From contig CAWGAA010000003.1 in the NCBI GenBank assembly GCA_963820525.1, forward strand, positions 704,001 to 768,000: 64,000 bases of DNA. The letters are read 5' to 3'. Positions 1-64,000 of this stretch are shown in pieces (within the stretch, counting starts at the first letter, position 1; each line of letters begins with the position of its first letter). Source of the stretch: an uncultured Spirochaetota bacterium (GTDB lineage Bacteria; Spirochaetota; Spirochaetia; SZUA-6; Fen-1364). Below the pieces are notes generated by a model that saw only the letters and a program-made list of their open reading frames with translations, was not told where the DNA came from and did no database searches. Position numbers and translations under genes: made by a program.

Positions 1-2
1 GT

Positions 3-1566
3 GTGAGGGAGTTCGACCTCATCGTCATCGGGTCCGGCGTCGCCGGCCTGACCTGCGCCCTGGCGGCGGCGGAGGAGGGCAGGAACGTCGCCCTGCTCTC
101 CAAGGAGCCGTCCCTGAGAGAGTGCAACACCTGGTACGCGCAGGGCGGCATCGTGGCCTCCGGCGCGGGGGACTCTCCGCAGCTTCTTGCGCGCGATATA
201 ACCGAGGCGGGAGATTCCATGAGCTTCAGCGAGGCCGTCGAGCTTCTTGCCGCCGAAGGCCCGCCCTTCGTGGAAGAGTTCCTGGTCAAAAGGCTCGCGG
301 TCCCCTTTTCGCGCTCCGCCGACGGCACAATCGCCTTGACCCGGGAAGCGGCCCATTCGGTCCGCAGGATCCTCTTTGCCCAGGACGTGACGGGCCAGGC
401 AGTGGAGACCTCGCTTCTCGCCGCCGTCCAGGGCCGGCCGGGGATCTCCGTTTTCCCCTCTCACGCCGCCATCGATCTCATCACCAACACCCACAACTCC
501 ACCGATTCCCAGGAACGCTATCGGGAGACGCGCGTCCTGGGCGCGTACGTATGGGACGAGGCCGCCGCCCGCGTGGAGATCTTCTTCGCACCCGCCGTCG
601 TGCTGGCCACGGGAGGGGTCGGCAATCTCTTCCTCCACACGTCGAATCCTCCCGGCGCCACGGGGGACGGCATCGCCATGGCTCGGAGGATCGGCGTCGA
701 GGTTCTGAACGCGGAGTACGTCCAGTTCCATCCCACGATCCTTTTTCACCGCGACATCAAGCGCTTCCTGATCTCCGAAACGCTGCGGGGCGAGGGGGCC
801 CGCCTTCGAAACCACCGGGGCGAGTATTTCATGACGCGCTATGATCCCGGGCTCGCCGACCTGGCCCCCCGGGACGAGGTATCGCGCGCAATGTACCGGG
901 AGATGGAAGAAGAAGGTTCCGAGTACCTGCTGCTCGATGCCACCCGCATCAGCGGATTCCCGCTGGAGGAGCGCTTCCCCGGGATCTTCACCACCTGCAT
1001 GAAGGCGGGAATCGATATCGGCAGGGAGCCGATCCCCGTCGTTCCCGCCGCCCACTACTTCTGCGGCGGGGTGAAGGTGGACCTGTGCGGAAGGAGCTCG
1101 GTGCCGGGGCTGTTCGCCGTGGGAGAAGCGGCCTGCACGGGCGTTCACGGGGCGAACCGTCTCGCTTCCGTTTCGCTTCTGGAGGGTCTATTCTTCGGCT
1201 GGCGGGCGGGCAAGGAGGCGGCGGGGAGCCTTCGCCCCATTGCCCGTGCAGATGAAGGAAGGAATCCCCGAGTGGGTGTCCCCGTCCCCCGAGGAGGAGT
1301 TCGACCCCGTTTTGATCCAGCAGGACATGCTCACCATCCAGTCCACGATGTGGAACTATGCCGGGGTGATCAGAACCAGGAAGAGGCTCCTTCGCGCCAT
1401 GGCGGACCTGAACTACCTCAGGCACAGGATCGAGCAGTTCTATCGCCAGGCTCAGATCTCCCGCCCGATTATCGAACTGCGCAATGCCCTCGTCGCGGCC
1501 ACGATAATCGTCTCCGCCGCCTACTCCAACAAATCGTCGCGGGGCTGCCACTACGTGGAGCCGTGA
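3..1566 (+). CDS. nadB: L-aspartate oxidase (frameshifted near 1235-1240, probably a sequencing indel)
   Basis: FAD motif DLIVIGSGVAG, NTWYAQGGI, EAAHSVRRI, EYVQFHPT, LISETLRGEG, LAPRDEVSR, AAHYFCGG, GVHGANRLASVSLLE; the C-terminal helical domain ending SRGCHY is in the +1 frame (ORF 1240..1566). Confidence 0.9.
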
Positions 1567-1580
1567 GAAAGGAAGAAGAG

Positions 1581-2963
1581 ATGAGCAGCACGCACGTTCT
1601 GCGCCGCTCCCTCCTTTTATGCGCCTCGGTGGCGCTTCTCTCATCATGCGCCGGCCTGCGTTTCCGCTATGCCGCTGACCGTGAGCTGGCCGCGCTTCTG
1701 GCGGAGCCCAAGCCCTCGTACCCCGAGGCGCGCTTCGCCGTCCTGAGCGATCCCCACCTCTATGACAGGATCCTGGGAATCGAGGGCCCCGATTTCAGCG
1801 CGTACATGGAAGAGGACAGAAAGCTGCTCGCGGAGAGCGAAGAGATCCTGGCCACGGCGATCGGGATGGTGGAGAGCTGGGGCGTGAAGTTTCTCCTTAT
1901 CCCCGGAGACCTTACCAAGGACGGGGAGAAGCAGGACCACCTGCTCATGGCGAGGCACCTCGAGGAGCTTGCGGGCACGGGAGTGCGGATCTACGTCGTG
2001 CCGGGAAACCACGATATCGAAAACCCGCACGCCCATCGCTTCACGGCGCAGGGCTCCGAGAGGATTCCCGGTATCAGGCCGGAGGAGTTCGCCGAAATCT
2101 ACAAGGACTTCGGCTACGGCTCGGCTCTCTTCCGGGATCCGGCTTCCCTCTCCTACGTGGCGGAGCCGGTGCCGGGGCTCTGGCTCCTGGCCGTTTCCTC
2201 CGCGGACTACGCCGAGAACGAGAAGCTGGGAGCTCCCAGGACCAGCGGGAGGCTCTCACAGGCCACCGTCGACTGGATCGAGGACACACTCGGTGAGGCG
2301 CTCCGCCAGGGCAAGGCCGTGGTCGCAATGATGCATCATGGAATCCTGGAGCATTACAGAGGCCAGGAGAAGTACGCCGCGGAATACGTCATCCAGGATT
2401 ACAGGAACCTTTCCTCCCTGTTTGCGGCCTATGGGGTGCGCGTCGTTTTCACCGGGCATTACCACTCCCAGGATATCACCCTGGCCCGATGGGAAGGCGG
2501 CAGGTTTCTCTACGATATAGAAACGGGCTCGCTGGTCACCGCGCCCAATCCCGTCAGATCCGTGGAGATCCTCCCGTCAGGGCAAATGGTCGTGAAGTCT
2601 TTCCCCATCACGCAGATTCCCTCCTTCGCCCAGCAGGGAAAGGATTTTGCCGCTTATTCCGAAGAGTTCACCCACAGCGGCATCGCGGCGATAGCGACCA
2701 AGACGATGAAGGATCTGGGCGTTCCGCAGGAGGAGAGGGCGATCCTGGCGCCCGAGATCGCGGATGCGGTGGTGGCCCACTACAAGGGCGACGAGAAGTT
2801 CGCCGGCACGGAGATGATCAAGACCAAGGGCTTGAGCTTCATGGGAGGCCTCGTCGTAGGAAGCAGGAAGGATTTCATCACGGGGCTCTGGACCGATCTC
2901 GCACCGCCGGACAACGACATCACGGTGGACCTCGGCTCAGGTAAATGGAGCGCCGGGGAATAA
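1581..2963 (+). CDS. Calcineurin-like metallophosphoesterase, predicted lipoprotein
   Basis: Own purine-rich RBS and ATG at 1581; lipobox LLSSC; motifs SDPH, GDLT, GNHD, HH, GHYH. Confidence 0.85.
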   Translation: MSSTHVLRRSLLLCASVALLSSCAGLRFRYAADRELAALLAEPKPSYPEARFAVLSDPHLYDRILGIEGPDFSAYMEEDRKLLAESEEILATAIGMVESWGVKFLLIPGDLTKDGEKQDHLLMARHLEELAGTGVRIYVVPGNHDIENPHAHRFTAQGSERIPGIRPEEFAEIYKDFGYGSALFRDPASLSYVAEPVPGLWLLAVSSADYAENEKLGAPRTSGRLSQATVDWIEDTLGEALRQGKAVVAMMHHGILEHYRGQEKYAAEYVIQDYRNLSSLFAAYGVRVVFTGHYHSQDITLARWEGGRFLYDIETGSLVTAPNPVRSVEILPSGQMVVKSFPITQIPSFAQQGKDFAAYSEEFTHSGIAAIATKTMKDLGVPQEERAILAPEIADAVVAHYKGDEKFAGTEMIKTKGLSFMGGLVVGSRKDFITGLWTDLAPPDNDITVDLGSGKWSAGE

Positions 2964-2982
2964 GAGGCTCCGTCTTCAGCCT

Positions 2983-3474
2983 TTAGTAGCCGACCCGTCC
3001 CGCGGCCTCGATTTCAGCGAGGGCTTCCTTTGCCTTGGGGACGGTTTCCTCCGGCTTCACCTTGTACCATGCCCGCAGGATCTTTCCCTCCTCGTCGATC
3101 AGGAAGGAGGAGCGGGTGATGCCGTGAAACAGCTTGCCGTACATCGACTTGTCGCCCCACACCCCGTACGCCTCGGCCACGGTGTGCTCCGTGTCGGCCA
3201 GGAGGGGGAAGCCGAGCGAGTATTTGAGGTCGAACTTCTTCTGATCTTCCGGGGGATCGGGGCTTATGCCGACCACTTCCATGGACAGCTTCTTGAGGTC
3301 CTGCCGCGCATCACGCACGCTGCATGACTGGGTGGTGCAGCCCGGTGTGTCCGCCTTGGGATAGAAGTACACCAGGAGCTTGCGCCCCCGATAATCTGAG
3401 AGTTTCACAGTCTTGCCGTCTTGATCCTTGAGAGCGAACTCCGGGGCTTTCTGTCCCTTCTCGAGCGTTGCCAT
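2983..3474 (-). CDS. bcp: Thioredoxin-dependent thiol peroxidase (BCP/PrxQ)
   Basis: YFYPKADTPGCTTQSC (PxxxTxxCxxxxC), GISPD, RSSFLIDEEG; AGGAG RBS upstream. Confidence 0.93.
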   Translation of the reverse strand: MATLEKGQKAPEFALKDQDGKTVKLSDYRGRKLLVYFYPKADTPGCTTQSCSVRDARQDLKKLSMEVVGISPDPPEDQKKFDLKYSLGFPLLADTEHTVAEAYGVWGDKSMYGKLFHGITRSSFLIDEEGKILRAWYKVKPEETVPKAKEALAEIEAAGRVGY

Positions 3475-3563
3475 CAAAGCCTCCTTGAGAAGAAGGTACG
3501 GAAGGGGTCTGCGGTAGTCAACAAAGCTTGCGCTCCCCGAGGGGCGCGGTCTACACTCGATCG

Positions 3564-4811
3564 ATGCATCAGGAGGGCCCGACAGCAGTCATTCACCTCG
3601 CCGACAGCCGCCTCATGAGCGAGCTCGGCGACGGCGCCGTGGATCTGGCTGTCACCTCTCCCCCGTACTGGCACATCAAGGATTACGGCTCCCCCGGCCA
3701 GATCGGCTACGGCCAGAGCCTCCATGAATACCTTGCCTCCCTTTTCCTCGTGTGGAGGGAATGCCGCCGCGTCCTCGGCGAGGGCGGCAGGCTGTGTGTG
3801 AACGTGGGCGATCAGTTCGCGCGCTCCGTCGTCTACGGCCGTTATCGCGTCATCCCCCTTCACGCCGAGATCATCAGGCAGTGCGAGCTGCTCGAGCTGG
3901 ATTTCCTCGGCTCAATCGTCTGGCAGAAAAGGACGACGATGAACACCTCCGGAGGGGCGGTGATCATGGGCTCGTTCCCGTTCCCGCCGAACGGCATCGT
4001 GGAGCTTGACTACGAGCACATCCTCATCTTCAAGAAGCCGGGCAAAAGCCGCACGGTCGCGCGAGAGATCAAGGAGGCGTCGCGGCTCACGACGGAGGAA
4101 TGGAAGAGCTTCTTCTCAGGCCACTGGAGCTTCGCGGGCGCACGGAAGAGCGGGGGCCACGAAGCGGCCTTCCCCGAGGAGCTTCCCCGCAGGCTCATCC
4201 GGATGTTCAGCTACAAGGGTGACACGGTACTCGATCCCTTCCTCGGAAGCGGGACCACCGCGGTGGCCGCCCTGGAGCTCGGGAGAAGCGCGGTGGGCTA
4301 CGAGATCAATGAGGAGTTCGCGCGGATGGCGCAGGCCAGGATCAGAAACCGGTTGGGGCCGTTGGGCGGGGACGCGGCGCTCTGCATGCGCGCGAGGGAC
4401 GCAATTCACCCTGTGGAGGAGGCGAGCTACAAGCCGGGAATTGCCGATGCCCAGAGGCCGAGGACAACGGAGAAAAAGAACGGGGGGATCCAGCTCCACA
4501 GCGTGGTTGCCGTGCTGGACGACTGCGCCATCGAGCTCGACTCTGGGGAGGTGGTTCGCTTCCTCGGCGTTCGAATCTCAGACCGAGAGACCGCCAGAAG
4601 ATACATGAAGGAGAAGCTTCTCAGGAAGAAGGTTTTCCTGAGGGACGCGCTCCGCGACGGGGAAGGGCCAACGGCGGCATATGTCTACCTGAAAAACAGG
4701 ATCTTCGTGAACGCGTACCTCATAAAATCCGGGATGGCGACGCCGGACGGCTCGCGGCACAGGCATCGAAAACGATTCGAGGCAATGCGGGAAGACGCGG
4801 CAGAGGCGTAG
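3564..4811 (+). CDS. Beta-class N4-C/N6-A DNA methyltransferase with C-terminal thermonuclease (SNase)-like domain
   Basis: Motif IV TSPPY precedes motif I DPFLGSGTT; HEAAFPEELPRRLI; C-terminal VVRFLGV...AYVYL...FVNAYLIKSGMA resembles the SNase OB fold. Confidence 0.85.
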   Translation: MHQEGPTAVIHLADSRLMSELGDGAVDLAVTSPPYWHIKDYGSPGQIGYGQSLHEYLASLFLVWRECRRVLGEGGRLCVNVGDQFARSVVYGRYRVIPLHAEIIRQCELLELDFLGSIVWQKRTTMNTSGGAVIMGSFPFPPNGIVELDYEHILIFKKPGKSRTVAREIKEASRLTTEEWKSFFSGHWSFAGARKSGGHEAAFPEELPRRLIRMFSYKGDTVLDPFLGSGTTAVAALELGRSAVGYEINEEFARMAQARIRNRLGPLGGDAALCMRARDAIHPVEEASYKPGIADAQRPRTTEKKNGGIQLHSVVAVLDDCAIELDSGEVVRFLGVRISDRETARRYMKEKLLRKKVFLRDALRDGEGPTAAYVYLKNRIFVNAYLIKSGMATPDGSRHRHRKRFEAMREDAAEA

Positions 4812-4873
4812 AGGCGAAGCATCGGGAGGCGCCGGAAGCGCGGCGGGGAGGCAAGGCGCGCCGGCGGCACCCG

Positions 4874-5374
4874 CTACAGCCCGAGGGCGGCGCAGAGCAG
4901 GGGAAACTCGTGCTCGAACATCGGGGTGAGAAGGCCCGTCCCCAGCATCCGCCGGATCTCATCGATGTGGAAGAATCGGCCCTCCTGGATCTCGCTAAAA
5001 TCGACGCTGATCTCACCGTCGCACTCGAGGGAAAAGCAGAAGGCGTATTCGGTCTCGAAGCTCCCGCTGTGGTAGAGAAACTCGTAGAGGCGGCGGGCGC
5101 CCGAAGCATCGATTCCCAGCTCCTCCCGCGCTTCCCGAAGCAAAGCCTCTTCGACGCGCTCACCAGCGGTTACGTGCCCACCCACCGACGTATCCCACCG
5201 CCCCGGATTGGTGTCCTTCGTGAGGGCCCTCCTCTGGAGGAAGATGCGCCTCCGCGAGTCCAAGACGTGGAGGTGGACCACGCTGTGAATGAGTCGGGGA
5301 TTGCCGTGGCACTCCGAGCGAGGCGCCTGCCCGATGGGATTCCCGTTTTCATCGACGAGCTGAAACAGTTCCAT
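4874..5374 (-). CDS. NUDIX hydrolase (IPP-isomerase-like subgroup)
   Basis: LQRRALTKDTNPGRWDTSVGGHVTAGE...REAREELGI Nudix box. Confidence 0.88.
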   Translation of the reverse strand: MELFQLVDENGNPIGQAPRSECHGNPRLIHSVVHLHVLDSRRRIFLQRRALTKDTNPGRWDTSVGGHVTAGERVEEALLREAREELGIDASGARRLYEFLYHSGSFETEYAFCFSLECDGEISVDFSEIQEGRFFHIDEIRRMLGTGLLTPMFEHEFPLLCAALGL

Positions 5375-5450
5375 AACCCTCCCGGCCGGTGATGATTTCC
5401 CTTCAATAATAATCGATACTACCATATACTACCGTCGAGCGAGGAAAGGC

Positions 5451-6296
5451 ATGCGAATCAGAATCTGGGGTTGCCGCGGATCCCTCACCACCGCGGGGCG
5501 GGACGTGGTCCGCTACGGCGGCTTCACGACGTGCGTCGAAGTGAGGCTTGCCGACGGCACTCTCGTCGTGCTGGACTCGGGCTCGGGGATCCACAAGCTG
5601 GGAAACCGCCTTCAGAGCGAGCCGGGGGTTCGCGAAATGTACCTCCTCCTCACCCATTCCCACTGGGACCACCTCACGGGATTTCCCTTCTTCACGCCGG
5701 CATACCTCCCGGACTACAGGATTCACGTGCGCGGCGGTCCCGACGCGAAGGTCTCGCTTCACAAGTACCTGGCCCATCAGATGGATCCGCCCTATTTTCC
5801 CGTGGACTTCAGCCTCCTCAAGGCGGGCTTCGATTTCGGAAGCGAGGAGTCCCGGACCATCTCCATCGGATCCGCGGTGGCCGTTCCCGTGCCCCTGAGC
5901 CACCCCAACGGCGGCTATGGATTCATCTTCCAGGAGGACGGAAAACGCTTTGTCTTCCTCACGGACAACGAGATCGGTTACTCCCATCCCGGAGGGCTGC
6001 GCGACGTGGACTACCTCGAGGCGGCGCGGGGCGCGGACCTTCTTCTTCACGACGCTCAATACAGCGACGAGGAGTACGCCGCGCGCACGCGAGGCTGGGG
6101 CCACTCCAGCTACTCCAACGCCGCCGAGTTCGCCGTCAAGGCCGGCGTGAAGCGCTTCGGCACGTTCCATCACGACCCGGACCACGGCGACGGGGAGATC
6201 GACGCCTCCATCCGACTGTGCCGCTCGATCATCGAGCGTCATGGGGCGAAAATAGAGTGCTTCGGCGTGGCCGAAGGGATGGTGCTCTCGGTCTGA
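5451..6296 (+). CDS. MBL-fold metallohydrolase
   Basis: WGCRGS, LDSGSG, THSHWDH, LSHP, TDNE, HDAQY, WGHS, FHHDP. Confidence 0.88.
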   Translation: MRIRIWGCRGSLTTAGRDVVRYGGFTTCVEVRLADGTLVVLDSGSGIHKLGNRLQSEPGVREMYLLLTHSHWDHLTGFPFFTPAYLPDYRIHVRGGPDAKVSLHKYLAHQMDPPYFPVDFSLLKAGFDFGSEESRTISIGSAVAVPVPLSHPNGGYGFIFQEDGKRFVFLTDNEIGYSHPGGLRDVDYLEAARGADLLLHDAQYSDEEYAARTRGWGHSSYSNAAEFAVKAGVKRFGTFHHDPDHGDGEIDASIRLCRSIIERHGAKIECFGVAEGMVLSV

Positions 6297-6308
6297 GAGA
6301 AGAGGCCT

Positions 6309-8606
6309 TCAGCTCCCCGCCTTTCTTGCCAGGTTATACGAGACGAAGGTATCCAGGGAGGAGATGGCGGAGCGGATGTCGGCGTACACGGGGAGCCCTC
6401 CTTCCTCCAGCACGGAAACGAAGTCCCCGTAGTGCCTGCCCGCGTTCACCGAGACGACCATGGGCTTGCTGGAGCGGGAAGCGAGGGACACCAGGAGGCC
6501 GGCAAGGCCGTCGGGTTCGCGGCACGTCTCGGGGATCGTCTTGAGGGTGACGGCGTGGGGGACAATCGCGACGAACACGCAGTCGACGCCGGGATCCCGC
6601 ATCACCGCCTCCACGTAGTCCGCGTACTGCCTGTCGTCCGCCATCGGGGTCACATCGAGGAACGGCGTCGATGTATCGACGAGGCCGGAGCGGTTGATCT
6701 CATTGAGCCTCTCGAGGGTAGCGGCGGAAAGCGCCGCCTGGCGCAGCCCCGCCAGCTCGTCGGCCCCGACCGTGGATTCGAACCCGGCGTTGACCACCCC
6801 CGCCACCCGGTTTCCCGAGGGCGGCCGCGATGCGAGAAGGGAGAAAGTCTTCACGAGGTCGTAGTACTCCTCCATGGTCTTTGCCGGGATGACGCCCGCC
6901 TGCCGGCAGGCCGCCTGAAAGACATCGTAGCTTCCCGACATGGATGCCGTGTGCGACGCCGCCGACCGCGCCCCCGCCTCGGTTCTGCCGCCCTTGTAGA
7001 CCACGATCGGCTTTCCCATGCCAACCGCCATATCGTAGAACCTGCGCCCCTCCCCCGGATCGAAACCTTCCACGTAGATCGCTACCACCCGAATGGAAGG
7101 GTCGCGCTCGAAGTATGCCATGAGATCGGAGAGGTTCACGTCGAACTTGTTTCCGAAGCTCACGACGGAACGCAGCGGCCCGCTGCTCTTCAGCTTGTCC
7201 AGCACGGTCACGGCCAGGGCGCCGCTCTGGGTCAGAAGCACGGCATCGGCGCGCTCCGAGGCCCGGACCTCGAGGCGCTTCTCGTTGATGAAAAGGGTGT
7301 TGATGCCCTTCGCGGCGGGGGCGGCATCCGGGGCGGCGGGCGCTGCAATGTCGCGCGCCCCGCTGCCGGGGGTCCAGAACACGCCCATGCAGTTTGGCCC
7401 CAGAACCCTTACTCCGGGCGGCACCGCCTCCCTGAGCCTCGCCGCGTAGTCCGCATAGCGCATCGAAGCCGGGATGCCGGGAATCAGGATCACGGCTTTC
7501 ACCGCGGTTCCCTGGAGGCTCCGGAGGAAGTCAGGCGCGTTCTGCGCCGGGGCGGCATACACGGCAAGCTCGACGGGCGCGGGCAGGTCCGAGATTCCGC
7601 CGTAGAGGGCGTATTCGCGCTGCCCGAAGCGCAGGGTGCCGCCCCGGGGGTTGATGAGAAAAAGGTCGTCCCGCTCTAGATCGCTCAACAGCTCGGCGAT
7701 GTCCCTCCCGAGGCTGTACTTGGAAAGATCGGACGACACCCCGATAACCGCCACGCCTCGAGGCCGGAACAGCGCGTCGAGGCCTTCGGCATTGGCCCCC
7801 GGCGCCCAGGCGTCGGCGTCAGACGCCGTCCTGAACTCGGCCAGGCCGTCGAGGGCGACGAACCTGTGGTCCTTCGAGATGGCAAAGGGATTCACCTCGA
7901 GCGCCGTAAGGATGAATCCGGGAGAGGCGGCGATGGGCGAGTAATGGTACGCCAGCATGCTCATCCCCGCCACGGCACGCGCCATCAGCTCGAGATACTC
8001 GGGGTGTCCGATACTCTCGAACTTGTTCCTGATGTGCAGGGAGCGCATCAAGTCGAGGGCCGCGGAGTAGTCCATGGGCGGCAGAAAGAGGTTGGCTGGG
8101 TCATAGTTGGCCGCGAAGAACTCGGCGTCATCTCCCCCCTTGCTCACGGTGAGGACCGGCCCGAAGGCTGGATCTTCCCGGAAGCCTACCAGGACCTCGT
8201 AGCCGAGAGCTTGCGTGTGCGGTACGTATTCGACCAGCAGGAAACCGGCGAGCGCCGGCGCCTCGCCCGGGGAGAAGTGAGAAAGGACCTCCTGGCGCAT
8301 CCGCTCCAGGACGAACTGCACGAAGAGCGGGTCCGCGGTGGGGGCTTTTTTCACCCCGCCGATCTTCTGTTTGTGAGGAATGGCCGGCGAGACGATCTTG
8401 GCCACGACGGTATGCCCGAAGCCGGAGAGCTTTCCCGCGGTTACCTCGGCAGGGTCGCGGACAAAGAGGAATCGCGGCGCGTCCAGTCCGATTGTGGACA
8501 GGATGCGGTACACCTCGTGCTCGTAAAGGCTGTGCCTGCCCTCGTCACGGGCCGCGGCGAGGACCCCGTCGATCTGACGGACCATGTCGGACGTGAGATC
8601 GGACAT
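6309..8606 (-). CDS. ADP-forming acyl/acetate-CoA ligase, fused ATP-grasp (beta) + CoA-binding (alpha) domains
   Basis: KIVSPAIPHKQKIGGV, DPAFGPV, EVNPF; then VAVIGVS, LGPNCMG, TQSGA, FGNKFDV, AASHTAS (phospho-His). Confidence 0.85.
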   Translation of the reverse strand: MSDLTSDMVRQIDGVLAAARDEGRHSLYEHEVYRILSTIGLDAPRFLFVRDPAEVTAGKLSGFGHTVVAKIVSPAIPHKQKIGGVKKAPTADPLFVQFVLERMRQEVLSHFSPGEAPALAGFLLVEYVPHTQALGYEVLVGFREDPAFGPVLTVSKGGDDAEFFAANYDPANLFLPPMDYSAALDLMRSLHIRNKFESIGHPEYLELMARAVAGMSMLAYHYSPIAASPGFILTALEVNPFAISKDHRFVALDGLAEFRTASDADAWAPGANAEGLDALFRPRGVAVIGVSSDLSKYSLGRDIAELLSDLERDDLFLINPRGGTLRFGQREYALYGGISDLPAPVELAVYAAPAQNAPDFLRSLQGTAVKAVILIPGIPASMRYADYAARLREAVPPGVRVLGPNCMGVFWTPGSGARDIAAPAAPDAAPAAKGINTLFINEKRLEVRASERADAVLLTQSGALAVTVLDKLKSSGPLRSVVSFGNKFDVNLSDLMAYFERDPSIRVVAIYVEGFDPGEGRRFYDMAVGMGKPIVVYKGGRTEAGARSAASHTASMSGSYDVFQAACRQAGVIPAKTMEEYYDLVKTFSLLASRPPSGNRVAGVVNAGFESTVGADELAGLRQAALSAATLERLNEINRSGLVDTSTPFLDVTPMADDRQYADYVEAVMRDPGVDCVFVAIVPHAVTLKTIPETCREPDGLAGLLVSLASRSSKPMVVSVNAGRHYGDFVSVLEEGGLPVYADIRSAISSLDTFVSYNLARKAGS

Positions 8607-8822
8607 TCATCCCCCGTGGGGTGAATGTAGCATGCCGCACGCCAAAATGCAGCCATCCGGGCGGGGCGCCGCGGCCGGAATCAGGTCGGTTTTATCCACA
8701 TTTTCTCGGAGATGGTTCATATTCCGCACGCCGAACTAGAGGCATTTTTATCGTTGAATGCTCAGAAAAACGTTTCTCGCTGCGTTGCACAGGGAGTCGC
8801 CATCACCTCGGGAATCAAATAG

Positions 8823-10361
<1,539 letters not shown>

Positions 10362-10422
10362 TGGCCTTGCTCGGCCAGCGCGGCCGGATGTATTATCCAA
10401 TGGGGAAGAGAAAGGCTCGCCT

Positions 10423-12351
10423 ATGAGTTGGCAATACCTTCGGGCTTCCATCGAAGGCGGATTCTGGAGGGATCTGCGATCACTGGTGCGCGAGCGCGTG
10501 CTTCCCTACCAGTGGCAGGCCTTGAACGACGAGATTCCCGGCGCGCCCAAAAGCCACTCAATGGAGAATTACAGAATTGCCGCCGGTTTGAGCCAGGGAG
10601 AGTATCACGGCATGGTCTTTCAGGACAGCGACCTCGCCAAGTGGCTCGAAGCGGCCGGTCACATCCTGACGGACCCGGGGGAGGAGAAAGGGCGTATCAC
10701 GGCATGGGTGGATGAAGCCATCGACGTCATCGCGGCCGCTCAACAGGAGGACGGCTACCTCGATACCTACTTCACCGTGAAGGAGCCGGGACGGCGCTGG
10801 AAAAACCTGCGCGAAGCGCACGAGCTGTACTGCGCAGGCCACATGATCGAGGCGGGGGTGGCGGCGTATCGGGGCACGGGAAGCAAGAAGATCCTGGAGG
10901 TCGTGCGGCGCCTGGCGGACCACATCGACTCCCGCTTCGGACCCTCGGGCAAGATCAAGGGCTACCCCGGACACCCGGAGGTAGAGCTCGCCCTGGTCAA
11001 GCTCTACCGCCTGACCGGGGAAAAGCGCTACCTGTCCCTGGCCAAGTTTTTCGTGGACGAGCGCGGAAGCTCGCCGAACTACTTTCTCCAAGAGGCCGCT
11101 GCCCCCGATTTCACGCCGATCTGGGACATCCGCGATATGGAGTACTTCCAGGCGCACCTTCCCGTTCGCGAGCAGACCGAGGCCACGGGCCATGCCGTAC
11201 GCTTGATGTACCTCTGCACGGCAATGGCCGACATTTCCCTGGAGACGGCGGACGAGGAGCTTGCCCGCGCCTGCGAGAGGCTCTGGGAAAGCGCTGCGAT
11301 GCGGCGGATGTTCGTGACGGGTGGAATCGGCACCGCGGCGCATCACGAGGCGTTCACCTTCGACTTCGACCTGCCCAACGATTCGGCGTACGCGGAGACC
11401 TGCGCCGCGATCGGTCTTTTCATCTTTTCAAACCGGATGGCGGTCCTCAGCAGCGACGCGCGCTATGCCGACGTCATGGAGCGCGCCATCTACAACGGCG
11501 CCCTCGCCGGCCTCGCCCTCGACGGGCGGGCGTATTTCTACGTGAATCCGCTGGAGGTGCTCCCCGAAGCCTGTGACAGGAATCCGGCGCTGAAACATGT
11601 GAAATACAGGCGGCAGCCGTGGTACGGGTGCGCCTGCTGCCCGCCGAACATCGCACGCATTCTCGCCTCCCTGGGAGAGTACGTCTACCACGCGGACGGG
11701 GACACTCTCTTCGCGGACCTGTACCATGACGGCTCGATCTCCTGCGAGCTTGAGGGCAGGCAGGTGGCCATCCGCCAGCGGACCGACTATCCGTGGACGG
11801 GATCGATCGTGCTGGAGCTCGCCGCGGACCGGCCGGCTGAATTCGAGCTCGCGCTGCGCATCCCCGGCTGGTGCCGCAATCCGTCGTTGGCCCTCAACGG
11901 GAAGGCGCAGGATGTGTCCTCCGCCATGAGGAAAGGGTACGCGCGCCTGCGGAGGGTCTGGCGAAAGGCGGATCGCCTCGAGCTTACCCTTCCGATGCCC
12001 GTCGAGCGGATGCGGGCGGATCCCCGGGTGAGGGCAGATTACGGGAAAGTGGCGCTCCAGAGGGGTCCCATCGTCTATTGCCTGGAGGAAACGGACAACG
12101 GCCCGAACCTCCACATGATAACGCTTCCGCCCGAGGCGGCTCTCAGCACGACGGAGCGTCCCGACATGCTCGGCGGGATCGTGGCGGTGAGGGCGAGCGG
12201 CCGCGTCTCTAGCGGCGGCGTACCGGCGGCAGGGCTGTATCGGAACGGCGCCCGTCCCGCCGCCACCGAAGAAAAGCAGCTGCTCTTCATCCCCTACTAT
12301 TCATGGGCGAACCGGGAGCCCGGGGAGATGACTGTCTGGGTGCAGGAATGA
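10423..12351 (+). CDS. Beta-L-arabinofuranosidase, GH127
   Basis: FQDSDLAKWLEA, HELYCAGH, GHPEVELAL, GHAVR, YAETCA, ACCPPN, IPYYSWANR. Confidence 0.93.
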   Translation: MSWQYLRASIEGGFWRDLRSLVRERVLPYQWQALNDEIPGAPKSHSMENYRIAAGLSQGEYHGMVFQDSDLAKWLEAAGHILTDPGEEKGRITAWVDEAIDVIAAAQQEDGYLDTYFTVKEPGRRWKNLREAHELYCAGHMIEAGVAAYRGTGSKKILEVVRRLADHIDSRFGPSGKIKGYPGHPEVELALVKLYRLTGEKRYLSLAKFFVDERGSSPNYFLQEAAAPDFTPIWDIRDMEYFQAHLPVREQTEATGHAVRLMYLCTAMADISLETADEELARACERLWESAAMRRMFVTGGIGTAAHHEAFTFDFDLPNDSAYAETCAAIGLFIFSNRMAVLSSDARYADVMERAIYNGALAGLALDGRAYFYVNPLEVLPEACDRNPALKHVKYRRQPWYGCACCPPNIARILASLGEYVYHADGDTLFADLYHDGSISCELEGRQVAIRQRTDYPWTGSIVLELAADRPAEFELALRIPGWCRNPSLALNGKAQDVSSAMRKGYARLRRVWRKADRLELTLPMPVERMRADPRVRADYGKVALQRGPIVYCLEETDNGPNLHMITLPPEAALSTTERPDMLGGIVAVRASGRVSSGGVPAAGLYRNGARPAATEEKQLLFIPYYSWANREPGEMTVWVQE

Positions 12352-13208
12352 GCGATCAGCTGAACATCGCTTTCGCCTGTCCCTTCAGGGCAACGGATGC
12401 GACCCACGTCGCCGCCGAGGCGGGAGGGACGCGAGCCTTCGCGGCCGGCCCGGCGGCGAGCCTGCTTTTCATCGCGCGCGGCAAGCTTGAGGCCATCTCC
12501 CGGGACCGGCGGCAGTCGATGCGCGCGGGCGACGCTCTCGTTCTGCCCCCTGATGCCTTGGAAAGACTGACCCTCCGCTATGAAACCGACGTCGAGTACT
12601 ACGCGCTGCGCTTCCGGCTGGCTCGGGATCGAGGCGAGGTTCTCGAGCTCTCGGTGCCGGAGCTGGTCACGGTACCGCGGCCGGGAAGGCTCACCTATAA
12701 CCTGCACCGTTATATGGAAGAATTCGCTCGAGAACAGCCCTCGCGGCTCATTCTCTACCACCTGCTCGTCCTCGCCCTCTGCGAGCTCTCGCACTCATGC
12801 GGAACGGAGGCGGGAATCGAGCCTGAAGCTCCCTGCCTGGAGACCATCGCATCATGGGTGGATGCCTACATCGCCGCCCACTATCACGAGGCGATCGGCA
12901 CGCCGGATATCGCAAGCGCCCTGCGGTACAACCCGGATTACCTGGAGCGCGCTTACCACAGAAAGAAGGGTTTCTCAATACGGGAAGCGATCCACCAGCG
13001 CAGAATGAAGGAGGCGCAGGCCCAGCTCCTCCTACAGAGCGAGCGCCGCGTAGCCGAGATCGCGGCTCTCTGCGGCTACAACGATGCCGGCTACTTCCGG
13101 CGCGTATTCAAGCGTTCCACGAAGATGACCCCCCGGAGCTTCCGAGCCAAGGCGAGCGCCGCCGCCGTCTCGCGGGGACAGTGGAGGAGGCCCGATGCTT
13201 CAGCTTGA
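12348..13208 (+). CDS. AraC-family transcriptional regulator (divergent N-terminal cupin)
   Basis: C-terminal HTH: EIAALCGYNDAGYFRRVFKR...TP; ATGA overlap with GH127 stop. Confidence 0.85.
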   Translation: MSDQLNIAFACPFRATDATHVAAEAGGTRAFAAGPAASLLFIARGKLEAISRDRRQSMRAGDALVLPPDALERLTLRYETDVEYYALRFRLARDRGEVLELSVPELVTVPRPGRLTYNLHRYMEEFAREQPSRLILYHLLVLALCELSHSCGTEAGIEPEAPCLETIASWVDAYIAAHYHEAIGTPDIASALRYNPDYLERAYHRKKGFSIREAIHQRRMKEAQAQLLLQSERRVAEIAALCGYNDAGYFRRVFKRSTKMTPRSFRAKASAAAVSRGQWRRPDASA

Positions 13209-14028
13209 GATATCAAACGCCGTCGAGGCGCTGAACGGAGGCCTGTTCGTCTCTCCCGGCTATGGCAAGCATCCCACGCGTATCATCGACTCCTACGAGC
13301 TCATCTTCGTGGTCCAGGGAAGGCTCGACATGTTCGAAGAGATGACGACCTACCACCTCGGGCGCTTCCAGACTCTCCTTCTCTTTCCCGGAAAACGGCA
13401 CGGGGGGCTGTATCCCTACCCGTCCGACCTCAACTTCTATTGGGTGCATTTCCGCCTCCGTGACGCCTCATCCCGCGACGTCTCAATCGAAGCCTCCAAG
13501 GTGGCCGCGATCCGCGAGCCCGAAGAGTTGACCGAGCTGTTCTGCCAATTCATCTCCGACCAGGAATCCGGCCTGCTGGAGCCCCTGAGCGCCGGGCACC
13601 TGGTATCGCTGATGCTGTGCGAGATAGACAGGGCGGCCGGCATCCGAAAGCCCGCTCCCTCCGCAGCCGGAGCGGACGTCCGGCGGGAACCATTGCCGAC
13701 GCTCGTTCACCGCTACATCGATGCGAACTTCCAGAAGCCCATCACCAGCGCCGCCATTGCGCGCGACCTGATGTACAGCCCGGACTACCTCGAGCGGCTG
13801 TACCGCAGAACCAGCGAGATGTCGATCACGGAAGCTCTGAATCAGAAGCGGATCGCCGCGGCGCGGGCGCTCCTCATGAAAGAGGGACGGAAGAACGTGA
13901 ACGAGATCGCCTTTGCCTGCGGGTACATGGATCGCGGCTACTTCCGCCGCGTCTTTAAAAAGATCACCGGGCTCACGCCGACGCAGTTCCGCACGCTTTT
14001 CAGCCGCACCCACATCAATACGCACTAG
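13195..14028 (+). CDS. AraC-family transcriptional regulator
   Basis: Cupin GGLFVSPG...HPTRIIDSYELIFV...FYWVHF; HTH EIAFACGYMDRGYFRRVFKK.TG.TP. Confidence 0.92.
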   Translation: MLQLEISNAVEALNGGLFVSPGYGKHPTRIIDSYELIFVVQGRLDMFEEMTTYHLGRFQTLLLFPGKRHGGLYPYPSDLNFYWVHFRLRDASSRDVSIEASKVAAIREPEELTELFCQFISDQESGLLEPLSAGHLVSLMLCEIDRAAGIRKPAPSAAGADVRREPLPTLVHRYIDANFQKPITSAAIARDLMYSPDYLERLYRRTSEMSITEALNQKRIAAARALLMKEGRKNVNEIAFACGYMDRGYFRRVFKKITGLTPTQFRTLFSRTHINTH

Positions 14029-14144
14029 ACAGGGCTTTCAGGTACGATTAGTGCAAAAAAAAGCCGATCCGTGAGTCGCCAATCCCACGCCTTCATGTTT
14101 TCATGATGGTCTAGAGCATTGCAGTTTTACCTCCACGCGGGCGT

Positions 14145-14174
14145 TCGGCGCGGGGAAGCTCTTCCCCGCGCCGA
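14145..14174. terminator. GC-rich stem-loop (terminator or mRNA stabiliser)
   Basis: TCGGCGCGGGGAAG-CT-CTTCCCCGCGCCGA perfect inverted repeat. Confidence 0.6.
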
Positions 14175-14192
14175 CTTTGAAACAGGGGTGGC

Positions 14193-14345
14193 ATGATGGA
14201 GCATTTCGTACAACTCGCCAACGTATCCAAGACCATCCTGGGCGGCTGGACGAGCCTCATCTCTGGGCTTATCATCGTCATCTCGGTGTCGCTTCAGACA
14301 CTGGTGAGCAAGAGGTCACATAAAGCCGGCTTTGCCGGCGCCTGA
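14193..14345 (+). pseudogene. 50-aa chimeric remnant: sugar ABC ATPase N-terminus joined to ABC permease C-terminus
   Basis: Hand translation [50 protein letters not shown]. Confidence 0.6.
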
Positions 14346-14374
14346 AAAGACCGAGCGAGAGGGAGGAGTCTCCA

Positions 14375-15867
14375 ATGGTAGATCTGAAGAAGCGCGAAGT
14401 GTGGTTCGTCACGGGCAGCCAGCATCTGTACGGCAATGAGGTCCTCGCGAAAGTTGCCGATCATTCCCGACAGATCGCGGAGGGCTTTTCCCGGTCCCCC
14501 AAGATTCCCGTGCAGGTCGTGTTCAAGCCAGTCGTGACGACGCCGGACGCCATCCGCGAGCTGTGCCTCCAGGCCAATGCCGCCAAGAGCTGCGTCGGCC
14601 TTGTCGCGTGGATGCACACCTTCTCCCCGGCAAAGATGTGGATCGCCGGGCTCACCGCCCTTTCCAAGCCTTTCGTGCACCTGCACACCCAGTTCAACCG
14701 GGACATCCCCTGGTCGGGAATCGACATGGACTTCATGAACTTGAACCAGTCCGCCCACGGCGACCGCGAGTTCGGCTTCATGGCGAGCCGCCTGCGCCTG
14801 GAGCGCAAGGTCATCGTCGGCTTCTGGCAGGACGCGGACGTCATCGACGAGCTGGCCGTGTGGACCCGAGCGGCATGCGCGTGGGACGACTCGCGGGGAC
14901 TGAAGATCGCGCGATTCGGAGACAACATGCGCGAGGTCGCCGTGACGGAGGGCGACAAGGTGGAAGCCCAGATCCGCTTCGGCTACTCCGTAAGCGGCTA
15001 CGGCCTGGGAGACCTTGTGAAGCGCGTCGACGCGATCGGCGACGCGGAGGTGGACAAGCTGGTTTCCGAATACGAGAGCCGCTACACGGTTTCCAAGGCC
15101 CTGCGCGCCGGCGGAGAGCAGAGGGAGTCCCTTCGAACAGCGGCGCGCATCGAGCTGGGCATGCGCGCCTTTCTCACGGACGGAGGATTCGGGGCCTTCA
15201 CAACGACCTTCGAGGACCTTCACGGCCTGGCGCAACTGCCGGGCCTCGCCGTGCAGAGGCTGATGGCGGACGGCTTCGGTTTCGGGGCCGAGGGAGACTG
15301 GAAGACGGCCGCGCTCGTTCGCGCCATGAAGGTGATGGGATCCGGCCTTCCCGGCGGCACGACCTTCATGGAAGACTATACCTACCACCTCGAGGGCAAG
15401 GCCATGAAAGTGCTCGGAGCCCACATGCTGGAGGTCTGCGAATCGATCGCGGACGGCAAGCCGTCCCTGGAGATCCACCCCCTCTCCATCGGCGGAAAAG
15501 AGGACCCGCGCGGCTGGTTTTCACCGCCAGGCGCGGCCCCGCCGTGAACGCGTCCATCGTCGACATGGGCAACAGGTTCCGCCTCATCGTGAACGAGGTG
15601 GACGTCGTCCCCCCCGATGCGGACCTTCCCAAGCTGCCGGTGGCACGGGCCCTCTGGGTGCCCCGGCCCAACCTCAAGACGGCCGCCGGCGCGTGGATCC
15701 TGGCGGGAGGCGCCCACCATACCGGCTACAGCCAGGCGGTGACGGCTGAGCACCTGCGCGATTTCGCAGAAATGGCGAGAATCGAGCTCCTGCTCATCGA
15801 CGGAAAGACAACCATTGCCGAGTTCCGCAAGGAGATCAGGTGGAACGACGCCGCCTACGGCCGGTAG
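14375..15867 (+). CDS. araA: L-arabinose isomerase (frameshifted near 15505, probably a sequencing indel)
   Basis: [62 protein letters not shown]-terminus ARLVF...AGGAHHT in the -1 frame ending at 15867. Confidence 0.93.
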
Positions 15868-15946
15868 TGAATCGCTTCTCGCTTTGAGCTATACTAGTCT
15901 GATGGGAGCATCCGCGTCTGCACTCCTCTGAAAGGAGGCCTCGGGT

Positions 15947-17791
15947 ATGAACGGGACAGGTGCAAACGGCCGCAAGAGGACTGTCCGCCTCAAGGCGAAG
16001 CTGATCGCGGCCTTCGTCGTCATCGTCTGCGTCATGGGCTTCATCTCCATCTTCACGTTCGTGACTCTGCGGCTGTCCCTCACGACATTCGACGGCATGG
16101 TCGAGGTGGTCATCCTGGCGAACGAGATCTCCGCTCTCGCGGGCACCCCCACGGTGGGAATGCCGAAGGACATCGAGCGCTACAGCATCTATCCAACGCC
16201 GGAAAACGAGAAGAACGTGAGGGACCCGATCGCCGCCCTGAAAGCGGTGGCGACCAGGCTGAAGAGCTACGTGAAGAACCCCGACAGCGCCGCGTCGCTT
16301 CTCGGCCTCCAGAACATGATCGCCTCCACGGAGGAAAACTTCGGCCTGATAAAACAGAAGCTCGAAGAGAAGGCCCCCTTCTCCGAGGTGAACGACATCA
16401 CCAACCAGGTCAAGGACACGAGCCTTTACATCTCGGACGGGATTCGAGAGTTGATCTCCCTGGAGGCGAACTACGACAAGACCGTGAAGGGAATCCTGGA
16501 CCGCAGGGCCAATACCCTGGGGATCGCCGTCATCGTGGCCGTGCTCCTGGTGAGCGCCGTGAGCATCGTCGCGGCATTCATCTTCTCCGGCAACATCGTT
16601 CGGCCCCTCGTGGACGTCGCCGACACCCTCAAGGGCATCGCCGAGGGTGAGGGTGACCTCACCACGAGGCTCGCCGTGGTGAGAAACGACGAAATCGGCC
16701 TCCTGTCGAACCACTTCAATGCGTTCCTCGAAGCCCAGAACAGGATCATCAGCCAGATCAAGGACGTGACCGGCAAGACCCGGGACATCGGCTCCGACCT
16801 CGCCTCCTCCTCCGAGGAATCCGCCACCGCCCTCGAGGAGATCTCCCGCAACATGGAGAGCATGAAGAACAAGATCAACTACCTCGATGGAGAGATATCG
16901 AAGTCCAACCGCCTGGCGGACGAGGTGAAGGGATTCATCACGCGCCTGGATTCCCTCATGGGCTCCCAGTCCTCCGCCGTGGACGAGTCCTCCGCCGAGA
17001 TCCAGGGCATGCTCTCCTCGATACGCGCGCTGGCGGCGAGCTCCGAGGCCAAGCTCGATTCATCCGTGAAGCTCAACGAGACAGCCCGCGTCGGCGAGAA
17101 GATGATGGCGGACACGATCGGGATCATCAAGAAAGTCACCGACTCCACCAGCATCATCATGGACCTGGTGAAAGTGATTGCCAACACCAACCGCCAGACC
17201 AACATCCTCGCCATGAACGCATCGATCGAGGCCGCCCACGCGGGCGGATACGGGCGGGGATTCGCCGTGGTGGCCAATGCCATCCGAAGCCTCGCGGAGA
17301 GCACGGAGAAGAGCTCGAAGGGCATCTCCAAGTCGATGAGAGACCTGGTGAGGTTCATGCAGGTGTCCCGGGAGTCCATCGAGAAGACGGGAAGCATCTT
17401 CACGGACATCGTGACGGGGGTGAGCGACTTCTCCGCCGGCATGGTGGAGATGAAAGGCGCGATGGAAGAGCTTTCCCTGGGCAGCGGGAAGATCATCGAT
17501 TCGCTCAAGGCCCTGGTGAAGGTGACCGACGAGGTGCGAAACTCCTACGCTTCGGTCAACGGGAACATCCAGTCCATCTCGAAGTCCCTCGAGCAGATCA
17601 ATCTCATCTCCAACGAGACCAAGACGGGAATGATCGAGGTCACGCAGGGGGTGGGAGAGCTGTACACCACGGCAAAGCTGGTGTCCGATACCGGCGTTCG
17701 GAACGTGGAGAACATCTCCGAGCTGGGGGAGCTCGTGGAGAAGTTCAAGGTCGAAGAGAAGACGCCGGAGCCCACGGGCGCCCAGTCCTAG
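15947..17791 (+). CDS. Methyl-accepting chemotaxis protein
   Basis: Two TM segments, helical periplasmic domain, HAMP (GEGDLT...DEIGLLSNHFN), QTNILAMNASIEAAHAG..GRGFAVVA. Confidence 0.93.
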   Translation: MNGTGANGRKRTVRLKAKLIAAFVVIVCVMGFISIFTFVTLRLSLTTFDGMVEVVILANEISALAGTPTVGMPKDIERYSIYPTPENEKNVRDPIAALKAVATRLKSYVKNPDSAASLLGLQNMIASTEENFGLIKQKLEEKAPFSEVNDITNQVKDTSLYISDGIRELISLEANYDKTVKGILDRRANTLGIAVIVAVLLVSAVSIVAAFIFSGNIVRPLVDVADTLKGIAEGEGDLTTRLAVVRNDEIGLLSNHFNAFLEAQNRIISQIKDVTGKTRDIGSDLASSSEESATALEEISRNMESMKNKINYLDGEISKSNRLADEVKGFITRLDSLMGSQSSAVDESSAEIQGMLSSIRALAASSEAKLDSSVKLNETARVGEKMMADTIGIIKKVTDSTSIIMDLVKVIANTNRQTNILAMNASIEAAHAGGYGRGFAVVANAIRSLAESTEKSSKGISKSMRDLVRFMQVSRESIEKTGSIFTDIVTGVSDFSAGMVEMKGAMEELSLGSGKIIDSLKALVKVTDEVRNSYASVNGNIQSISKSLEQINLISNETKTGMIEVTQGVGELYTTAKLVSDTGVRNVENISELGELVEKFKVEEKTPEPTGAQS

Positions 17792-17870
17792 TCCAGAGAC
17801 CAAGGCCGGCCCTTGCGGAAAGGCGCGATTCCTCGTACCATGGGGAAGCATCTTCCGCTGGAGAGCCGCC

Positions 17871-19643
17871 TTGCGCTATCGTAGCATCAGATTCAAGCTG
17901 CTCTACTCATTCGTCGCTGTGATCCTCCTGCCGCTCATCACCCTCGGGATCATCGGCCCATACATTGCGGCCCGGACCGTCGAGGAGGAAGCCACAAAGC
18001 ATACGGTGCAGCTCATCGGACAGGTCACGAAGAACATCGAGCTCTACATTCAGGAGATGGAAGGGATCATCTCCATCATCGTGGAAGACCCCGATGTCCA
18101 GGCCTTCTATGCGACCGACCCTGCTGCCGCCCCCTTCTCGGCGGAGCAGGCCGCAGGCGCGCACCGGCTCCTGCGGACCGTTTCCGAAGTGCATCCCCAA
18201 ATCGCCGGCCTCCTCCTGGTCAACCGGCAGGACAGATACCTCAGCAATGAAATCCAGCCGATTACCCGCGACTCCCTGCTGGACGAGCCGTGGTATCGGA
18301 AGGCCGCCGACGACATGCCCGTGGTCCAGCTCATCCCGCGCCCCGTGGGGAGAAACCTCCGCAACACCCTGGAGTTCAGCGCGGACGATGTGGTGTCCAT
18401 CGTCAAAGCGGTGGTCGACCTCAGGACCGGGCTCTGCCAGGGTGTCGTGCTCATCGACATGAAGCTGGATGTCGTGAAGAACATCTTCGCCGATATGACC
18501 GTCGGGCTGGGGGGATTCCTCTTCATCGAAGACTCGCAGGGAGAGATCGTCTACGCGCCGGTGAGCGACATCGTGTACCGCGTGCGCACGGAGTGGCTCG
18601 CCTCCCCTCTCACCAGCGAGGTGATTACCGTCCGAAGGATCAAGGGGGCGGATTACCAGATCATCGCAAAGCGGTCTGACAAGTCCAGCTGGAAAACGAT
18701 TGGGGTCTTCCCATTGAACGAGATCATGCGGCAGGTGAGCATGATCTACTACTACTCCCTCATCATCGCCGGGATCACCGTGGTCATCGCCTTCCTCGCC
18801 TCCATCTTCTTCACGGGCTCCATCGCGCGGCCCGTCATCAAGCTGCGCTCCCTGATGAAGGAGGCCGAGGAGGGCAACCTCGCGGTCCGCTACGAGGGCC
18901 GCCAGGAGGACGAGATCGGCCACCTGGGCAAGAGCTTCAACACGATGATCGAGGAGATCCAGAAGCTGATCGACATGGTGTACCGCGAGCAGCAGAGCAA
19001 ACGGGAGGCGGAACTGAAGATCCTGCAGGAGCAAATCAAGCCCCATTTCCTCTACAACACCCTGGACACAATCCAGTGGATGGCCCAGGACCACGGAGCG
19101 GACGACATCGTAAAGATCGTCGGCGCACTCACGAGCCTCTTCCGCATCGGGTTGTCCAAGGGCAAGGAGATGATCCGCGTGAGCGACGAGCTGGAGCACG
19201 TGAAGAGCTACCTCATCATCCAGAAGGCGCGCTACGAGGACAAGTTCGACTTCTCCCTTGACATTGTCGAGGAGGTACTGCCCCTCATGGTGTTGAAGCT
19301 CACCGTCCAGCCGCTGGTTGAAAACGCCATCTATCATGGGATCAAGGAGCGCCGGGGGCATGGAACCATCCGCGTCCAGGCCTTCGCGCGGGACGGAATG
19401 CTCGTGTTCCGCGTCACCGACGACGGGGTGGGCATGTCGGCTGAAAAACTCACCGCCGTGCGATCGCTTCTCTCCGCCTCCCCGTCGGGCGGCTCCGAGC
19501 GGGATGGATACGGGCTTCGAAACGTCAACGAGAGGATCCAGCTCTCGTTCGGCAGGCAATATGGGCTGCGCTTCGAGAGCGCCCCGGATACGGGCACAAC
19601 CGTGGAGATTCTCCACCCGCTGGTAGCGCCGGAGGAGCTGTAA
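17871..19643 (+). CDS. Cache/HAMP sensor histidine kinase, YesM-like
   Basis: LQEQIKPHFLYNTL, QPLVENAIYHG, DDGVGM, GYGLRNVNERI. Confidence 0.93.
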   Translation: MRYRSIRFKLLYSFVAVILLPLITLGIIGPYIAARTVEEEATKHTVQLIGQVTKNIELYIQEMEGIISIIVEDPDVQAFYATDPAAAPFSAEQAAGAHRLLRTVSEVHPQIAGLLLVNRQDRYLSNEIQPITRDSLLDEPWYRKAADDMPVVQLIPRPVGRNLRNTLEFSADDVVSIVKAVVDLRTGLCQGVVLIDMKLDVVKNIFADMTVGLGGFLFIEDSQGEIVYAPVSDIVYRVRTEWLASPLTSEVITVRRIKGADYQIIAKRSDKSSWKTIGVFPLNEIMRQVSMIYYYSLIIAGITVVIAFLASIFFTGSIARPVIKLRSLMKEAEEGNLAVRYEGRQEDEIGHLGKSFNTMIEEIQKLIDMVYREQQSKREAELKILQEQIKPHFLYNTLDTIQWMAQDHGADDIVKIVGALTSLFRIGLSKGKEMIRVSDELEHVKSYLIIQKARYEDKFDFSLDIVEEVLPLMVLKLTVQPLVENAIYHGIKERRGHGTIRVQAFARDGMLVFRVTDDGVGMSAEKLTAVRSLLSASPSGGSERDGYGLRNVNERIQLSFGRQYGLRFESAPDTGTTVEILHPLVAPEEL

Positions 19644-19645
19644 GC

Positions 19646-20851
19646 ATGTGGAAGGTGCTGATCGCCGACGACGAGCCGAAGATCCGCAGGGGTCTTCGGA
19701 CCTCCATCGAGAGGCTGCGGCCCGACATGACTGTGGTGGCCGAGGCAGAGGACGGGGAGACCGCCCTCGCCCTGGTGAAAAAAGAGAAGCCCGACATCCT
19801 GATGATCGACATCAGGATGCCGTTCCTCAGCGGATTGGAGCTGATCGAGAAGATCAACGGGATCCACCGGGACTGCATCGTCATCGTCGTGAGCGGACAT
19901 GATGAGTTCGAGTACGCGAAGAAGGCCCTCCAGCTGAAGGTCTTCGAGTACGTCCTGAAGCCCGTGCCCCAGGACGTGCTCGCCTCCGTCCTGGAGCGGG
20001 CGGGGGCGGAGCTGGCCGGGACGCGCCGCCAGAACCAGTACATCACGTGGGCCCGCGAACAGCTGGAGAAGAACATGCCCCTCCTGCGCGAGCAGTTCCT
20101 CCGCGACTGGGTGAACGGGAGGCTTTCGCGCTCGGAGATAGACGCGCAGGCCGCTTTCCTGGGAGTCGGCAGGAGCGATCACCAGGCCATGGCCGTCGTC
20201 CACGTGGTGGAGCGCTTCCTCCAAGCGGACCTCATCCAGGAGAAGGACAGGCGCCTGGCGCTTTTCGCGGTCCGCAAGGTCGTTGAAGAATCGCTTTGCG
20301 AGCTGGAGCCGCTCTCGGTGTTCATCGATGAGCAGGAGAACATCGTGTCGATCGCCGCTTCCGCGGGAGGGCCCGCCTGGGCTGAGGCGATTTCGCGCTT
20401 GGAGTCGCAGGTGACCCAGTCCCTGGCGCACGCCATCATCGTCGCGGCCAAGCCCGTTTCAGGCGGGCCGGGCGGCATCCCGGAGACCTACGAGACGCTC
20501 GTCGCGGAGATCTCCCGTCAGAAGAGCTGCGGAAGCTTCGTTGTGCACGCCACCAGCTACATCGACGCCCATTACGCGGAGCCCGAGCTCTCCCTGGAAG
20601 AGGTCGCCGCCGAGGTCGAGATAAGCCCCGGCTACCTGAGCCGCCTGCTGAAGCAGGAGACGGGATTTTCCTTCATCGACTATCTCACCCGCGTCCGTAT
20701 CACGAAGGCCGTCCAGATCATGAATGATCCCGCCATGAAGGTCTATGAAGTGGCCGAGGCCGTCGGCTACCAGAGCCAGCACTATTTCAGCCGGGCATTC
20801 AAGCGGGTCTTCGGCCGCTCTCCCGTTGAGTACCGAAAGGGAGGGGTGTAA
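19646..20851 (+). CDS. Response regulator with AraC-type output, YesN-like
   Basis: IADDE, DIRMP, YVLKP receiver; C-terminal VAEAVGYQSQHYFSRAFK. Confidence 0.93.
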   Translation: MWKVLIADDEPKIRRGLRTSIERLRPDMTVVAEAEDGETALALVKKEKPDILMIDIRMPFLSGLELIEKINGIHRDCIVIVVSGHDEFEYAKKALQLKVFEYVLKPVPQDVLASVLERAGAELAGTRRQNQYITWAREQLEKNMPLLREQFLRDWVNGRLSRSEIDAQAAFLGVGRSDHQAMAVVHVVERFLQADLIQEKDRRLALFAVRKVVEESLCELEPLSVFIDEQENIVSIAASAGGPAWAEAISRLESQVTQSLAHAIIVAAKPVSGGPGGIPETYETLVAEISRQKSCGSFVVHATSYIDAHYAEPELSLEEVAAEVEISPGYLSRLLKQETGFSFIDYLTRVRITKAVQIMNDPAMKVYEVAEAVGYQSQHYFSRAFKRVFGRSPVEYRKGGV

Positions 20852-20855
20852 TCGG

Positions 20856-22724
20856 ATGAAAAACCGCGTCCTGTGGATTCTCGCCGCCGCCGTACTCTCG
20901 CTCATCGCGGTCACCTGCAAACAGGAAGGGCGTGGCGCCCCGGCCTTCGAGTTCGTGATCGGGGTTTCCCTGGCCAACCGCACCGAGCCGTGGCGGATCA
21001 ACATGAGCGAGGAGATCAAGGCGGAAGCGGCGCTCTATCCCAACCTGCGGGTGGTATTCACGGACGCGGCGGACTCAAGCAGCCGTCAGATCCAGGACGT
21101 GAACAGGCTCCTCGCCTCCGGCATAGACCTGCTCATCATCTCGCCCAGCGACGCGGAGATGCTCACCCCCGTCATCGCCCAAGCCTACCGCCAGCGGCAC
21201 ATCCCCGTCATCCTGCTGGACCGCTCGGTCATCGGCTACGATTACACCCTGTTCATCGGCCCCGACAACCGGCTGATCGGCAAGCAGGCGGGACAATACG
21301 TGGTGGAGCTCCTCGGCGGCAAGGGGGGGAAAGTCGTCGAGATCCTGGGCCGAGCCGACTCTCCGCCGGTCATGGATCGCAGCCTCGGCTTCCAGGAGGC
21401 TATTTCCCATGCTAAAAACATCACCATTGTAGGAACGATCGACGCGGATTGGCTGCGCGACAAGGCGGAGGACGATCTCACCGCGTGGTTCGAGAAGCAC
21501 GAACGGGTAGATGTCGTCTTCGCTCAGAACGACGCCATGGCGTACGGCGCATACCGGGCGGCGCAGAAGCTCGTGCGGACGGGCATCCGGTTCGTTGGCA
21601 TCGACGGCCTTCCCAACCCCCAGGGCGGCATCGAGCTGGTGAAGAGCGGAATCCTTTCCGCCACATTCACCTGCCCCACCGGGGGCAAGGAAGCGCTGAT
21701 CTACGCGATGGACATCCTGCGCCATGAGGAAGGCATCCCGAAGAAGATGTTCCTCAGAACCTCCCTGGTGACAAAGGAGACCCTTGCGAGCGGGAAAGTG
21801 TCACCCGCCACGCACGTGAGCACCGGGGAGCCGGATCGCAGAATCGTGCTCGGGTTCGCCCAGGTCGGCAAGGAGAGCGAGTGGCGCGTCGCCAACACCG
21901 CCTCCATTCAAGCCGCCGCGCGCCAGGCGGGCATCGACCTGCTCTTTGTGGACGGCGAGCAGAAGCAGGAGAACCAGATCAAGGCGATCCGTTCTTTCAT
22001 CGCAAAGAAAGTCGACATCATCGCCTTCTCGGCCGGCGTGGAGTCCGGGTGGCTGCCGGTCTTGTTGGAGGCCAAGGCGGCCGGCATCCCCGTGTTTATC
22101 ATCGACCGGCCCGTGGATGTGAAGGACGAATCGCTGTGGGTGACCTTGATGGGATCGGATTTCCTGGAGGAAGGCCGCCGAGCGGCGAACTGGCTGATCG
22201 GTTACATGGACACGACCAGGCCGGTCAACATCGTGGAGCTCCAGGGCACCATCGGGTCCGCTCCGGCCATCGACCGCAAGATCGGCTTCGAGGAGGTCCT
22301 CAAGGACCATCCAAACTACAAGATCATCCGTTCGGAAAGCGGGGATTTCTTCCGCAATATCGGGGAGCATGTCATGCGCGAGATCCTCGCAGACCTGAGG
22401 GCCAAGGGACAGACGATGGATGTGCTGTTCGCCCACAACGATGACATGGCGATCGGCGCCATCAAGGCCATCAAGGAGGCCGGGCTGCGGCCGGGCAAGG
22501 ATGTCGTCATCGTCTCGGTGGATGCGATCGGGGATGCGTTCAAGGCCATGATAGCGGGTGAATTGAATTGCTCCGTTGAATGCAGCCCATTGCTCGGCCC
22601 GCAGCTCATGAAGGCAATCAAAGATTACATGTCGGGAAAAGTGCTTCCGGTGCGCATCGTCACCTCGGAGGTGGTCTTCCCTGCGGAGGATGCGCGCAGG
22701 GAATTGCCCACCCGCAAGTACTAG
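20856..22724 (+). CDS. Lipoprotein with two tandem sugar-binding (periplasmic binding protein type 1) domains
   Basis: Signal ending IAVTC; domain 1 IGVS...PVILLDR...AQND..GIDG; domain 2 GFAQVGKESEWR...ECSPLLGP...LPTRKY. Confidence 0.88.
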   Translation: MKNRVLWILAAAVLSLIAVTCKQEGRGAPAFEFVIGVSLANRTEPWRINMSEEIKAEAALYPNLRVVFTDAADSSSRQIQDVNRLLASGIDLLIISPSDAEMLTPVIAQAYRQRHIPVILLDRSVIGYDYTLFIGPDNRLIGKQAGQYVVELLGGKGGKVVEILGRADSPPVMDRSLGFQEAISHAKNITIVGTIDADWLRDKAEDDLTAWFEKHERVDVVFAQNDAMAYGAYRAAQKLVRTGIRFVGIDGLPNPQGGIELVKSGILSATFTCPTGGKEALIYAMDILRHEEGIPKKMFLRTSLVTKETLASGKVSPATHVSTGEPDRRIVLGFAQVGKESEWRVANTASIQAAARQAGIDLLFVDGEQKQENQIKAIRSFIAKKVDIIAFSAGVESGWLPVLLEAKAAGIPVFIIDRPVDVKDESLWVTLMGSDFLEEGRRAANWLIGYMDTTRPVNIVELQGTIGSAPAIDRKIGFEEVLKDHPNYKIIRSESGDFFRNIGEHVMREILADLRAKGQTMDVLFAHNDDMAIGAIKAIKEAGLRPGKDVVIVSVDAIGDAFKAMIAGELNCSVECSPLLGPQLMKAIKDYMSGKVLPVRIVTSEVVFPAEDARRELPTRKY

Positions 22725-22824
22725 ATCTCAAACCAGACGCGAACGTGTTCTCGTCTTCTTTCCCTCCCCGGGCGCAGCGGGCTTGACGCATGCCGCAGGC
22801 AGGGGCGGTGTCATTCCCTGGATG

Positions 22825-22858
22825 AAAAGTGCACAGAAAAACCGTTCCGTCCAAAGAC
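22825..22858 (+). promoter_or_regulatory. Putative activator-binding site, copy 1 (AAAAGTGCACA-N14-TCYAAAKAC)
   Basis: AAAAGTGCACA GAAAAACCGTTCCG TCCAAAGAC upstream of 22929. Confidence 0.6.
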
Positions 22859-22928
22859 GGCGCTTCAGCCAATCGGCTATAAGAAGCGAGCATGTGACGT
22901 ATTTTCTGCGGACGCCGGGAGAAAAAAC

Positions 22929-23805
22929 ATGAAGAAGTTCTTATTAACCATCGAGGCTTTGTCGTTCTGCGCGGCCGGCGCGTTCGCGGAGACGAACGCC
23001 GGTTCGCCATCCGCGGAGACTATAGTTCTCGTTCCCGGCGGGACGTTTGAAATGGGCGATACGTTCGGGGATAGGGGAGGAACTCGGACGAGGTTCCGGT
23101 GCATACTGTAACGCTAAGAAGTTTTTATATGGGAAATACTGCGTGACGTTCGACGAATATGACGCATTCTGCGACGATACGGGCCGTTCGAAACCGGAGG
23201 ACAAAAACTGGGGAAGAAGAAAGAGGCCGGTGATCCATGTAAGCTGGTACGACGCGATCGAGTACTGCAACTGGCTCAGTAAAAGGGAAGGGTTCACGCC
23301 GTTTTATCGTATGAACGGGTGCGGCATATCCGAGAACTGGTGTGCGGACGGCTACCTCCTGCCGACGGAAGCGGAATGGGAGCATGCGGTTCGGGAAGGG
23401 GGGAAGAAGGTGCGGTTCGGGAACGGGAAAGACAGAGCGGTTAATGATGCGGCGAATTTCAACGCGAGGCCGGCTTATAGGCAAAGCTACTTGGAAGAGG
23501 GCATGCATCGCTGCGAGAAATTGCCGGTCAAGCTTTTCGCCCCGAACACGCTGGGTTTGTACGATATGGCAGGAAACGTATGGCAGTGGTGCAATGACTG
23601 GCATGAAAGGGACTATTACTCGAGATCGCCTGCAGATAATCCGAAAGGAGGAAGCGGGGCAAGCGGATGTCGCGCGATTCGAGGCGGTTCCTGGGATAAT
23701 TGGACTCCGGCTATCGTCCGCGCGGCTTTTCGTTACGCGGAAGTTCCGGAGCGTGTTGACAGATTCATCACCGGTTTTCGGTTGTGCCGCGGTTTGCCTC
23801 GATAG
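22929..23805 (+). pseudogene. Formylglycine-generating enzyme (FGE-sulfatase/SUMF1) family protein with two frameshifts
   Basis: VPGGTFEMGD in one frame, NSDEVPVHTVTLRSFYM in a second (from 23081), GKYCVT...PVIHVSWYDA...LPTEAEWE...GLYDMAGNVWQW...RGGSW...GFRL in a third. Confidence 0.8.
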
Positions 23806-23857
23806 GACCGCCGAAAGTGAGTCTGCGGGTGGATTTTGTGAGCATCGAAAAGTACTT

Positions 23858-23891
23858 AAAAGTGCACAAAATAGTCTCTGAGTCTAAAGAC
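23858..23891 (+). promoter_or_regulatory. Putative activator-binding site, copy 2
   Basis: AAAAGTGCACA AAATAGTCTCTGAG TCTAAAGAC. Confidence 0.6.
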
Positions 23892-23996
23892 AGTCTAATC
23901 GCCCCTCCTCATAGTTATCTCTAGCAGAGAGGTACCTTGTGCAAAATCTACGTTGCCTTGCCGCGCTGGGCGCGGTAGAGCCGGGAAGGAGGACAT

Positions 23997-24881
23997 ATCA
24001 GCTTCCGTGAACTTCACTCAAGCCCACTTCGGCCGCAGGACCCAGCTGAGACGTGGGAGCTCTCTTATTCCGAGAAAGAAGGGGGTTCCTATTTTCGGGG
24101 CGTGCATGACATTTTCCCACACGCGCCTCGCAGGGCTGAGGACATCCCCAGTGGAGCCCTGGAGTCTCTCAGCGAAAGCTGTGGTATTGAAGGATTGCGC
24201 CAGGTTTTCCTCATTCCGCGGGCTGTGCGATCCATCGGATGGAGAGACCAGAAGGTGATATCCCCAAACAGTGTCCTGGCGATCGGCAGTCGGGCAGTCG
24301 GTCTCTGGACCGAGAAACCTGAGCCGGGTGTGAAGGTCATGATTCCCCTGAAGAAGCTTTCCGCTATTGAAGACGTTACGATCCTTCTCTATGGACGCTT
24401 GAGTTTTTTCTCCTTTGGTGACCGATTGACGATTCGCTACAACACACTCGCCCGCTCTGGACTCGAGCCGGCCCTGCTGGAGCTCCGCAGGCGTCTGACT
24501 GGCTCCCCCCAACCCATTCCTGGGGAGGATGATGGATCCGCGGAATTGCCTTTCAAGTGGAAACGCCTGCTGCGCAGCGCTCTCATCCGCTTGAATGAGG
24601 ACGCGTCGGTGGCCTTTCGGTTTGCGAACGCGCCGAGAAGCTCGCGCCACGATATCGAGCGCGGGCAGCTGCTCGTGCTGAACCCCCATGAGCTTGTCTA
24701 CATGTGTGACCCGGTTGAAGCATCTCACAACTATGGGGAGGATTCCTTCATCCTTCCTCGTTCACGGATCAACGCGGTGCGGGTCCGGGAGAAGAATCTG
24801 GAAGTTTTTTCCACTGGTGCCCATTTCTCGTTGTCAATGGTGTCGGAGCTCTGCGAGGCGGCGGCTCGATGGTTCGCCTGA
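23997..24881 (+). CDS. Hypothetical protein, possibly tandem PH-like domains (start uncertain: ATC at 23997 or GTG at 24102)
   Basis: Long open frame with protein-like composition; AGGAGG followed by in-frame ATC. Confidence 0.55.
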   Translation: MSFRELHSSPLRPQDPAETWELSYSEKEGGSYFRGVHDIFPHAPRRAEDIPSGALESLSESCGIEGLRQVFLIPRAVRSIGWRDQKVISPNSVLAIGSRAVGLWTEKPEPGVKVMIPLKKLSAIEDVTILLYGRLSFFSFGDRLTIRYNTLARSGLEPALLELRRRLTGSPQPIPGEDDGSAELPFKWKRLLRSALIRLNEDASVAFRFANAPRSSRHDIERGQLLVLNPHELVYMCDPVEASHNYGEDSFILPRSRINAVRVREKNLEVFSTGAHFSLSMVSELCEAAARWFA

Positions 24882-25137
24882 GCTAATTTTTACTATCACT
24901 ACGATACTCATTACCAACCACCTGATAAAGATCGGCCGCCCTCCCCCAGGACTGGTTTTGATGCGGGCTGGCATCTCTTCGCGTAGTCAATCGCCCCGTC
25001 GCCCATCATCCAGTCTGGCTTGGAACCGGTGCTCAGGGAAGCCAAAGCGGCGGGCGATACTGCCGACGCGGAAACACTGATACCGGCTGCGGGCCTCCGC
25101 GCGGCCCGACGCGAAGGGCGAGAACGGCTGATAGTCG

Positions 25138-25171
25138 AAAAGTGCACAAAATATCCGTATTATCTAAATAC
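25138..25171 (+). promoter_or_regulatory. Putative activator-binding site, copy 3
   Basis: AAAAGTGCACA AAATATCCGTATTA TCTAAATAC upstream of 25285. Confidence 0.6.
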
Positions 25172-25284
25172 CGTTGACGTTGGCAGTGATAGGCTAACAC
25201 TTGATTTCAATCCCGAGCCAGTTTTCTTATGGCTGCCTTGAGTTACATGCTGTTTGAGGATAATACTGGTTTAGGAGGAAGGTT

Positions 25285-25923
25285 ATGAAAAGATTATTAA
25301 CAGGACTATCAGTATTTTCCGTACTCTTATTGGTATCTGCCGGAGGACTCTCTGCCCAGGCAAAGGCAGCTACCCTGACATGCGTAGGCTTGTATTCGGA
25401 AACCGACGCCGGTTCTATCAGCTATAGAGTCGGCACCGGCAATTGGGTCGTTGTCAAGGTAGGCGACAAGATTCCCGCCAACGCGGAAATAAAAATCAAT
25501 GTGGACAGGGATTGGATAGAAGTAACGCCATCCGACAATCCGAACGCGGTTTACGAAATCACGGGAAGCGAATCGGGAGAGGTCCTCAAGAAAGTGGCGG
25601 ATATCCTGAAAAGCAAACCCAAATTGGTCAGTTTTCCGAAGGTCGTCGGCGGCAAGCCCGATCCGAAATTCAAGGACAAGCTGGCTGTAACGCAATACCT
25701 TGGAAGGCAGATCTATGTCGCAGCCAATTTGGATGAGAACGATATAAAGTATGGCGACCTTCTGGATATCAAGGGAAAAGTGAGGATCATCGCCATAAAT
25801 AATACCATAACCGTCATGAACGCAAGCAGAGCGGTCACCACCGTCGTCGGACCTCTGAAGTTCGACGTGGAAGCAGTGTTATCGAATAAGAAGCTGTACA
25901 AGTTCTTGAACGTCCTCAAATAA
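25285..25923 (+). CDS. Secreted hypothetical protein, beta-rich
   Basis: AGGAGG RBS; signal peptide MKRLLTGLSVFSVLLLVSAGGLSA; first gene before the ABC transporter. Confidence 0.8.
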   Translation: MKRLLTGLSVFSVLLLVSAGGLSAQAKAATLTCVGLYSETDAGSISYRVGTGNWVVVKVGDKIPANAEIKINVDRDWIEVTPSDNPNAVYEITGSESGEVLKKVADILKSKPKLVSFPKVVGGKPDPKFKDKLAVTQYLGRQIYVAANLDENDIKYGDLLDIKGKVRIIAINNTITVMNASRAVTTVVGPLKFDVEAVLSNKKLYKFLNVLK

Positions 25924-26072
25924 TTGGACGGAAAGGAGGAAGCGGAGAAGGAGGAGCAACAAAGAGAGGTATTTGGGAAGTATGTTCTTGGGCTTTCTTT
26001 ATTGGCTCTGACCAATAGAGAAAAGGGGAAGCGTCAGAAAGGCAAGATTTTTTTCAAGAAGGAGGATTCTTC

Positions 26073-27029
26073 ATGAAGAAATTCCTAGTACTGTTGGTGG
26101 CAATGCTCGCGGTTTCTATGGCCGCGTTCGCTGCACCGTGGGTCGTCGGTTTCTCCCAGATCGGTTCCGAAAGCGAATGGAGGACCGCCGATACCACTTC
26201 CGTTCAGACTGCGTTCTGGGAAGATCCGAATTTTCTTCTGATCTATTCCGACGCGCAGCAGAAGCAGGAGAACCAGATCAAGGCACTCAGGTCTTTCATA
26301 GCGAGAAAGGTCGACGTCATCCTCTTTACGGCTCTTGTCGAGACCGGCTACGGTCCCGTTCTCGCGGAGGCCCAGAGGGCGAAGATCCCCGTCGTCATGA
26401 TCGATAGGGACGTTGCGAAGGAAGACCAGAAATATAGACTGACCATCATGGGCTCTGATTTCGTGAAGGAAGGCGAGAAAACCGCTACGTGGCTTGCCGA
26501 CTATCTGAAGAAACAGGGCATCGACGATGGTTCGAAGCAGATCAACATAGTCGAGCTTCAGGGCACCACCGGTTCCGCTCCCGCCATCGACAGGAAGACC
26601 GGTTTCGCAACCATCATGGCGAAGCATCCCAATTGGAAGATCACTCGCTCCCAGACCGGCAACTTCACCAGCTCTGAAGGCAAGGCCGTCATGGAAGCCT
26701 TCCTGAAAGCCGACAAGACCATCCAGGTACTGTACGCCCATAACGATCAGATGGCCCTCGGCGCCATCCAGGCTATCAAGGAAGCCGGCCTCAAGCCCGG
26801 AAAGGACATCATCATCGTAGGCATAGACGCAGTGAAGGGTGCTTTCGAAGCCATGGTCGCCGGCGAGATGAACGCTTCCATCGAATGCAACCCCCTGCTC
26901 GGGCCCCAGGCCCTCCAGGCCGTCAAGGATCTCCGGGCCGGCAAGAAGCTGCCCGCCAGGATCTGGACGATCGAAGGCGTTTACGACCAGACGAACGCGG
27001 CCGCGGCGCTGCCGACTCGCCAGTACTAA
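26073..27029 (+). CDS. ytfQ: Sugar (furanose) ABC transporter substrate-binding protein, YtfQ-like
   Basis: VGFSQIGSESEWR, SDAQQKQENQIKALRSFI, VELQGTTGSAPAIDRK, AHND. Confidence 0.88.
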   Translation: MKKFLVLLVAMLAVSMAAFAAPWVVGFSQIGSESEWRTADTTSVQTAFWEDPNFLLIYSDAQQKQENQIKALRSFIARKVDVILFTALVETGYGPVLAEAQRAKIPVVMIDRDVAKEDQKYRLTIMGSDFVKEGEKTATWLADYLKKQGIDDGSKQINIVELQGTTGSAPAIDRKTGFATIMAKHPNWKITRSQTGNFTSSEGKAVMEAFLKADKTIQVLYAHNDQMALGAIQAIKEAGLKPGKDIIIVGIDAVKGAFEAMVAGEMNASIECNPLLGPQALQAVKDLRAGKKLPARIWTIEGVYDQTNAAAALPTRQY

Positions 27030-27069
27030 TTTTCTGAAATTAAAAAAGCGCTTGATTCCTGATTGACGA

Positions 27070-27095
27070 AAGACCACCCCGTAAGGGGTGGTCTT
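27070..27095. terminator. Stem-loop after SBP gene
   Basis: AAGACCACCCC-GTAA-GGGGTGGTCTT perfect inverted repeat. Confidence 0.7.
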
Positions 27096-27145
27096 GATTA
27101 ATCGTTGCGTGTATGGCCTATGATGGTGAAAGAGGAGGCATGGGC

Positions 27146-28672
27146 ATGTCCGACAGCACCCCCATCTTGGAGATGAAAAAGATATATAAATATTTTCCGG
27201 GCGTGAAAGCATTGTCCGACGTGGATTTCCGGCTTTTCAGAGGCGAGGTCCACGCCATAATGGGTCAAAACGGAGCCGGAAAATCCACCTTGATCAAAGT
27301 TCTCACCGGCGTGCATAAGCACGACTCGGGCGAGATGCTCCTGGAAGGGAAACCGATTAGACCGGATTCGCCCCTGGCCGCTCAAAAACTGGGAATCAGC
27401 ACGGTATATCAGGAAATAAACCTCTGCCCGAACCTGTCCGTCGCGGAAAATATTTTCGTCGGCAAACAGCCGATGAAATTCGGAAGAATCGATTGGAAAA
27501 AGTTGAATCGAAGAGCTGAAGAAGTATTGAAAAGATTGAATATCGTCATTGACGTAACCCAGATATTATCGTCCTATTCCATCGCGATTCAGCAAATGGT
27601 AGCCACTGCCCGCGTCCTGGATGTTTCCTCCAAGATTTTGATCCTGGATGAACCGACCTCCAGTTTGGATGAAAACGAAGTGGAACAATTATTCAAAGTC
27701 ATCAGGTCATTACGGGATGGCGGGTTGGCGATCATATTCATTACACATTTTTTGGACCAAACCTATCAGATTTCGGACCGGATCACGATCCTTAAGAACG
27801 GAGCGTTCTGCGGGGAATATAAAACTGAAAGCCTTCCGAAGCTGGACTTGATCGCCAGGATGCTGGGCAAGGAATTATCCGAATTCAGCTTCGCCGCAAA
27901 AAGCGATGAAAGAAAAAAGGCGTCCGCGAAAGCTAGCAAAGACGCGAAGAGCGTGTTAAGCGTCAAGGAGCTCGGGTTGCGGGGTTCCATAGCGCCCTTC
28001 ACTATCGATCTGAACGAAGGCGACGTGCTCGGATTAGCCGGACTTTTGGGTTCCGGCAGAACCGAGATGGCGAGGCTCATTTTCGGCATCGACGGAGCGA
28101 ACCAGGGTGAAATTCGCGTAAAAGGGAAAAAAACCAATATCAATGCTCCAAGAAGCGCGATGATGGCAGGAATGGGTTTCTGTTCGGAAGACAGAAAGAA
28201 AGAGGGAATTTTCGCCGAACTCACCGTCCGGGAAAATATTATCCTGGCCTTGCAGGGCAGGAAAGGGATTTTCCAATATATTTCGACCAAAAAGCAATTG
28301 GAAATCGCCGACGAACTGATAAAATCTCTGGAAATCAAGACTCCGAGCGCGAATAACGAAGCCAGGCAGCTCAGCGGAGGCAACCAGCAGAAAGTGATGC
28401 TGGCACGATGGCTTGCCACCAATCCGATAATACTCATTCTCGATGAACCGACGCGCGGTATAGACGTCGGAGCCAAACTGGAGATTATGGAATTGATACT
28501 GAACCTGAGCAGACGGGGGATGGGCGTCATATTCATCTCATCGGAATTTGAGGAAGTCGTCCGATGCAGCAACAGGATAGCCGTCTTGAAAGACAGGGTA
28601 AAAATCGCCGAACTAGGCGGCGACGACATGAACGAGAGCAACATCATGCATACTATCGCGGGAGGTAAATAG
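27146..28672 (+). CDS. ytfR: Sugar ABC transporter ATP-binding protein (CUT2, two NBDs), YtfR-like
   Basis: GQNGAGKST, LDEPT, GLLGSGRTE, LSGGNQQKV, DEPTRGIDVGAK. Confidence 0.9.
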   Translation: MSDSTPILEMKKIYKYFPGVKALSDVDFRLFRGEVHAIMGQNGAGKSTLIKVLTGVHKHDSGEMLLEGKPIRPDSPLAAQKLGISTVYQEINLCPNLSVAENIFVGKQPMKFGRIDWKKLNRRAEEVLKRLNIVIDVTQILSSYSIAIQQMVATARVLDVSSKILILDEPTSSLDENEVEQLFKVIRSLRDGGLAIIFITHFLDQTYQISDRITILKNGAFCGEYKTESLPKLDLIARMLGKELSEFSFAAKSDERKKASAKASKDAKSVLSVKELGLRGSIAPFTIDLNEGDVLGLAGLLGSGRTEMARLIFGIDGANQGEIRVKGKKTNINAPRSAMMAGMGFCSEDRKKEGIFAELTVRENIILALQGRKGIFQYISTKKQLEIADELIKSLEIKTPSANNEARQLSGGNQQKVMLARWLATNPIILILDEPTRGIDVGAKLEIMELILNLSRRGMGVIFISSEFEEVVRCSNRIAVLKDRVKIAELGGDDMNESNIMHTIAGGK

Positions 28673-28674
28673 GT

Positions 28675-29694
28675 ATGAAATCGTTGAGAACCTTGAGCCG
28701 CGCCAAAATAGTGTGGCCGCTCATTACCCTGGGAATTCTCCTGCTCTTCAATCTCTTCTTTACTCCCAACTTTTTTCATATAGAGATAATGGAAGGACAT
28801 TTGTTCGGCAATTTGATCGATATTTTGAAGAACGCCGCCCCGATAATGCTTTTAGCGATAGGGCTGACGCTGGTAATAGCGACGCACGGAATCGATATAT
28901 CCGTCGGATCCGTGGTGGCGATTTCCGCCGGCGTCGTCGCGATGTTGATCGGCGGAGATTTGGCCGGCCACCCCAAGTATCCCATTGCTATCGCAATGAT
29001 CGCCGCCTTATTGGTATCGACCTCGGCGGGAATGTGGAACGGAATGCTGGTCTCACGGGTCGGCATGCAGCCCATCATCGCCACCCTGATCCTCTTCGTC
29101 GCGGGCCGCGGAATAGCCATGGTATTTACGAACGCAATGGTCATCTGGCTCTATGCCAAACCGTTCGCTTTTTTGGGCACCGGCTACCTGGGTCTGCCGT
29201 TTTCCATCTATATCGTTGCATTTGTGTTGATAGCGACGATTATCGTGACCAGGAGAACGGCGCTGGGCTTATTCATAGAAGCGGTGGGAATAAACCCGAC
29301 GGCGACCCGATTTTCCGGAATAAACGCCAAGAACATCATTTTCTGGGTCTATTCGTTCAGCGGGCTCTGCGCGGGCATATCGGGGTTGATCGTTTGTTCG
29401 ACCATCATGAGCGCCGATGGGAACAACGCGGGCAACTTGTTTGAACTGGACGCAATACTGGCCGTCGTGTTGGGCGGCACGTCGCTGAACGGCGGTAAGT
29501 TTTACCTGTTGGGCAGCATGGTCGGCGCCTTGATCATTCAGACGCTGACAACGACCATCTACGCATTCAACATCGCGCCGCAGATTTCTCAGGTTGTGAA
29601 GGCGCTGGTCGTGTACGCCGTCAGCTTATTGCAGTCCGAGAATTTCCGCGCGCGGATAGCGGGAATCTTCGCCAGCAAGGGGGTGTCGGCATGA
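28675..29694 (+). CDS. ytfT: Sugar ABC transporter permease, YtfT-like
   Basis: GIDISVGS, QPIIATLIL.VAGRGIA, GLFIEAVGINP, ELDAILAVVLGGTSL.GG. Confidence 0.88.
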   Translation: MKSLRTLSRAKIVWPLITLGILLLFNLFFTPNFFHIEIMEGHLFGNLIDILKNAAPIMLLAIGLTLVIATHGIDISVGSVVAISAGVVAMLIGGDLAGHPKYPIAIAMIAALLVSTSAGMWNGMLVSRVGMQPIIATLILFVAGRGIAMVFTNAMVIWLYAKPFAFLGTGYLGLPFSIYIVAFVLIATIIVTRRTALGLFIEAVGINPTATRFSGINAKNIIFWVYSFSGLCAGISGLIVCSTIMSADGNNAGNLFELDAILAVVLGGTSLNGGKFYLLGSMVGALIIQTLTTTIYAFNIAPQISQVVKALVVYAVSLLQSENFRARIAGIFASKGVSA

Positions 29695-30713
29695 ACAGGA
29701 TTTCCATTATAAACTCCAGAAGCCTCCCCATTCTCGTGACCCTTGTGCTGTTTCTGCTGATGTTCGGGTTGGGCTCGGTCTCTTTTACGGGATTCTTTTC
29801 TATTCAGAACTTTTATAACCTCTTTATCGACAACTCGTATCTCTTGATCCTTGCCGTGGGAATGACCTTCGTCATCGTATCGGGAGGAATCGACCTGTCC
29901 GTCGGTTCCATGCTTGGCTTTGCCACGATGCTGGCGGCCAGCCTCGTAGAAAAGTCCCACTTGAGCCCGATCATCGTGATACCGGTGGTCCTCCTGGTAG
30001 GAACGTTGATAGGCTTATTCATGGGATATCTCATCCAGACCTTCGATCTTCCGCCGTTCATAATTACGCTGGCGGGCTTGTATCTGGGGAGAGGTTTGTG
30101 CTACGTGGTCAGCATCGATACGATAGGGATTACCACCGATTTCTGGGAAGCCGCGGCGCATCATCAGTTCAATATCATCGGAACGAATTTCATCTCGCCA
30201 AGCGTTGTCATTGGCCTTGTCATCGTCGTGGTCGGGGTTTACGTTTCGCGTTTCACAAAGTTTGGACGAACGGTCTACGCCATCGGAGGCAGCGAGCAGT
30301 CGGCCCTGCTGATGGGTCTTCCCGTTGCGAGCACGAAGATGGCAATCTACGCCTTGAGCGGCTTCTGTTCGGCGCTGGCGGGGATTGTGTTCACCTTCTA
30401 TACGCTGTCCGGTTACGCGCTGGACGGAAAAGGAATGGAACTGGACACGATCGCGGCGGTCGTGATCGGCGGCACCCTGTTGACCGGTGGAGTGGGCACC
30501 ATCCTCGGGACGGTGTTGGGCGTGCTGGTCTATGGGATCATCCAGGTGCTCATTGTGTTTCAGGGAACCCTCAACTCATGGTGGACGAGAATCGTGATCG
30601 GTTTCCTGGTCTTCGTATTCTGCCTGCTGCAGAGGCTCTTCGAGTCGGGAAGAAGCGGCGCAATGGCGAAGAGTATTACCCGGCAACCTGAAAGCGCCCG
30701 GGCCGGGAAATAG
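29691..30713 (+). CDS. yjfF: Sugar ABC transporter permease, YjfF-like
   Basis: GMTFVIVSGGIDLSVGS, YAIGGSEQSALLMGLPV, GGTLLTGGVG, SWWTRI. Confidence 0.88.
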   Translation: MNRISIINSRSLPILVTLVLFLLMFGLGSVSFTGFFSIQNFYNLFIDNSYLLILAVGMTFVIVSGGIDLSVGSMLGFATMLAASLVEKSHLSPIIVIPVVLLVGTLIGLFMGYLIQTFDLPPFIITLAGLYLGRGLCYVVSIDTIGITTDFWEAAAHHQFNIIGTNFISPSVVIGLVIVVVGVYVSRFTKFGRTVYAIGGSEQSALLMGLPVASTKMAIYALSGFCSALAGIVFTFYTLSGYALDGKGMELDTIAAVVIGGTLLTGGVGTILGTVLGVLVYGIIQVLIVFQGTLNSWWTRIVIGFLVFVFCLLQRLFESGRSGAMAKSITRQPESARAGK

Positions 30714-30717
30714 AGAG

Positions 30718-32394
30718 ATGGGCAGGCTCATCATCGGGATCGACTACGGAACCGACTCCGTGCGTTCAGTCATCATCGACGCCGAGAACGGGAAAGAGCT
30801 GGCCAATGAGGTCACCTACTACAAACGCTGGGCGGCCGGCATGTTCTCCAGTCCGGCGAAAAACGTATTCCGCCAGCACCCCTTGGACTATGTAGAAGGC
30901 CTGGAGGATTCGCTCAAAGGAGCCCTGAAAAAAATGGGCAAGGGCGCGGGAAAGCGGGTCGTGGGCATCGGGATCGACACCACGGGCTCCACGCCCTGCG
31001 CGGTGGACCGCGCAGGAACTCCCCTGGCGCTCACGCCGGGCTTCGAGGAAAATCCCAACGCCATGTTCGTGCTCTGGAAGGATCATTCGGGCGTGAAGGA
31101 AGCCGAGCTCGTCAACAAGGTTGCGCGCGGATGGGGCGGAACGGACTTCACCAAGTACGAGGGGGGCGTCTATTCCTCGGAGTGGTTCTGGTCCAAGATC
31201 CTCCACGTGCTGCGCTCGGATCCCGCGGTGCGTCGTGCCGCGTATTCCTGGGTGGAGCACTGCGACTGGATGCCGGCCCTCCTCACCGGCACAACCAACC
31301 CCCTCACGATGAAGAGGAGCAGGTGCGCGGCCGGGCACAAGGCGATGTGGCACGGAGAGTGGGGCGGCCTCCCGCCCGAGGAGTTCCTCGTCAGGATAGA
31401 TCCGCTGCTCAAGGGACTCCGCTCCCGGCTGTTCACCGAGACCGCGACCTCGGACATACGGGCGGGCGGGCTCACGGCCGAATGGGCAAAGCGTCTCGGC
31501 CTCGAGCCGGGAACCGCCGTGGCGGTCGGCGCGTTCGATGCCCACATGGGAGCCGTCGGCGGCGGGATCCGTAGCGGCACTCTGGTCAAGATCATGGGAA
31601 CCTCGACCTGCGACATGCTCGTCGTCCCGGCCAAGACGCTGGGCGGCAAGTGCGTCGCGGGAATCTGCGGGCAGGTCGACGGGTCCATCATCCCCGGAAT
31701 GGTGGGGCTTGAAGCCGGGCAGTCCGCCTTCGGCGACGTGTACGCGTGGTTCAAGGACCTCCTGGCCTGGCCGTTGGGCAATGGCCTGGGCGGGCTGCGC
31801 GGGGCCAAGGGAGCGACGCTCGCGGGACTCAAGCAGGAGATCGAGGGAAACATCCTCTTCCGTCTCGCCGCGGAAGCAGAGAAGTCGGATCCGGGTGAAT
31901 CGACCCTCGTCGCGCTGGACTGGCTGAACGGCAGGAGGACGCCGTTCGCGGACCAGGGGCTGAAGGGGGCCATCGTGGGGCTTACCCTCGGCACCAACGC
32001 CCCGAAGATCTTCCGCGCGCTCGTTGAAGCCACGGCCTTCGGCGCCCGCGCCATTGTCGAGCAGTTCCGCAGGGAAGGGATCCGAATAGATTCCGTCATC
32101 GCCCAGGGGGGCATCGCGCGAAAGAGTCCCTTCGTCATGCAGGTGACTGCAGACGTCCTGGGGATGCCGATCCGCGTCGTGGCCTCGGATCAGGCCTGCG
32201 CTCTCGGGGCGGGGATGTTCGGGGCGGTGGCTGCGGGCGCCTACCCGTCAGTTGCGGCGGCGCAGAAAAAGATGGGAAGCGGCTTCGACATGAGCTTCAG
32301 CCCGAACAGGCGGCGAGCCCGGCTCTACAGCGGCCTGTATCGCAGGTACGCAAGCCTCGGCGGGAGCCTGGAAGAGCTCCTGCGCGCCCTATGA
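30718..32394 (+). CDS. araB: L-ribulokinase
   Basis: IGIDYGTDSVR, FRQHPLDY, DTTGSTP, GGVYSSEWFWSK, RSRCAAGHK, EAGQSAFGD, DWLNGRRTP. Confidence 0.95.
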   Translation: MGRLIIGIDYGTDSVRSVIIDAENGKELANEVTYYKRWAAGMFSSPAKNVFRQHPLDYVEGLEDSLKGALKKMGKGAGKRVVGIGIDTTGSTPCAVDRAGTPLALTPGFEENPNAMFVLWKDHSGVKEAELVNKVARGWGGTDFTKYEGGVYSSEWFWSKILHVLRSDPAVRRAAYSWVEHCDWMPALLTGTTNPLTMKRSRCAAGHKAMWHGEWGGLPPEEFLVRIDPLLKGLRSRLFTETATSDIRAGGLTAEWAKRLGLEPGTAVAVGAFDAHMGAVGGGIRSGTLVKIMGTSTCDMLVVPAKTLGGKCVAGICGQVDGSIIPGMVGLEAGQSAFGDVYAWFKDLLAWPLGNGLGGLRGAKGATLAGLKQEIEGNILFRLAAEAEKSDPGESTLVALDWLNGRRTPFADQGLKGAIVGLTLGTNAPKIFRALVEATAFGARAIVEQFRREGIRIDSVIAQGGIARKSPFVMQVTADVLGMPIRVVASDQACALGAGMFGAVAAGAYPSVAAAQKKMGSGFDMSFSPNRRRARLYSGLYRRYASLGGSLEELLRAL

Positions 32395-33104
32395 ACGCGG
32401 CTCACGCGGGACGCGTCCGACGCTTGCGCGAAGAGGTCTGCGCGGCCAACAAGGAGCTGGTCACCCGCGGGCTGGTGATTTCAACCTTCGGAAACGTCTC
32501 CGGCATCGACAAGGAGCTGGGAGTCATCGCCATCAAGCCGAGCGGTGTGGATTATGCTGAGCTCACCCCACGAAACATCGTGCTTCTCGACGCCGACGGC
32601 AAAAGGATGGAAGGGGACCTGAACCCGTCCTCGGACGCCAAGACCCATGTGCGGCTCTACAAGGCCTTCCCGGGCATCGGCGGAGTCGTGCACACCCACT
32701 CGCGCTATGCCACCTCCTGGGCCCAGGCCGGGCTCCCCCTCCCCTGCTACGGGACCACCCATGCCGATTATTTTCACGGCGAGGTGCCCTGCACCGAAGT
32801 CATAACCGACGCCCAGATCTCGCGGGACTACGAGGAGGAGACTGCGGTCCAGATCATCGACGCCTTCCGGGCGCTGGATCCCCTCGAGGTTCCCGCGGTG
32901 CTCGTCGCTTCACACGGTCCCTTTACGTGGGGGACGGACGCATTCGATGCGGTCCACAACGCCCAGATGCTCGAGTACGCCGCGGAGATGGCCATTTCCA
33001 CCAGGCTCCTCAACCCGGCGATACAGGGGGTCAAGAAAACCCTCCTGGACAAGCATTTCCTGCGCAAGCACGGAAAAAATGCCTACTATGGGCAGAAGAA
33101 ATAG
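32391..33104 (+). CDS. araD: L-ribulose-5-phosphate 4-epimerase
   Basis: TFGNVSG, IKPSGVDY, PSSD, VHTHS, GTTHADYFHG, HFLRKHGKNAYYGQ. Confidence 0.95.
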   Translation: MNAAHAGRVRRLREEVCAANKELVTRGLVISTFGNVSGIDKELGVIAIKPSGVDYAELTPRNIVLLDADGKRMEGDLNPSSDAKTHVRLYKAFPGIGGVVHTHSRYATSWAQAGLPLPCYGTTHADYFHGEVPCTEVITDAQISRDYEEETAVQIIDAFRALDPLEVPAVLVASHGPFTWGTDAFDAVHNAQMLEYAAEMAISTRLLNPAIQGVKKTLLDKHFLRKHGKNAYYGQKK

Positions 33105-33146
33105 CTTTCGAGGAACTCTCTCCTCATAGAGCCTCCACTTCTCAAG

Positions 33147-33179
33147 TCTGGCGGGCGGCGCGTGGCGCCGCCCGCCAGA
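33147..33179. terminator. 15-bp stem hairpin between convergent genes
   Basis: TCTGGCGGGCGGCGC-GTG-GCGCCGCCCGCCAGA. Confidence 0.65.
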
Positions 33180-33191
33180 GACCGCCCGGCC

Positions 33192-34082
33192 TCAGCACCC
33201 GGCGACAGGCTCGATCCGCTCCATCGAAGAGATGAGAAACGTCCGCCTTTCCTCCCGAAGATGACAGAATGCTTCCAGCGCGGGAACGCCGCCGACCAGG
33301 AGAAACGAGAGCGGCGTAATCCTGCGGACCGTCCGCTCGCCCCGGCCGCTCATATAGGTGATCTCCACCGGCTCCCCCTTTCCAAGGGCACGGCTCAATA
33401 GGCAGATGCGTTCCGCCTCCGGCGGCCGGCGGGAGACGAAGCTGAGCGGGGGACCAGAGCGCTCCAGAATGTCTTCCACGCGGCAGACACCGTGAGCTGC
33501 CAGCCGCCTGACACAGACGAGGAAAAGATCGCGGCATGTCAGGGCATCCGCCAGCGCCCGGTGGATCTCCCGCCCTTCCAGGCAATGCTCGCGCCTGAGG
33601 GAGGAGAGGCTGTAGCTGTGGCGGTTTGGGAAGACGCACCTTGCCAGGCCTCGCGTGTCTATCACGGGAACGTCGGGTGAATCGATGCCCAGGCGGGCCA
33701 TCTCCCGCGAAATGAATCCGACGTCGAAGGACGCGTTGTGCGCGATCGGGAATGAGCCTGCCAGGAAGGAAAGAAAGCGCGGCAGGGCTTCCTCGATGGG
33801 CGGGGCTCCCAGGAGCATCTCATCCGTGATGCAGTTGACCCTCCGCGCCTCCGCGGGAACGGGGATCCCCGGATCCACGAAGGTCTCGAACGTGCCGACG
33901 CCTTCCGGGCCGAATGAAACAGCGCCGATCTCCACGATGCGGTCTACCCCGGGGTAGAGCCCCGTGGTTTCCAGGTCGAAAGCCGTGAAGACCGGCCGCG
34001 GAGCGCCGCCGCCTTCCAAGAGGGCAAGGATGGGCCGCGGCGCGCCGTCTCCGCCTCCCACAAGGGGAATGTTGCCGCTCAC
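33192..34082 (-). CDS. DEDDh (DnaQ-like) 3'-5' exonuclease with C-terminal WYL domain
   Basis: FDLETTG, AHNASFD, HRALADA; C-terminal VEITY...TVRRITP...AFCHLREERRTF. Confidence 0.85.
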   Translation of the reverse strand: MSGNIPLVGGGDGAPRPILALLEGGGAPRPVFTAFDLETTGLYPGVDRIVEIGAVSFGPEGVGTFETFVDPGIPVPAEARRVNCITDEMLLGAPPIEEALPRFLSFLAGSFPIAHNASFDVGFISREMARLGIDSPDVPVIDTRGLARCVFPNRHSYSLSSLRREHCLEGREIHRALADALTCRDLFLVCVRRLAAHGVCRVEDILERSGPPLSFVSRRPPEAERICLLSRALGKGEPVEITYMSGRGERTVRRITPLSFLLVGGVPALEAFCHLREERRTFLISSMERIEPVAGC

Positions 34083-34264
34083 TCTTTCAGCTTTTCCGGG
34101 GTGGATTCTCCGAGGAGGAGCTTGCAGATGTTCTTGTACCCCACTTTTCTGTAGGCGCGGAAGAGCTTCGAAAACTCATCGTACGCCTCCGGGTAGCCGT
34201 CCTTCAGCTTCTCCAATCGCACAAGCACTTCCTTGAGTTCTTCCAACGACGCCATGGCGGGCAT
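34079..34264 (-). CDS. Small hypothetical protein (61 aa)
   Basis: GGAGG RBS; helical charged sequence with RKVGYKNICKLL; 4-nt overlap with exonuclease start. Confidence 0.7.
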   Translation of the reverse strand: MPAMASLEELKEVLVRLEKLKDGYPEAYDEFSKLFRAYRKVGYKNICKLLLGESTPEKLKE

Positions 34265-34309
34265 GCAATCCTCCTTCGAGCGCTCGCCGGCGGACGAGCG
34301 TGTCTCTCT

Positions 34310-35443
34310 TCAGACTACGGTGAAGGAATCCACCGCGCTTCTATCGAGCCGCTTGAGGACCTCGACCACGAGCGCGATGCAGTTATCGACGTCCTCCAGG
34401 CTGAGGATCCCGACGTGGGAGTGGATGTGGCGTGTGGGGATGGAAACGACGATGCTGGGGCAGCCCGCATTGGCCATATGGATGGCCCCGGCGTCCGTTC
34501 CACCGCCGCGGGTCTGGGAAAGCTGGTAGGGAATCTTCGCTTCCTCGGCGGCGTGGACCACGAGCTCTTTCAGCGGCTGGTTGGGGATCATGGAGGAGTC
34601 GAAGGTGATGATGGAAGGGCCCAGCCCCATCTTGGTCGGCGCGTCGCTCGGCTCGATCCCGGGCACGTCCCCCGCGATGTCCACTTCCAGGGTCAGGCAC
34701 ACGTCGGGCTGGGCCATGTGCGCCGAGGTGCGCGCTCCGCGCAGCCCCACTTCCTCCTGGACCGTGGCGATGCCCACGACGGTATTGGGATGGTCTATCC
34801 GCTCGTCCCGGAGGCGGCGGATCGCTTCGCAGGCGACGAACGCCCCCACCCGGTCGTCGAAGCCCTTGCCGAAGGCGAGCGTGGTCTTGCCCAGATTTTT
34901 TTCCTCGCCGTCGAGCTTTCTGAAAACACTCTTCTCTATGGTGAAGAAGGGGGAGTCGGGCGCAACGGGGTCACCGATACGGATCCCCAGCTCCTTCGCT
35001 TCCCGCTCATTGGAGCATCCCACATCGATGAACATCTTGTCCTTGGTAACCACCTTGGAGCGCTCTTCAGGGGGCAGCACGTGCGGCGGCTTTGCGGCGA
35101 TGACCCCGATGACAAAACCTCCCCGCGACGTCCTGATCCGCACCTTCTGGCCCAGGAGCACCTGGTCAAACCATCCCCCCAGGGCATTGAAGGTGAGATA
35201 CCCCTTCTCGTTGATGCCGGACACCACGAAGCCCACTTCGTCCACATGTCCCGCAAGGATGACGAGGGGTTTGTCCGAGCTTCCCCTCTTTCTGAAGTGG
35301 AGAGACCCCAGCTTGTCGCTGGCCAATCCATCCACGAACGGGGAGACGTAGTCCTTTACGGCGCGCACGACATCCCGCTCGAACCCGGAAGGCCCGAAAC
35401 TTTCGCTCAAGCGCTTCAGGAACTCCAGCGCCTTGCTTTCCAT
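34310..35443 (-). CDS. M42 family metallo-aminopeptidase
   Basis: GPSGFE, AGHVDEVG, GKGFDDRVG, VQEEVGLRGA, GGTDAG, RHIHS. Confidence 0.92.
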   Translation of the reverse strand: MESKALEFLKRLSESFGPSGFERDVVRAVKDYVSPFVDGLASDKLGSLHFRKRGSSDKPLVILAGHVDEVGFVVSGINEKGYLTFNALGGWFDQVLLGQKVRIRTSRGGFVIGVIAAKPPHVLPPEERSKVVTKDKMFIDVGCSNEREAKELGIRIGDPVAPDSPFFTIEKSVFRKLDGEEKNLGKTTLAFGKGFDDRVGAFVACEAIRRLRDERIDHPNTVVGIATVQEEVGLRGARTSAHMAQPDVCLTLEVDIAGDVPGIEPSDAPTKMGLGPSIITFDSSMIPNQPLKELVVHAAEEAKIPYQLSQTRGGGTDAGAIHMANAGCPSIVVSIPTRHIHSHVGILSLEDVDNCIALVVEVLKRLDRSAVDSFTVV

Positions 35444-35449
35444 GAAAAA

Positions 35450-35479
35450 AGGATACGTGCACGCGCGCGCACATGTCAA
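35450..35479 (-). promoter_or_regulatory. Sigma70-type promoter for M42 peptidase operon
   Basis: Minus strand TTGACA-N18-TATCCT, 6 nt before the ATG. Confidence 0.55.
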
Positions 35480-35611
35480 GGCAAGCAAAGCCGCGCTGCG
35501 TTACTGCAAGCGGCGGCAGCGGCGCCAGGGACAAACGGCAGCGGCTGGTGCGCCAGATGCTGCCGACGGGCCGCTGTTGCTCACCCGCCTTGCGGTGATA
35601 TAGTTGCCTCA

Positions 35612-36229
35612 ATGAAACTCAAATACAACGCGCCCGTCTGTTTGAGCTTTTCCCTGATCTCTGCCCTGGTCCTCCTGATAAGCCAGGTCACGGGGGGCAC
35701 CCTGATCTCCACCATGTTCTCGATCTCTCCGTTTGGATTCAACCTCGCCTCGCCGCTTTCGTGGTTTCGCCTCTTCTCCCACGTGATCGGGCACGCCAGC
35801 TGGACCCACCTCATCGGCAACTTCTCCTTCATCCTGCTCATCGGCCCCATCCTGGAGGAGAAGTACCACTCGGGGCCCATCCTCCTCATGATGCTCGTCA
35901 CCGCCCTGGCCACGGGACTGCTGGACCTCTTCATCATGAGGGCCCAGCTCCTCGGGGCGAGCGGCATCGTTTTCATGTTCATTCTTCTGTCCTCCTTCAC
36001 CAATATCCGCTCCAGGGAGATTCCCGTCACCTTCATCCTCATCGTGGTCCTGTATCTGGTGAAGGAGTTCGTCGACGCTCTCACTCCGAGTCCCATCGCC
36101 AATCTCGCCCACATCCTCGGAGGAGTCATCGGGGCAATGTTCGGTTTCCTCTTCAGCAGGAATGACGCGCAGGCAAAGACCCTTCCGCCAAAGCCTGACG
36201 GCACGACGATACAGGGGAGAAAGATATGA
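35612..36229 (+). CDS. Rhomboid intramembrane serine protease
   Basis: HVIGHASWTHLIGN, GPILEEKY, GASG, AHILGG. Confidence 0.9.
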   Translation: MKLKYNAPVCLSFSLISALVLLISQVTGGTLISTMFSISPFGFNLASPLSWFRLFSHVIGHASWTHLIGNFSFILLIGPILEEKYHSGPILLMMLVTALATGLLDLFIMRAQLLGASGIVFMFILLSSFTNIRSREIPVTFILIVVLYLVKEFVDALTPSPIANLAHILGGVIGAMFGFLFSRNDAQAKTLPPKPDGTTIQGRKI

Positions 36230-38264
36230 GCACGATACGCGCTTTTTATCCGATCTTTACCGCTGCGGCCATCCTCTTCGCCGCCCTTCCCGCGGCCGCC
36301 GACGAGAAGCCCGCCTCGGTCCCTCTGACGGGGATCGTTCTCTTCACGAGCGGCGTGGGGTACTTCCAGCACGACGGAACGGTGGAAGGCGATGGGCGGA
36401 TGGAGCTTCAGTTCACGGCCGACGGAATCAACGATGTGCTGAAGAGCATGATTCTGCGGGACTTCGGCGGCGGCGCTGTCTCCAGCGTCACCTACGCCTC
36501 GCAGGATCCCCTCACCCGGACCTTGAAGTCCTTTGCCGTCGACCTCACCGGCAACCCCGGACTTGCCGCCATTCTCTCCCAGGTGCGCGGCAGGGCGGTG
36601 GAGGTCTCCGCCCCCGACACGGTCCGGGGTACCGTTCTCGCAGTGGAGGCACAGCAGCAGACATCGGACAAGGCGACGATAACGACATACACCCTGGACC
36701 TCCTCACGCCCCAAGGGATACGGAGCGTCGCCCTTGCCCAGGTCCAGGTGATCAGGTTCCTCGACAAGGATCTCCAGACGGAATTGGAGGAGGCGCTCGC
36801 CCTGATCGCCTCCTCCAAGGACCTGGACAAAAAGAAGGTGGTCCTGCACTTCGCCGGCTCCGGGAAGCGCCGCGTCCGGGTGGGATACATCCAGGAGACG
36901 CCGGTGTGGAAGACCAGCTACCGCCTCGCCGTCGGCGAGGACAAGACCCCATTCCTCCAGGGCTGGGCGGTCGTGGAGAACACCTCGGACCAGGATTGGA
37001 AGGACGTGAGCCTCACCCTGGTATCCGGGAGACCCATCACGTTCGCCATGGACCTCTACACGCCGCTGTATGTGGAAAGGCCCGAGGTCCAACTGGACCT
37101 GTACTCGTCCCTGCGCCCGCAGACCTACGACATGGCGATGAGCGAATCGCAGGGGGAGCCGGCCGCCCCTCCAAGGGCCGAATCCGCGCGGGCGCCCGCC
37201 CCGGCGCCATCCCTCAGGAAAGCGGCGCCGCCGCCGGCCGGACAAGCGCTCGCCTCCCAGGATTTTTCTCTGGCGCAGGGCGTTGCCCAGGCCGCCAGGG
37301 CCTCCGAGGTGGGAGAGCTGTTCCAGTACGCGATCGAAAAGCCCGTGAGCCTCCCCCGCCAACAGTCCGCCCTCTTTCCCATCGTCAACAGGAACATCAC
37401 GGGAGAGAAATACTCGATCTACAACGAGTCCGTGGACCCGGCGCGCCCCCTCGCCGCCTTGAAGCTGAAGAACTCGAGCGTCCTTCATCTCATGCAGGGG
37501 CCCGTGACCGTCTTCGACGGCGGCACCTACGCGGGGGACGCCCGCATCACGGATTTCCCCCCCGGCGCCGAGCAGCTCATCAGCTACGCGGTGGACCTCG
37601 ACACCGAGGTGCAGGCCGTCGCGGGCCCGACCCCCGGGACCTCTTCTCCGTGAAGATCTCCAAGGGGATCGTGACCACCACATACAAGATGTCGCGGGAG
37701 AGGGACTATCAGGCGAGGAACCGCGGCTCGAAGCCCAAGTCCCTGATCATCGAGCACCCGTTCGACGCCGATTGGACCCTGGCTCAGCCCCGGCAGCCCA
37801 TGGAGCGCTCACGCTCGGCCTACCGCTTCCTCCTCCCCCTGGAGGCGGGAGCGACGAAGAAGCTCGCCGTGATCGAGGAGCGCCAGGTGGACCAGACCGT
37901 ATCCGCGGGAAGCCTCACCCCGGACGCTGTCGGCATTTTCGTGCGCTCCTCCGCCGTGAGCCAGGCCGTGAAGGACGCGCTGGCGAAGCTCCTGGCGCTG
38001 AAGCTCAAGCTTTCCGACGCGCAGTCCCAGCGCCAGCGCCTGGAGACCGAGGTGGCGGACATCTACAAGGAGCAGGAGCGGATCCGGGAGAACCTCGGCC
38101 GGATCGACCAGGGCTCCACGCTCTCTGCCCGCTACGTGAAGACCTTGAATGACCAGGAGGACCGGCTTGCCAAGCTGCGCGATGACATCACCCGGGCGCG
38201 GGCCGATGAGGCCGCGCGGCAGAAGGACGTGGATGCCTTTCTCCTGGCCATCGATGTGAAATAG
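36226..38264 (+). CDS. Secreted DUF4139/DUF4140-type protein (frameshifted near 37636, probably a sequencing indel)
   Basis: Signal peptide; VLFTSGVGYF, DVLKS, PVWKTSYRL, QGWAVVENTS..DW, LVSGRP; continues in the -1 frame to a coiled-coil EQERIRENL ending at 38264. Confidence 0.8.
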
Positions 38265-38350
38265 ACGCCGGCGCTTCGGTGCATGTGATGCGGCCTGTTG
38301 AGCCTGCCGCTTTTGTGCTACATTCATTGGTGCAACCTCGAAGGATCCGT

Positions 38351-39493
38351 ATGAAGCGCAGAAGAACTGCTTTTGTTTTCATCCTGACGCTCGGGACGCT
38401 CCTCCCCTGGCGGCTTGCCGCCTGGGACGGCGCTTTCTTCGACCTTTTCCAGATCCCCTTCTCCGCCCGGGAAGCGGCGCTGGGGGGGGTCCACGCGGCC
38501 CTGGCCGACGATCTGACCACCCTGGTGAGCAATCCCGCCGGGTTCCGCTCCGCCGGCCCGGAGTTCTCCCTCGCTGAAATGACCTTCAGCATCTACGATT
38601 CGGCTCCTTCGCTGCTCGACGAGGTGATCACGAGCCAGCCCAGCACCACCCCGGATCTCCGCCGCGCGACCATGAACCTCATGGGGCCCCTTTTCATCGG
38701 CTACGTGGGCGATGGGCTGGGTTTCGGCCTTTTCAGCAGCACCAACGTCCGCACGTGGACCTGGGGGGCGTATCCAGCCGGCCGCTCGGTGATCCAGCAG
38801 AACCTCGTGGTGGTGGCCGGATATTCGTTTCGAATCCCGTTCCCCGAGGAGTGGCAGAGCACCCTCGACCTGGGCTTCACGATCCCCGTATTCGTCACGG
38901 CAAGAAGCGACACCGCGAAGGATGTCCGCGGGATATTCACTTCCTCCATTACCCCTCCCGCCGTGGTTGCCGACCAGCCCTTCACCATGGCGGAGGGAGT
39001 GAGCGCGGAGTTCGGGATTCTGTACTCCTACGACAATGTGTTCTCCGTGGGGATAGCGGCGCGGGACCTGGCCATTGTCTCGACGAACTCCTACCCATCC
39101 CTCGTCTCGTTTCTCGCGGGCGGTCTTCCCGATACGCGCAACACCCCCCTGCCCATGGACATATCGGCGGGGTTCAAATGGAGCCCGCCCATCAAGAATC
39201 TTCTCCGTTCCATCGATGGGCTCAGTCTCATGGCCGATTATCACGATATCTTCGATTTCGTCTTCTATCCGGAGGGGGCGCGAAATCCTTTCCTGCACAT
39301 CGGAATCGGCCTTGAGATGCAGATCCTGCAGATCGTGAAGCTGCGCGCCGGCTTTTACCAGTGCCTGCCCAGCGGAGGAATCGAGCTGGATCTTTCCCTG
39401 TTCAAGCTGAACGTGGCCGTATTCGGCAGGGAATTGACGAGCCGGCCCTGGGGGTACCCCGTGTACGGGTATATGATCGGGGTGAGATTCTAG
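38351..39493 (+). CDS. Outer-membrane beta-barrel protein, FadL/TraF/PorV-like
   Basis: Signal peptide; SAREAALGG...D...SNPAG hatch motif; alternating strands; terminal YMIGVRF. Confidence 0.7.
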   Translation: MKRRRTAFVFILTLGTLLPWRLAAWDGAFFDLFQIPFSAREAALGGVHAALADDLTTLVSNPAGFRSAGPEFSLAEMTFSIYDSAPSLLDEVITSQPSTTPDLRRATMNLMGPLFIGYVGDGLGFGLFSSTNVRTWTWGAYPAGRSVIQQNLVVVAGYSFRIPFPEEWQSTLDLGFTIPVFVTARSDTAKDVRGIFTSSITPPAVVADQPFTMAEGVSAEFGILYSYDNVFSVGIAARDLAIVSTNSYPSLVSFLAGGLPDTRNTPLPMDISAGFKWSPPIKNLLRSIDGLSLMADYHDIFDFVFYPEGARNPFLHIGIGLEMQILQIVKLRAGFYQCLPSGGIELDLSLFKLNVAVFGRELTSRPWGYPVYGYMIGVRF

Positions 39494-39524
39494 GTCAGTG
39501 CAGGCCAAACGAATGCGCCGAACG

Positions 39525-40208
39525 ATGAAGATTTTCGCGACCTTGACGGTCGCCCTCCTCACGGCAACGCCGGCGGCATGGACGCAGGAGCGGGCCGCAT
39601 CCGATGGGCTCATGCGAAAAATGGCCGCCCTGGTCCTGACGCACAACCCCATCCTCCTGTCGCAGAGCCGGCTCATCGAAGAGGGCCGGCGCATCGTCGA
39701 GCCGGGAGACGGATTCGCGATCCCGGGGATGACCCTCGGCGCGGGGCTTGGTATCTGGAACCCGTACACGAACTCCTTCGCCGTCACCCCCTCCGTGACC
39801 TTTGGTTTGAGCTTCTCCTTCAGCGATCCGACCCGGGGGCTGAACGTCCTGAAGATCAAGGAGGAGAAGGAGCTGGCCAAGCAGCAATGGGAGACGGCGA
39901 AGAACACGACGCTGGCCCAGCTCTTCTCCAAGATCCGCGACATCCAGAAGCTGAAGAGCCAGGGGAGGAACCTCGCCTCCCTGAAGAAGTACCTCGAGGA
40001 TTACAGCAGCGTTGCCCAGAGCCAGAGGATCGAGCAGGCAATCGGTCCCGACAAGCTCTGGGAGCTGAAGGAGCGGCTTACGAATCTCGATATTGACCTC
40101 CAGACCCTGGACGGCCAGCTTGAAACGACGATGCTGGAAACGGCCATGAGCCTCGGTGGGGACGCGTGGGAAGACCTGCTCCAGCTCCTCCGCGAGCTCG
40201 ACGGGTGA
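39525..40208 (+). CDS. Exported protein resembling a single outer-membrane efflux (TolC/OEP) repeat
   Basis: Signal peptide; helix ending HNPIL, beta-hairpin PGMTLGAGLG...SVTFGLSFSFSD, then long helices ending SLGG; GTGA overlap with wzc. Confidence 0.6.
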   Translation: MKIFATLTVALLTATPAAWTQERAASDGLMRKMAALVLTHNPILLSQSRLIEEGRRIVEPGDGFAIPGMTLGAGLGIWNPYTNSFAVTPSVTFGLSFSFSDPTRGLNVLKIKEEKELAKQQWETAKNTTLAQLFSKIRDIQKLKSQGRNLASLKKYLEDYSSVAQSQRIEQAIGPDKLWELKERLTNLDIDLQTLDGQLETTMLETAMSLGGDAWEDLLQLLRELDG

Positions 40209-42361
40209 GCGCGCCGGTCGGGGAGGACGGAAGAGCTTTGGCTGACGGCGCGAAGGACAGGAGGAGACTCGAGGATTTCTGGACCATCGTCTGGCAGCGG
40301 AAGTGGATCGTCGGCCTGGCCGTGCTCGCCACTCTGGCCGCCGTCTACATCGGCAACTCCCTGGCGACTCCCGCCTACGAGGCATCCGCCACCCTCCATA
40401 TCAAGGAGCAGATGCCCTCCGTCCTGGGCGAAAGCCTCTACAGCACGGGATTCTCGGATCTCTCCCCCCTGGAGGAGATCAACACGCAGATGGAGATCCT
40501 CAAGAGCCGCAGCATGCTGGAAGAGGTGATAGCCAAGCTGGGGCTCGTGGAGGCGCTGGCGCCCGTAAACAAGGGGCTCTCCCAGAGCGAGAGGCTGCAA
40601 TCTACCATCGACATCCTCAAGAAGCGGATTTCTGTCGGCAATGTCACAAGCACGCGGCTCATCAGGGTGTCGGTGCGTTCGCGGGATCCCGAGCAGGCGA
40701 TGAGAATCGCCAATGCGATCTCCGAGGCCTTCATAGAGAGGAACGTCGAGTCGAAACGCAGCGAGGCGAACGCGGTTTTGGCTTTCGTGAGCGACCAGGT
40801 GAACCAAGTGAGCGCCAAGCTGGACAGGGCGGAAGAGGACCTGCTGAAATACAAGCAGGCGCAGCGGATAACGGATCTCCCCGAGGAGGCCAGGCTCAAG
40901 CTCGACAGGCTTGCCGAGCTTGAAAGCTCCTACCAGCAGGCGAATATCGAGCGGCAGATCCTGGCCACCCGAAACGCCGGCGCACAGAAGCTCTCGCCGA
41001 CGGACGATCTCCTCGCCGGCATTTCGAACAACCCGTCCGTGAAGGCGATGCAGGACCAGCTCACGGGGCTGGAGGGACGCCTGACGGAACTGGGACCGGA
41101 AGACCCGAAAGCCGCGGGACTGAAGGGCCGGATCGAGTCCCTGCGGAAGGACATCCAGACGGAAATCGAAAAGGCGCTTGCGCCGGGCAAAGGCACGTCC
41201 GTCAATTCGGTGCTCCAGCTCCAGCTGGCCGAATACAAGTCGCAGGATATAATCCTCGCCGCCCAGCAGGAGGCGCTGCGGAAGCTGATCGATGCCAACG
41301 AAGGGGAGATAAACAGGCTGTCCGCCCAGGATATAAGCCTCGCCAGGCTGGAGCGGGCCCGAAGGATAAACGACGAGCTGTACTCCGCCTTGATGAAAGC
41401 GAAAAACGAGGCGCAGATCGAAGCGATCAGCCAGATCGGGAACATCGACGTCATCGATCCGGCCGTGACGCCCCTCTCTCCCGTGAGCCCGCGAAAGCAG
41501 GAGAACTTCATCGTCGGCTTTCTGCTCAGCCTCCTGATGGGAGTATGCCTCACCTTCCTCCTGGACTACTTCGACAACACGGTGAAGACGGAGGAAGAGG
41601 TCAAGAAGCTGCTGGAGATCCCGCTCCTGGGATTCATCCCCCGGTTCCATCAGAACGGCTCCCTGTCCGGCGGCAGGAAGTCCCGGGAAACCTCCAGAAA
41701 CCTCTCCCTCTTCACCCGGGACGCGCCGAAGTCCTCGATTTCCGAGGCTTTTCGCCTGCTGCGGACCAACCTCTCTTTCATCGAGCTGGACAGGGGGCTG
41801 AAGACGATCGCCGTGACGAGCGCCGTGCCCGGCGAGGGCAAGACCACGATCGTCGCCAACCTCGCCGTCGCCCTGGCCGCCCAGGAAGAGAGGGTGCTGG
41901 TCATGGACGCCGATTTCCGCGCCCCCGCCGTCCACAAGATGTTCGGTTTCCCCCATGCTCCCGGCTTCACCAACATCCTCACGGACCGCCTGAGCCCCCA
42001 GAGCCTGATCAGGCGGGTCAGCGGGGTTCCGAACCTGAGCATCATCACGAGCGGCCCCATCCCCCCGAACCCTGCGGAGATCATCGGCTCCTCGCGGATG
42101 AAGGAGCTGATCGATGAGCTGCGCGAGGGTTTTGATCGGGTCATCTTCGATGCGCCCCCGGTCCTCGGGGCCACGGACGCCGTGGTATTGGCTTCCCGCG
42201 TGGACGGCACGCTGCTGGTCCTCAGGACGGGAAGAATCGACAGGAGGGCAATCACGAGGATGAGGGAGATCCTCGGAAACACGAGAACCAACATCCTCGG
42301 GGGAATCCTCAACGGGGTCGACGTGGGGGACAAGCGATACAGCTACTACGGGTACTACTAA
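40205..42361 (+). CDS. wzc: Polysaccharide co-polymerase/tyrosine autokinase (Wzc)
   Basis: Two TMs around coiled coils; EAFRLLRTNL, PGEGKT, DADFRAP, PPNPAE, FDAPP; C-terminal Tyr cluster RYSYYGYY. Confidence 0.93.
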   Translation: MSAPVGEDGRALADGAKDRRRLEDFWTIVWQRKWIVGLAVLATLAAVYIGNSLATPAYEASATLHIKEQMPSVLGESLYSTGFSDLSPLEEINTQMEILKSRSMLEEVIAKLGLVEALAPVNKGLSQSERLQSTIDILKKRISVGNVTSTRLIRVSVRSRDPEQAMRIANAISEAFIERNVESKRSEANAVLAFVSDQVNQVSAKLDRAEEDLLKYKQAQRITDLPEEARLKLDRLAELESSYQQANIERQILATRNAGAQKLSPTDDLLAGISNNPSVKAMQDQLTGLEGRLTELGPEDPKAAGLKGRIESLRKDIQTEIEKALAPGKGTSVNSVLQLQLAEYKSQDIILAAQQEALRKLIDANEGEINRLSAQDISLARLERARRINDELYSALMKAKNEAQIEAISQIGNIDVIDPAVTPLSPVSPRKQENFIVGFLLSLLMGVCLTFLLDYFDNTVKTEEEVKKLLEIPLLGFIPRFHQNGSLSGGRKSRETSRNLSLFTRDAPKSSISEAFRLLRTNLSFIELDRGLKTIAVTSAVPGEGKTTIVANLAVALAAQEERVLVMDADFRAPAVHKMFGFPHAPGFTNILTDRLSPQSLIRRVSGVPNLSIITSGPIPPNPAEIIGSSRMKELIDELREGFDRVIFDAPPVLGATDAVVLASRVDGTLLVLRTGRIDRRAITRMREILGNTRTNILGGILNGVDVGDKRYSYYGYY

Positions 42362-42433
42362 ACGGTTCCCGTTCCACGGCCGGGTGAATCGGGACCGTGC
42401 GGCGGGGCAAGGCCATGCGCTGGCCGGTTCCCT

Positions 42434-43600
42434 CTACCCGCCGCCTTCGCCGCGAAGGACGAATCGCACAGCTTCCCCCAACCCTGCCGCTGCGGAGGCG
42501 AGAGCGTTCCCGGAAATCAGATCTCCAGCCCTGCGGCCCATTCTCCCCGCCTTCGACGGATCATCGATGAATAGCTTCATCCTCTCGGCGAGCTCCTCCG
42601 GCTGATGGGGATCGAAAACAATCCCGTTTTCTCCCTCGATGACCAGTTCGGACGCGCCCGCCCATCGGGAGCAGAGAACGGGCTTCGAAAAGGCCATGGC
42701 TTCCAGCACGGCCATTCCCCAGACATCCGTAAGAGTCGGGAATACGAAGACGTCGGCGAAATCGAAATATGACCCCAGCCGCCCGTATTCGACCCACCCC
42801 GCCCACGTGATGAGATCCTGCACGGCGAGCCTTCGAGAGCGCTCTTCGAGCTCTGCGCGCTGCGGCCCATCTCCGACCATCAGCACGGTGAAATCCCTCC
42901 GGCCCTGCGCCGCAAGAATCGCGCAGGCGTCCAGGAGGAACGAGAGGCCTTTGAGATGCGCTATCCGCCCGACGTACAGGAAAACGGGACGCCGCAAGCC
43001 GACAAGCCCCGATCCCGCCGGCGCCCCTACCGTGGACAGGGCGGCGGCGCACGGGACGAGATACGGCCTGCTGAAGACCCTGCCTTCTTCCGCTCGAAGC
43101 ACGTCGATCAGGTATTTGCGGCCCATGCGCGAATTCGTGATGAAAGCGTCCGCCCGCCTGGCCATGGCTTTCCTCATCAGCAGGCGGGTTTTCTTGCGCA
43201 TCGAATCGACGCCCGGGGAACTGCCGTCATACACGACGATCACTCTGAACCGAAACACCATCCGCAGAACAAGGGAGAGGGCGCTCCACGCATTGAAGCC
43301 GCTTGCGAAAATGACGCGGGGCCTGAAGCGCGCGATGTGGTACATGGCCCGCACCGGCAAGAGCGTCATGACGAGGTTGTGACTCCTGTCCGCCTTCTTG
43401 AGCGTGAGATTCCTGGCCCTCCCGACAAACCGATGCGAGAAAGATCCGGCATACTGCGCCGGGATGACGGTGCGCAGGCATGAGAAAACGGTCGTGCGGG
43501 GAAACAGCCGGGAAAACTCCGCCAGGATCGGATACCAGTAATACCCGCGCGCCATGAAGGGAATAAGCCACGCGACTGCGGGGCTCTCGCTTCTTTTCAT
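42434..43600 (-). CDS. Glycosyltransferase family 4
   Basis: LYVGRIAHLKG, VGDGP, DVWGMAVLEAMA. Confidence 0.9.
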   Translation of the reverse strand: MKRSESPAVAWLIPFMARGYYWYPILAEFSRLFPRTTVFSCLRTVIPAQYAGSFSHRFVGRARNLTLKKADRSHNLVMTLLPVRAMYHIARFRPRVIFASGFNAWSALSLVLRMVFRFRVIVVYDGSSPGVDSMRKKTRLLMRKAMARRADAFITNSRMGRKYLIDVLRAEEGRVFSRPYLVPCAAALSTVGAPAGSGLVGLRRPVFLYVGRIAHLKGLSFLLDACAILAAQGRRDFTVLMVGDGPQRAELEERSRRLAVQDLITWAGWVEYGRLGSYFDFADVFVFPTLTDVWGMAVLEAMAFSKPVLCSRWAGASELVIEGENGIVFDPHQPEELAERMKLFIDDPSKAGRMGRRAGDLISGNALASAAAGLGEAVRFVLRGEGGG

Positions 43601-44904
43601 ATTCTCCTGTTTACATGGCGCCGCAGAAACAGGAAATACGCGATTCCCGTGACGATGCTCGCCAGAACCATGCCCGCGGCGGCGCCATTGGTTCTGAAAG
43701 CATACACGAGGTACAGCCCGATCGTCAGCGTGAACAACGCCCCCACGGTCTGGGACCAGAATAGAGAGCTGGTTCGCTGAACCGATTTCAAGCCAATGAC
43801 GAGTCCCTGCGTCACGGCCCCCGCCAGGGTCGCAGCCCAGAGGTAGGGGAGCAATGCAAGGAAGCCGCCGTAGTAGGGGCGGCGGTAGATGAATACCACC
43901 ATCCATTTCTGTGCCAGGAGAAGGAATGCGAGGTACGCGCAGGAAAGGGCGACGTTTGCCGCAATGATCCTTCGAAGGATCGTCCCGAGGGAACGATCGC
44001 CGAGGCTGGCATGCTTGCGGGAAACAAGCGGCAGGAAGAGCATGCTCAACGCCGTCAGGCTCTGCTGCAGGGGTCGGAGGAAATTCTGCATCGCCTGGTA
44101 TGCGCCGGCTTGTTCCAGGCCGGCAAAAGACCCCACGAGAGGGATATAGAGGGTGCCGCTCATCCAGAAGACGAACGCGGAGCCGACAATCCATTTCCCG
44201 TACTGCCAGTGCTCCGACGCCACACTCGCGATGGCTCGCGATGCCGTGCGCCAGATCATCTCCTTCAGCCTCATGCCGAGGGAATAGAAAATCACGACGC
44301 CCGCCGCGACGCTGGCTGCCGCCATTGAGAGAAACGCGGAGAAAGTCGACGCCATCCTCCTGTCATGGATCAAAAACAAGGCGCCCAGGAGGACGAGGCA
44401 ATAGAGGAAACTTCCCCGCACGGCGAGATCGGGACGAGTCTGCGCATAGCACGCCGCGCGCAGCAGCCAGTAGAAAAGAATGAATGGCGAAGCGGCGGCA
44501 AGAGCAAGTATGGAGAGCGCCAGCGAGGACCCCGAAGCCTTCTCGACCAGTCCCGCTATCGTCAGCACCACGCTCAAGCCGATGGCCAGCCCGCCGTGAA
44601 GCCAGACGAGAGTGTAGGTATAGCGCCGCATTTCTTCTGCGTGGCGCGAGGGTCCCACGACGTATATCGGGTCCAGGATGAAGGCGTTATGAAAGCCGGA
44701 AATGAAGAGGAAAATCGAGAAGGCGATCGCGTAGATGCCGTACTCGGCGGGAGAAAGCCACCGGGCCAATACGAGGGTGAGGAGGAAGTTGGATCCCGAT
44801 GCGAGGCCCTGATCAAGAACGCTGAACAGGGATTTAACGCCCCACTTCTTCAGGAGAATCCATGCGGAATCGATCAGCCCTCTCAGGCCATGGAGGGAAG
44901 GCAC
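43597..44904 (-). CDS. wzx: Polysaccharide flippase (Wzx/MOP family)
   Basis: DQGLASGSNFLL..VLARWLSPAEYG; about 12 hydrophobic segments. Confidence 0.82.
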   Translation of the reverse strand: MPSLHGLRGLIDSAWILLKKWGVKSLFSVLDQGLASGSNFLLTLVLARWLSPAEYGIYAIAFSIFLFISGFHNAFILDPIYVVGPSRHAEEMRRYTYTLVWLHGGLAIGLSVVLTIAGLVEKASGSSLALSILALAAASPFILFYWLLRAACYAQTRPDLAVRGSFLYCLVLLGALFLIHDRRMASTFSAFLSMAAASVAAGVVIFYSLGMRLKEMIWRTASRAIASVASEHWQYGKWIVGSAFVFWMSGTLYIPLVGSFAGLEQAGAYQAMQNFLRPLQQSLTALSMLFLPLVSRKHASLGDRSLGTILRRIIAANVALSCAYLAFLLLAQKWMVVFIYRRPYYGGFLALLPYLWAATLAGAVTQGLVIGLKSVQRTSSLFWSQTVGALFTLTIGLYLVYAFRTNGAAAGMVLASIVTGIAYFLFLRRHVNRRI

Positions 44905-45797
44905 GCTCCCTCCTTCGCGGCAATGAGATTATTGACGCCTGATGGAACGCGGGGCGGATGGATTGGCGTGCAGTCTTCTCCGTCCCGGCAGCACCAGATG
45001 CGATACCCGTTGCGCGCGAGGAGGGCGAACAGCTCTTCGGGTGTGTACCCGAAGCTGGCATAATTCTCCGGCTCGTATTCGAAGATCCAGACCGGCGCCT
45101 CTTCCACCGGGAGCTTCAAAAGCGATGCCGAGCCGAGAAAAACCATCAATTCCGCACCCTCGACATCGACTTTCACGAGATTGGCTTTTTTCCTCTTCTG
45201 GGCGAAGTAGGTGTCCAGCCGAATCGATTTCACGCGAATGGCCTTCGCCACTTCGCGTCCCGGGAGGCGGACCGTCTTCCTCTTCAGCGCGGAAAAGGTC
45301 GACTCGGCGCATACCTCGAACTCTCCCGTCCCATCGCAATCCGAGACGGCGCACTCCCGCACAAGCACGTTGTCCAGGCCGTTGCTGGCGACGTTGCGCT
45401 TGAGAAGATCGAAAATCCGCGGATTCGGCTCGAAAGCATGGACTTCACCGTCACGCCGGACCGCGCGCGCTCCAAGCAATGTGTATTTCCCGATATGGGC
45501 GCCGACATCGACGAAAGTCATTCCCGGCTTCAGGAACCGCAGGACGAGCTTTTCAGTCTCGGGTTCGGAATAGCCCTGGTAGAAGAGCAGGGAGCCCTGC
45601 CCGTCATTTGCTACGGCAATCGTGAAATGCCCATGGAACGGGAGCAGCCAGGGCTTGCGAAAAAACCTCCACCGGAGCCGCCACAGCAGGCGCCGCCAGA
45701 GGGCTCGAGCGGGATTGCGCCGGAAATCCGAACGTCGGATGAGGCCCCGTGCCAGGAGACGGTATTGCTTGAGGGAGATTCTCGGGAATGATCTCAA
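44883..45797 (-). CDS. FkbM-family methyltransferase
   Basis: FVDVGAHIG, AFEPNP, VKVDVEGAE. Confidence 0.9.
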   Translation of the reverse strand: MRSFPRISLKQYRLLARGLIRRSDFRRNPARALWRRLLWRLRWRFFRKPWLLPFHGHFTIAVANDGQGSLLFYQGYSEPETEKLVLRFLKPGMTFVDVGAHIGKYTLLGARAVRRDGEVHAFEPNPRIFDLLKRNVASNGLDNVLVRECAVSDCDGTGEFEVCAESTFSALKRKTVRLPGREVAKAIRVKSIRLDTYFAQKRKKANLVKVDVEGAELMVFLGSASLLKLPVEEAPVWIFEYEPENYASFGYTPEELFALLARNGYRIWCCRDGEDCTPIHPPRVPSGVNNLIAAKEGACLPSMA

Positions 45798-45927
45798 TCG
45801 AAAGTCCCCAGGGCACTACTATAGTGGAATGCCGCGCACGTGTCCATGAAGGAGCATCGGGCCTGCCCCGCGCGGTGCGCTTTCGAGATGCAATTGACGA
45901 AAGACAGCCGTTCTGGTATCGATACGA

Positions 45928-48536
45928 ATGAGAGAGGACCGACACTCCAGGGAGGCGAATTCCATCGCAAGGTCTCAGAGGACCTCCCCAGAATCCTCCG
46001 TTCGCGATCGCAGCGCCAAGAGGTCCGCGCAGTCTCTGCAGCACACGGCGGACGAGATACTCCAATTGCTGGAACACCGGGGGATCCCGTACTGCATCCT
46101 TCACGGCTATCATGAATCGCGGCCCGATCTGGCTTCCGATCTGGACATCGCCATGCACCGCGGGAAAGTGAAAGAGCTTTTCCATCTGCTGTGCGCGCAG
46201 GATACCGCCCGATGCATTCAGATCATCGAATACGGGACCACAGGCTATTGTTTCGTCCTGGAGAACCGGGACGGTCTCGCCGTCCGTTTTCTCCCCTTGG
46301 ATTTCACCACGGAGTATCGCCGCAAAGGGCATGTCTTTTTTTCGTCGGATGAGCTTCTTGCGGATCGGCGCCGCGCGGGACGCTCCTGGATCTCGTCCCC
46401 GTCCGTGGAATTCCTCTACACGCTCGTCAAGAAAACGCTGAAGGGCAATTGTCCCGAGAGACAGCGAAAACGCCTGCAGGCCCTGAGCCTCGAGCTCGGC
46501 GAGGACGCCGCCACAAAAGTACAGCGGCTCTTTGGAAAGAAGCTGGCGGATCGCATCCCCTCCTGGTTGAGCGATGACGGCTCGAGTGCCTTCCAGGAGA
46601 ACCTCCCTCTTCTCCGTCGAGCCCTCCTGCGAAAAACGTTCCCGCTCAGCCCCCTCGCTCTCCTCCGCTACTGGCTGCCGGAGATTGGGCGGCTCTGGCG
46701 GCGAATCCGCCGTCCCACGGGCATGTTCGTCGCTGTTTTCGGGCCCGACGGCGCCGGCAAGAGTACGCTCATCCGGCATCTTTCAGAGCGCGTCAGAAAG
46801 GCTTTCCGAAACAACGATCGTTTTCATCTGCGTCCGGGAATCATGCCGTCGCGATTAGCAGCGATCCCGGCGGATGATCCTCATGGCAGGCCGCCGCAGC
46901 CATGGATTCGCTCCACCCTGAAGATCGCCTATCTCCTCCTGGACTATTCGCTGGGGTACCTCTGGAGAATACGCCCCAGGCTCTCGAGGTCATCCCTGGT
47001 TCTGTTTGACCGCTACTACGATGACCTGATGGTGGACTCACGCCGCTACCGGTATGGCGGACCTCCATGGCTCGTCCGTCTGGCTCGCCGACTCGTTCCC
47101 ACGCCCGATATGTACATGTTCCTGGACGTTTCCGAAGATGAGCTTGAAGCCAGAAAAAGGGAGATGTCTCGCGAGGAATTGCGGCGGCTGCGGGGGGCAT
47201 ACCGGAAGCTGGCTTTGCAGCTTCCAAACGCCATCCTCCTGGACGGGTCTCTCCCGGCGGCGACGGTGGCCCGCCATGCAAGCGAAATGGTCCTCCATTA
47301 CCTGAGAGATCGGTGTCGAAGGAGCTTTCGACGGCGGGGCGGCGGCGACCGCCGCGCCATGACAAGCCTTCTTCTGCAGATGCTGGGCGATCCTGCTGGG
47401 GGCGATTCGACGGATCAAAGACCGGGCAGGGGGTACGCGCTCCTCCCCCTGGATGATGGAAGGGGCTTGCTTCTTCCCCTCGAGCGCGGGCGCACCGCAT
47501 CGAGTGCCCTGGGGCTTTACAGCGCCCAGAGGCCGAGGGCGAGGGCGGTGAAGGCCCTCCTCGGCGCGGGAATGAGGTGCGGCGTCGCTCAGCCCTTCCT
47601 CCGGAGGATCGGGCCGGACGAAGGCTCCGTCGTGTTTCCCCTGCTCGAGCACCTGGCGCAGATTCTTGGACGGAGCGACCTGAGCTTCGCCATGTCGCTC
47701 GGCACACCGGGCCCCGATCAAAAGCCCGTCATCCAGGGGACCGCTCCGGATGGCAGCGTGCTGGCCTACGTCAAAGTAGGATGGAATCGGGCGACGAAAG
47801 ATCTGGTGCAGAGAGAAGCTGAGTTCCTGACCCGGATGAAGAGCATCGACATCCACTCCTGCGTCATACCGGAGCCGTATCATGCGGGCTCGTGGAAAAA
47901 TCGGTTCCTCCTCGTCCAATTGGCGCCTCAAAAGAAGGCGCTTCCCGCGCCGCGGGAGATGACCCAAAAGCATGTGTCGATTTGCCAGGAATTGGCGGGC
48001 ATCCATACCCGTCGGCAGCCGCTCACGGAGGCCGCATTCTGGTTGCGCCTCGTCCAACGGGTCCGGCGGATCCCCAACGCCTGCCTCCGTCACCTCATTT
48101 CGCGCGGAATGCGCCGCCTGGAAGCACAGCTTGGCGGACTTCGGCTCGCTTTTCATCTCTGCCATGGAGATTTCGCTCCCTGGAACATGCTATCGTTGAA
48201 TGGGACGCTGTTCCTCTTCGACTGGGAGTACGCGGATTGGGAAGGGCCGCCTGGATACGACCTGTTCCATTTCAACTTCCAGACCAGGCCCTGCTCCAGA
48301 GACAGCCGCCCGCGCGGATCCGAAAGGAGCTTGGAAAAAACGGGACGTGCGCGAGCTGGATTGGGCGCTATCTGCAGGCACTGGGAATGGGAACGGAGCT
48401 TCTCGAGCCCCTCCTTTTGCTTTACCTGCTGGACCGATTGACCTTCCGCGCCCTTGACGAGCGTGAGAGCTTCTCGACGCTGCTCCGTCTTTCAACGATG
48501 GTCCACCTGTGTCTGGAGGAGGAAGAGAGGCCGTGA
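45928..48536 (+). CDS. Fusion: nucleotidyltransferase-like + thymidylate-kinase-like + APH/choline-kinase-like phosphotransferase (frameshift near 48288)
   Basis: YCILHG...SDLDI; GPDGAGKST, FDRYYDD, PTPD..FLDV; YVKVG, HGDFAPWN, FDWEYA; C-terminal helices continue in the -1 frame to 48536. Confidence 0.75.
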
Positions 48537-49768
48537 TACAGCGCCTGAGGGTCCTGGCATCGGCATACGCGTGCGAGCCGGAAAAGGGATCCGAGCCGGG
48601 CATCGGTTGGAACCTGGTACTGCAAATAAGCCGCTTCAACGAAGTCTGGGTCATCACGCGGAAATCAAACGAGGATGCCATTCGCCGGGCGGGACATCCC
48701 TTGCCACATGTCCACTGGTCATTCTACGATCTGCCCGTCTGGGCGCGTTTCTGGAAAAGGGGGCAGCGGGGAGTCCATCTCTATTACCACCTCTGGCAGG
48801 CAGGCGCATATCTCCAGGCCAGACGGCTGTCCAGGAGAGTCCGCTTCGATCTCGCTCACCACGTCACCTTCGGGAACTACTGGATGCCCAGCCTTCTGTG
48901 GCTTCTTCCCGTGCCCTTCGTCTGGGGGCCGGTCGGCGGCGGCGAGTCCGCCCCTGCCGCACTGTGGAAGTCCTTCGGGGCGCGGGCGAGGCTTTTCGAG
49001 CGCCTGAGGGCCGCCGCGCGCTCGCTCGGCGAGAGCAATCCCCTGGTCAGGCTCGGCGCCCGGCGAGCCAGCCTTGCGCTCGCCGCTACTCCCGAGACGG
49101 CGGCACGTCTGGCGCGGCTGGGGTCCAGAGAGGTGAAAACCTTCGGAAACACGGGCCTGGGGGAGGAGGAGATCGAGCGGCTGGGCTCCGTGCCCGTTCG
49201 GGACGACGGACCTCTTCGGCTGGTGAGCATCGGGCGGCTTCTCCCGTGGAAGGGCTTCCATCTGGGGTTGGAGGCCTTCGCCAGGCTGCTCGCCGCTTTT
49301 CCCGGGAGCACCTATGGGTTGATCGGCGACGGGCCCGAACGTCCCCTGCTGGAAGCCCTCTCACGGCGATTGGCAATTGCCGGCGCCGTCACTTTTCGGG
49401 GACGGCTTCCCCGGCCGCGCGTCCTGGAATCGATGGCGGACTACGACGTCCTGGTCCATCCCAGCCTGCACGATTCGGGAGGCTGGGTCTGCCTGGAGGC
49501 AATGGCCGCGGGACGTCCCGTGATCTGCCTCGATCTGGGCGGGCCGGCGCAGCAGGTGTCCGAAGAGACGGGCTTCGCGGTGCCCGCCTTTTCACGCGAG
49601 CAGGCGGTCGAAGGATTGGCGCGCGCCATGAGGAGCCTCGCTTCCGACGCGGAAATGAGGAAACGGATGGGTGAATCCGCCAGGAAAAGGGCGGCGGAGC
49701 GTTTCGCTTGGAGCAGGAAAGGGGAGCGGATGAGAGAACTGTATGCACGCGCCCGGGAGAGGATCTAG
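48533..49768 (+). CDS. Glycosyltransferase family 4
   Basis: SAYACEPEKGSEPGIGW, GPVGGGE, GRLLPWKG, HDSGGWVCLEAMAAG. Confidence 0.9.
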   Translation: MIQRLRVLASAYACEPEKGSEPGIGWNLVLQISRFNEVWVITRKSNEDAIRRAGHPLPHVHWSFYDLPVWARFWKRGQRGVHLYYHLWQAGAYLQARRLSRRVRFDLAHHVTFGNYWMPSLLWLLPVPFVWGPVGGGESAPAALWKSFGARARLFERLRAAARSLGESNPLVRLGARRASLALAATPETAARLARLGSREVKTFGNTGLGEEEIERLGSVPVRDDGPLRLVSIGRLLPWKGFHLGLEAFARLLAAFPGSTYGLIGDGPERPLLEALSRRLAIAGAVTFRGRLPRPRVLESMADYDVLVHPSLHDSGGWVCLEAMAAGRPVICLDLGGPAQQVSEETGFAVPAFSREQAVEGLARAMRSLASDAEMRKRMGESARKRAAERFAWSRKGERMRELYARARERI

Positions 49769-51244
49769 GTGCCACGGGCTTCTCTCCTGGGCGTCCCGCC
49801 CAGGATCATCATATACCGCGGCGTCATTGCGGGCGCTGTGCTCGTTACCGGAATGCTCACGGGACTCTCCGTCGTGGACACCCCCTGGATCGCCTGGGCG
49901 CTGGCGGCAGTCATGGCGGCTGCCGTGCTCTTCATTGCGCCCGCCCACATCCGCATCGGTGCTGTCGTGCTGGCGGCGGCATGTTCGAGACTCCTCGTCG
50001 CCACAGGGGTTGTCTCCAACTTTGCGAACTTCTTCCACTTTCCCCTGGCGCTCGGTGTCGCCCTCATCTCCGCCATTGAATCGACGACAAAGTCGCGCCT
50101 CAAGCGGCCGCTTGAAGTGGCGTCAATCTCTCTCCTCGGGGTCTCCCTTGTTAGCTGGCTCATCAATCGAGGAGAGCTCATCCGCCCCTTCCTGGATTGG
50201 CTTGTTTTCGTGGAGCCCCTTTTGATCGTGTACGCCATCGTGAACATGCCCCCGGATCACTCCAAGGTGAAGGCGCTGTGGATGCTGGTCCTCCTTATCC
50301 CCTTTGCACAACTGATTCTGGCTGCATACCAGGCGCTGACCCTGGGTCTGGGTGATCCCGTTCAGGGATTCTTCGTCGACATGGGCGCCGGCGCCCACGT
50401 TGCGGGAGCCGTCTCCTTGATGGGGACCCTGACCTGCGTTTCCCGGGCCCTTTCCGTCGAGAAAGCGACCTCACGGCTCTCCTGGCTGCTGGGCGCGAGC
50501 ACGCTCTTTCTGGTTGCAGTCGGCGCGGACGCAAAACAGGTCATCATCGCCTTCCTGCCGGCGCTGGTCATGCTCCTTCTCATTTCAACTCGCATCCGTC
50601 TCTCCAGGGCCATTTTTGCCCTCCCGCTCCTGGCCGTGCTCGTGCTGGGCGCGTTTTCCTACTACCGTCCTTTGCAGATGGTTCTGGACTGGGCTCTGAT
50701 CAGCCGAGGCGCCCTGGGAAAAGCCCAGGCATTCTCCATGATAGCGGGAAAGCTCTCCGAGAGCGGGGTCCGATGGCTTCTGGGGCTGGGTCCGGGCAAC
50801 TCTGTGAGTCGGGTAGCGCTGATGGGGCTGGAAACAATGGTGAAGCTCGACTCGCCCGTGAGGCTGCTCGGTCTCGGCCCGGCGGCGGTAACGCGAGAGC
50901 TCATGACCCAGACCGCGGCCAACTGGCTGTACTCGTCTTCCTCCGTCTGGAGCTTCGTATCGAGCTGGCTGGCGCTCTTGGGAGATCTGGGCCTGGCCGG
51001 CATCGGCATCTTTCTCTGGACATTCTGGAAATTATGGGTCAGCTTGCGCGCTCGCCGCGGATGGAAGGCGGCCACCGCAAGGGCGGTATTGCTCATGATG
51101 ATCATTCTCGCGTGCCTCTACAGCTGGCTCGAGGAGCCGGGATTCACCTTGATCGCCGCGCTCATCGTGGGGCTCGGCTCGATCGACACCGCATCACAAG
51201 AAATCCTTCCGGAGAAACAACCGGAGAAAAGCCCCGCGCACTGA
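49769..51244 (+). CDS. Polytopic membrane protein, probable Wzy-type polymerase/O-antigen ligase-like
   Basis: About 11-12 TMs, late periplasmic loop with LLGLGPG, then LGDLGLAG; located among GT genes. Confidence 0.6.
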   Translation: MPRASLLGVPPRIIIYRGVIAGAVLVTGMLTGLSVVDTPWIAWALAAVMAAAVLFIAPAHIRIGAVVLAAACSRLLVATGVVSNFANFFHFPLALGVALISAIESTTKSRLKRPLEVASISLLGVSLVSWLINRGELIRPFLDWLVFVEPLLIVYAIVNMPPDHSKVKALWMLVLLIPFAQLILAAYQALTLGLGDPVQGFFVDMGAGAHVAGAVSLMGTLTCVSRALSVEKATSRLSWLLGASTLFLVAVGADAKQVIIAFLPALVMLLLISTRIRLSRAIFALPLLAVLVLGAFSYYRPLQMVLDWALISRGALGKAQAFSMIAGKLSESGVRWLLGLGPGNSVSRVALMGLETMVKLDSPVRLLGLGPAAVTRELMTQTAANWLYSSSSVWSFVSSWLALLGDLGLAGIGIFLWTFWKLWVSLRARRGWKAATARAVLLMMIILACLYSWLEEPGFTLIAALIVGLGSIDTASQEILPEKQPEKSPAH

Positions 51245-51254
51245 GGAGACGACA

Positions 51255-51905
51255 TTGCAGAAAAGAGTGCAGTGGATACTGCGTCACGTGAAAGGCCCCC
51301 GCGTTCTCGACATCGGGTGCGCCGGCTACCTCCCCGATGCCTCATCGGCCTGGTGGCTCCATGGCCGGCTCTACAGCCTTTTCCCCCAAGTGGTCGGAAT
51401 CGATTACGATGAGAAAATCGTCGGGGACCTGGCGGCCATGGGCTACCAGCGCATCCACCATGCCGACGCCCAGAGTTTCCAGCTCGCGGAGCGGTTCGAT
51501 ACCATTGTGGCCGGAGAGGTGATCGAGCACCTGCCAAACCCTGGAGTCTTCCTGGAGCGGGCGCGACATCATCTTGCTCCCGGCGGCAGGCTGATCGTCA
51601 CAACGCCCTCGGTCTTCTCGCTCGCTCACTTCCTCTATGCGCTGGTGCATTTTCCGCATACCTGCCCGAATCCAGGGCATACGGGCTGGTTCTGCCTGGA
51701 GACGCTTGCGCGCCTGGCTGCACTCAACGGCTTTCGGATCCGCTCCTGGGACCTGCTGGAAGATTACCGCTTCGATGTCCCGGCGCCGCTGTATCGCCTT
51801 TTCATTGCCGCGCTCTCCATCACGCGTCCGCTGATCCCGAAACGCCTGCGGGCAAACACTCTGGCCTTCATTCTGGAGCCCAATGAAGATACTCCTCGTC
51901 CATAA
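51255..51905 (+). CDS. Class I SAM-dependent methyltransferase
   Basis: VLDIGC, GID, FDTIVAGEVIEHLPNP, GGRLIVTTP. Confidence 0.88.
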   Translation: MQKRVQWILRHVKGPRVLDIGCAGYLPDASSAWWLHGRLYSLFPQVVGIDYDEKIVGDLAAMGYQRIHHADAQSFQLAERFDTIVAGEVIEHLPNPGVFLERARHHLAPGGRLIVTTPSVFSLAHFLYALVHFPHTCPNPGHTGWFCLETLARLAALNGFRIRSWDLLEDYRFDVPAPLYRLFIAALSITRPLIPKRLRANTLAFILEPNEDTPRP

Positions 51906-53052
51906 TCACTACCTCCAGTCCGGCGGCGAAGACGCCGTTTTCGCCGCGGAAAGCGCCCTCCTCGACCGTCACGGCCATCAGGTGGCGCGCTATGTGGAGG
52001 ACAACCGGCGGATCGAGAAGATCGGCCGGTCGGCGGCGGCCGTGCGTGCCGTATGGTCTTCCCCTGCGAAGCGGAGAGTGCTTCGCCTCCTCCGCCGCGA
52101 GCTGCCGGATGTGGCTCATTTCCACAATACCTTCCCCCTCATCTCCCCGTCGGCATACTACGCGTGCCGCGAGACCAGTACCCCCGTGATCCAGACTCTC
52201 CACAACTTCAGGCTCCTCTGCCCGAACGCTCTTTTCCTGCGTAATGGACGTGTATGCGAAGACTGCATGGGCCGGCCTCTGCCCTGGCCGGGAATCGTCC
52301 ATGCCTGCTACCGGAAGTCCCTTCTCCAGAGCGCCGGCGTGGCCGCGATTCTCGGGCTGCATCGCCTGATCGGTACCTGGAACGGCCGTGTTGACCTCTA
52401 TATCGCGCTGAGCGAGTTCGCCAGGGAGAAGTTCGTCATGAACGGCGTCCCGGCGGAGAAGATCGCCGTGAAGCCGAATTTCGTGCATCCCGACCCCGGG
52501 GGGAACGCGGGCGGCGGATCCTACGCGCTTTTCGCGGGAAGGCTCTCCGAGGAGAAGGGGATCGAGACGCTGCTCGATGCATGGCGAACGCTGAAGAACA
52601 TAGAGCTTGCCGTCGCCGGTGACGGCCCCCTCATGGGGAGAGTTCGCGCGCTGGCTGAATCCCACCCCGAGACGGGAATCCGGGCATACGGCCGGCTCCC
52701 GCATGAGGAGGTGCTCCGGCTGATGAAGAGCGCCCGCTTCCTCGTATGCCCGTCTCTGTGCTACGAGAGCTTTCCCATGGTGATTGCCGAAGCCTTCGCC
52801 TGCGGGCTGCCGGTCGTTGCGACCGACATCGGGGCGGTCGCGGAGCTGGTGGTTGACCGGCGCACGGGAAGGCGCTTCCGCGCGGGTGATCCCTCAAGCC
52901 TGGCGGAAGCGGTGGCATGGCTGTGGTCGCACCCCGAGCAGGCGCGGGGCATGGGAAGGGAAGCGCGTCGGGAGTTCGAGACGAAGTACACCGCGGAGAG
53001 GAACTACGAGCTTCTGCTCGATATCTATTCCAGGGCGATGAGAAGCCGCTGA
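51883..53052 (+). CDS. Glycosyltransferase family 4
   Basis: HNHYLQSGGED, HNTFPLISP, TLHNFRLLCP, GRLSEEKG, YESFPMVIAEAFA. Confidence 0.92.
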   Translation: MKILLVHNHYLQSGGEDAVFAAESALLDRHGHQVARYVEDNRRIEKIGRSAAAVRAVWSSPAKRRVLRLLRRELPDVAHFHNTFPLISPSAYYACRETSTPVIQTLHNFRLLCPNALFLRNGRVCEDCMGRPLPWPGIVHACYRKSLLQSAGVAAILGLHRLIGTWNGRVDLYIALSEFAREKFVMNGVPAEKIAVKPNFVHPDPGGNAGGGSYALFAGRLSEEKGIETLLDAWRTLKNIELAVAGDGPLMGRVRALAESHPETGIRAYGRLPHEEVLRLMKSARFLVCPSLCYESFPMVIAEAFACGLPVVATDIGAVAELVVDRRTGRRFRAGDPSSLAEAVAWLWSHPEQARGMGREARREFETKYTAERNYELLLDIYSRAMRSR

Positions 53053-53068
53053 TGGAGGGGATGCGCGC

Positions 53069-53857
53069 ATGACGGACGCGAGCGCAGGCACCCTGAGAGT
53101 CGACATCCTCGGATGCGCCGTGGACCGTCTCACGATGCAGACCGCACTCGAGAAGCTCGAGCGATTGATCGCCTCCCCGGGCAAGCACCAGGTGATCGTG
53201 CTTCCCGTCAACTCCGTCATGACCGCCCGAAGGGACGCGGGATTCCGAAAGATCTGCAACGCCTCATCCCTTGTCCTTCCCGACGGCGTGCCCGTTCTCT
53301 GGGCATCGCGGCTCCTGGGTCGGCCAATCCCCGGCCGTGTGGCGGGCTCGGACCTGTTCTGGGAGCTTTCCCGCCTCGCCTCCCGAAGGGGCTGGTCATG
53401 CTACCTTCTGGGCTCGCGCGCCGAGGTTCTCGAAGCGCTGGAGGCAAGGCTGCGCGAGCGGTTCCCGGGGCTCATCGTGTCCGGCCGGCATGCTCCTCCC
53501 CTGCGCCACGAGTTTCCCGCCGCGGTGACCGACGACATCATCGCGCGCATCAACGCGGCGCATCCCGACATCCTCTGGGTCGGCATCGGCGCCCCCAAAC
53601 AGGAGAGGTGGATCCACGCCAACCTGGAAAAGGTGAATGCGAAGCTTGCCATCGGCGTCGGTGCCGCATTCGATCTGTGCAGCGGCTCCATGAAGCGCGC
53701 TCCCCGCTGGATGCAGCGCTGCGGGCTGGAATGGCTCTACAGGTTCATCAAGGAGCCCCGAAGGCTGTTCAGGCGCTACTTCATCGAAGCGATGCCGTTC
53801 CTTCCCCTGGTCCTGGCACGGCGGTTGAACGATCTGTTCACGGGGCATGGAGTCTGA
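53069..53857 (+). CDS. WecB/TagA/CpsF-family glycosyltransferase (GT26)
   Basis: PDG, RVAGSDL, VGIGAPKQE, GVGAAFD, RAPRWMQ..GLEWLYR..EPRRL. Confidence 0.93.
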   Translation: MTDASAGTLRVDILGCAVDRLTMQTALEKLERLIASPGKHQVIVLPVNSVMTARRDAGFRKICNASSLVLPDGVPVLWASRLLGRPIPGRVAGSDLFWELSRLASRRGWSCYLLGSRAEVLEALEARLRERFPGLIVSGRHAPPLRHEFPAAVTDDIIARINAAHPDILWVGIGAPKQERWIHANLEKVNAKLAIGVGAAFDLCSGSMKRAPRWMQRCGLEWLYRFIKEPRRLFRRYFIEAMPFLPLVLARRLNDLFTGHGV

Positions 53858-53867
53858 TACCGCAATG

Positions 53868-53876
53868 TGCTATACT
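53868..53876 (+). promoter_or_regulatory. Extended -10 promoter element
   Basis: TGCTATACT upstream of 53919. Confidence 0.5.
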
Positions 53877-53918
53877 AGGGGGTACGCATTCATTATCCGA
53901 AGGAATTACGGGGAGAAC

Positions 53919-54827
53919 ATGGCAAGAGCACGCCTCCATCCCTACCTCCTCATCCTTATGCTCACCGTGCCCGTCGCCGCGGCTGGCTGCCTGGAAATCG
54001 GCGGGGAGTTCCAGCTCGGGAATATGGGCTTCACCTCGAGCCGATCCAGCTCGGACACCTCGTTCAAGGGGGGGGATTACTTCTGGGGCGGCTCCCTGTA
54101 CATTACCCAGGGCGTGATGGACAATTTCCAGGTCGAGGGGGGGGTATTCAGGGACCTGATCCTCGGCAACGTCGTCTATTCGCTTCTCCAGTACAGGACG
54201 GACTACTTCAGCCTGGGGATCGGCCCATTCCTCGGCCTGTTCAACTCCAGTTCCGTTTTCATGAAATCGGGGATTTCAACCCTCGTGCGGCTGGAGCTTC
54301 CGGGCGTGGCATACGTCTCGCTGCGCACGGATGGCACCCTGGGAAACGCCGTGAGCACCGAGGGGGACTACAGCGAGCAGCGAAGCGACATCGCGCTGGG
54401 CTTCTACGTTCCCAACGCCATCTGCACTCTGAGCCTCTCCTCCCTGGAGTTCGTTTCGATGCAGGGAACCGCGCAGGTGGTGGACAGCCTGACCGAGTAC
54501 TCGCTCAAGGTCGTCGTCTTCGAGAAGAATGTGCCCTTCCGGCTCGACTTCGACTTCGCCTACCAGGTGCTGCTCAAGAAATACATCGACGGGGCTGCCA
54601 ACCCGACCCACGGCCTCACTTCCTTCATCCTGGGAGTGGGGCTTGATCTCCTCTTCTCAAAGGAGTTTTCATTCCTCCTCGACATGGAGACCAGCGTCTA
54701 TACGGTGGGAACCAGCCAGCTCTCCGCCTTCTCGGACGTCGGCTTCGCTCCCTTCCTCTTCCGGGCGTCGAGCGGATTCAGGTTGATCCTCGGATCTCCC
54801 TCCCAGACAGACCAGGAATCTCCCTAG
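53919..54827 (+). CDS. Hypothetical exported protein, probable outer-membrane beta-barrel
   Basis: GGAG RBS, signal peptide, many alternating aromatic/glycine-rich strands. Confidence 0.65.
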   Translation: MARARLHPYLLILMLTVPVAAAGCLEIGGEFQLGNMGFTSSRSSSDTSFKGGDYFWGGSLYITQGVMDNFQVEGGVFRDLILGNVVYSLLQYRTDYFSLGIGPFLGLFNSSSVFMKSGISTLVRLELPGVAYVSLRTDGTLGNAVSTEGDYSEQRSDIALGFYVPNAICTLSLSSLEFVSMQGTAQVVDSLTEYSLKVVVFEKNVPFRLDFDFAYQVLLKKYIDGAANPTHGLTSFILGVGLDLLFSKEFSFLLDMETSVYTVGTSQLSAFSDVGFAPFLFRASSGFRLILGSPSQTDQESP

Positions 54828-54878
54828 CCGGTGCTGAAAGCGCCGGCGTGAGATGGTATCATCTGGTGCGGTGAGACG

Positions 54879-56471
54879 ATGTCGACATATCAGGACGGAT
54901 ACGATAGCTGGGAAGCCTCCGGCGGTTCACAAGGCGCCGCCCTGCCCCGCACCGATGGCGCGGCCGGGTCAGCCGAATCTTTCGTAAATACCCCCTTTCC
55001 CGCAAGCCGCGGATCGCTCTGGGCCGGGACGATGAGGCCTCGAAAGCACAAGCTCATGATCTTCCTCGTCCTTCAGCTTTCTTTTTTCTTCGGGCTTCAG
55101 TATATGGCATGGAGGACCGCGGGGCTTCTCTTCCCCGTGGAAAACGATCTCTGCTACCGGCTCGTTCTGCCGCTTTCGATATTCTTTCTGGCCTATTTCA
55201 TCCTGATGTGGAGGAGCGTCTATTCCCGCGACTACCACTATTATTTAAAGAACAACCACGGCGCCGTGATCCGCAGTGCCCCCCTGCCCGTGGCGCTCAC
55301 ATGCGCCGTGTTCCTTGCGCTTGGAACCCATTCATCCCATCCCCTCACCGTGATCCTTCTCTACCTGACCGCGGGGGTGATCAGCTTTTCGATCGTTCAA
55401 GGCATGCAGTATCTGTGGATCCGGTATCTGAGCCGCCTCGGCTATTTCAAGAAAAAGGTCCTTGTCATCGGCTGCTCCCCCGATGGGTATTCATCGGATT
55501 CCCGCGTTCGCGACTTCGGAAGAACGAAGAGCTATGCGGGGGAGATCACCCGCTCGGGAGGCTCATGGCTGTGGAAACCGGCGGGGAACGCGGAATGCCG
55601 CCCCGTCGACGGATTCCCGCAGATCAAAACGATCATCCTGAAAGAAAACATCGGAGATATCATTCTCTTCCAGGGCGACTGGAGACAGCGCGAAGTGGAG
55701 CGGCAGCTCATCGGGTACTGCCAGTCCCTATCCATCGGCTACTATCTTGTGCCGGAGGCAGTGGAGAAGACAGCGACAAAAAACGTGAGCTCGCTTCTGT
55801 TCCCCTACATCCCGGTGCTGGAGAGGTTCGCGGGAACTAGGGACTCCCTCACGGCGGTATCCCTGAAAAGGCTGATCGACATGGCGATCTCCTTCATCAC
55901 ATTGCTTCTCTTCATTCCCGTCGGTCTGTTGATCGCGCTGGCCATCCTCGTCGACGACGGCGGCCCCGTTTTCTACGTCTCCACCCGGATCGGCAAGAAC
56001 GGCAGGCCGATACGCTTCTACAAGTTCAGGACCATGATCCGCGGCGCGGACAGGGAGAAAAGCAAGCTCCTCGCGTTCAACGACAGGGGGGACGGTCCCC
56101 TGTTCAAGATGAAGAACGATCCACGGGTCACGAGGGTGGGCGGGCTTTTGCGGCGGTGCAGCCTCGACGAGTTCCCCCAGCTTTTCAGCGTCCTTGTGGG
56201 GAGCATGAGCCTCGTGGGCCCGCGGCCCCACCTGCCCGGCGAGGTCGCGGAATACCGGGAAAGCGACTACCTGCGGCTGGAATGCATGCCCGGAATCGTG
56301 GGGCTGCCGCAGGTGACGGGGAGGAACACCATGGGATTCCGGGAATGGGTGAGCCTGGACCTGAGATACCGCAAGGGCTGGTCAATCGCCCTCGACCTCG
56401 GAATAATCGGCCGGACAATCGTCATCTTCGTCACGGATCTCTTCACGCGAAGGTCTCGGGACCATTACTAG
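54879..56471 (+). CDS. Priming polyprenyl glycosylphosphotransferase (WbaP/WcaJ-like)
   Basis: N-terminal TMs; KRLID, YKFRTM, DPRVTRVG..LRRCSLDEFPQ, SLVGPRP, PGIVGLPQV. Confidence 0.9.
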   Translation: MSTYQDGYDSWEASGGSQGAALPRTDGAAGSAESFVNTPFPASRGSLWAGTMRPRKHKLMIFLVLQLSFFFGLQYMAWRTAGLLFPVENDLCYRLVLPLSIFFLAYFILMWRSVYSRDYHYYLKNNHGAVIRSAPLPVALTCAVFLALGTHSSHPLTVILLYLTAGVISFSIVQGMQYLWIRYLSRLGYFKKKVLVIGCSPDGYSSDSRVRDFGRTKSYAGEITRSGGSWLWKPAGNAECRPVDGFPQIKTIILKENIGDIILFQGDWRQREVERQLIGYCQSLSIGYYLVPEAVEKTATKNVSSLLFPYIPVLERFAGTRDSLTAVSLKRLIDMAISFITLLLFIPVGLLIALAILVDDGGPVFYVSTRIGKNGRPIRFYKFRTMIRGADREKSKLLAFNDRGDGPLFKMKNDPRVTRVGGLLRRCSLDEFPQLFSVLVGSMSLVGPRPHLPGEVAEYRESDYLRLECMPGIVGLPQVTGRNTMGFREWVSLDLRYRKGWSIALDLGIIGRTIVIFVTDLFTRRSRDHY

Positions 56472-56493
56472 ACCGAAATTCGCCAAGGCCAAC

Positions 56494-58128
56494 ATGAATC
56501 GGGCACGCCTGATATCAATCCTGCTCTGGACAGCCCTCACATGCCCGCTTCAAGCGCAGGGCGAGCTCCCCGTGGACATCGACGACCCCGTCTATCCCCT
56601 CCTGGAGATCTGCGAGATTCGGGGAGCTCTTCCTCCCCTATCCGCCCTGAAGCCCTACACGGAGCGGGAAGTCCGGGGCTACCTGGCGACGGCGATCGCG
56701 AAGAAGGATGCCCTCACGGCGGAGGAGCTCTCGGCGCTCGAGGGGATCGAGAAAGGTTTTGCGCGGGGGGATGCCCCCCCTGTGTATTTCGAAGCTGCGG
56801 GAGCTTCCGATTTTCGCGTCGACCTCACCGACACCTCGGCACTGCACTCCATGAACATGGCGGAAGCCGCCATAAAGGGCAGCCTGTGGTCCATCCTCTC
56901 GTACAAGGTCGACATCGAGGCGTTCCTCGACAAGGTGGACCCCGACGCGTTCCCTCCCTTCGACTTCACCAAGCTGTGGGACGGGTTTCACGTCTGGGGC
57001 GAGAACGGCCAGGTCCTTGTCTCGACCGGCATCAATTCCCACCTGAACTTCAGCTCCGCGTCGCTTCCCGAGCTCTCCGTCGATCTCTTCGACCACGCTC
57101 TCAATCTCCAGCTCACCCGCACGCGGCGCGAGTGGGGACTCGGGGAAGGAAGCCTGAGCCTTTCGGGGACCGCGAGGCCCATCGAAGCCTTCGAGGGATC
57201 CACCCGTCCCGTCTCCTGGGCCGGCTTCCATTTCCTGGCCGGGACCCTCGGCTACTGGTGGAGTCCCACGAAAGAACAGAAGATGTTCTCCATCCACCGC
57301 CTGGAGCTTTTTCCTTTCGATTGGCTGTACATCTCTCCCTGGGAGAGCGTCGTCTACGCCAAGCGATTGGAGATTTCCTACCTCAACCCGCTCATGCCGT
57401 ACTTCTTCGGACAGCAGATCGGAGGGGATCTCGACAACGTGGCGTTCGGCGTCGACGCGGCGGTAACGATATCGCCCTTTGTCCGCCTCCACGCCTCCCT
57501 GTTTATCGATGAAATATCGTTCATCCCACTGGACACCTTCTTCTCGCGCCCTAAAAACCAGTACGCGTGGCAGGCCGGCCTCAAGGTGCCGCTCCCCTGG
57601 CCCGCATGGACGCTTTTCACCTTTCAGTACACGAAAATCGAGCCGTATTGCTATACCCACTATCTCCAGACAGTGCCCCAGTACACGTCGCCCATCGACA
57701 TCAATTTCACCAACGACGGGGAAAACATCGGCTACCATCTGCCTCCGAACTCGGACGAGTTCCTCTTCCGCCTCTTCGCCTCCCCCCTGGCGGGCATGGC
57801 GGTGACGGTCCAGTACCAGCTGATCCGGCATGGGACGGGAGATCACCTCGCGGGACAGATCGAGGGGGATATCGACACGCCGATCATCTATGACCCGCCC
57901 AGCGTGTACCCCATGAAGAGCTTCCTCAACGACGGTATCTATGAATGGATCAACGTCGCAACGCTTCACATCGCGTACGTTTTTGCCGCGATCCGAACGA
58001 GCGTGTGGGCTGAATACAGCTATGTGAACGCGACAAACTACACGAGCATCGTGGGCAACAATGTGGTGATGAACCTGGTCGGGCTGGGAGTCAGGATCAG
58101 CTGCTCGACGTGGGCAACCGGCGAATAG
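56494..58128 (+). CDS. Outer-membrane beta-barrel, capsule-assembly Wzi-like
   Basis: Signal peptide; N-terminal DPVYPLLE..IRG...KPYT helical segment; WGLGEGSLSLS, HRLE, ESVVY, DN, LFIDE. Confidence 0.65.
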   Translation: MNRARLISILLWTALTCPLQAQGELPVDIDDPVYPLLEICEIRGALPPLSALKPYTEREVRGYLATAIAKKDALTAEELSALEGIEKGFARGDAPPVYFEAAGASDFRVDLTDTSALHSMNMAEAAIKGSLWSILSYKVDIEAFLDKVDPDAFPPFDFTKLWDGFHVWGENGQVLVSTGINSHLNFSSASLPELSVDLFDHALNLQLTRTRREWGLGEGSLSLSGTARPIEAFEGSTRPVSWAGFHFLAGTLGYWWSPTKEQKMFSIHRLELFPFDWLYISPWESVVYAKRLEISYLNPLMPYFFGQQIGGDLDNVAFGVDAAVTISPFVRLHASLFIDEISFIPLDTFFSRPKNQYAWQAGLKVPLPWPAWTLFTFQYTKIEPYCYTHYLQTVPQYTSPIDINFTNDGENIGYHLPPNSDEFLFRLFASPLAGMAVTVQYQLIRHGTGDHLAGQIEGDIDTPIIYDPPSVYPMKSFLNDGIYEWINVATLHIAYVFAAIRTSVWAEYSYVNATNYTSIVGNNVVMNLVGLGVRISCSTWATGE

Positions 58129-58201
58129 CGCACGGCGGCCCCGCGGCGTGGAAGCACGGCCGGCCTCAGCCGTCCAGCGCGGCGGGGTACCGCCGCGGGA
58201 C

Positions 58202-58711
58202 TTAGGGCGTGAACTCCTTCGACTTTCCCTTTGCAATCGAAAGGGTCTTCCAATCTCCCGAGCGCAGCGCCTTGGCCAACAAGACGATCTGTCCGACATG
58301 GTACGCCGTATGGGTGACGCTTCTGTTGAGCGCTTCGATCAGCGTGAGGGACTGGCCGCGGATGCGGATTGTCTTGTCGAGCGTTCCCTCGTCAATGGAG
58401 GCCAGGGCGGCGAACACGGCCTGCCAGCCCTTCTCCCACTGCTCGACCAGTTGTCTGCGTGAAGCGGATTGATCCTCGAATTCGGCGTCCCTCTCCCGCC
58501 ACGGCTTCTCACCATCCGTGGTCTGGAAGTCGGTCCACCTGGACCTGAGGTTTCCCCCGACATGCTGCATGATGACGGCGATGCTGTTGGACTCGGGATC
58601 CGGCTTCCAGGAAAGCTCCCCGTCGCGGACCTGGGAGATGGCCTTGTCCCCGAGGTCCTTGTACTGCCTGAAGAGGCCCGAAACGTTATCGATATAATTC
58701 CTCCAATTCAT
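58202..58711 (-). CDS. DinB-superfamily protein (DUF1572-like)
   Basis: SNSIAVIMQHVGGNLRSRWTDF..DGEKPWRERDAEF, HTAYHVGQI. Confidence 0.85.
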   Translation of the reverse strand: MNWRNYIDNVSGLFRQYKDLGDKAISQVRDGELSWKPDPESNSIAVIMQHVGGNLRSRWTDFQTTDGEKPWRERDAEFEDQSASRRQLVEQWEKGWQAVFAALASIDEGTLDKTIRIRGQSLTLIEALNRSVTHTAYHVGQIVLLAKALRSGDWKTLSIAKGKSKEFTP

Positions 58712-58712
58712 C

Positions 58713-59435
58713 TCATGCGCCTTCCTTCTTCCAGTATCCGTCGAGGCTGATCGTGGAGTGGAAAACACGCTTGATGAAGAGAAACGCTCCCGTACCATCG
58801 ATCGACATCCCGCGGAGAAACCCGTCTCCCGCGGGGCCGTCGGCGTATGTGAGGACCGTCGTCATCTTTTCCACGCCGAAGGGAAGCGGACTGAGGGTAT
58901 AGCTCACCTCAACCGGAACCCCGCTTTCCCTTTCCAGGGCCGCGGTCCCCGTCAGGCTTGTCCCGTCCTTTTTCTTCAAATTGAAGGAGTACAGGGCGCA
59001 GCTCTTTCCGTCGAGGAGCTTGCTCTCCCCCAGGTCTTTCACGGTGACGGCCTGCTGGAGATCGGGATTGAACGGATTGTCTTCCAGGCCGATGGACATC
59101 GATTTGCCGTCCTTTGCCGCCTTTCGGTTTCGCTCCTCCATCGCCTTCTGCTCCTTTTCGGTCACGTCTTCGCCGTTTCGCGTTGCTTTTTCGATTGTGC
59201 TCACGGGGCTCCCATCGGCTCCCGGGGAAATGCGGATCAGCGACTCGAAGGTGTCGGTCATCTTGCCATTGTCGTCAAGGACTTCGGAGCGCATCACGGT
59301 GACTCCGGGAATCCACGGCTTGTTTCGTCCGGCTATCTCCACTGCCTTTGGCCAGAGGGAGTCCTGGGCGGAAGCCCGAAGGGCGCAGGAGCCGAGGAGA
59401 AAGATCGCCATCGCGGTTCTCGCATGAGTTTTCAT
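58713..59435 (-). CDS. Secreted hypothetical protein
   Basis: Signal peptide ending ALRASA; 1-nt gap to downstream gene. Confidence 0.7.
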   Translation of the reverse strand: MKTHARTAMAIFLLGSCALRASAQDSLWPKAVEIAGRNKPWIPGVTVMRSEVLDDNGKMTDTFESLIRISPGADGSPVSTIEKATRNGEDVTEKEQKAMEERNRKAAKDGKSMSIGLEDNPFNPDLQQAVTVKDLGESKLLDGKSCALYSFNLKKKDGTSLTGTAALERESGVPVEVSYTLSPLPFGVEKMTTVLTYADGPAGDGFLRGMSIDGTGAFLFIKRVFHSTISLDGYWKKEGA

Positions 59436-59551
59436 GACAAGGAAATAGTACCTCCGTTCGGCGCCTTGTCCAAGACCGCCTCGGTGAGACCCGTCCGTAT
59501 CGTCGTCAAGAGCTCGGCCGCGGCGTCCGACATTGAAGAGTGGAGAACAAC

Positions 59552-60010
59552 ATGACGGAAGCGGCGCTCCAAACCGTACCCCAGCCCACGAGCCACGACA
59601 CCGAGATAATCCGGATCATCGGAGAGCTTCGGGAAGTGTTCGAGGCGCATTTCGACAGGACCTGGTTTGCCCTGCTCATCGATGAGATGCCCATCGATTC
59701 GCGCGCGGTGCGCGAGATCAGGCGCCTGGTCTCGCTGAAGAGCATTTTTCCCGGAGAGGAGTGGGAGGTCTGGCAGCGGGTGCAGGAGATGGAGGAGTTC
59801 ATCCTCCATGTGAAGCGCTTCCTCCTTCCCGTGCTCAAGGAGAGGCTAGGCGTCTCGTGGCTCACCCCATCGCGCCGCTCGCCGGACCGGACCCAGATCA
59901 TCATCAGGGAATTCGTTGCCTTCACCTTCCCCTACAACCTCGAGCGCCTGCGGGTGCTCACGGAGAAGCTCAAGGCGAGCCTCCGCCTCCACTACCCCTT
60001 TCTCCAGTGA
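59552..60010 (+). CDS. Hypothetical cytoplasmic helical protein
   Basis: GGAG RBS; GC3-rich codon usage. Confidence 0.7.
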   Translation: MTEAALQTVPQPTSHDTEIIRIIGELREVFEAHFDRTWFALLIDEMPIDSRAVREIRRLVSLKSIFPGEEWEVWQRVQEMEEFILHVKRFLLPVLKERLGVSWLTPSRRSPDRTQIIIREFVAFTFPYNLERLRVLTEKLKASLRLHYPFLQ

Positions 60011-60028
60011 GGTGCTACACTAGGCTCG

Positions 60029-61018
60029 ATGGGTGAATCGCAAGCGGAAGTCCTTCCTCAGCAGGACTTCGCCCGGTCCCACGAATTGGCGCGCCGGCTC
60101 GTCGACGGCCTTGAGCGCGTCATTCGCGGTAAAAGGACCGTTCTTGAATACCTGATCACGGGGATCCTCGCCAGCGGACACGTCCTGATCGAGGACGTGC
60201 CGGGCCTCGGCAAGACCACCCTGGCCAAGACCGTCGCACGGCTCATCTCCCGGTCGCGCAAATCCAGCCCCGTCGTCTTCCGGAGAATACAGTTCACTCC
60301 CGACCTGCTGCCCTACGACATCACGGGGGTGGACATATTCGATCCGGAGAGCAAGGGCTTCGTCTTCTCCCCCGGACCCGTTTTCGCCAATGTGCTCCTC
60401 GCCGACGAGATCAACCGCACCACCCCCAAGGTGCAGTCGGCGCTGCTGGAGGTCATGGCGGAGAGCCAGGTCACCGTGGGCAACAAGACCTACCCCATGG
60501 ACCCCTTCTTCTTCGTCATCGCCACGCAGAACCCGGTGGAGATCGAGGGCGTGTATCCTCTGCCCCTGGCGCAGATCGACAGGTTCCTGATGCGGCTGCG
60601 CATCGGGTATCCCGACCTCGAGGTGGAAGTGGGCATCGTTCGCGACGACCCGTCGGCGACGATCATGCCGGAGATCCAGCCCGTGTGCGGCAAGGATGAC
60701 GTCCTCGACGCGCGGGGGTGGGCGTCCCGCGTCTTCTGCGACGAACGGCTCATGCGCGCGGCCGTGGGGGTATCCGCCGCCACGCGGGGGCACCAGGGCA
60801 TCGAGCTTGGCGCATCCCCCCGGGGAAGCCTCATGCTGGTGCGCGCGGCGCGCGCCCTGGCGCTGGTCCGCGGCAGGGACTACGTGATAGATCAGGACCT
60901 CGTGGACATGGCGCCGCCCGTCATCGCGCATCGGCTGCGCCTCAAGGATACTCGACTGGATTCGGAGAGCCTCGTGCGGGAGATCGTGCTGGCGGAGCTT
61001 TCTCGGATCCCCTACTAG
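60029..61018 (+). CDS. moxR: MoxR-family AAA+ ATPase
   Basis: IEDVPGLGKT, RIQFTPDLLP, ADEINRTTPKVQSALLE, ATQNP, LPLAQIDRF. Confidence 0.95.
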   Translation: MGESQAEVLPQQDFARSHELARRLVDGLERVIRGKRTVLEYLITGILASGHVLIEDVPGLGKTTLAKTVARLISRSRKSSPVVFRRIQFTPDLLPYDITGVDIFDPESKGFVFSPGPVFANVLLADEINRTTPKVQSALLEVMAESQVTVGNKTYPMDPFFFVIATQNPVEIEGVYPLPLAQIDRFLMRLRIGYPDLEVEVGIVRDDPSATIMPEIQPVCGKDDVLDARGWASRVFCDERLMRAAVGVSAATRGHQGIELGASPRGSLMLVRAARALALVRGRDYVIDQDLVDMAPPVIAHRLRLKDTRLDSESLVREIVLAELSRIPY

Positions 61019-61027
61019 GCAGGCAAG

Positions 61028-62365
61028 ATGCGCAGCCCTCCGCTTCGATCCTCCCCCCTTGGATTCATCAAGAAGGCCGTTCCCCTGACATCGCGCGGGG
61101 TGTTCCTCCTCTCGCTTTCCGTGCTCATTCTCGGCCTCGGGGTCTGGCGGGCCGACATGGCCGGCCTGTTCTGGGGCTCCAGCTTCCTGCTCGCTTCTCT
61201 GTACGCCGTGGTAGGAAACCACCTCACCCGGCTTTTCGTCTCCCGAGGCAAGGGGGCGCCGGGCTTCCTGGAGGTTCACCTGCCCGTGTCGGTCCTCTCC
61301 CCGGGGGAGGAAGCCGAGGCGCACATCGGCGTCACCCTCGCGAAAATACTGATGCCCGGATTCACCGTCCGCTTTACCCTGCCGCTCCACTGGCACGAGA
61401 GAAGCGTGAGCGGCGTCCGCTCGCCCCTCGCCCCCGGACAAAACCGGCACTCCATCCGCTTCCGCGCCGAGAAAAGAGGAAGCTATTCGGCTGATGAGGC
61501 GCTCTTCGAGGTGCGCGACATCCTCGGTTTCTCTTCAGGAGCCTTTTCCGTCTCCGTGCGCGAATCGGTAAAGGTCTTCCCCCGGGTGGCTCCCCGAAGG
61601 GACCCCCTGCGCGTGGTTCAGGAGGGCGGGGACGCGGTGCGCTACGCCGCGCAGAGACGGAGGAGCGAGGAGCTTCTGGAGGTAAGAAAGTACTTCCCCG
61701 GAGACGACGTTCGAAAGCTCAACTGGAAGGTGTTCGCCCACTCCAGCGAGCTGTTCCTGAGGATCGGGGAGGAGACTCCTCCGCCGGAGTCCCGCTTCCT
61801 CATCATCCTCGATTCCACCGCCAATCCCCTGGTGCCGCGCGGCATGGCGGCTGATTATCTCGACGGCGTGGTCGAGGAATGCGCCACTACCATGACGATC
61901 CTTCTCTCACGCGGCACCGAGGCGTTGTTCTGGAGGCCGGGGTCGGCGCAGTGCCACCCCTTCACGCAGGAATCCGCCACGGAGCTCATGGCCATCCTTG
62001 CCGACGTGTGGTGGGCCGAGCCCGGGTGGGCCATGGAGCTTCCCGCGCGCACGGGCATGCACGCTTTAGTTTTCTCCACGCCGGGATCCCCGTCCTTAGA
62101 CCGCATCATGAGAGAGGTCGCCGGCAGGGGGTGGAGGGCGAGCCTGTTCCTCAAGGATCTCGATTGCGCTCCGCAAGGGGCCGGACGCGTGCGCGTGCGA
62201 GACCTGATATTCGTTTCCCCCGCGGGAAGCGCCCCCGCCCGGGGGCAGGCGTACAACGCCAGGAGCCTCCGCCCCTTCCGCGACGCGATGGCGGAAGCCG
62301 TGGCGCGCTACGGGGGATCGCTCGCGGGGGCTGCGCCTCCCCGGACCGAAAGGACTCGACCATGA
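61028..62365 (+). CDS. DUF58 domain membrane protein
   Basis: N-terminal TMs; RG.Y...DILG; VRKYFPGDDVRKLNWK. Confidence 0.88.
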   Translation: MRSPPLRSSPLGFIKKAVPLTSRGVFLLSLSVLILGLGVWRADMAGLFWGSSFLLASLYAVVGNHLTRLFVSRGKGAPGFLEVHLPVSVLSPGEEAEAHIGVTLAKILMPGFTVRFTLPLHWHERSVSGVRSPLAPGQNRHSIRFRAEKRGSYSADEALFEVRDILGFSSGAFSVSVRESVKVFPRVAPRRDPLRVVQEGGDAVRYAAQRRRSEELLEVRKYFPGDDVRKLNWKVFAHSSELFLRIGEETPPPESRFLIILDSTANPLVPRGMAADYLDGVVEECATTMTILLSRGTEALFWRPGSAQCHPFTQESATELMAILADVWWAEPGWAMELPARTGMHALVFSTPGSPSLDRIMREVAGRGWRASLFLKDLDCAPQGAGRVRVRDLIFVSPAGSAPARGQAYNARSLRPFRDAMAEAVARYGGSLAGAAPPRTERTRP

Positions 62366-64000
62366 TGCAAGCGCGTGAGAGGGCCCGCCCCCTCGCCCTC
62401 TTCCTTCTTCGAAACCTCGTCCTCTACTTCTTCCTGGTGAACGGCTACCTCCAGCTGCGCGAGCAGCTGGACATCTTCTTCCAATGCGCCGCGTTCCTGG
62501 TCGGCGTGCTCGTGGCGCTCTGGATGGAGAAAGGACGTTTGAGGTTTCTCCCCGCCCTGCTCCTGGCGGCCGCGCTGCCCGCCGCGCTTCACGCCCTGTT
62601 CTTTCTCGTGTTCCGGCTCCAGCGAGCCGCCGCCCCGGGGCCCGCCACGGATTTCCTCTTCCTTCTCTTCGACAAGGACTTCCCCCCCTCCGTCGTCGCC
62701 TTCGCGCTGGCCTGGCTTTTCAACTTCCTGGCCCTCCGGTGGCGCGGGTTCCCCTTCATCGAAGTCGGGCTCAACTCCCTTCTCCTGCTCCTCGTGTTCT
62801 GGACCCAGGCCGGATACCGCTTGAGCCTGTACTCGCACCCTTCCATCCTGGCATACCTGCTCGCCGCTTTCGTTGTGTCGGAGCTCTTCGTGCTGCTCCT
62901 CGCCTGGGTGGGTGAAGCCCGGGAGAAGGAGGGAGCGAGGGGACGGCTCTCCGCACGGTCCCTGCTTTCGTTCTCCTGGATCGTGCTTCCCCTGCTCCTG
63001 GTTTTCCTCTTCTTCCTCCTGGGAAAGTACAGCGAAGGAGCCGTGAAGGCCGGCGGAGGGCTCATGAAGCCGACTCTCTTCAGATTCGACTTCTCGCCCT
63101 TCATCAAGCTGGAGAGCGAGATCCGGATGTCGGACGAGCTCGTGCTCCTGTACCGCACGGAAGGCGAGGCGGACAGGTGGCTTCTCAAGCGCTTCGTCCT
63201 TCCCGGCTACGATCCGAACCGGGGATTCTTCATGGAAAAGGGCAAGGGCATCGACGAATACCCTTCAACGGTCCCCGACTCATCCCAGTCGTTCCCCGAC
63301 CCGCGCTATCGGGACAGGCAGGACGTCACGCAGGAGTACTTCTTCCTCACCCTGGATCCTTCTTCCCTGATCGCGGTGGACTATCCCCTTCAGGTGACCC
63401 CCCTGAAGAACTGGAAGGGCTCCTCGTTTCTCAGGGTCTACAGGGTGCTGTCGCGGGCGGTGAGATCGGAAACGGCCGCCTCCAGGGTGAGCAGGCCTCC
63501 CGCTCTGCCCCCCGGAGCCCTCGCCTACTACACGGATTACGCGAAAGACGACCTGATCAGGAACCTCGCGCTCACCGTGACCGCGGACGAATCTTCCTAT
63601 TATGGAAAAGTATGGGCGATCGAAGACTACCTGAAAACGAACTACCTCTACTCTCTGAAACCGGGGATCGCGGAGGACGGCAACCAGCTCCACTACTTCC
63701 TCTTCGACTCCAAGAAGGGCTACTGCTCCTACTTCGCTTTCGCCATGGCCCTCATGTGCCGCAGCCTCGGCATCCCCGCCCGCGTGGCCGTCGGATTCTA
63801 CGTGGATCCCAAGCTCGAGGTGCTCAACTTCTACGAGGTGCGCGCCTTCCAGGCCCACGCCTGGGTGGAGGTGTACTTCGGGGACCTGGGGTGGATCCAG
63901 TTCGATCCCACCTCGGACCGCCTTGCGCCGGGCGAGCAGTTCAGCTTCTTCATGGGTCCGGACAAGGACACGCTGTCCAAGCTCATCAAGGAGATCCTGG
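62362..64000 (+). CDS. Membrane-anchored transglutaminase-like protein (truncated by window end)
   Basis: Read by hand (absent from the ORF track, no stop in window): multi-TM N-terminus, KGYCSYFA, GIPARVAVGF, AHAWVEVYF, FDPT (Cys-His-Asp triad). Confidence 0.9.
   Translation, partial: MMQARERARPLALFLLRNLVLYFFLVNGYLQLREQLDIFFQCAAFLVGVLVALWMEKGRLRFLPALLLAAALPAALHALFFLVFRLQRAAAPGPATDFLFLLFDKDFPPSVVAFALAWLFNFLALRWRGFPFIEVGLNSLLLLLVFWTQAGYRLSLYSHPSILAYLLAAFVVSELFVLLLAWVGEAREKEGARGRLSARSLLSFSWIVLPLLLVFLFFLLGKYSEGAVKAGGGLMKPTLFRFDFSPFIKLESEIRMSDELVLLYRTEGEADRWLLKRFVLPGYDPNRGFFMEKGKGIDEYPSTVPDSSQSFPDPRYRDRQDVTQEYFFLTLDPSSLIAVDYPLQVTPLKNWKGSSFLRVYRVLSRAVRSETAASRVSRPPALPPGALAYYTDYAKDDLIRNLALTVTADESSYYGKVWAIEDYLKTNYLYSLKPGIAEDGNQLHYFLFDSKKGYCSYFAFAMALMCRSLGIPARVAVGFYVDPKLEVLNFYEVRAFQAHAWVEVYFGDLGWIQFDPTSDRLAPGEQFSFFMGPDKDTLSKLIKEIL

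Follow-up and report, generated by a model that had tools for sequence, protein, structure and literature searches.

The window analysed here is a stretch of 64,000 nucleotides from an uncultured Spirochaetota bacterium. At 39525..40208 on the forward strand it carries an open reading frame (ATG at 39525, stop TGA at 40206-40208) for a 227-aa protein, 'half-TolC', which its frame, its Pfam OEP match, an AF2 model, its family and a four-copy fold together identify as a single-repeat OEP protein. Its N-terminus (MKIFATLTVALLTATPAAW) reads as a signal peptide without a lipobox Cys (residues 1-21; 39525..39587, forward strand), and across the aligned homologues both the h-region and an A-x-A-like site are preserved. 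The half-TolC stop shares the tetranucleotide GTGA (40205..40208, forward strand) with the start of wzc, whose GTG at 40205-40207 creates a 4-base overlap; when the Wzc alignment is back-projected onto relatives, the overlapping start stands in the same register in loci L015 and L016. The preliminary description, which had claimed an exported protein of ~227 aa whose stop overlaps the wzc start, is borne out on each point. A second possible wzc start, GTG at 40166, likewise overlaps half-TolC.

The product of the overlapping gene (40205..42361, forward strand) is a complete Wzc of 718 aa, a PCP-2a tyrosine autokinase as judged from Pfam, NCBIfam and its TM segments. Wzz and GNVR domains lie between TM segments at about 35-53 and 435-453, which enclose a periplasmic domain of about 380 aa, and are followed by a C-terminal P-loop kinase (Pfam and NCBIfam) and a Tyr-rich tail containing YSYYGYY; these are all the features that define a PCP-2a.

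The surrounding genes form a polysaccharide cluster. Upstream of half-TolC, a protein of 380 aa, counted from M25 of its ORF and ending in ...GVRF (38351..39493, forward strand) is identified by AF2 and Foldseek as an outer-membrane beta-barrel of the FadL/TodX/PorV type. Its model (pLDDT 86) has 14 strands and an N-terminal hatch and matches FadL and TodX (E 3.7e-8) and PorV (1e-6), while its sequence gives no more than a weak N-terminal match to PorV/PorQ. On the reverse strand, Pfam identifies a GT4 glycosyltransferase (42434..44194), whose ORF overlaps the flippase, so that its true start is probably more internal, and an FkbM-family methyltransferase (44883..45797); between them Pfam and hydrophobicity identify a Wzx-type flippase (Polysacc_synt_3, 8 hydrophobic segments; 43597..44904). 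The forward strand encodes two further GT4 enzymes (48509..49768 and 51883..53052), a WecG/TagA-family glycosyltransferase (53069..53857) and an initiating phosphoglycosyl transferase (Bac_transf; 54879..56471), all found by Pfam, as well as a candidate Wzy polymerase (49769..51244) of 491 aa with 13 hydrophobic segments, no Pfam match and a homologue in L015. Last comes a secreted Wzi-like protein of 544 aa (56494..58128, forward strand), tentatively placed in this family of capsule-assembly outer-membrane barrels by its homologues and by the ESM Atlas, where a 'Wzi family' cluster gives a feature score of 0.99. PF14052 (Caps_assemb_Wzi) matches 11 of 27 of these homologues (best E 2.4e-7) and does not match the window protein at E<=0.01; the family profile finds nothing in the PDB at E<=0.1. 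A possible OmpG-like lipoprotein is also encoded in the cluster.

The preliminary description had stated that no Wza/poly_export gene is recognizable in 38.3-58.1 kb, and Pfam indeed finds neither Poly_export nor SLBB in the 24 ORFs of 34.4-59.6 kb. Half-TolC and wzc are translationally coupled, and the polysaccharide cluster around them is a complete one of the Wzx/Wzy type without an OPX (Wza) gene.

Half-TolC matches the Pfam OEP profile (PF02321) at E 3.9e-6, its 27.2 bits exceeding the curated cut-off of 22. There is one match only, spanning residues 67-211 and profile positions 38-187, and it is the sole Pfam match at E<=0.01, with no Poly_export (PES) or SLBB domain. Given this score and the fact that 29 of 47 family members match the same profile (best E 9.5e-15), the match is not a chance event. 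In addition, hhalign aligns the family with a 468-aa TolC of the same genome (81.9% probability, E 1.1e-5) such that half-TolC residues 17-199 are colinear with TolC 20-222, which is the first repeat. Profile match and alignment agree with the earlier proposal that the protein has the layout of one OEP repeat. NCBIfam holds no family for it, and a profile of 15 close homologues searched against PDB sequences finds only 2qup, with an E of 0.37 that is not meaningful.

Whereas TolC-family outer-membrane factors (OMFs) have protomers of about 430-500 aa with two OEP repeats in tandem, and the canonical OMFs of this same genome show two OEP matches each in frames of 487-726 aa, half-TolC has one. 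The same is true of its relatives. The family is rare, comprising 49 cluster representatives (42 of 198-300 aa, 6 fragments and one of 1316 aa), and none of the 49 has the size of a two-repeat protein (400-520 aa). In a sample of 401 genomes from the phylum, G000 holds the only true family member; six further matches (E 1.9e-9 to 8.7e-6) proved to be ordinary two-repeat OMFs in frames of 432-523 aa. Thus, the homologues are single-repeat proteins rather than two-repeat TolC, a point that the preliminary description had proposed to check, and together with half-TolC they form a family of their own in which every member has roughly the length of one repeat. On sequence grounds, half-TolC is secreted and falls within the TolC/outer-membrane-factor (OEP) superfamily as a protein of one repeat.

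The AF2 monomer model (pLDDT 77.8) places helices at residues 15-40 and 42-56, separated by N41-P42, strands within 69-95, and further helices at 102-168 and 175-226. This order of short helix, beta-hairpin, long helix and return helix is that of an OEP repeat. Of the layout claimed previously, the helix ending in NP and the single hairpin stand, whereas the three long helices are reduced to two, of 67 and 52 aa. The amphipathic hairpin (residues 68-100; 39726..39824, forward strand) provides candidate membrane strands, as suggested by its alternating pattern, by AF2 and by a four-copy model. Hydrophobic residues alternate in both strands (LGAGLGIW and VTFGLSFSFS), which have pLDDT values of 47-61 in the monomer. 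The best Foldseek matches in the PDB are OprM, VceC, TolC and CusC (TMq 0.57-0.59, E only about 1e-2). A VIA search, which is independent of Foldseek, yields alignments of at least 197 residues for VceC, CusC and 5azo alone (197-207 residues), with Z values of 9.0-9.4 that are tied with those of generic helical hairpins. OMFs are the only full-length structural matches to half-TolC, in VIA at scores that do not set them above helical hairpins.

When four copies of half-TolC are folded together, the ipSAE is 0.42 (runs of 0.42, 0.23 and 0.61) and that of the best control is 0.00, with a contact agreement of at least 77% and a partner pLDDT of at least 67; among solved pairs, 20 of 30 attain the mark used in this test, and among single chains 1 of 23 does. 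The predicted interface sets residues 42-57, 67-78 and 179-209 of one copy against 89-99 and 101-157 of its neighbour, and within it residues 67-78 pair with 89-99 of the next copy. The job comprised four copies rather than a closed ring, its runs varied, and the pass may stem from solved TolC trimers that the model has memorized. Self-association with TolC-like, side-by-side packing is thus a prediction, in which strand S1 would lie against S2 of the adjacent copy and a pseudo-continuous helix against the long helix.

The linkage of half-TolC to wzc, on which the preliminary description had laid weight, extends well beyond the window. The wzc gene lies directly downstream of half-TolC in six of six Spirochaetota genomes (G000, L015/G413, L016/G414, L017, L018/G434 and L029/G418) and in the partial locus L019. 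Related loci were searched with a 10-row alignment of distant family members. Of the metagenome loci, 26 extend for at least 400 nt beyond half-TolC; among these, wzc begins within 400 nt in 16 and at 486 nt in one more, and in six others Wzy_C or Wzx genes follow. In distant metagenomic relatives, two or three tandem half-TolC copies precede wzc, wzy or wzx, and adjacency to one of these genes is kept across a deep tree. Neither Poly_export nor SLBB occurs in the 52 ORFs of eight metagenome loci or in the 24 ORFs of seven loci.

A search of the source genome for PF02563, as the preliminary description had suggested, gives three matches, all on another contig (C1) and all in other polysaccharide islands with their own PCPs. 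Use of an OPX protein in trans is therefore possible for this genome. One of the three, a 301-aa OPX at C1:882 kb, was considered as an orphan partner for Wzc and set aside, because two PCP genes share its 50-kb polysaccharide region and it is not clearly an orphan. No OPX was found anywhere in three of four related genomes that carry the half-TolC module (74-89% complete); the fourth, G413, has Poly_export beside a second PCP. SLBB matches were also considered as hidden OPX proteins near the module. Of the 19 in these four genomes, eight were checked, and all eight are NuoF/RnfC-type redox proteins or fragments, among them an SLBB-only fragment of 189 aa in G414; G418:C21:62207, G434:C7:62897, G434:C3:294670 and five matches in G413 away from its OPX gene (C41, C157, C27, C10 and C13:25156) lie outside this check.

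Because the usual exporter Wza is missing from this cluster, half-TolC may be a new exit duct for slime or capsule sugars. We consider the chances evenly balanced that an oligomer of half-TolC serves as a polysaccharide conduit in place of Wza, a reading that best accounts for the OEP profile membership, the one-repeat length, the conserved gene coupling and the OPX-free cluster. We infer that half-TolC would form a channel that docks to Wzc and lets the polymer through, as follows. Several copies would pack side by side as the two repeats of TolC do. Since each chain supplies one repeat, six (or another number of) chains would be needed rather than three, with six reproducing TolC geometry and eight matching the Wzc octamer. 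Strand S1 of each copy would pair with S2 of its neighbour, and the 67-residue helix of that neighbour would lie against the pseudo-continuous helix, in which 175-~210 is stacked beneath 42-57. The assembly would comprise an outer-membrane beta-barrel and an alpha-tunnel of roughly 100 Å across the periplasm; seated on the periplasmic ring of Wzc, this tunnel would lead the polymer out in Wza's stead.

Half-TolC has features in common with two known kinds of exporter. It resembles TolC, OprM, VceC and CusC in its OEP profile and in its succession of short helix, beta-hairpin, 67-residue helix down and helix up; it differs from them in having no lipid-anchor Cys, and from TolC-family OMFs in having Wzc as its neighbour, with MFP and inner-membrane pump genes absent nearby. 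In some lineages there are two or three paralogous half-TolC genes, one with a shortened hairpin, which also departs from TolC-family OMFs. With Wza of the E. coli group 1 capsule and colanic acid systems it shares secretion, a position upstream of wzc in a Wzx/Wzy cluster with a Wzi-like gene and, like an OPX gene, direct contact with the PCP gene. However, half-TolC has neither Poly_export/PES nor SLBB, is unrelated to Wza in fold and is not a lipoprotein; the membrane part of Wza is an alpha-helical barrel, whereas that of half-TolC would be a beta-barrel. Wza is about 140 Å long, similar to TolC. The portions consulted of PMC8277102 give 140 Å for OprM, and those of PMC12881504 describe the Wza-Wzc complex as a continuous, envelope-spanning channel of about 250 Å.

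Several observations count against a half-TolC duct. In relatives with tandem genes, the hairpin region of the first paralogue is 13-16 residues shorter and charged, a poor fit with a simple TolC-like barrel; a six-fold half-TolC ring would be mismatched with eight-fold Wzc; and the FadL-like, Wzi-like and possible OmpG-like proteins could offer alternative routes through the outer membrane. The FadL-like and Wzi-like barrel candidates had gone unnoticed in the preliminary description. These points lead to the strongest competing explanation, which we nevertheless judge unlikely: half-TolC could be a helper of Wzc in the periplasm or in association with the outer membrane, perhaps as scaffold, spacer or gate, with the polymer leaving by a Wzi-like or FadL-like barrel or by an OPX protein encoded elsewhere. 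The adjacent FadL-like barrel has a homologue in the same cluster in four of five genomes (G000, G413, G414 and G418, not G434), the Wzi-like protein is close by, contig C1 holds the three OPX genes, the first tandem paralogues have no membrane-type hairpin, and YjbH-like proteins are encoded upstream of the tandem pair in L032 and L054. Yet only the half-TolC gene or genes and wzc are kept together in distant relatives, no FadL-like homologue being found in L032-L061, and barrels of the FadL type are plugged 14-strand channels for small hydrophobic molecules. The OPX genes of the source genome have PCP partners of their own, three of four related carriers show no OPX, and the half-TolC hairpin of the window is strongly amphipathic. 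Moreover, Wzi is described as a lectin rather than an exporter in the sections consulted of PMC3791409.

It is far less probable that half-TolC is the OMF of a pump for efflux or type-1-like secretion that has nothing to do with polysaccharide, and that it lies beside wzc by accident. It belongs to the OEP family by profile, and OEP proteins normally serve tripartite pumps, according to the consulted part of PMC8277102, but the 24 ORFs of 34.4-59.6 kb include no MFP/HlyD, RND or ABC transporter, and the partner gene of half-TolC, through overlap here and adjacency over the deep tree, is wzc rather than an MFP with an ABC, RND or MFS pump. We reject this reading on both grounds. We likewise reject, as hardly credible, the idea that the gene is what is left of an ordinary two-repeat TolC gene after truncation: although half-TolC is half the usual length and has a single OEP match, its signal peptide and frame are intact, 42 full-length one-repeat relatives stand against no two-repeat ones, 28 columns are invariant among the 15 close homologues, and the start of wzc at the stop codon leaves no place for a second repeat.

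To our knowledge, it is accepted that a PCP such as Wzc always passes the polymer on to an OPX protein, which acts by itself or together with a beta-barrel, and that ducts of the TolC family always contain two repeats per chain and work for pumps that have MFP adaptors. The conserved association of a single-repeat OEP protein with Wzc would be an exception to both rules at once. The arrangement itself is real and apparently undescribed, as we found no account of a one-repeat OEP protein, or of an OEP gene beside wzc, in the literature outside subscription journals. If half-TolC does form the duct, this would explain polymer export from OPX-less Wzx/Wzy clusters in Spirochaetota and uncultured sediment lineages, would offer a natural test case for the origin of the TolC fold by duplication, and could supply a small exit duct, perhaps a modular one, with which polysaccharide secretion might be engineered.

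More tentatively, and with somewhat less than even confidence, we propose that Wzx/Wzy pathways have an additional kind of outer-membrane terminus, in which a single-repeat TolC-fold duct would sit directly on the Wzc ring with no OPX protein. With a subunit of a single repeat, the ring would not have to be six-fold: an assembly of eight would have 16 strands and could match the Wzc octamer. The subunits may be living examples of the form of TolC that preceded duplication, and lineages with two or three paralogues, one without a membrane hairpin, may build hetero-oligomeric versions with a built-in periplasmic adaptor.

Two further described systems are close to this proposal. Myxococcus Eps and Exo use composite translocons of a class-3 OPX protein and a beta-barrel, as set out in the portions consulted of PMC9603273 and PMC12819527, where a term search returned none of the words TolC, efflux or Spirochaet. 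As portrayed there, these systems share with the half-TolC cluster a Wzx/Wzy pathway, an outer-membrane step other than classical Wza and a separate barrel encoded nearby, but they keep an OPX protein, whereas the half-TolC cluster has none. For cyanobacterial cellulose secretion, a TolC-like exporter with an HlyD-like partner has been proposed (Maeda 2018, as cited in the consulted part of PMC8892547), so that there, too, a polysaccharide would cross the periplasm and outer membrane through a TolC-fold duct. On that account, the cyanobacterial system combines a full two-repeat TolC with a synthase and an MFP, whereas here a single-repeat protein accompanies a PCP-2a kinase and Wzx/Wzy.

The gene for half-TolC, a single-repeat OEP protein, spans 227 codons of the forward strand, from an ATG at 39525 to a TGA at 40206-40208, and this stop overlaps the GTG start of wzc at 40205 as GTGA. 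The 718-residue product of the downstream gene is a complete Wzc of the PCP-2a class, with Wzz, GNVR and P-loop (AAA_31/CbiA/ParA) domains, hydrophobic segments at residues 35-53 and 435-453, and a YSYYGYY tail. An alternative wzc start in the ORF listing, GTG 40166, also overlaps half-TolC; position 40205 is favoured because the Wzc alignments of two related loci (L015 and L016) back-project to a start at the stop of the upstream gene.

Half-TolC begins with a signal peptide that lacks Cys, followed by the invariant motif HNPxLxSQ, a hairpin region in which hydrophobic residues alternate (LGAGLGIW ... VTFGLSFSFS) and two long helices of 67 and 52 residues. An AF2 model resting on 15 homologues (mean pLDDT 77.8) places a helix at 15-40, N41-P42, a helix at 42-56, strands within 69-95 (pLDDT only 47-61) and helices at 102-168 and 175-226. 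The preliminary description of the protein stands except for its 'three long helices', of which the model gives two.

Profile evidence carries the assignment of half-TolC to the OEP family. Pfam returns a single OEP match above the curated cut-off (27.2 versus 22 bits, E 3.9e-6), OEP is matched by 29 of 47 members of the half-TolC family (best E 9.5e-15), and the family profile aligns with a canonical 468-aa TolC of the same genome (G000; probability 81.9%, E 1.1e-5). This alignment pairs residues 17-199 with TolC 20-222 and runs colinear with the first TolC repeat from the mature N-terminus. Structural evidence agrees without being decisive: the best PDB matches by Foldseek are the outer-membrane factors (OMFs) 5azs/5azo, OprM, VceC, TolC and CusC, with TMq values of 0.57-0.59 but E values of only about 1e-2, and HlyD is also in the top ten. 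In a Foldseek-independent search, VceC, CusC and 5azo gave the only alignments covering 197-207 residues, at Z scores (9.0-9.4) tied with generic helical hairpins. A PDB sequence search and NCBIfam gave no match.

An exhaustive phmmer search of 1.84 billion cluster representatives (E ≤ 1e-3) recovered 49 family proteins, 42 of them 198-300 aa long and six of them fragments of 58-133 aa; a 1316-aa protein matches repeatedly, in the hairpin region only, and none of the 49 falls in the 400-520 aa range of two-repeat OMFs. The nearest 15 proteins measure 227-258 aa and share 28 invariant columns. These one-repeat lengths and invariant columns lead us to reject a truncated TolC. By the titles of the related contigs, the group belongs to Spirochaetota. 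The family is rare and patchy: among 401 genomes sampled across the phylum only G000 holds a true member, and among 60 closer relatives half-TolC occurs in 3 of 24 from the same family and 1 of 36 from the same order. G000 carries a single copy, and its other 19 OEP matches lie in frames of 487-726 aa. The sole other non-paired OEP match in that genome is a lone partial one outside the window (C1:855470-855751), which scores 29.9 bits over profile positions 86-179 and lies in an open frame of 643 aa.

The coupling to wzc recurs among relatives. wzc lies immediately 3' of half-TolC in all six Spirochaetota genomes (G000, L015=G413, L016=G414, L017, L018=G434 and L029=G418) and likewise follows it on the partial contig L019. 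A metagenome scan with distant family members yielded 30 loci, most with two tandem family genes and one (L047) with three. At 26 loci the sequence extends 400 nt or more downstream; several of these are near-duplicates, so that the counts are non-independent. In 16 of the 26, wzc follows within 400 nt, and in L032 it follows at 486 nt. Elsewhere the family genes are followed by a Wzy_C protein (L049-L051), a Wzx-type flippase (L056, L058, L060) or a transposase (L054), and at L048 and L059 the downstream sequence, of at least 400 nt, holds no recognisable gene.

A maximum-likelihood tree resolves the family into four clades: 'tandem-first' (support 100/98), 'tandem-second' (96/92), that of the window protein (100/100) and a fourth of 11 proteins. 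In first-gene paralogues the hairpin region is charged and shorter by 13-16 residues, which is at odds with a simple TolC-like ring. Tandem genes precede wzc at, for example, L047:5148-7561 (three) and L034:5285-6717 and similar loci (two), and upstream of tandem loci lie sigma-54 response regulators, histidine kinases and TPR proteins. Just 5' of the tandem genes, L032:1824-2609 and L054:2343-3125 encode 260-aa proteins with a weak match to YjbH, a group 4 capsule barrel family.

Neither Poly_export nor SLBB, the signatures of Wza-type (OPX) exporters, is matched in the 24 ORFs of 34.4-59.6 kb or in any of the 76 ORFs scanned at loci of relatives. In G000, PF02563 is matched three times, each time on contig C1, and there are three GNVR/PCP genes: a 50-kb polysaccharide region (C1:874-925 kb) holds an 842-aa SLBB protein, a 301-aa OPX and two Wzz-type PCPs, and at C1:2.21 Mb a 589-aa OPX adjoins the third, weak PCP. 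These exporters thus have local partners; an OPX could still serve the window Wzc in trans. Of four related carriers of the module only G413 has Poly_export, which scores 44.9 bits there and lies 13 kb from a second PCP. In G414, G418 and G434 (89, 74 and 83% complete), neither Poly_export (E ≤ 0.01) nor a query with the 301-aa OPX gave a match. All eight SLBB matches inspected, of 19 in these four genomes, are NuoF/RnfC-type proteins or fragments. The 842-aa OPX-like gene (L062:13140-15668; C1:918-921 kb, outside the window) encodes four SLBB domains and adjoins a split pair of Wzz-type PCP genes (196 and 390 aa), with a MarR regulator and an ordinary two-repeat TolC beside it.

We predicted a complex of four copies of residues 22-227 from a 47-row alignment, with three controls. 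The fold gave an ipSAE of 0.42 (runs 0.42, 0.23 and 0.61) versus 0.00 for the best control, with at least 77% of contacts in common between runs and partner pLDDT of at least 67. Of solved homomeric pairs, 20 of 30 attain that mark, and of single chains 1 of 23, in a calibration that used two copies and the tool's own alignments, and the pass may reflect memory of solved relatives. In the predicted interface, 67-78 (S1), 42-57 and 179-209 of one copy face 89-99 (S2) and 101-157 of the next. Contacts of 42-50 with 112-123 and of 201-209 with 127-138 would stack helix 42-57 on top of helix 175-~210, the two forming a single pseudo-continuous helix. H2 and H4 stack in this way in TolC, and the modelled neighbour contacts are those between adjacent TolC repeats.

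Gene order, translational coupling, deeply conserved pairing, and the lack of an OPX and of a pump partner point to a model in which half-TolC, a single-repeat OMF, would self-assemble into a barrel-plus-tunnel duct that receives polymer from Wzc in Wza's stead. This is the best-supported reading, with about an even chance of being right. Its main rival, which we consider possible but less probable, makes half-TolC an accessory partner of Wzc, the pore being another barrel or a distant OPX. A FadL/TodX/PorV-type 14-strand barrel (38351-39493; predicted fold pLDDT 86, Foldseek E 3.7e-8) is encoded directly 5' of half-TolC, and homologues recur in the corresponding polysaccharide cluster of G413, G414 and G418; none was found in the G434 cluster or the distant metagenome loci. 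An unrelated efflux role and a gene remnant both fit the data poorly; the first is improbable, the second very improbable indeed.

The half-TolC-wzc pairing itself is real and, to the extent of our searches, undescribed. Wza is about 140 Å long, and an old analogy likens MPA/OMA to MFP/OMF. Our searches of the full-text literature turned up neither a one-repeat OEP protein nor any pairing of an OEP gene with wzc, and term searches within OPX classification papers, Wza-Wzc structure and review papers and a Chem Rev efflux review gave neither. The nearest precedent, given in the review PMC8892547 (citing Maeda 2018), concerns cyanobacterial cellulose, for which a TolC-like exporter of full length with a HlyD-like partner has been proposed. 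PMC8277102 derives the two OMF repeats from gene duplication and gives OprM a length of ~140 Å; PMC12881504 has the Wza-Wzc complex spanning ~250 Å. Half-TolC is a variation on both the OMF family and the Wzx/Wzy export scheme.

The FadL-like gene adjoins a second wzc in G414 and L019, where one of two wzc paralogues follows half-TolC and the other the barrel (L019:181-6116; G414 C5:612.5-616 kb). A secreted 544-aa protein (56494-58128; atlas feature score 0.99) looks Wzi-like: 11 of 27 homologues match PF14052, the protein itself does not, and its profile finds no PDB match. It belongs to a large, mostly Spirochaetota family, and its gene lies just 3' of the initiating transferase. A 326-aa protein (53847-54827) with a lipobox-like N-terminus (…VAAAGC) has a weak OmpG-like atlas lead (0.94) and no family match.

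Apart from these genes, the cluster amounts to a full Wzx/Wzy set, with an initiating enzyme (Bac_transf), a WecG and several GT4 enzymes, methyltransferases, a flippase (Wzx) and a Wzy candidate of 13 segments. Also within it, an 837-aa cytoplasmic protein (45928-48441) has both a P-loop/thymidylate-kinase-like region and an APH-type phosphotransferase domain and may act in sugar or polymer modification. Close to the cluster on its upstream side, and following a rhomboid-domain gene (34415-36229), 36226-37653 encodes a secreted 475-aa protein with sub-threshold matches to DUF4139 and to MuiA, a mucoidy inhibitor.
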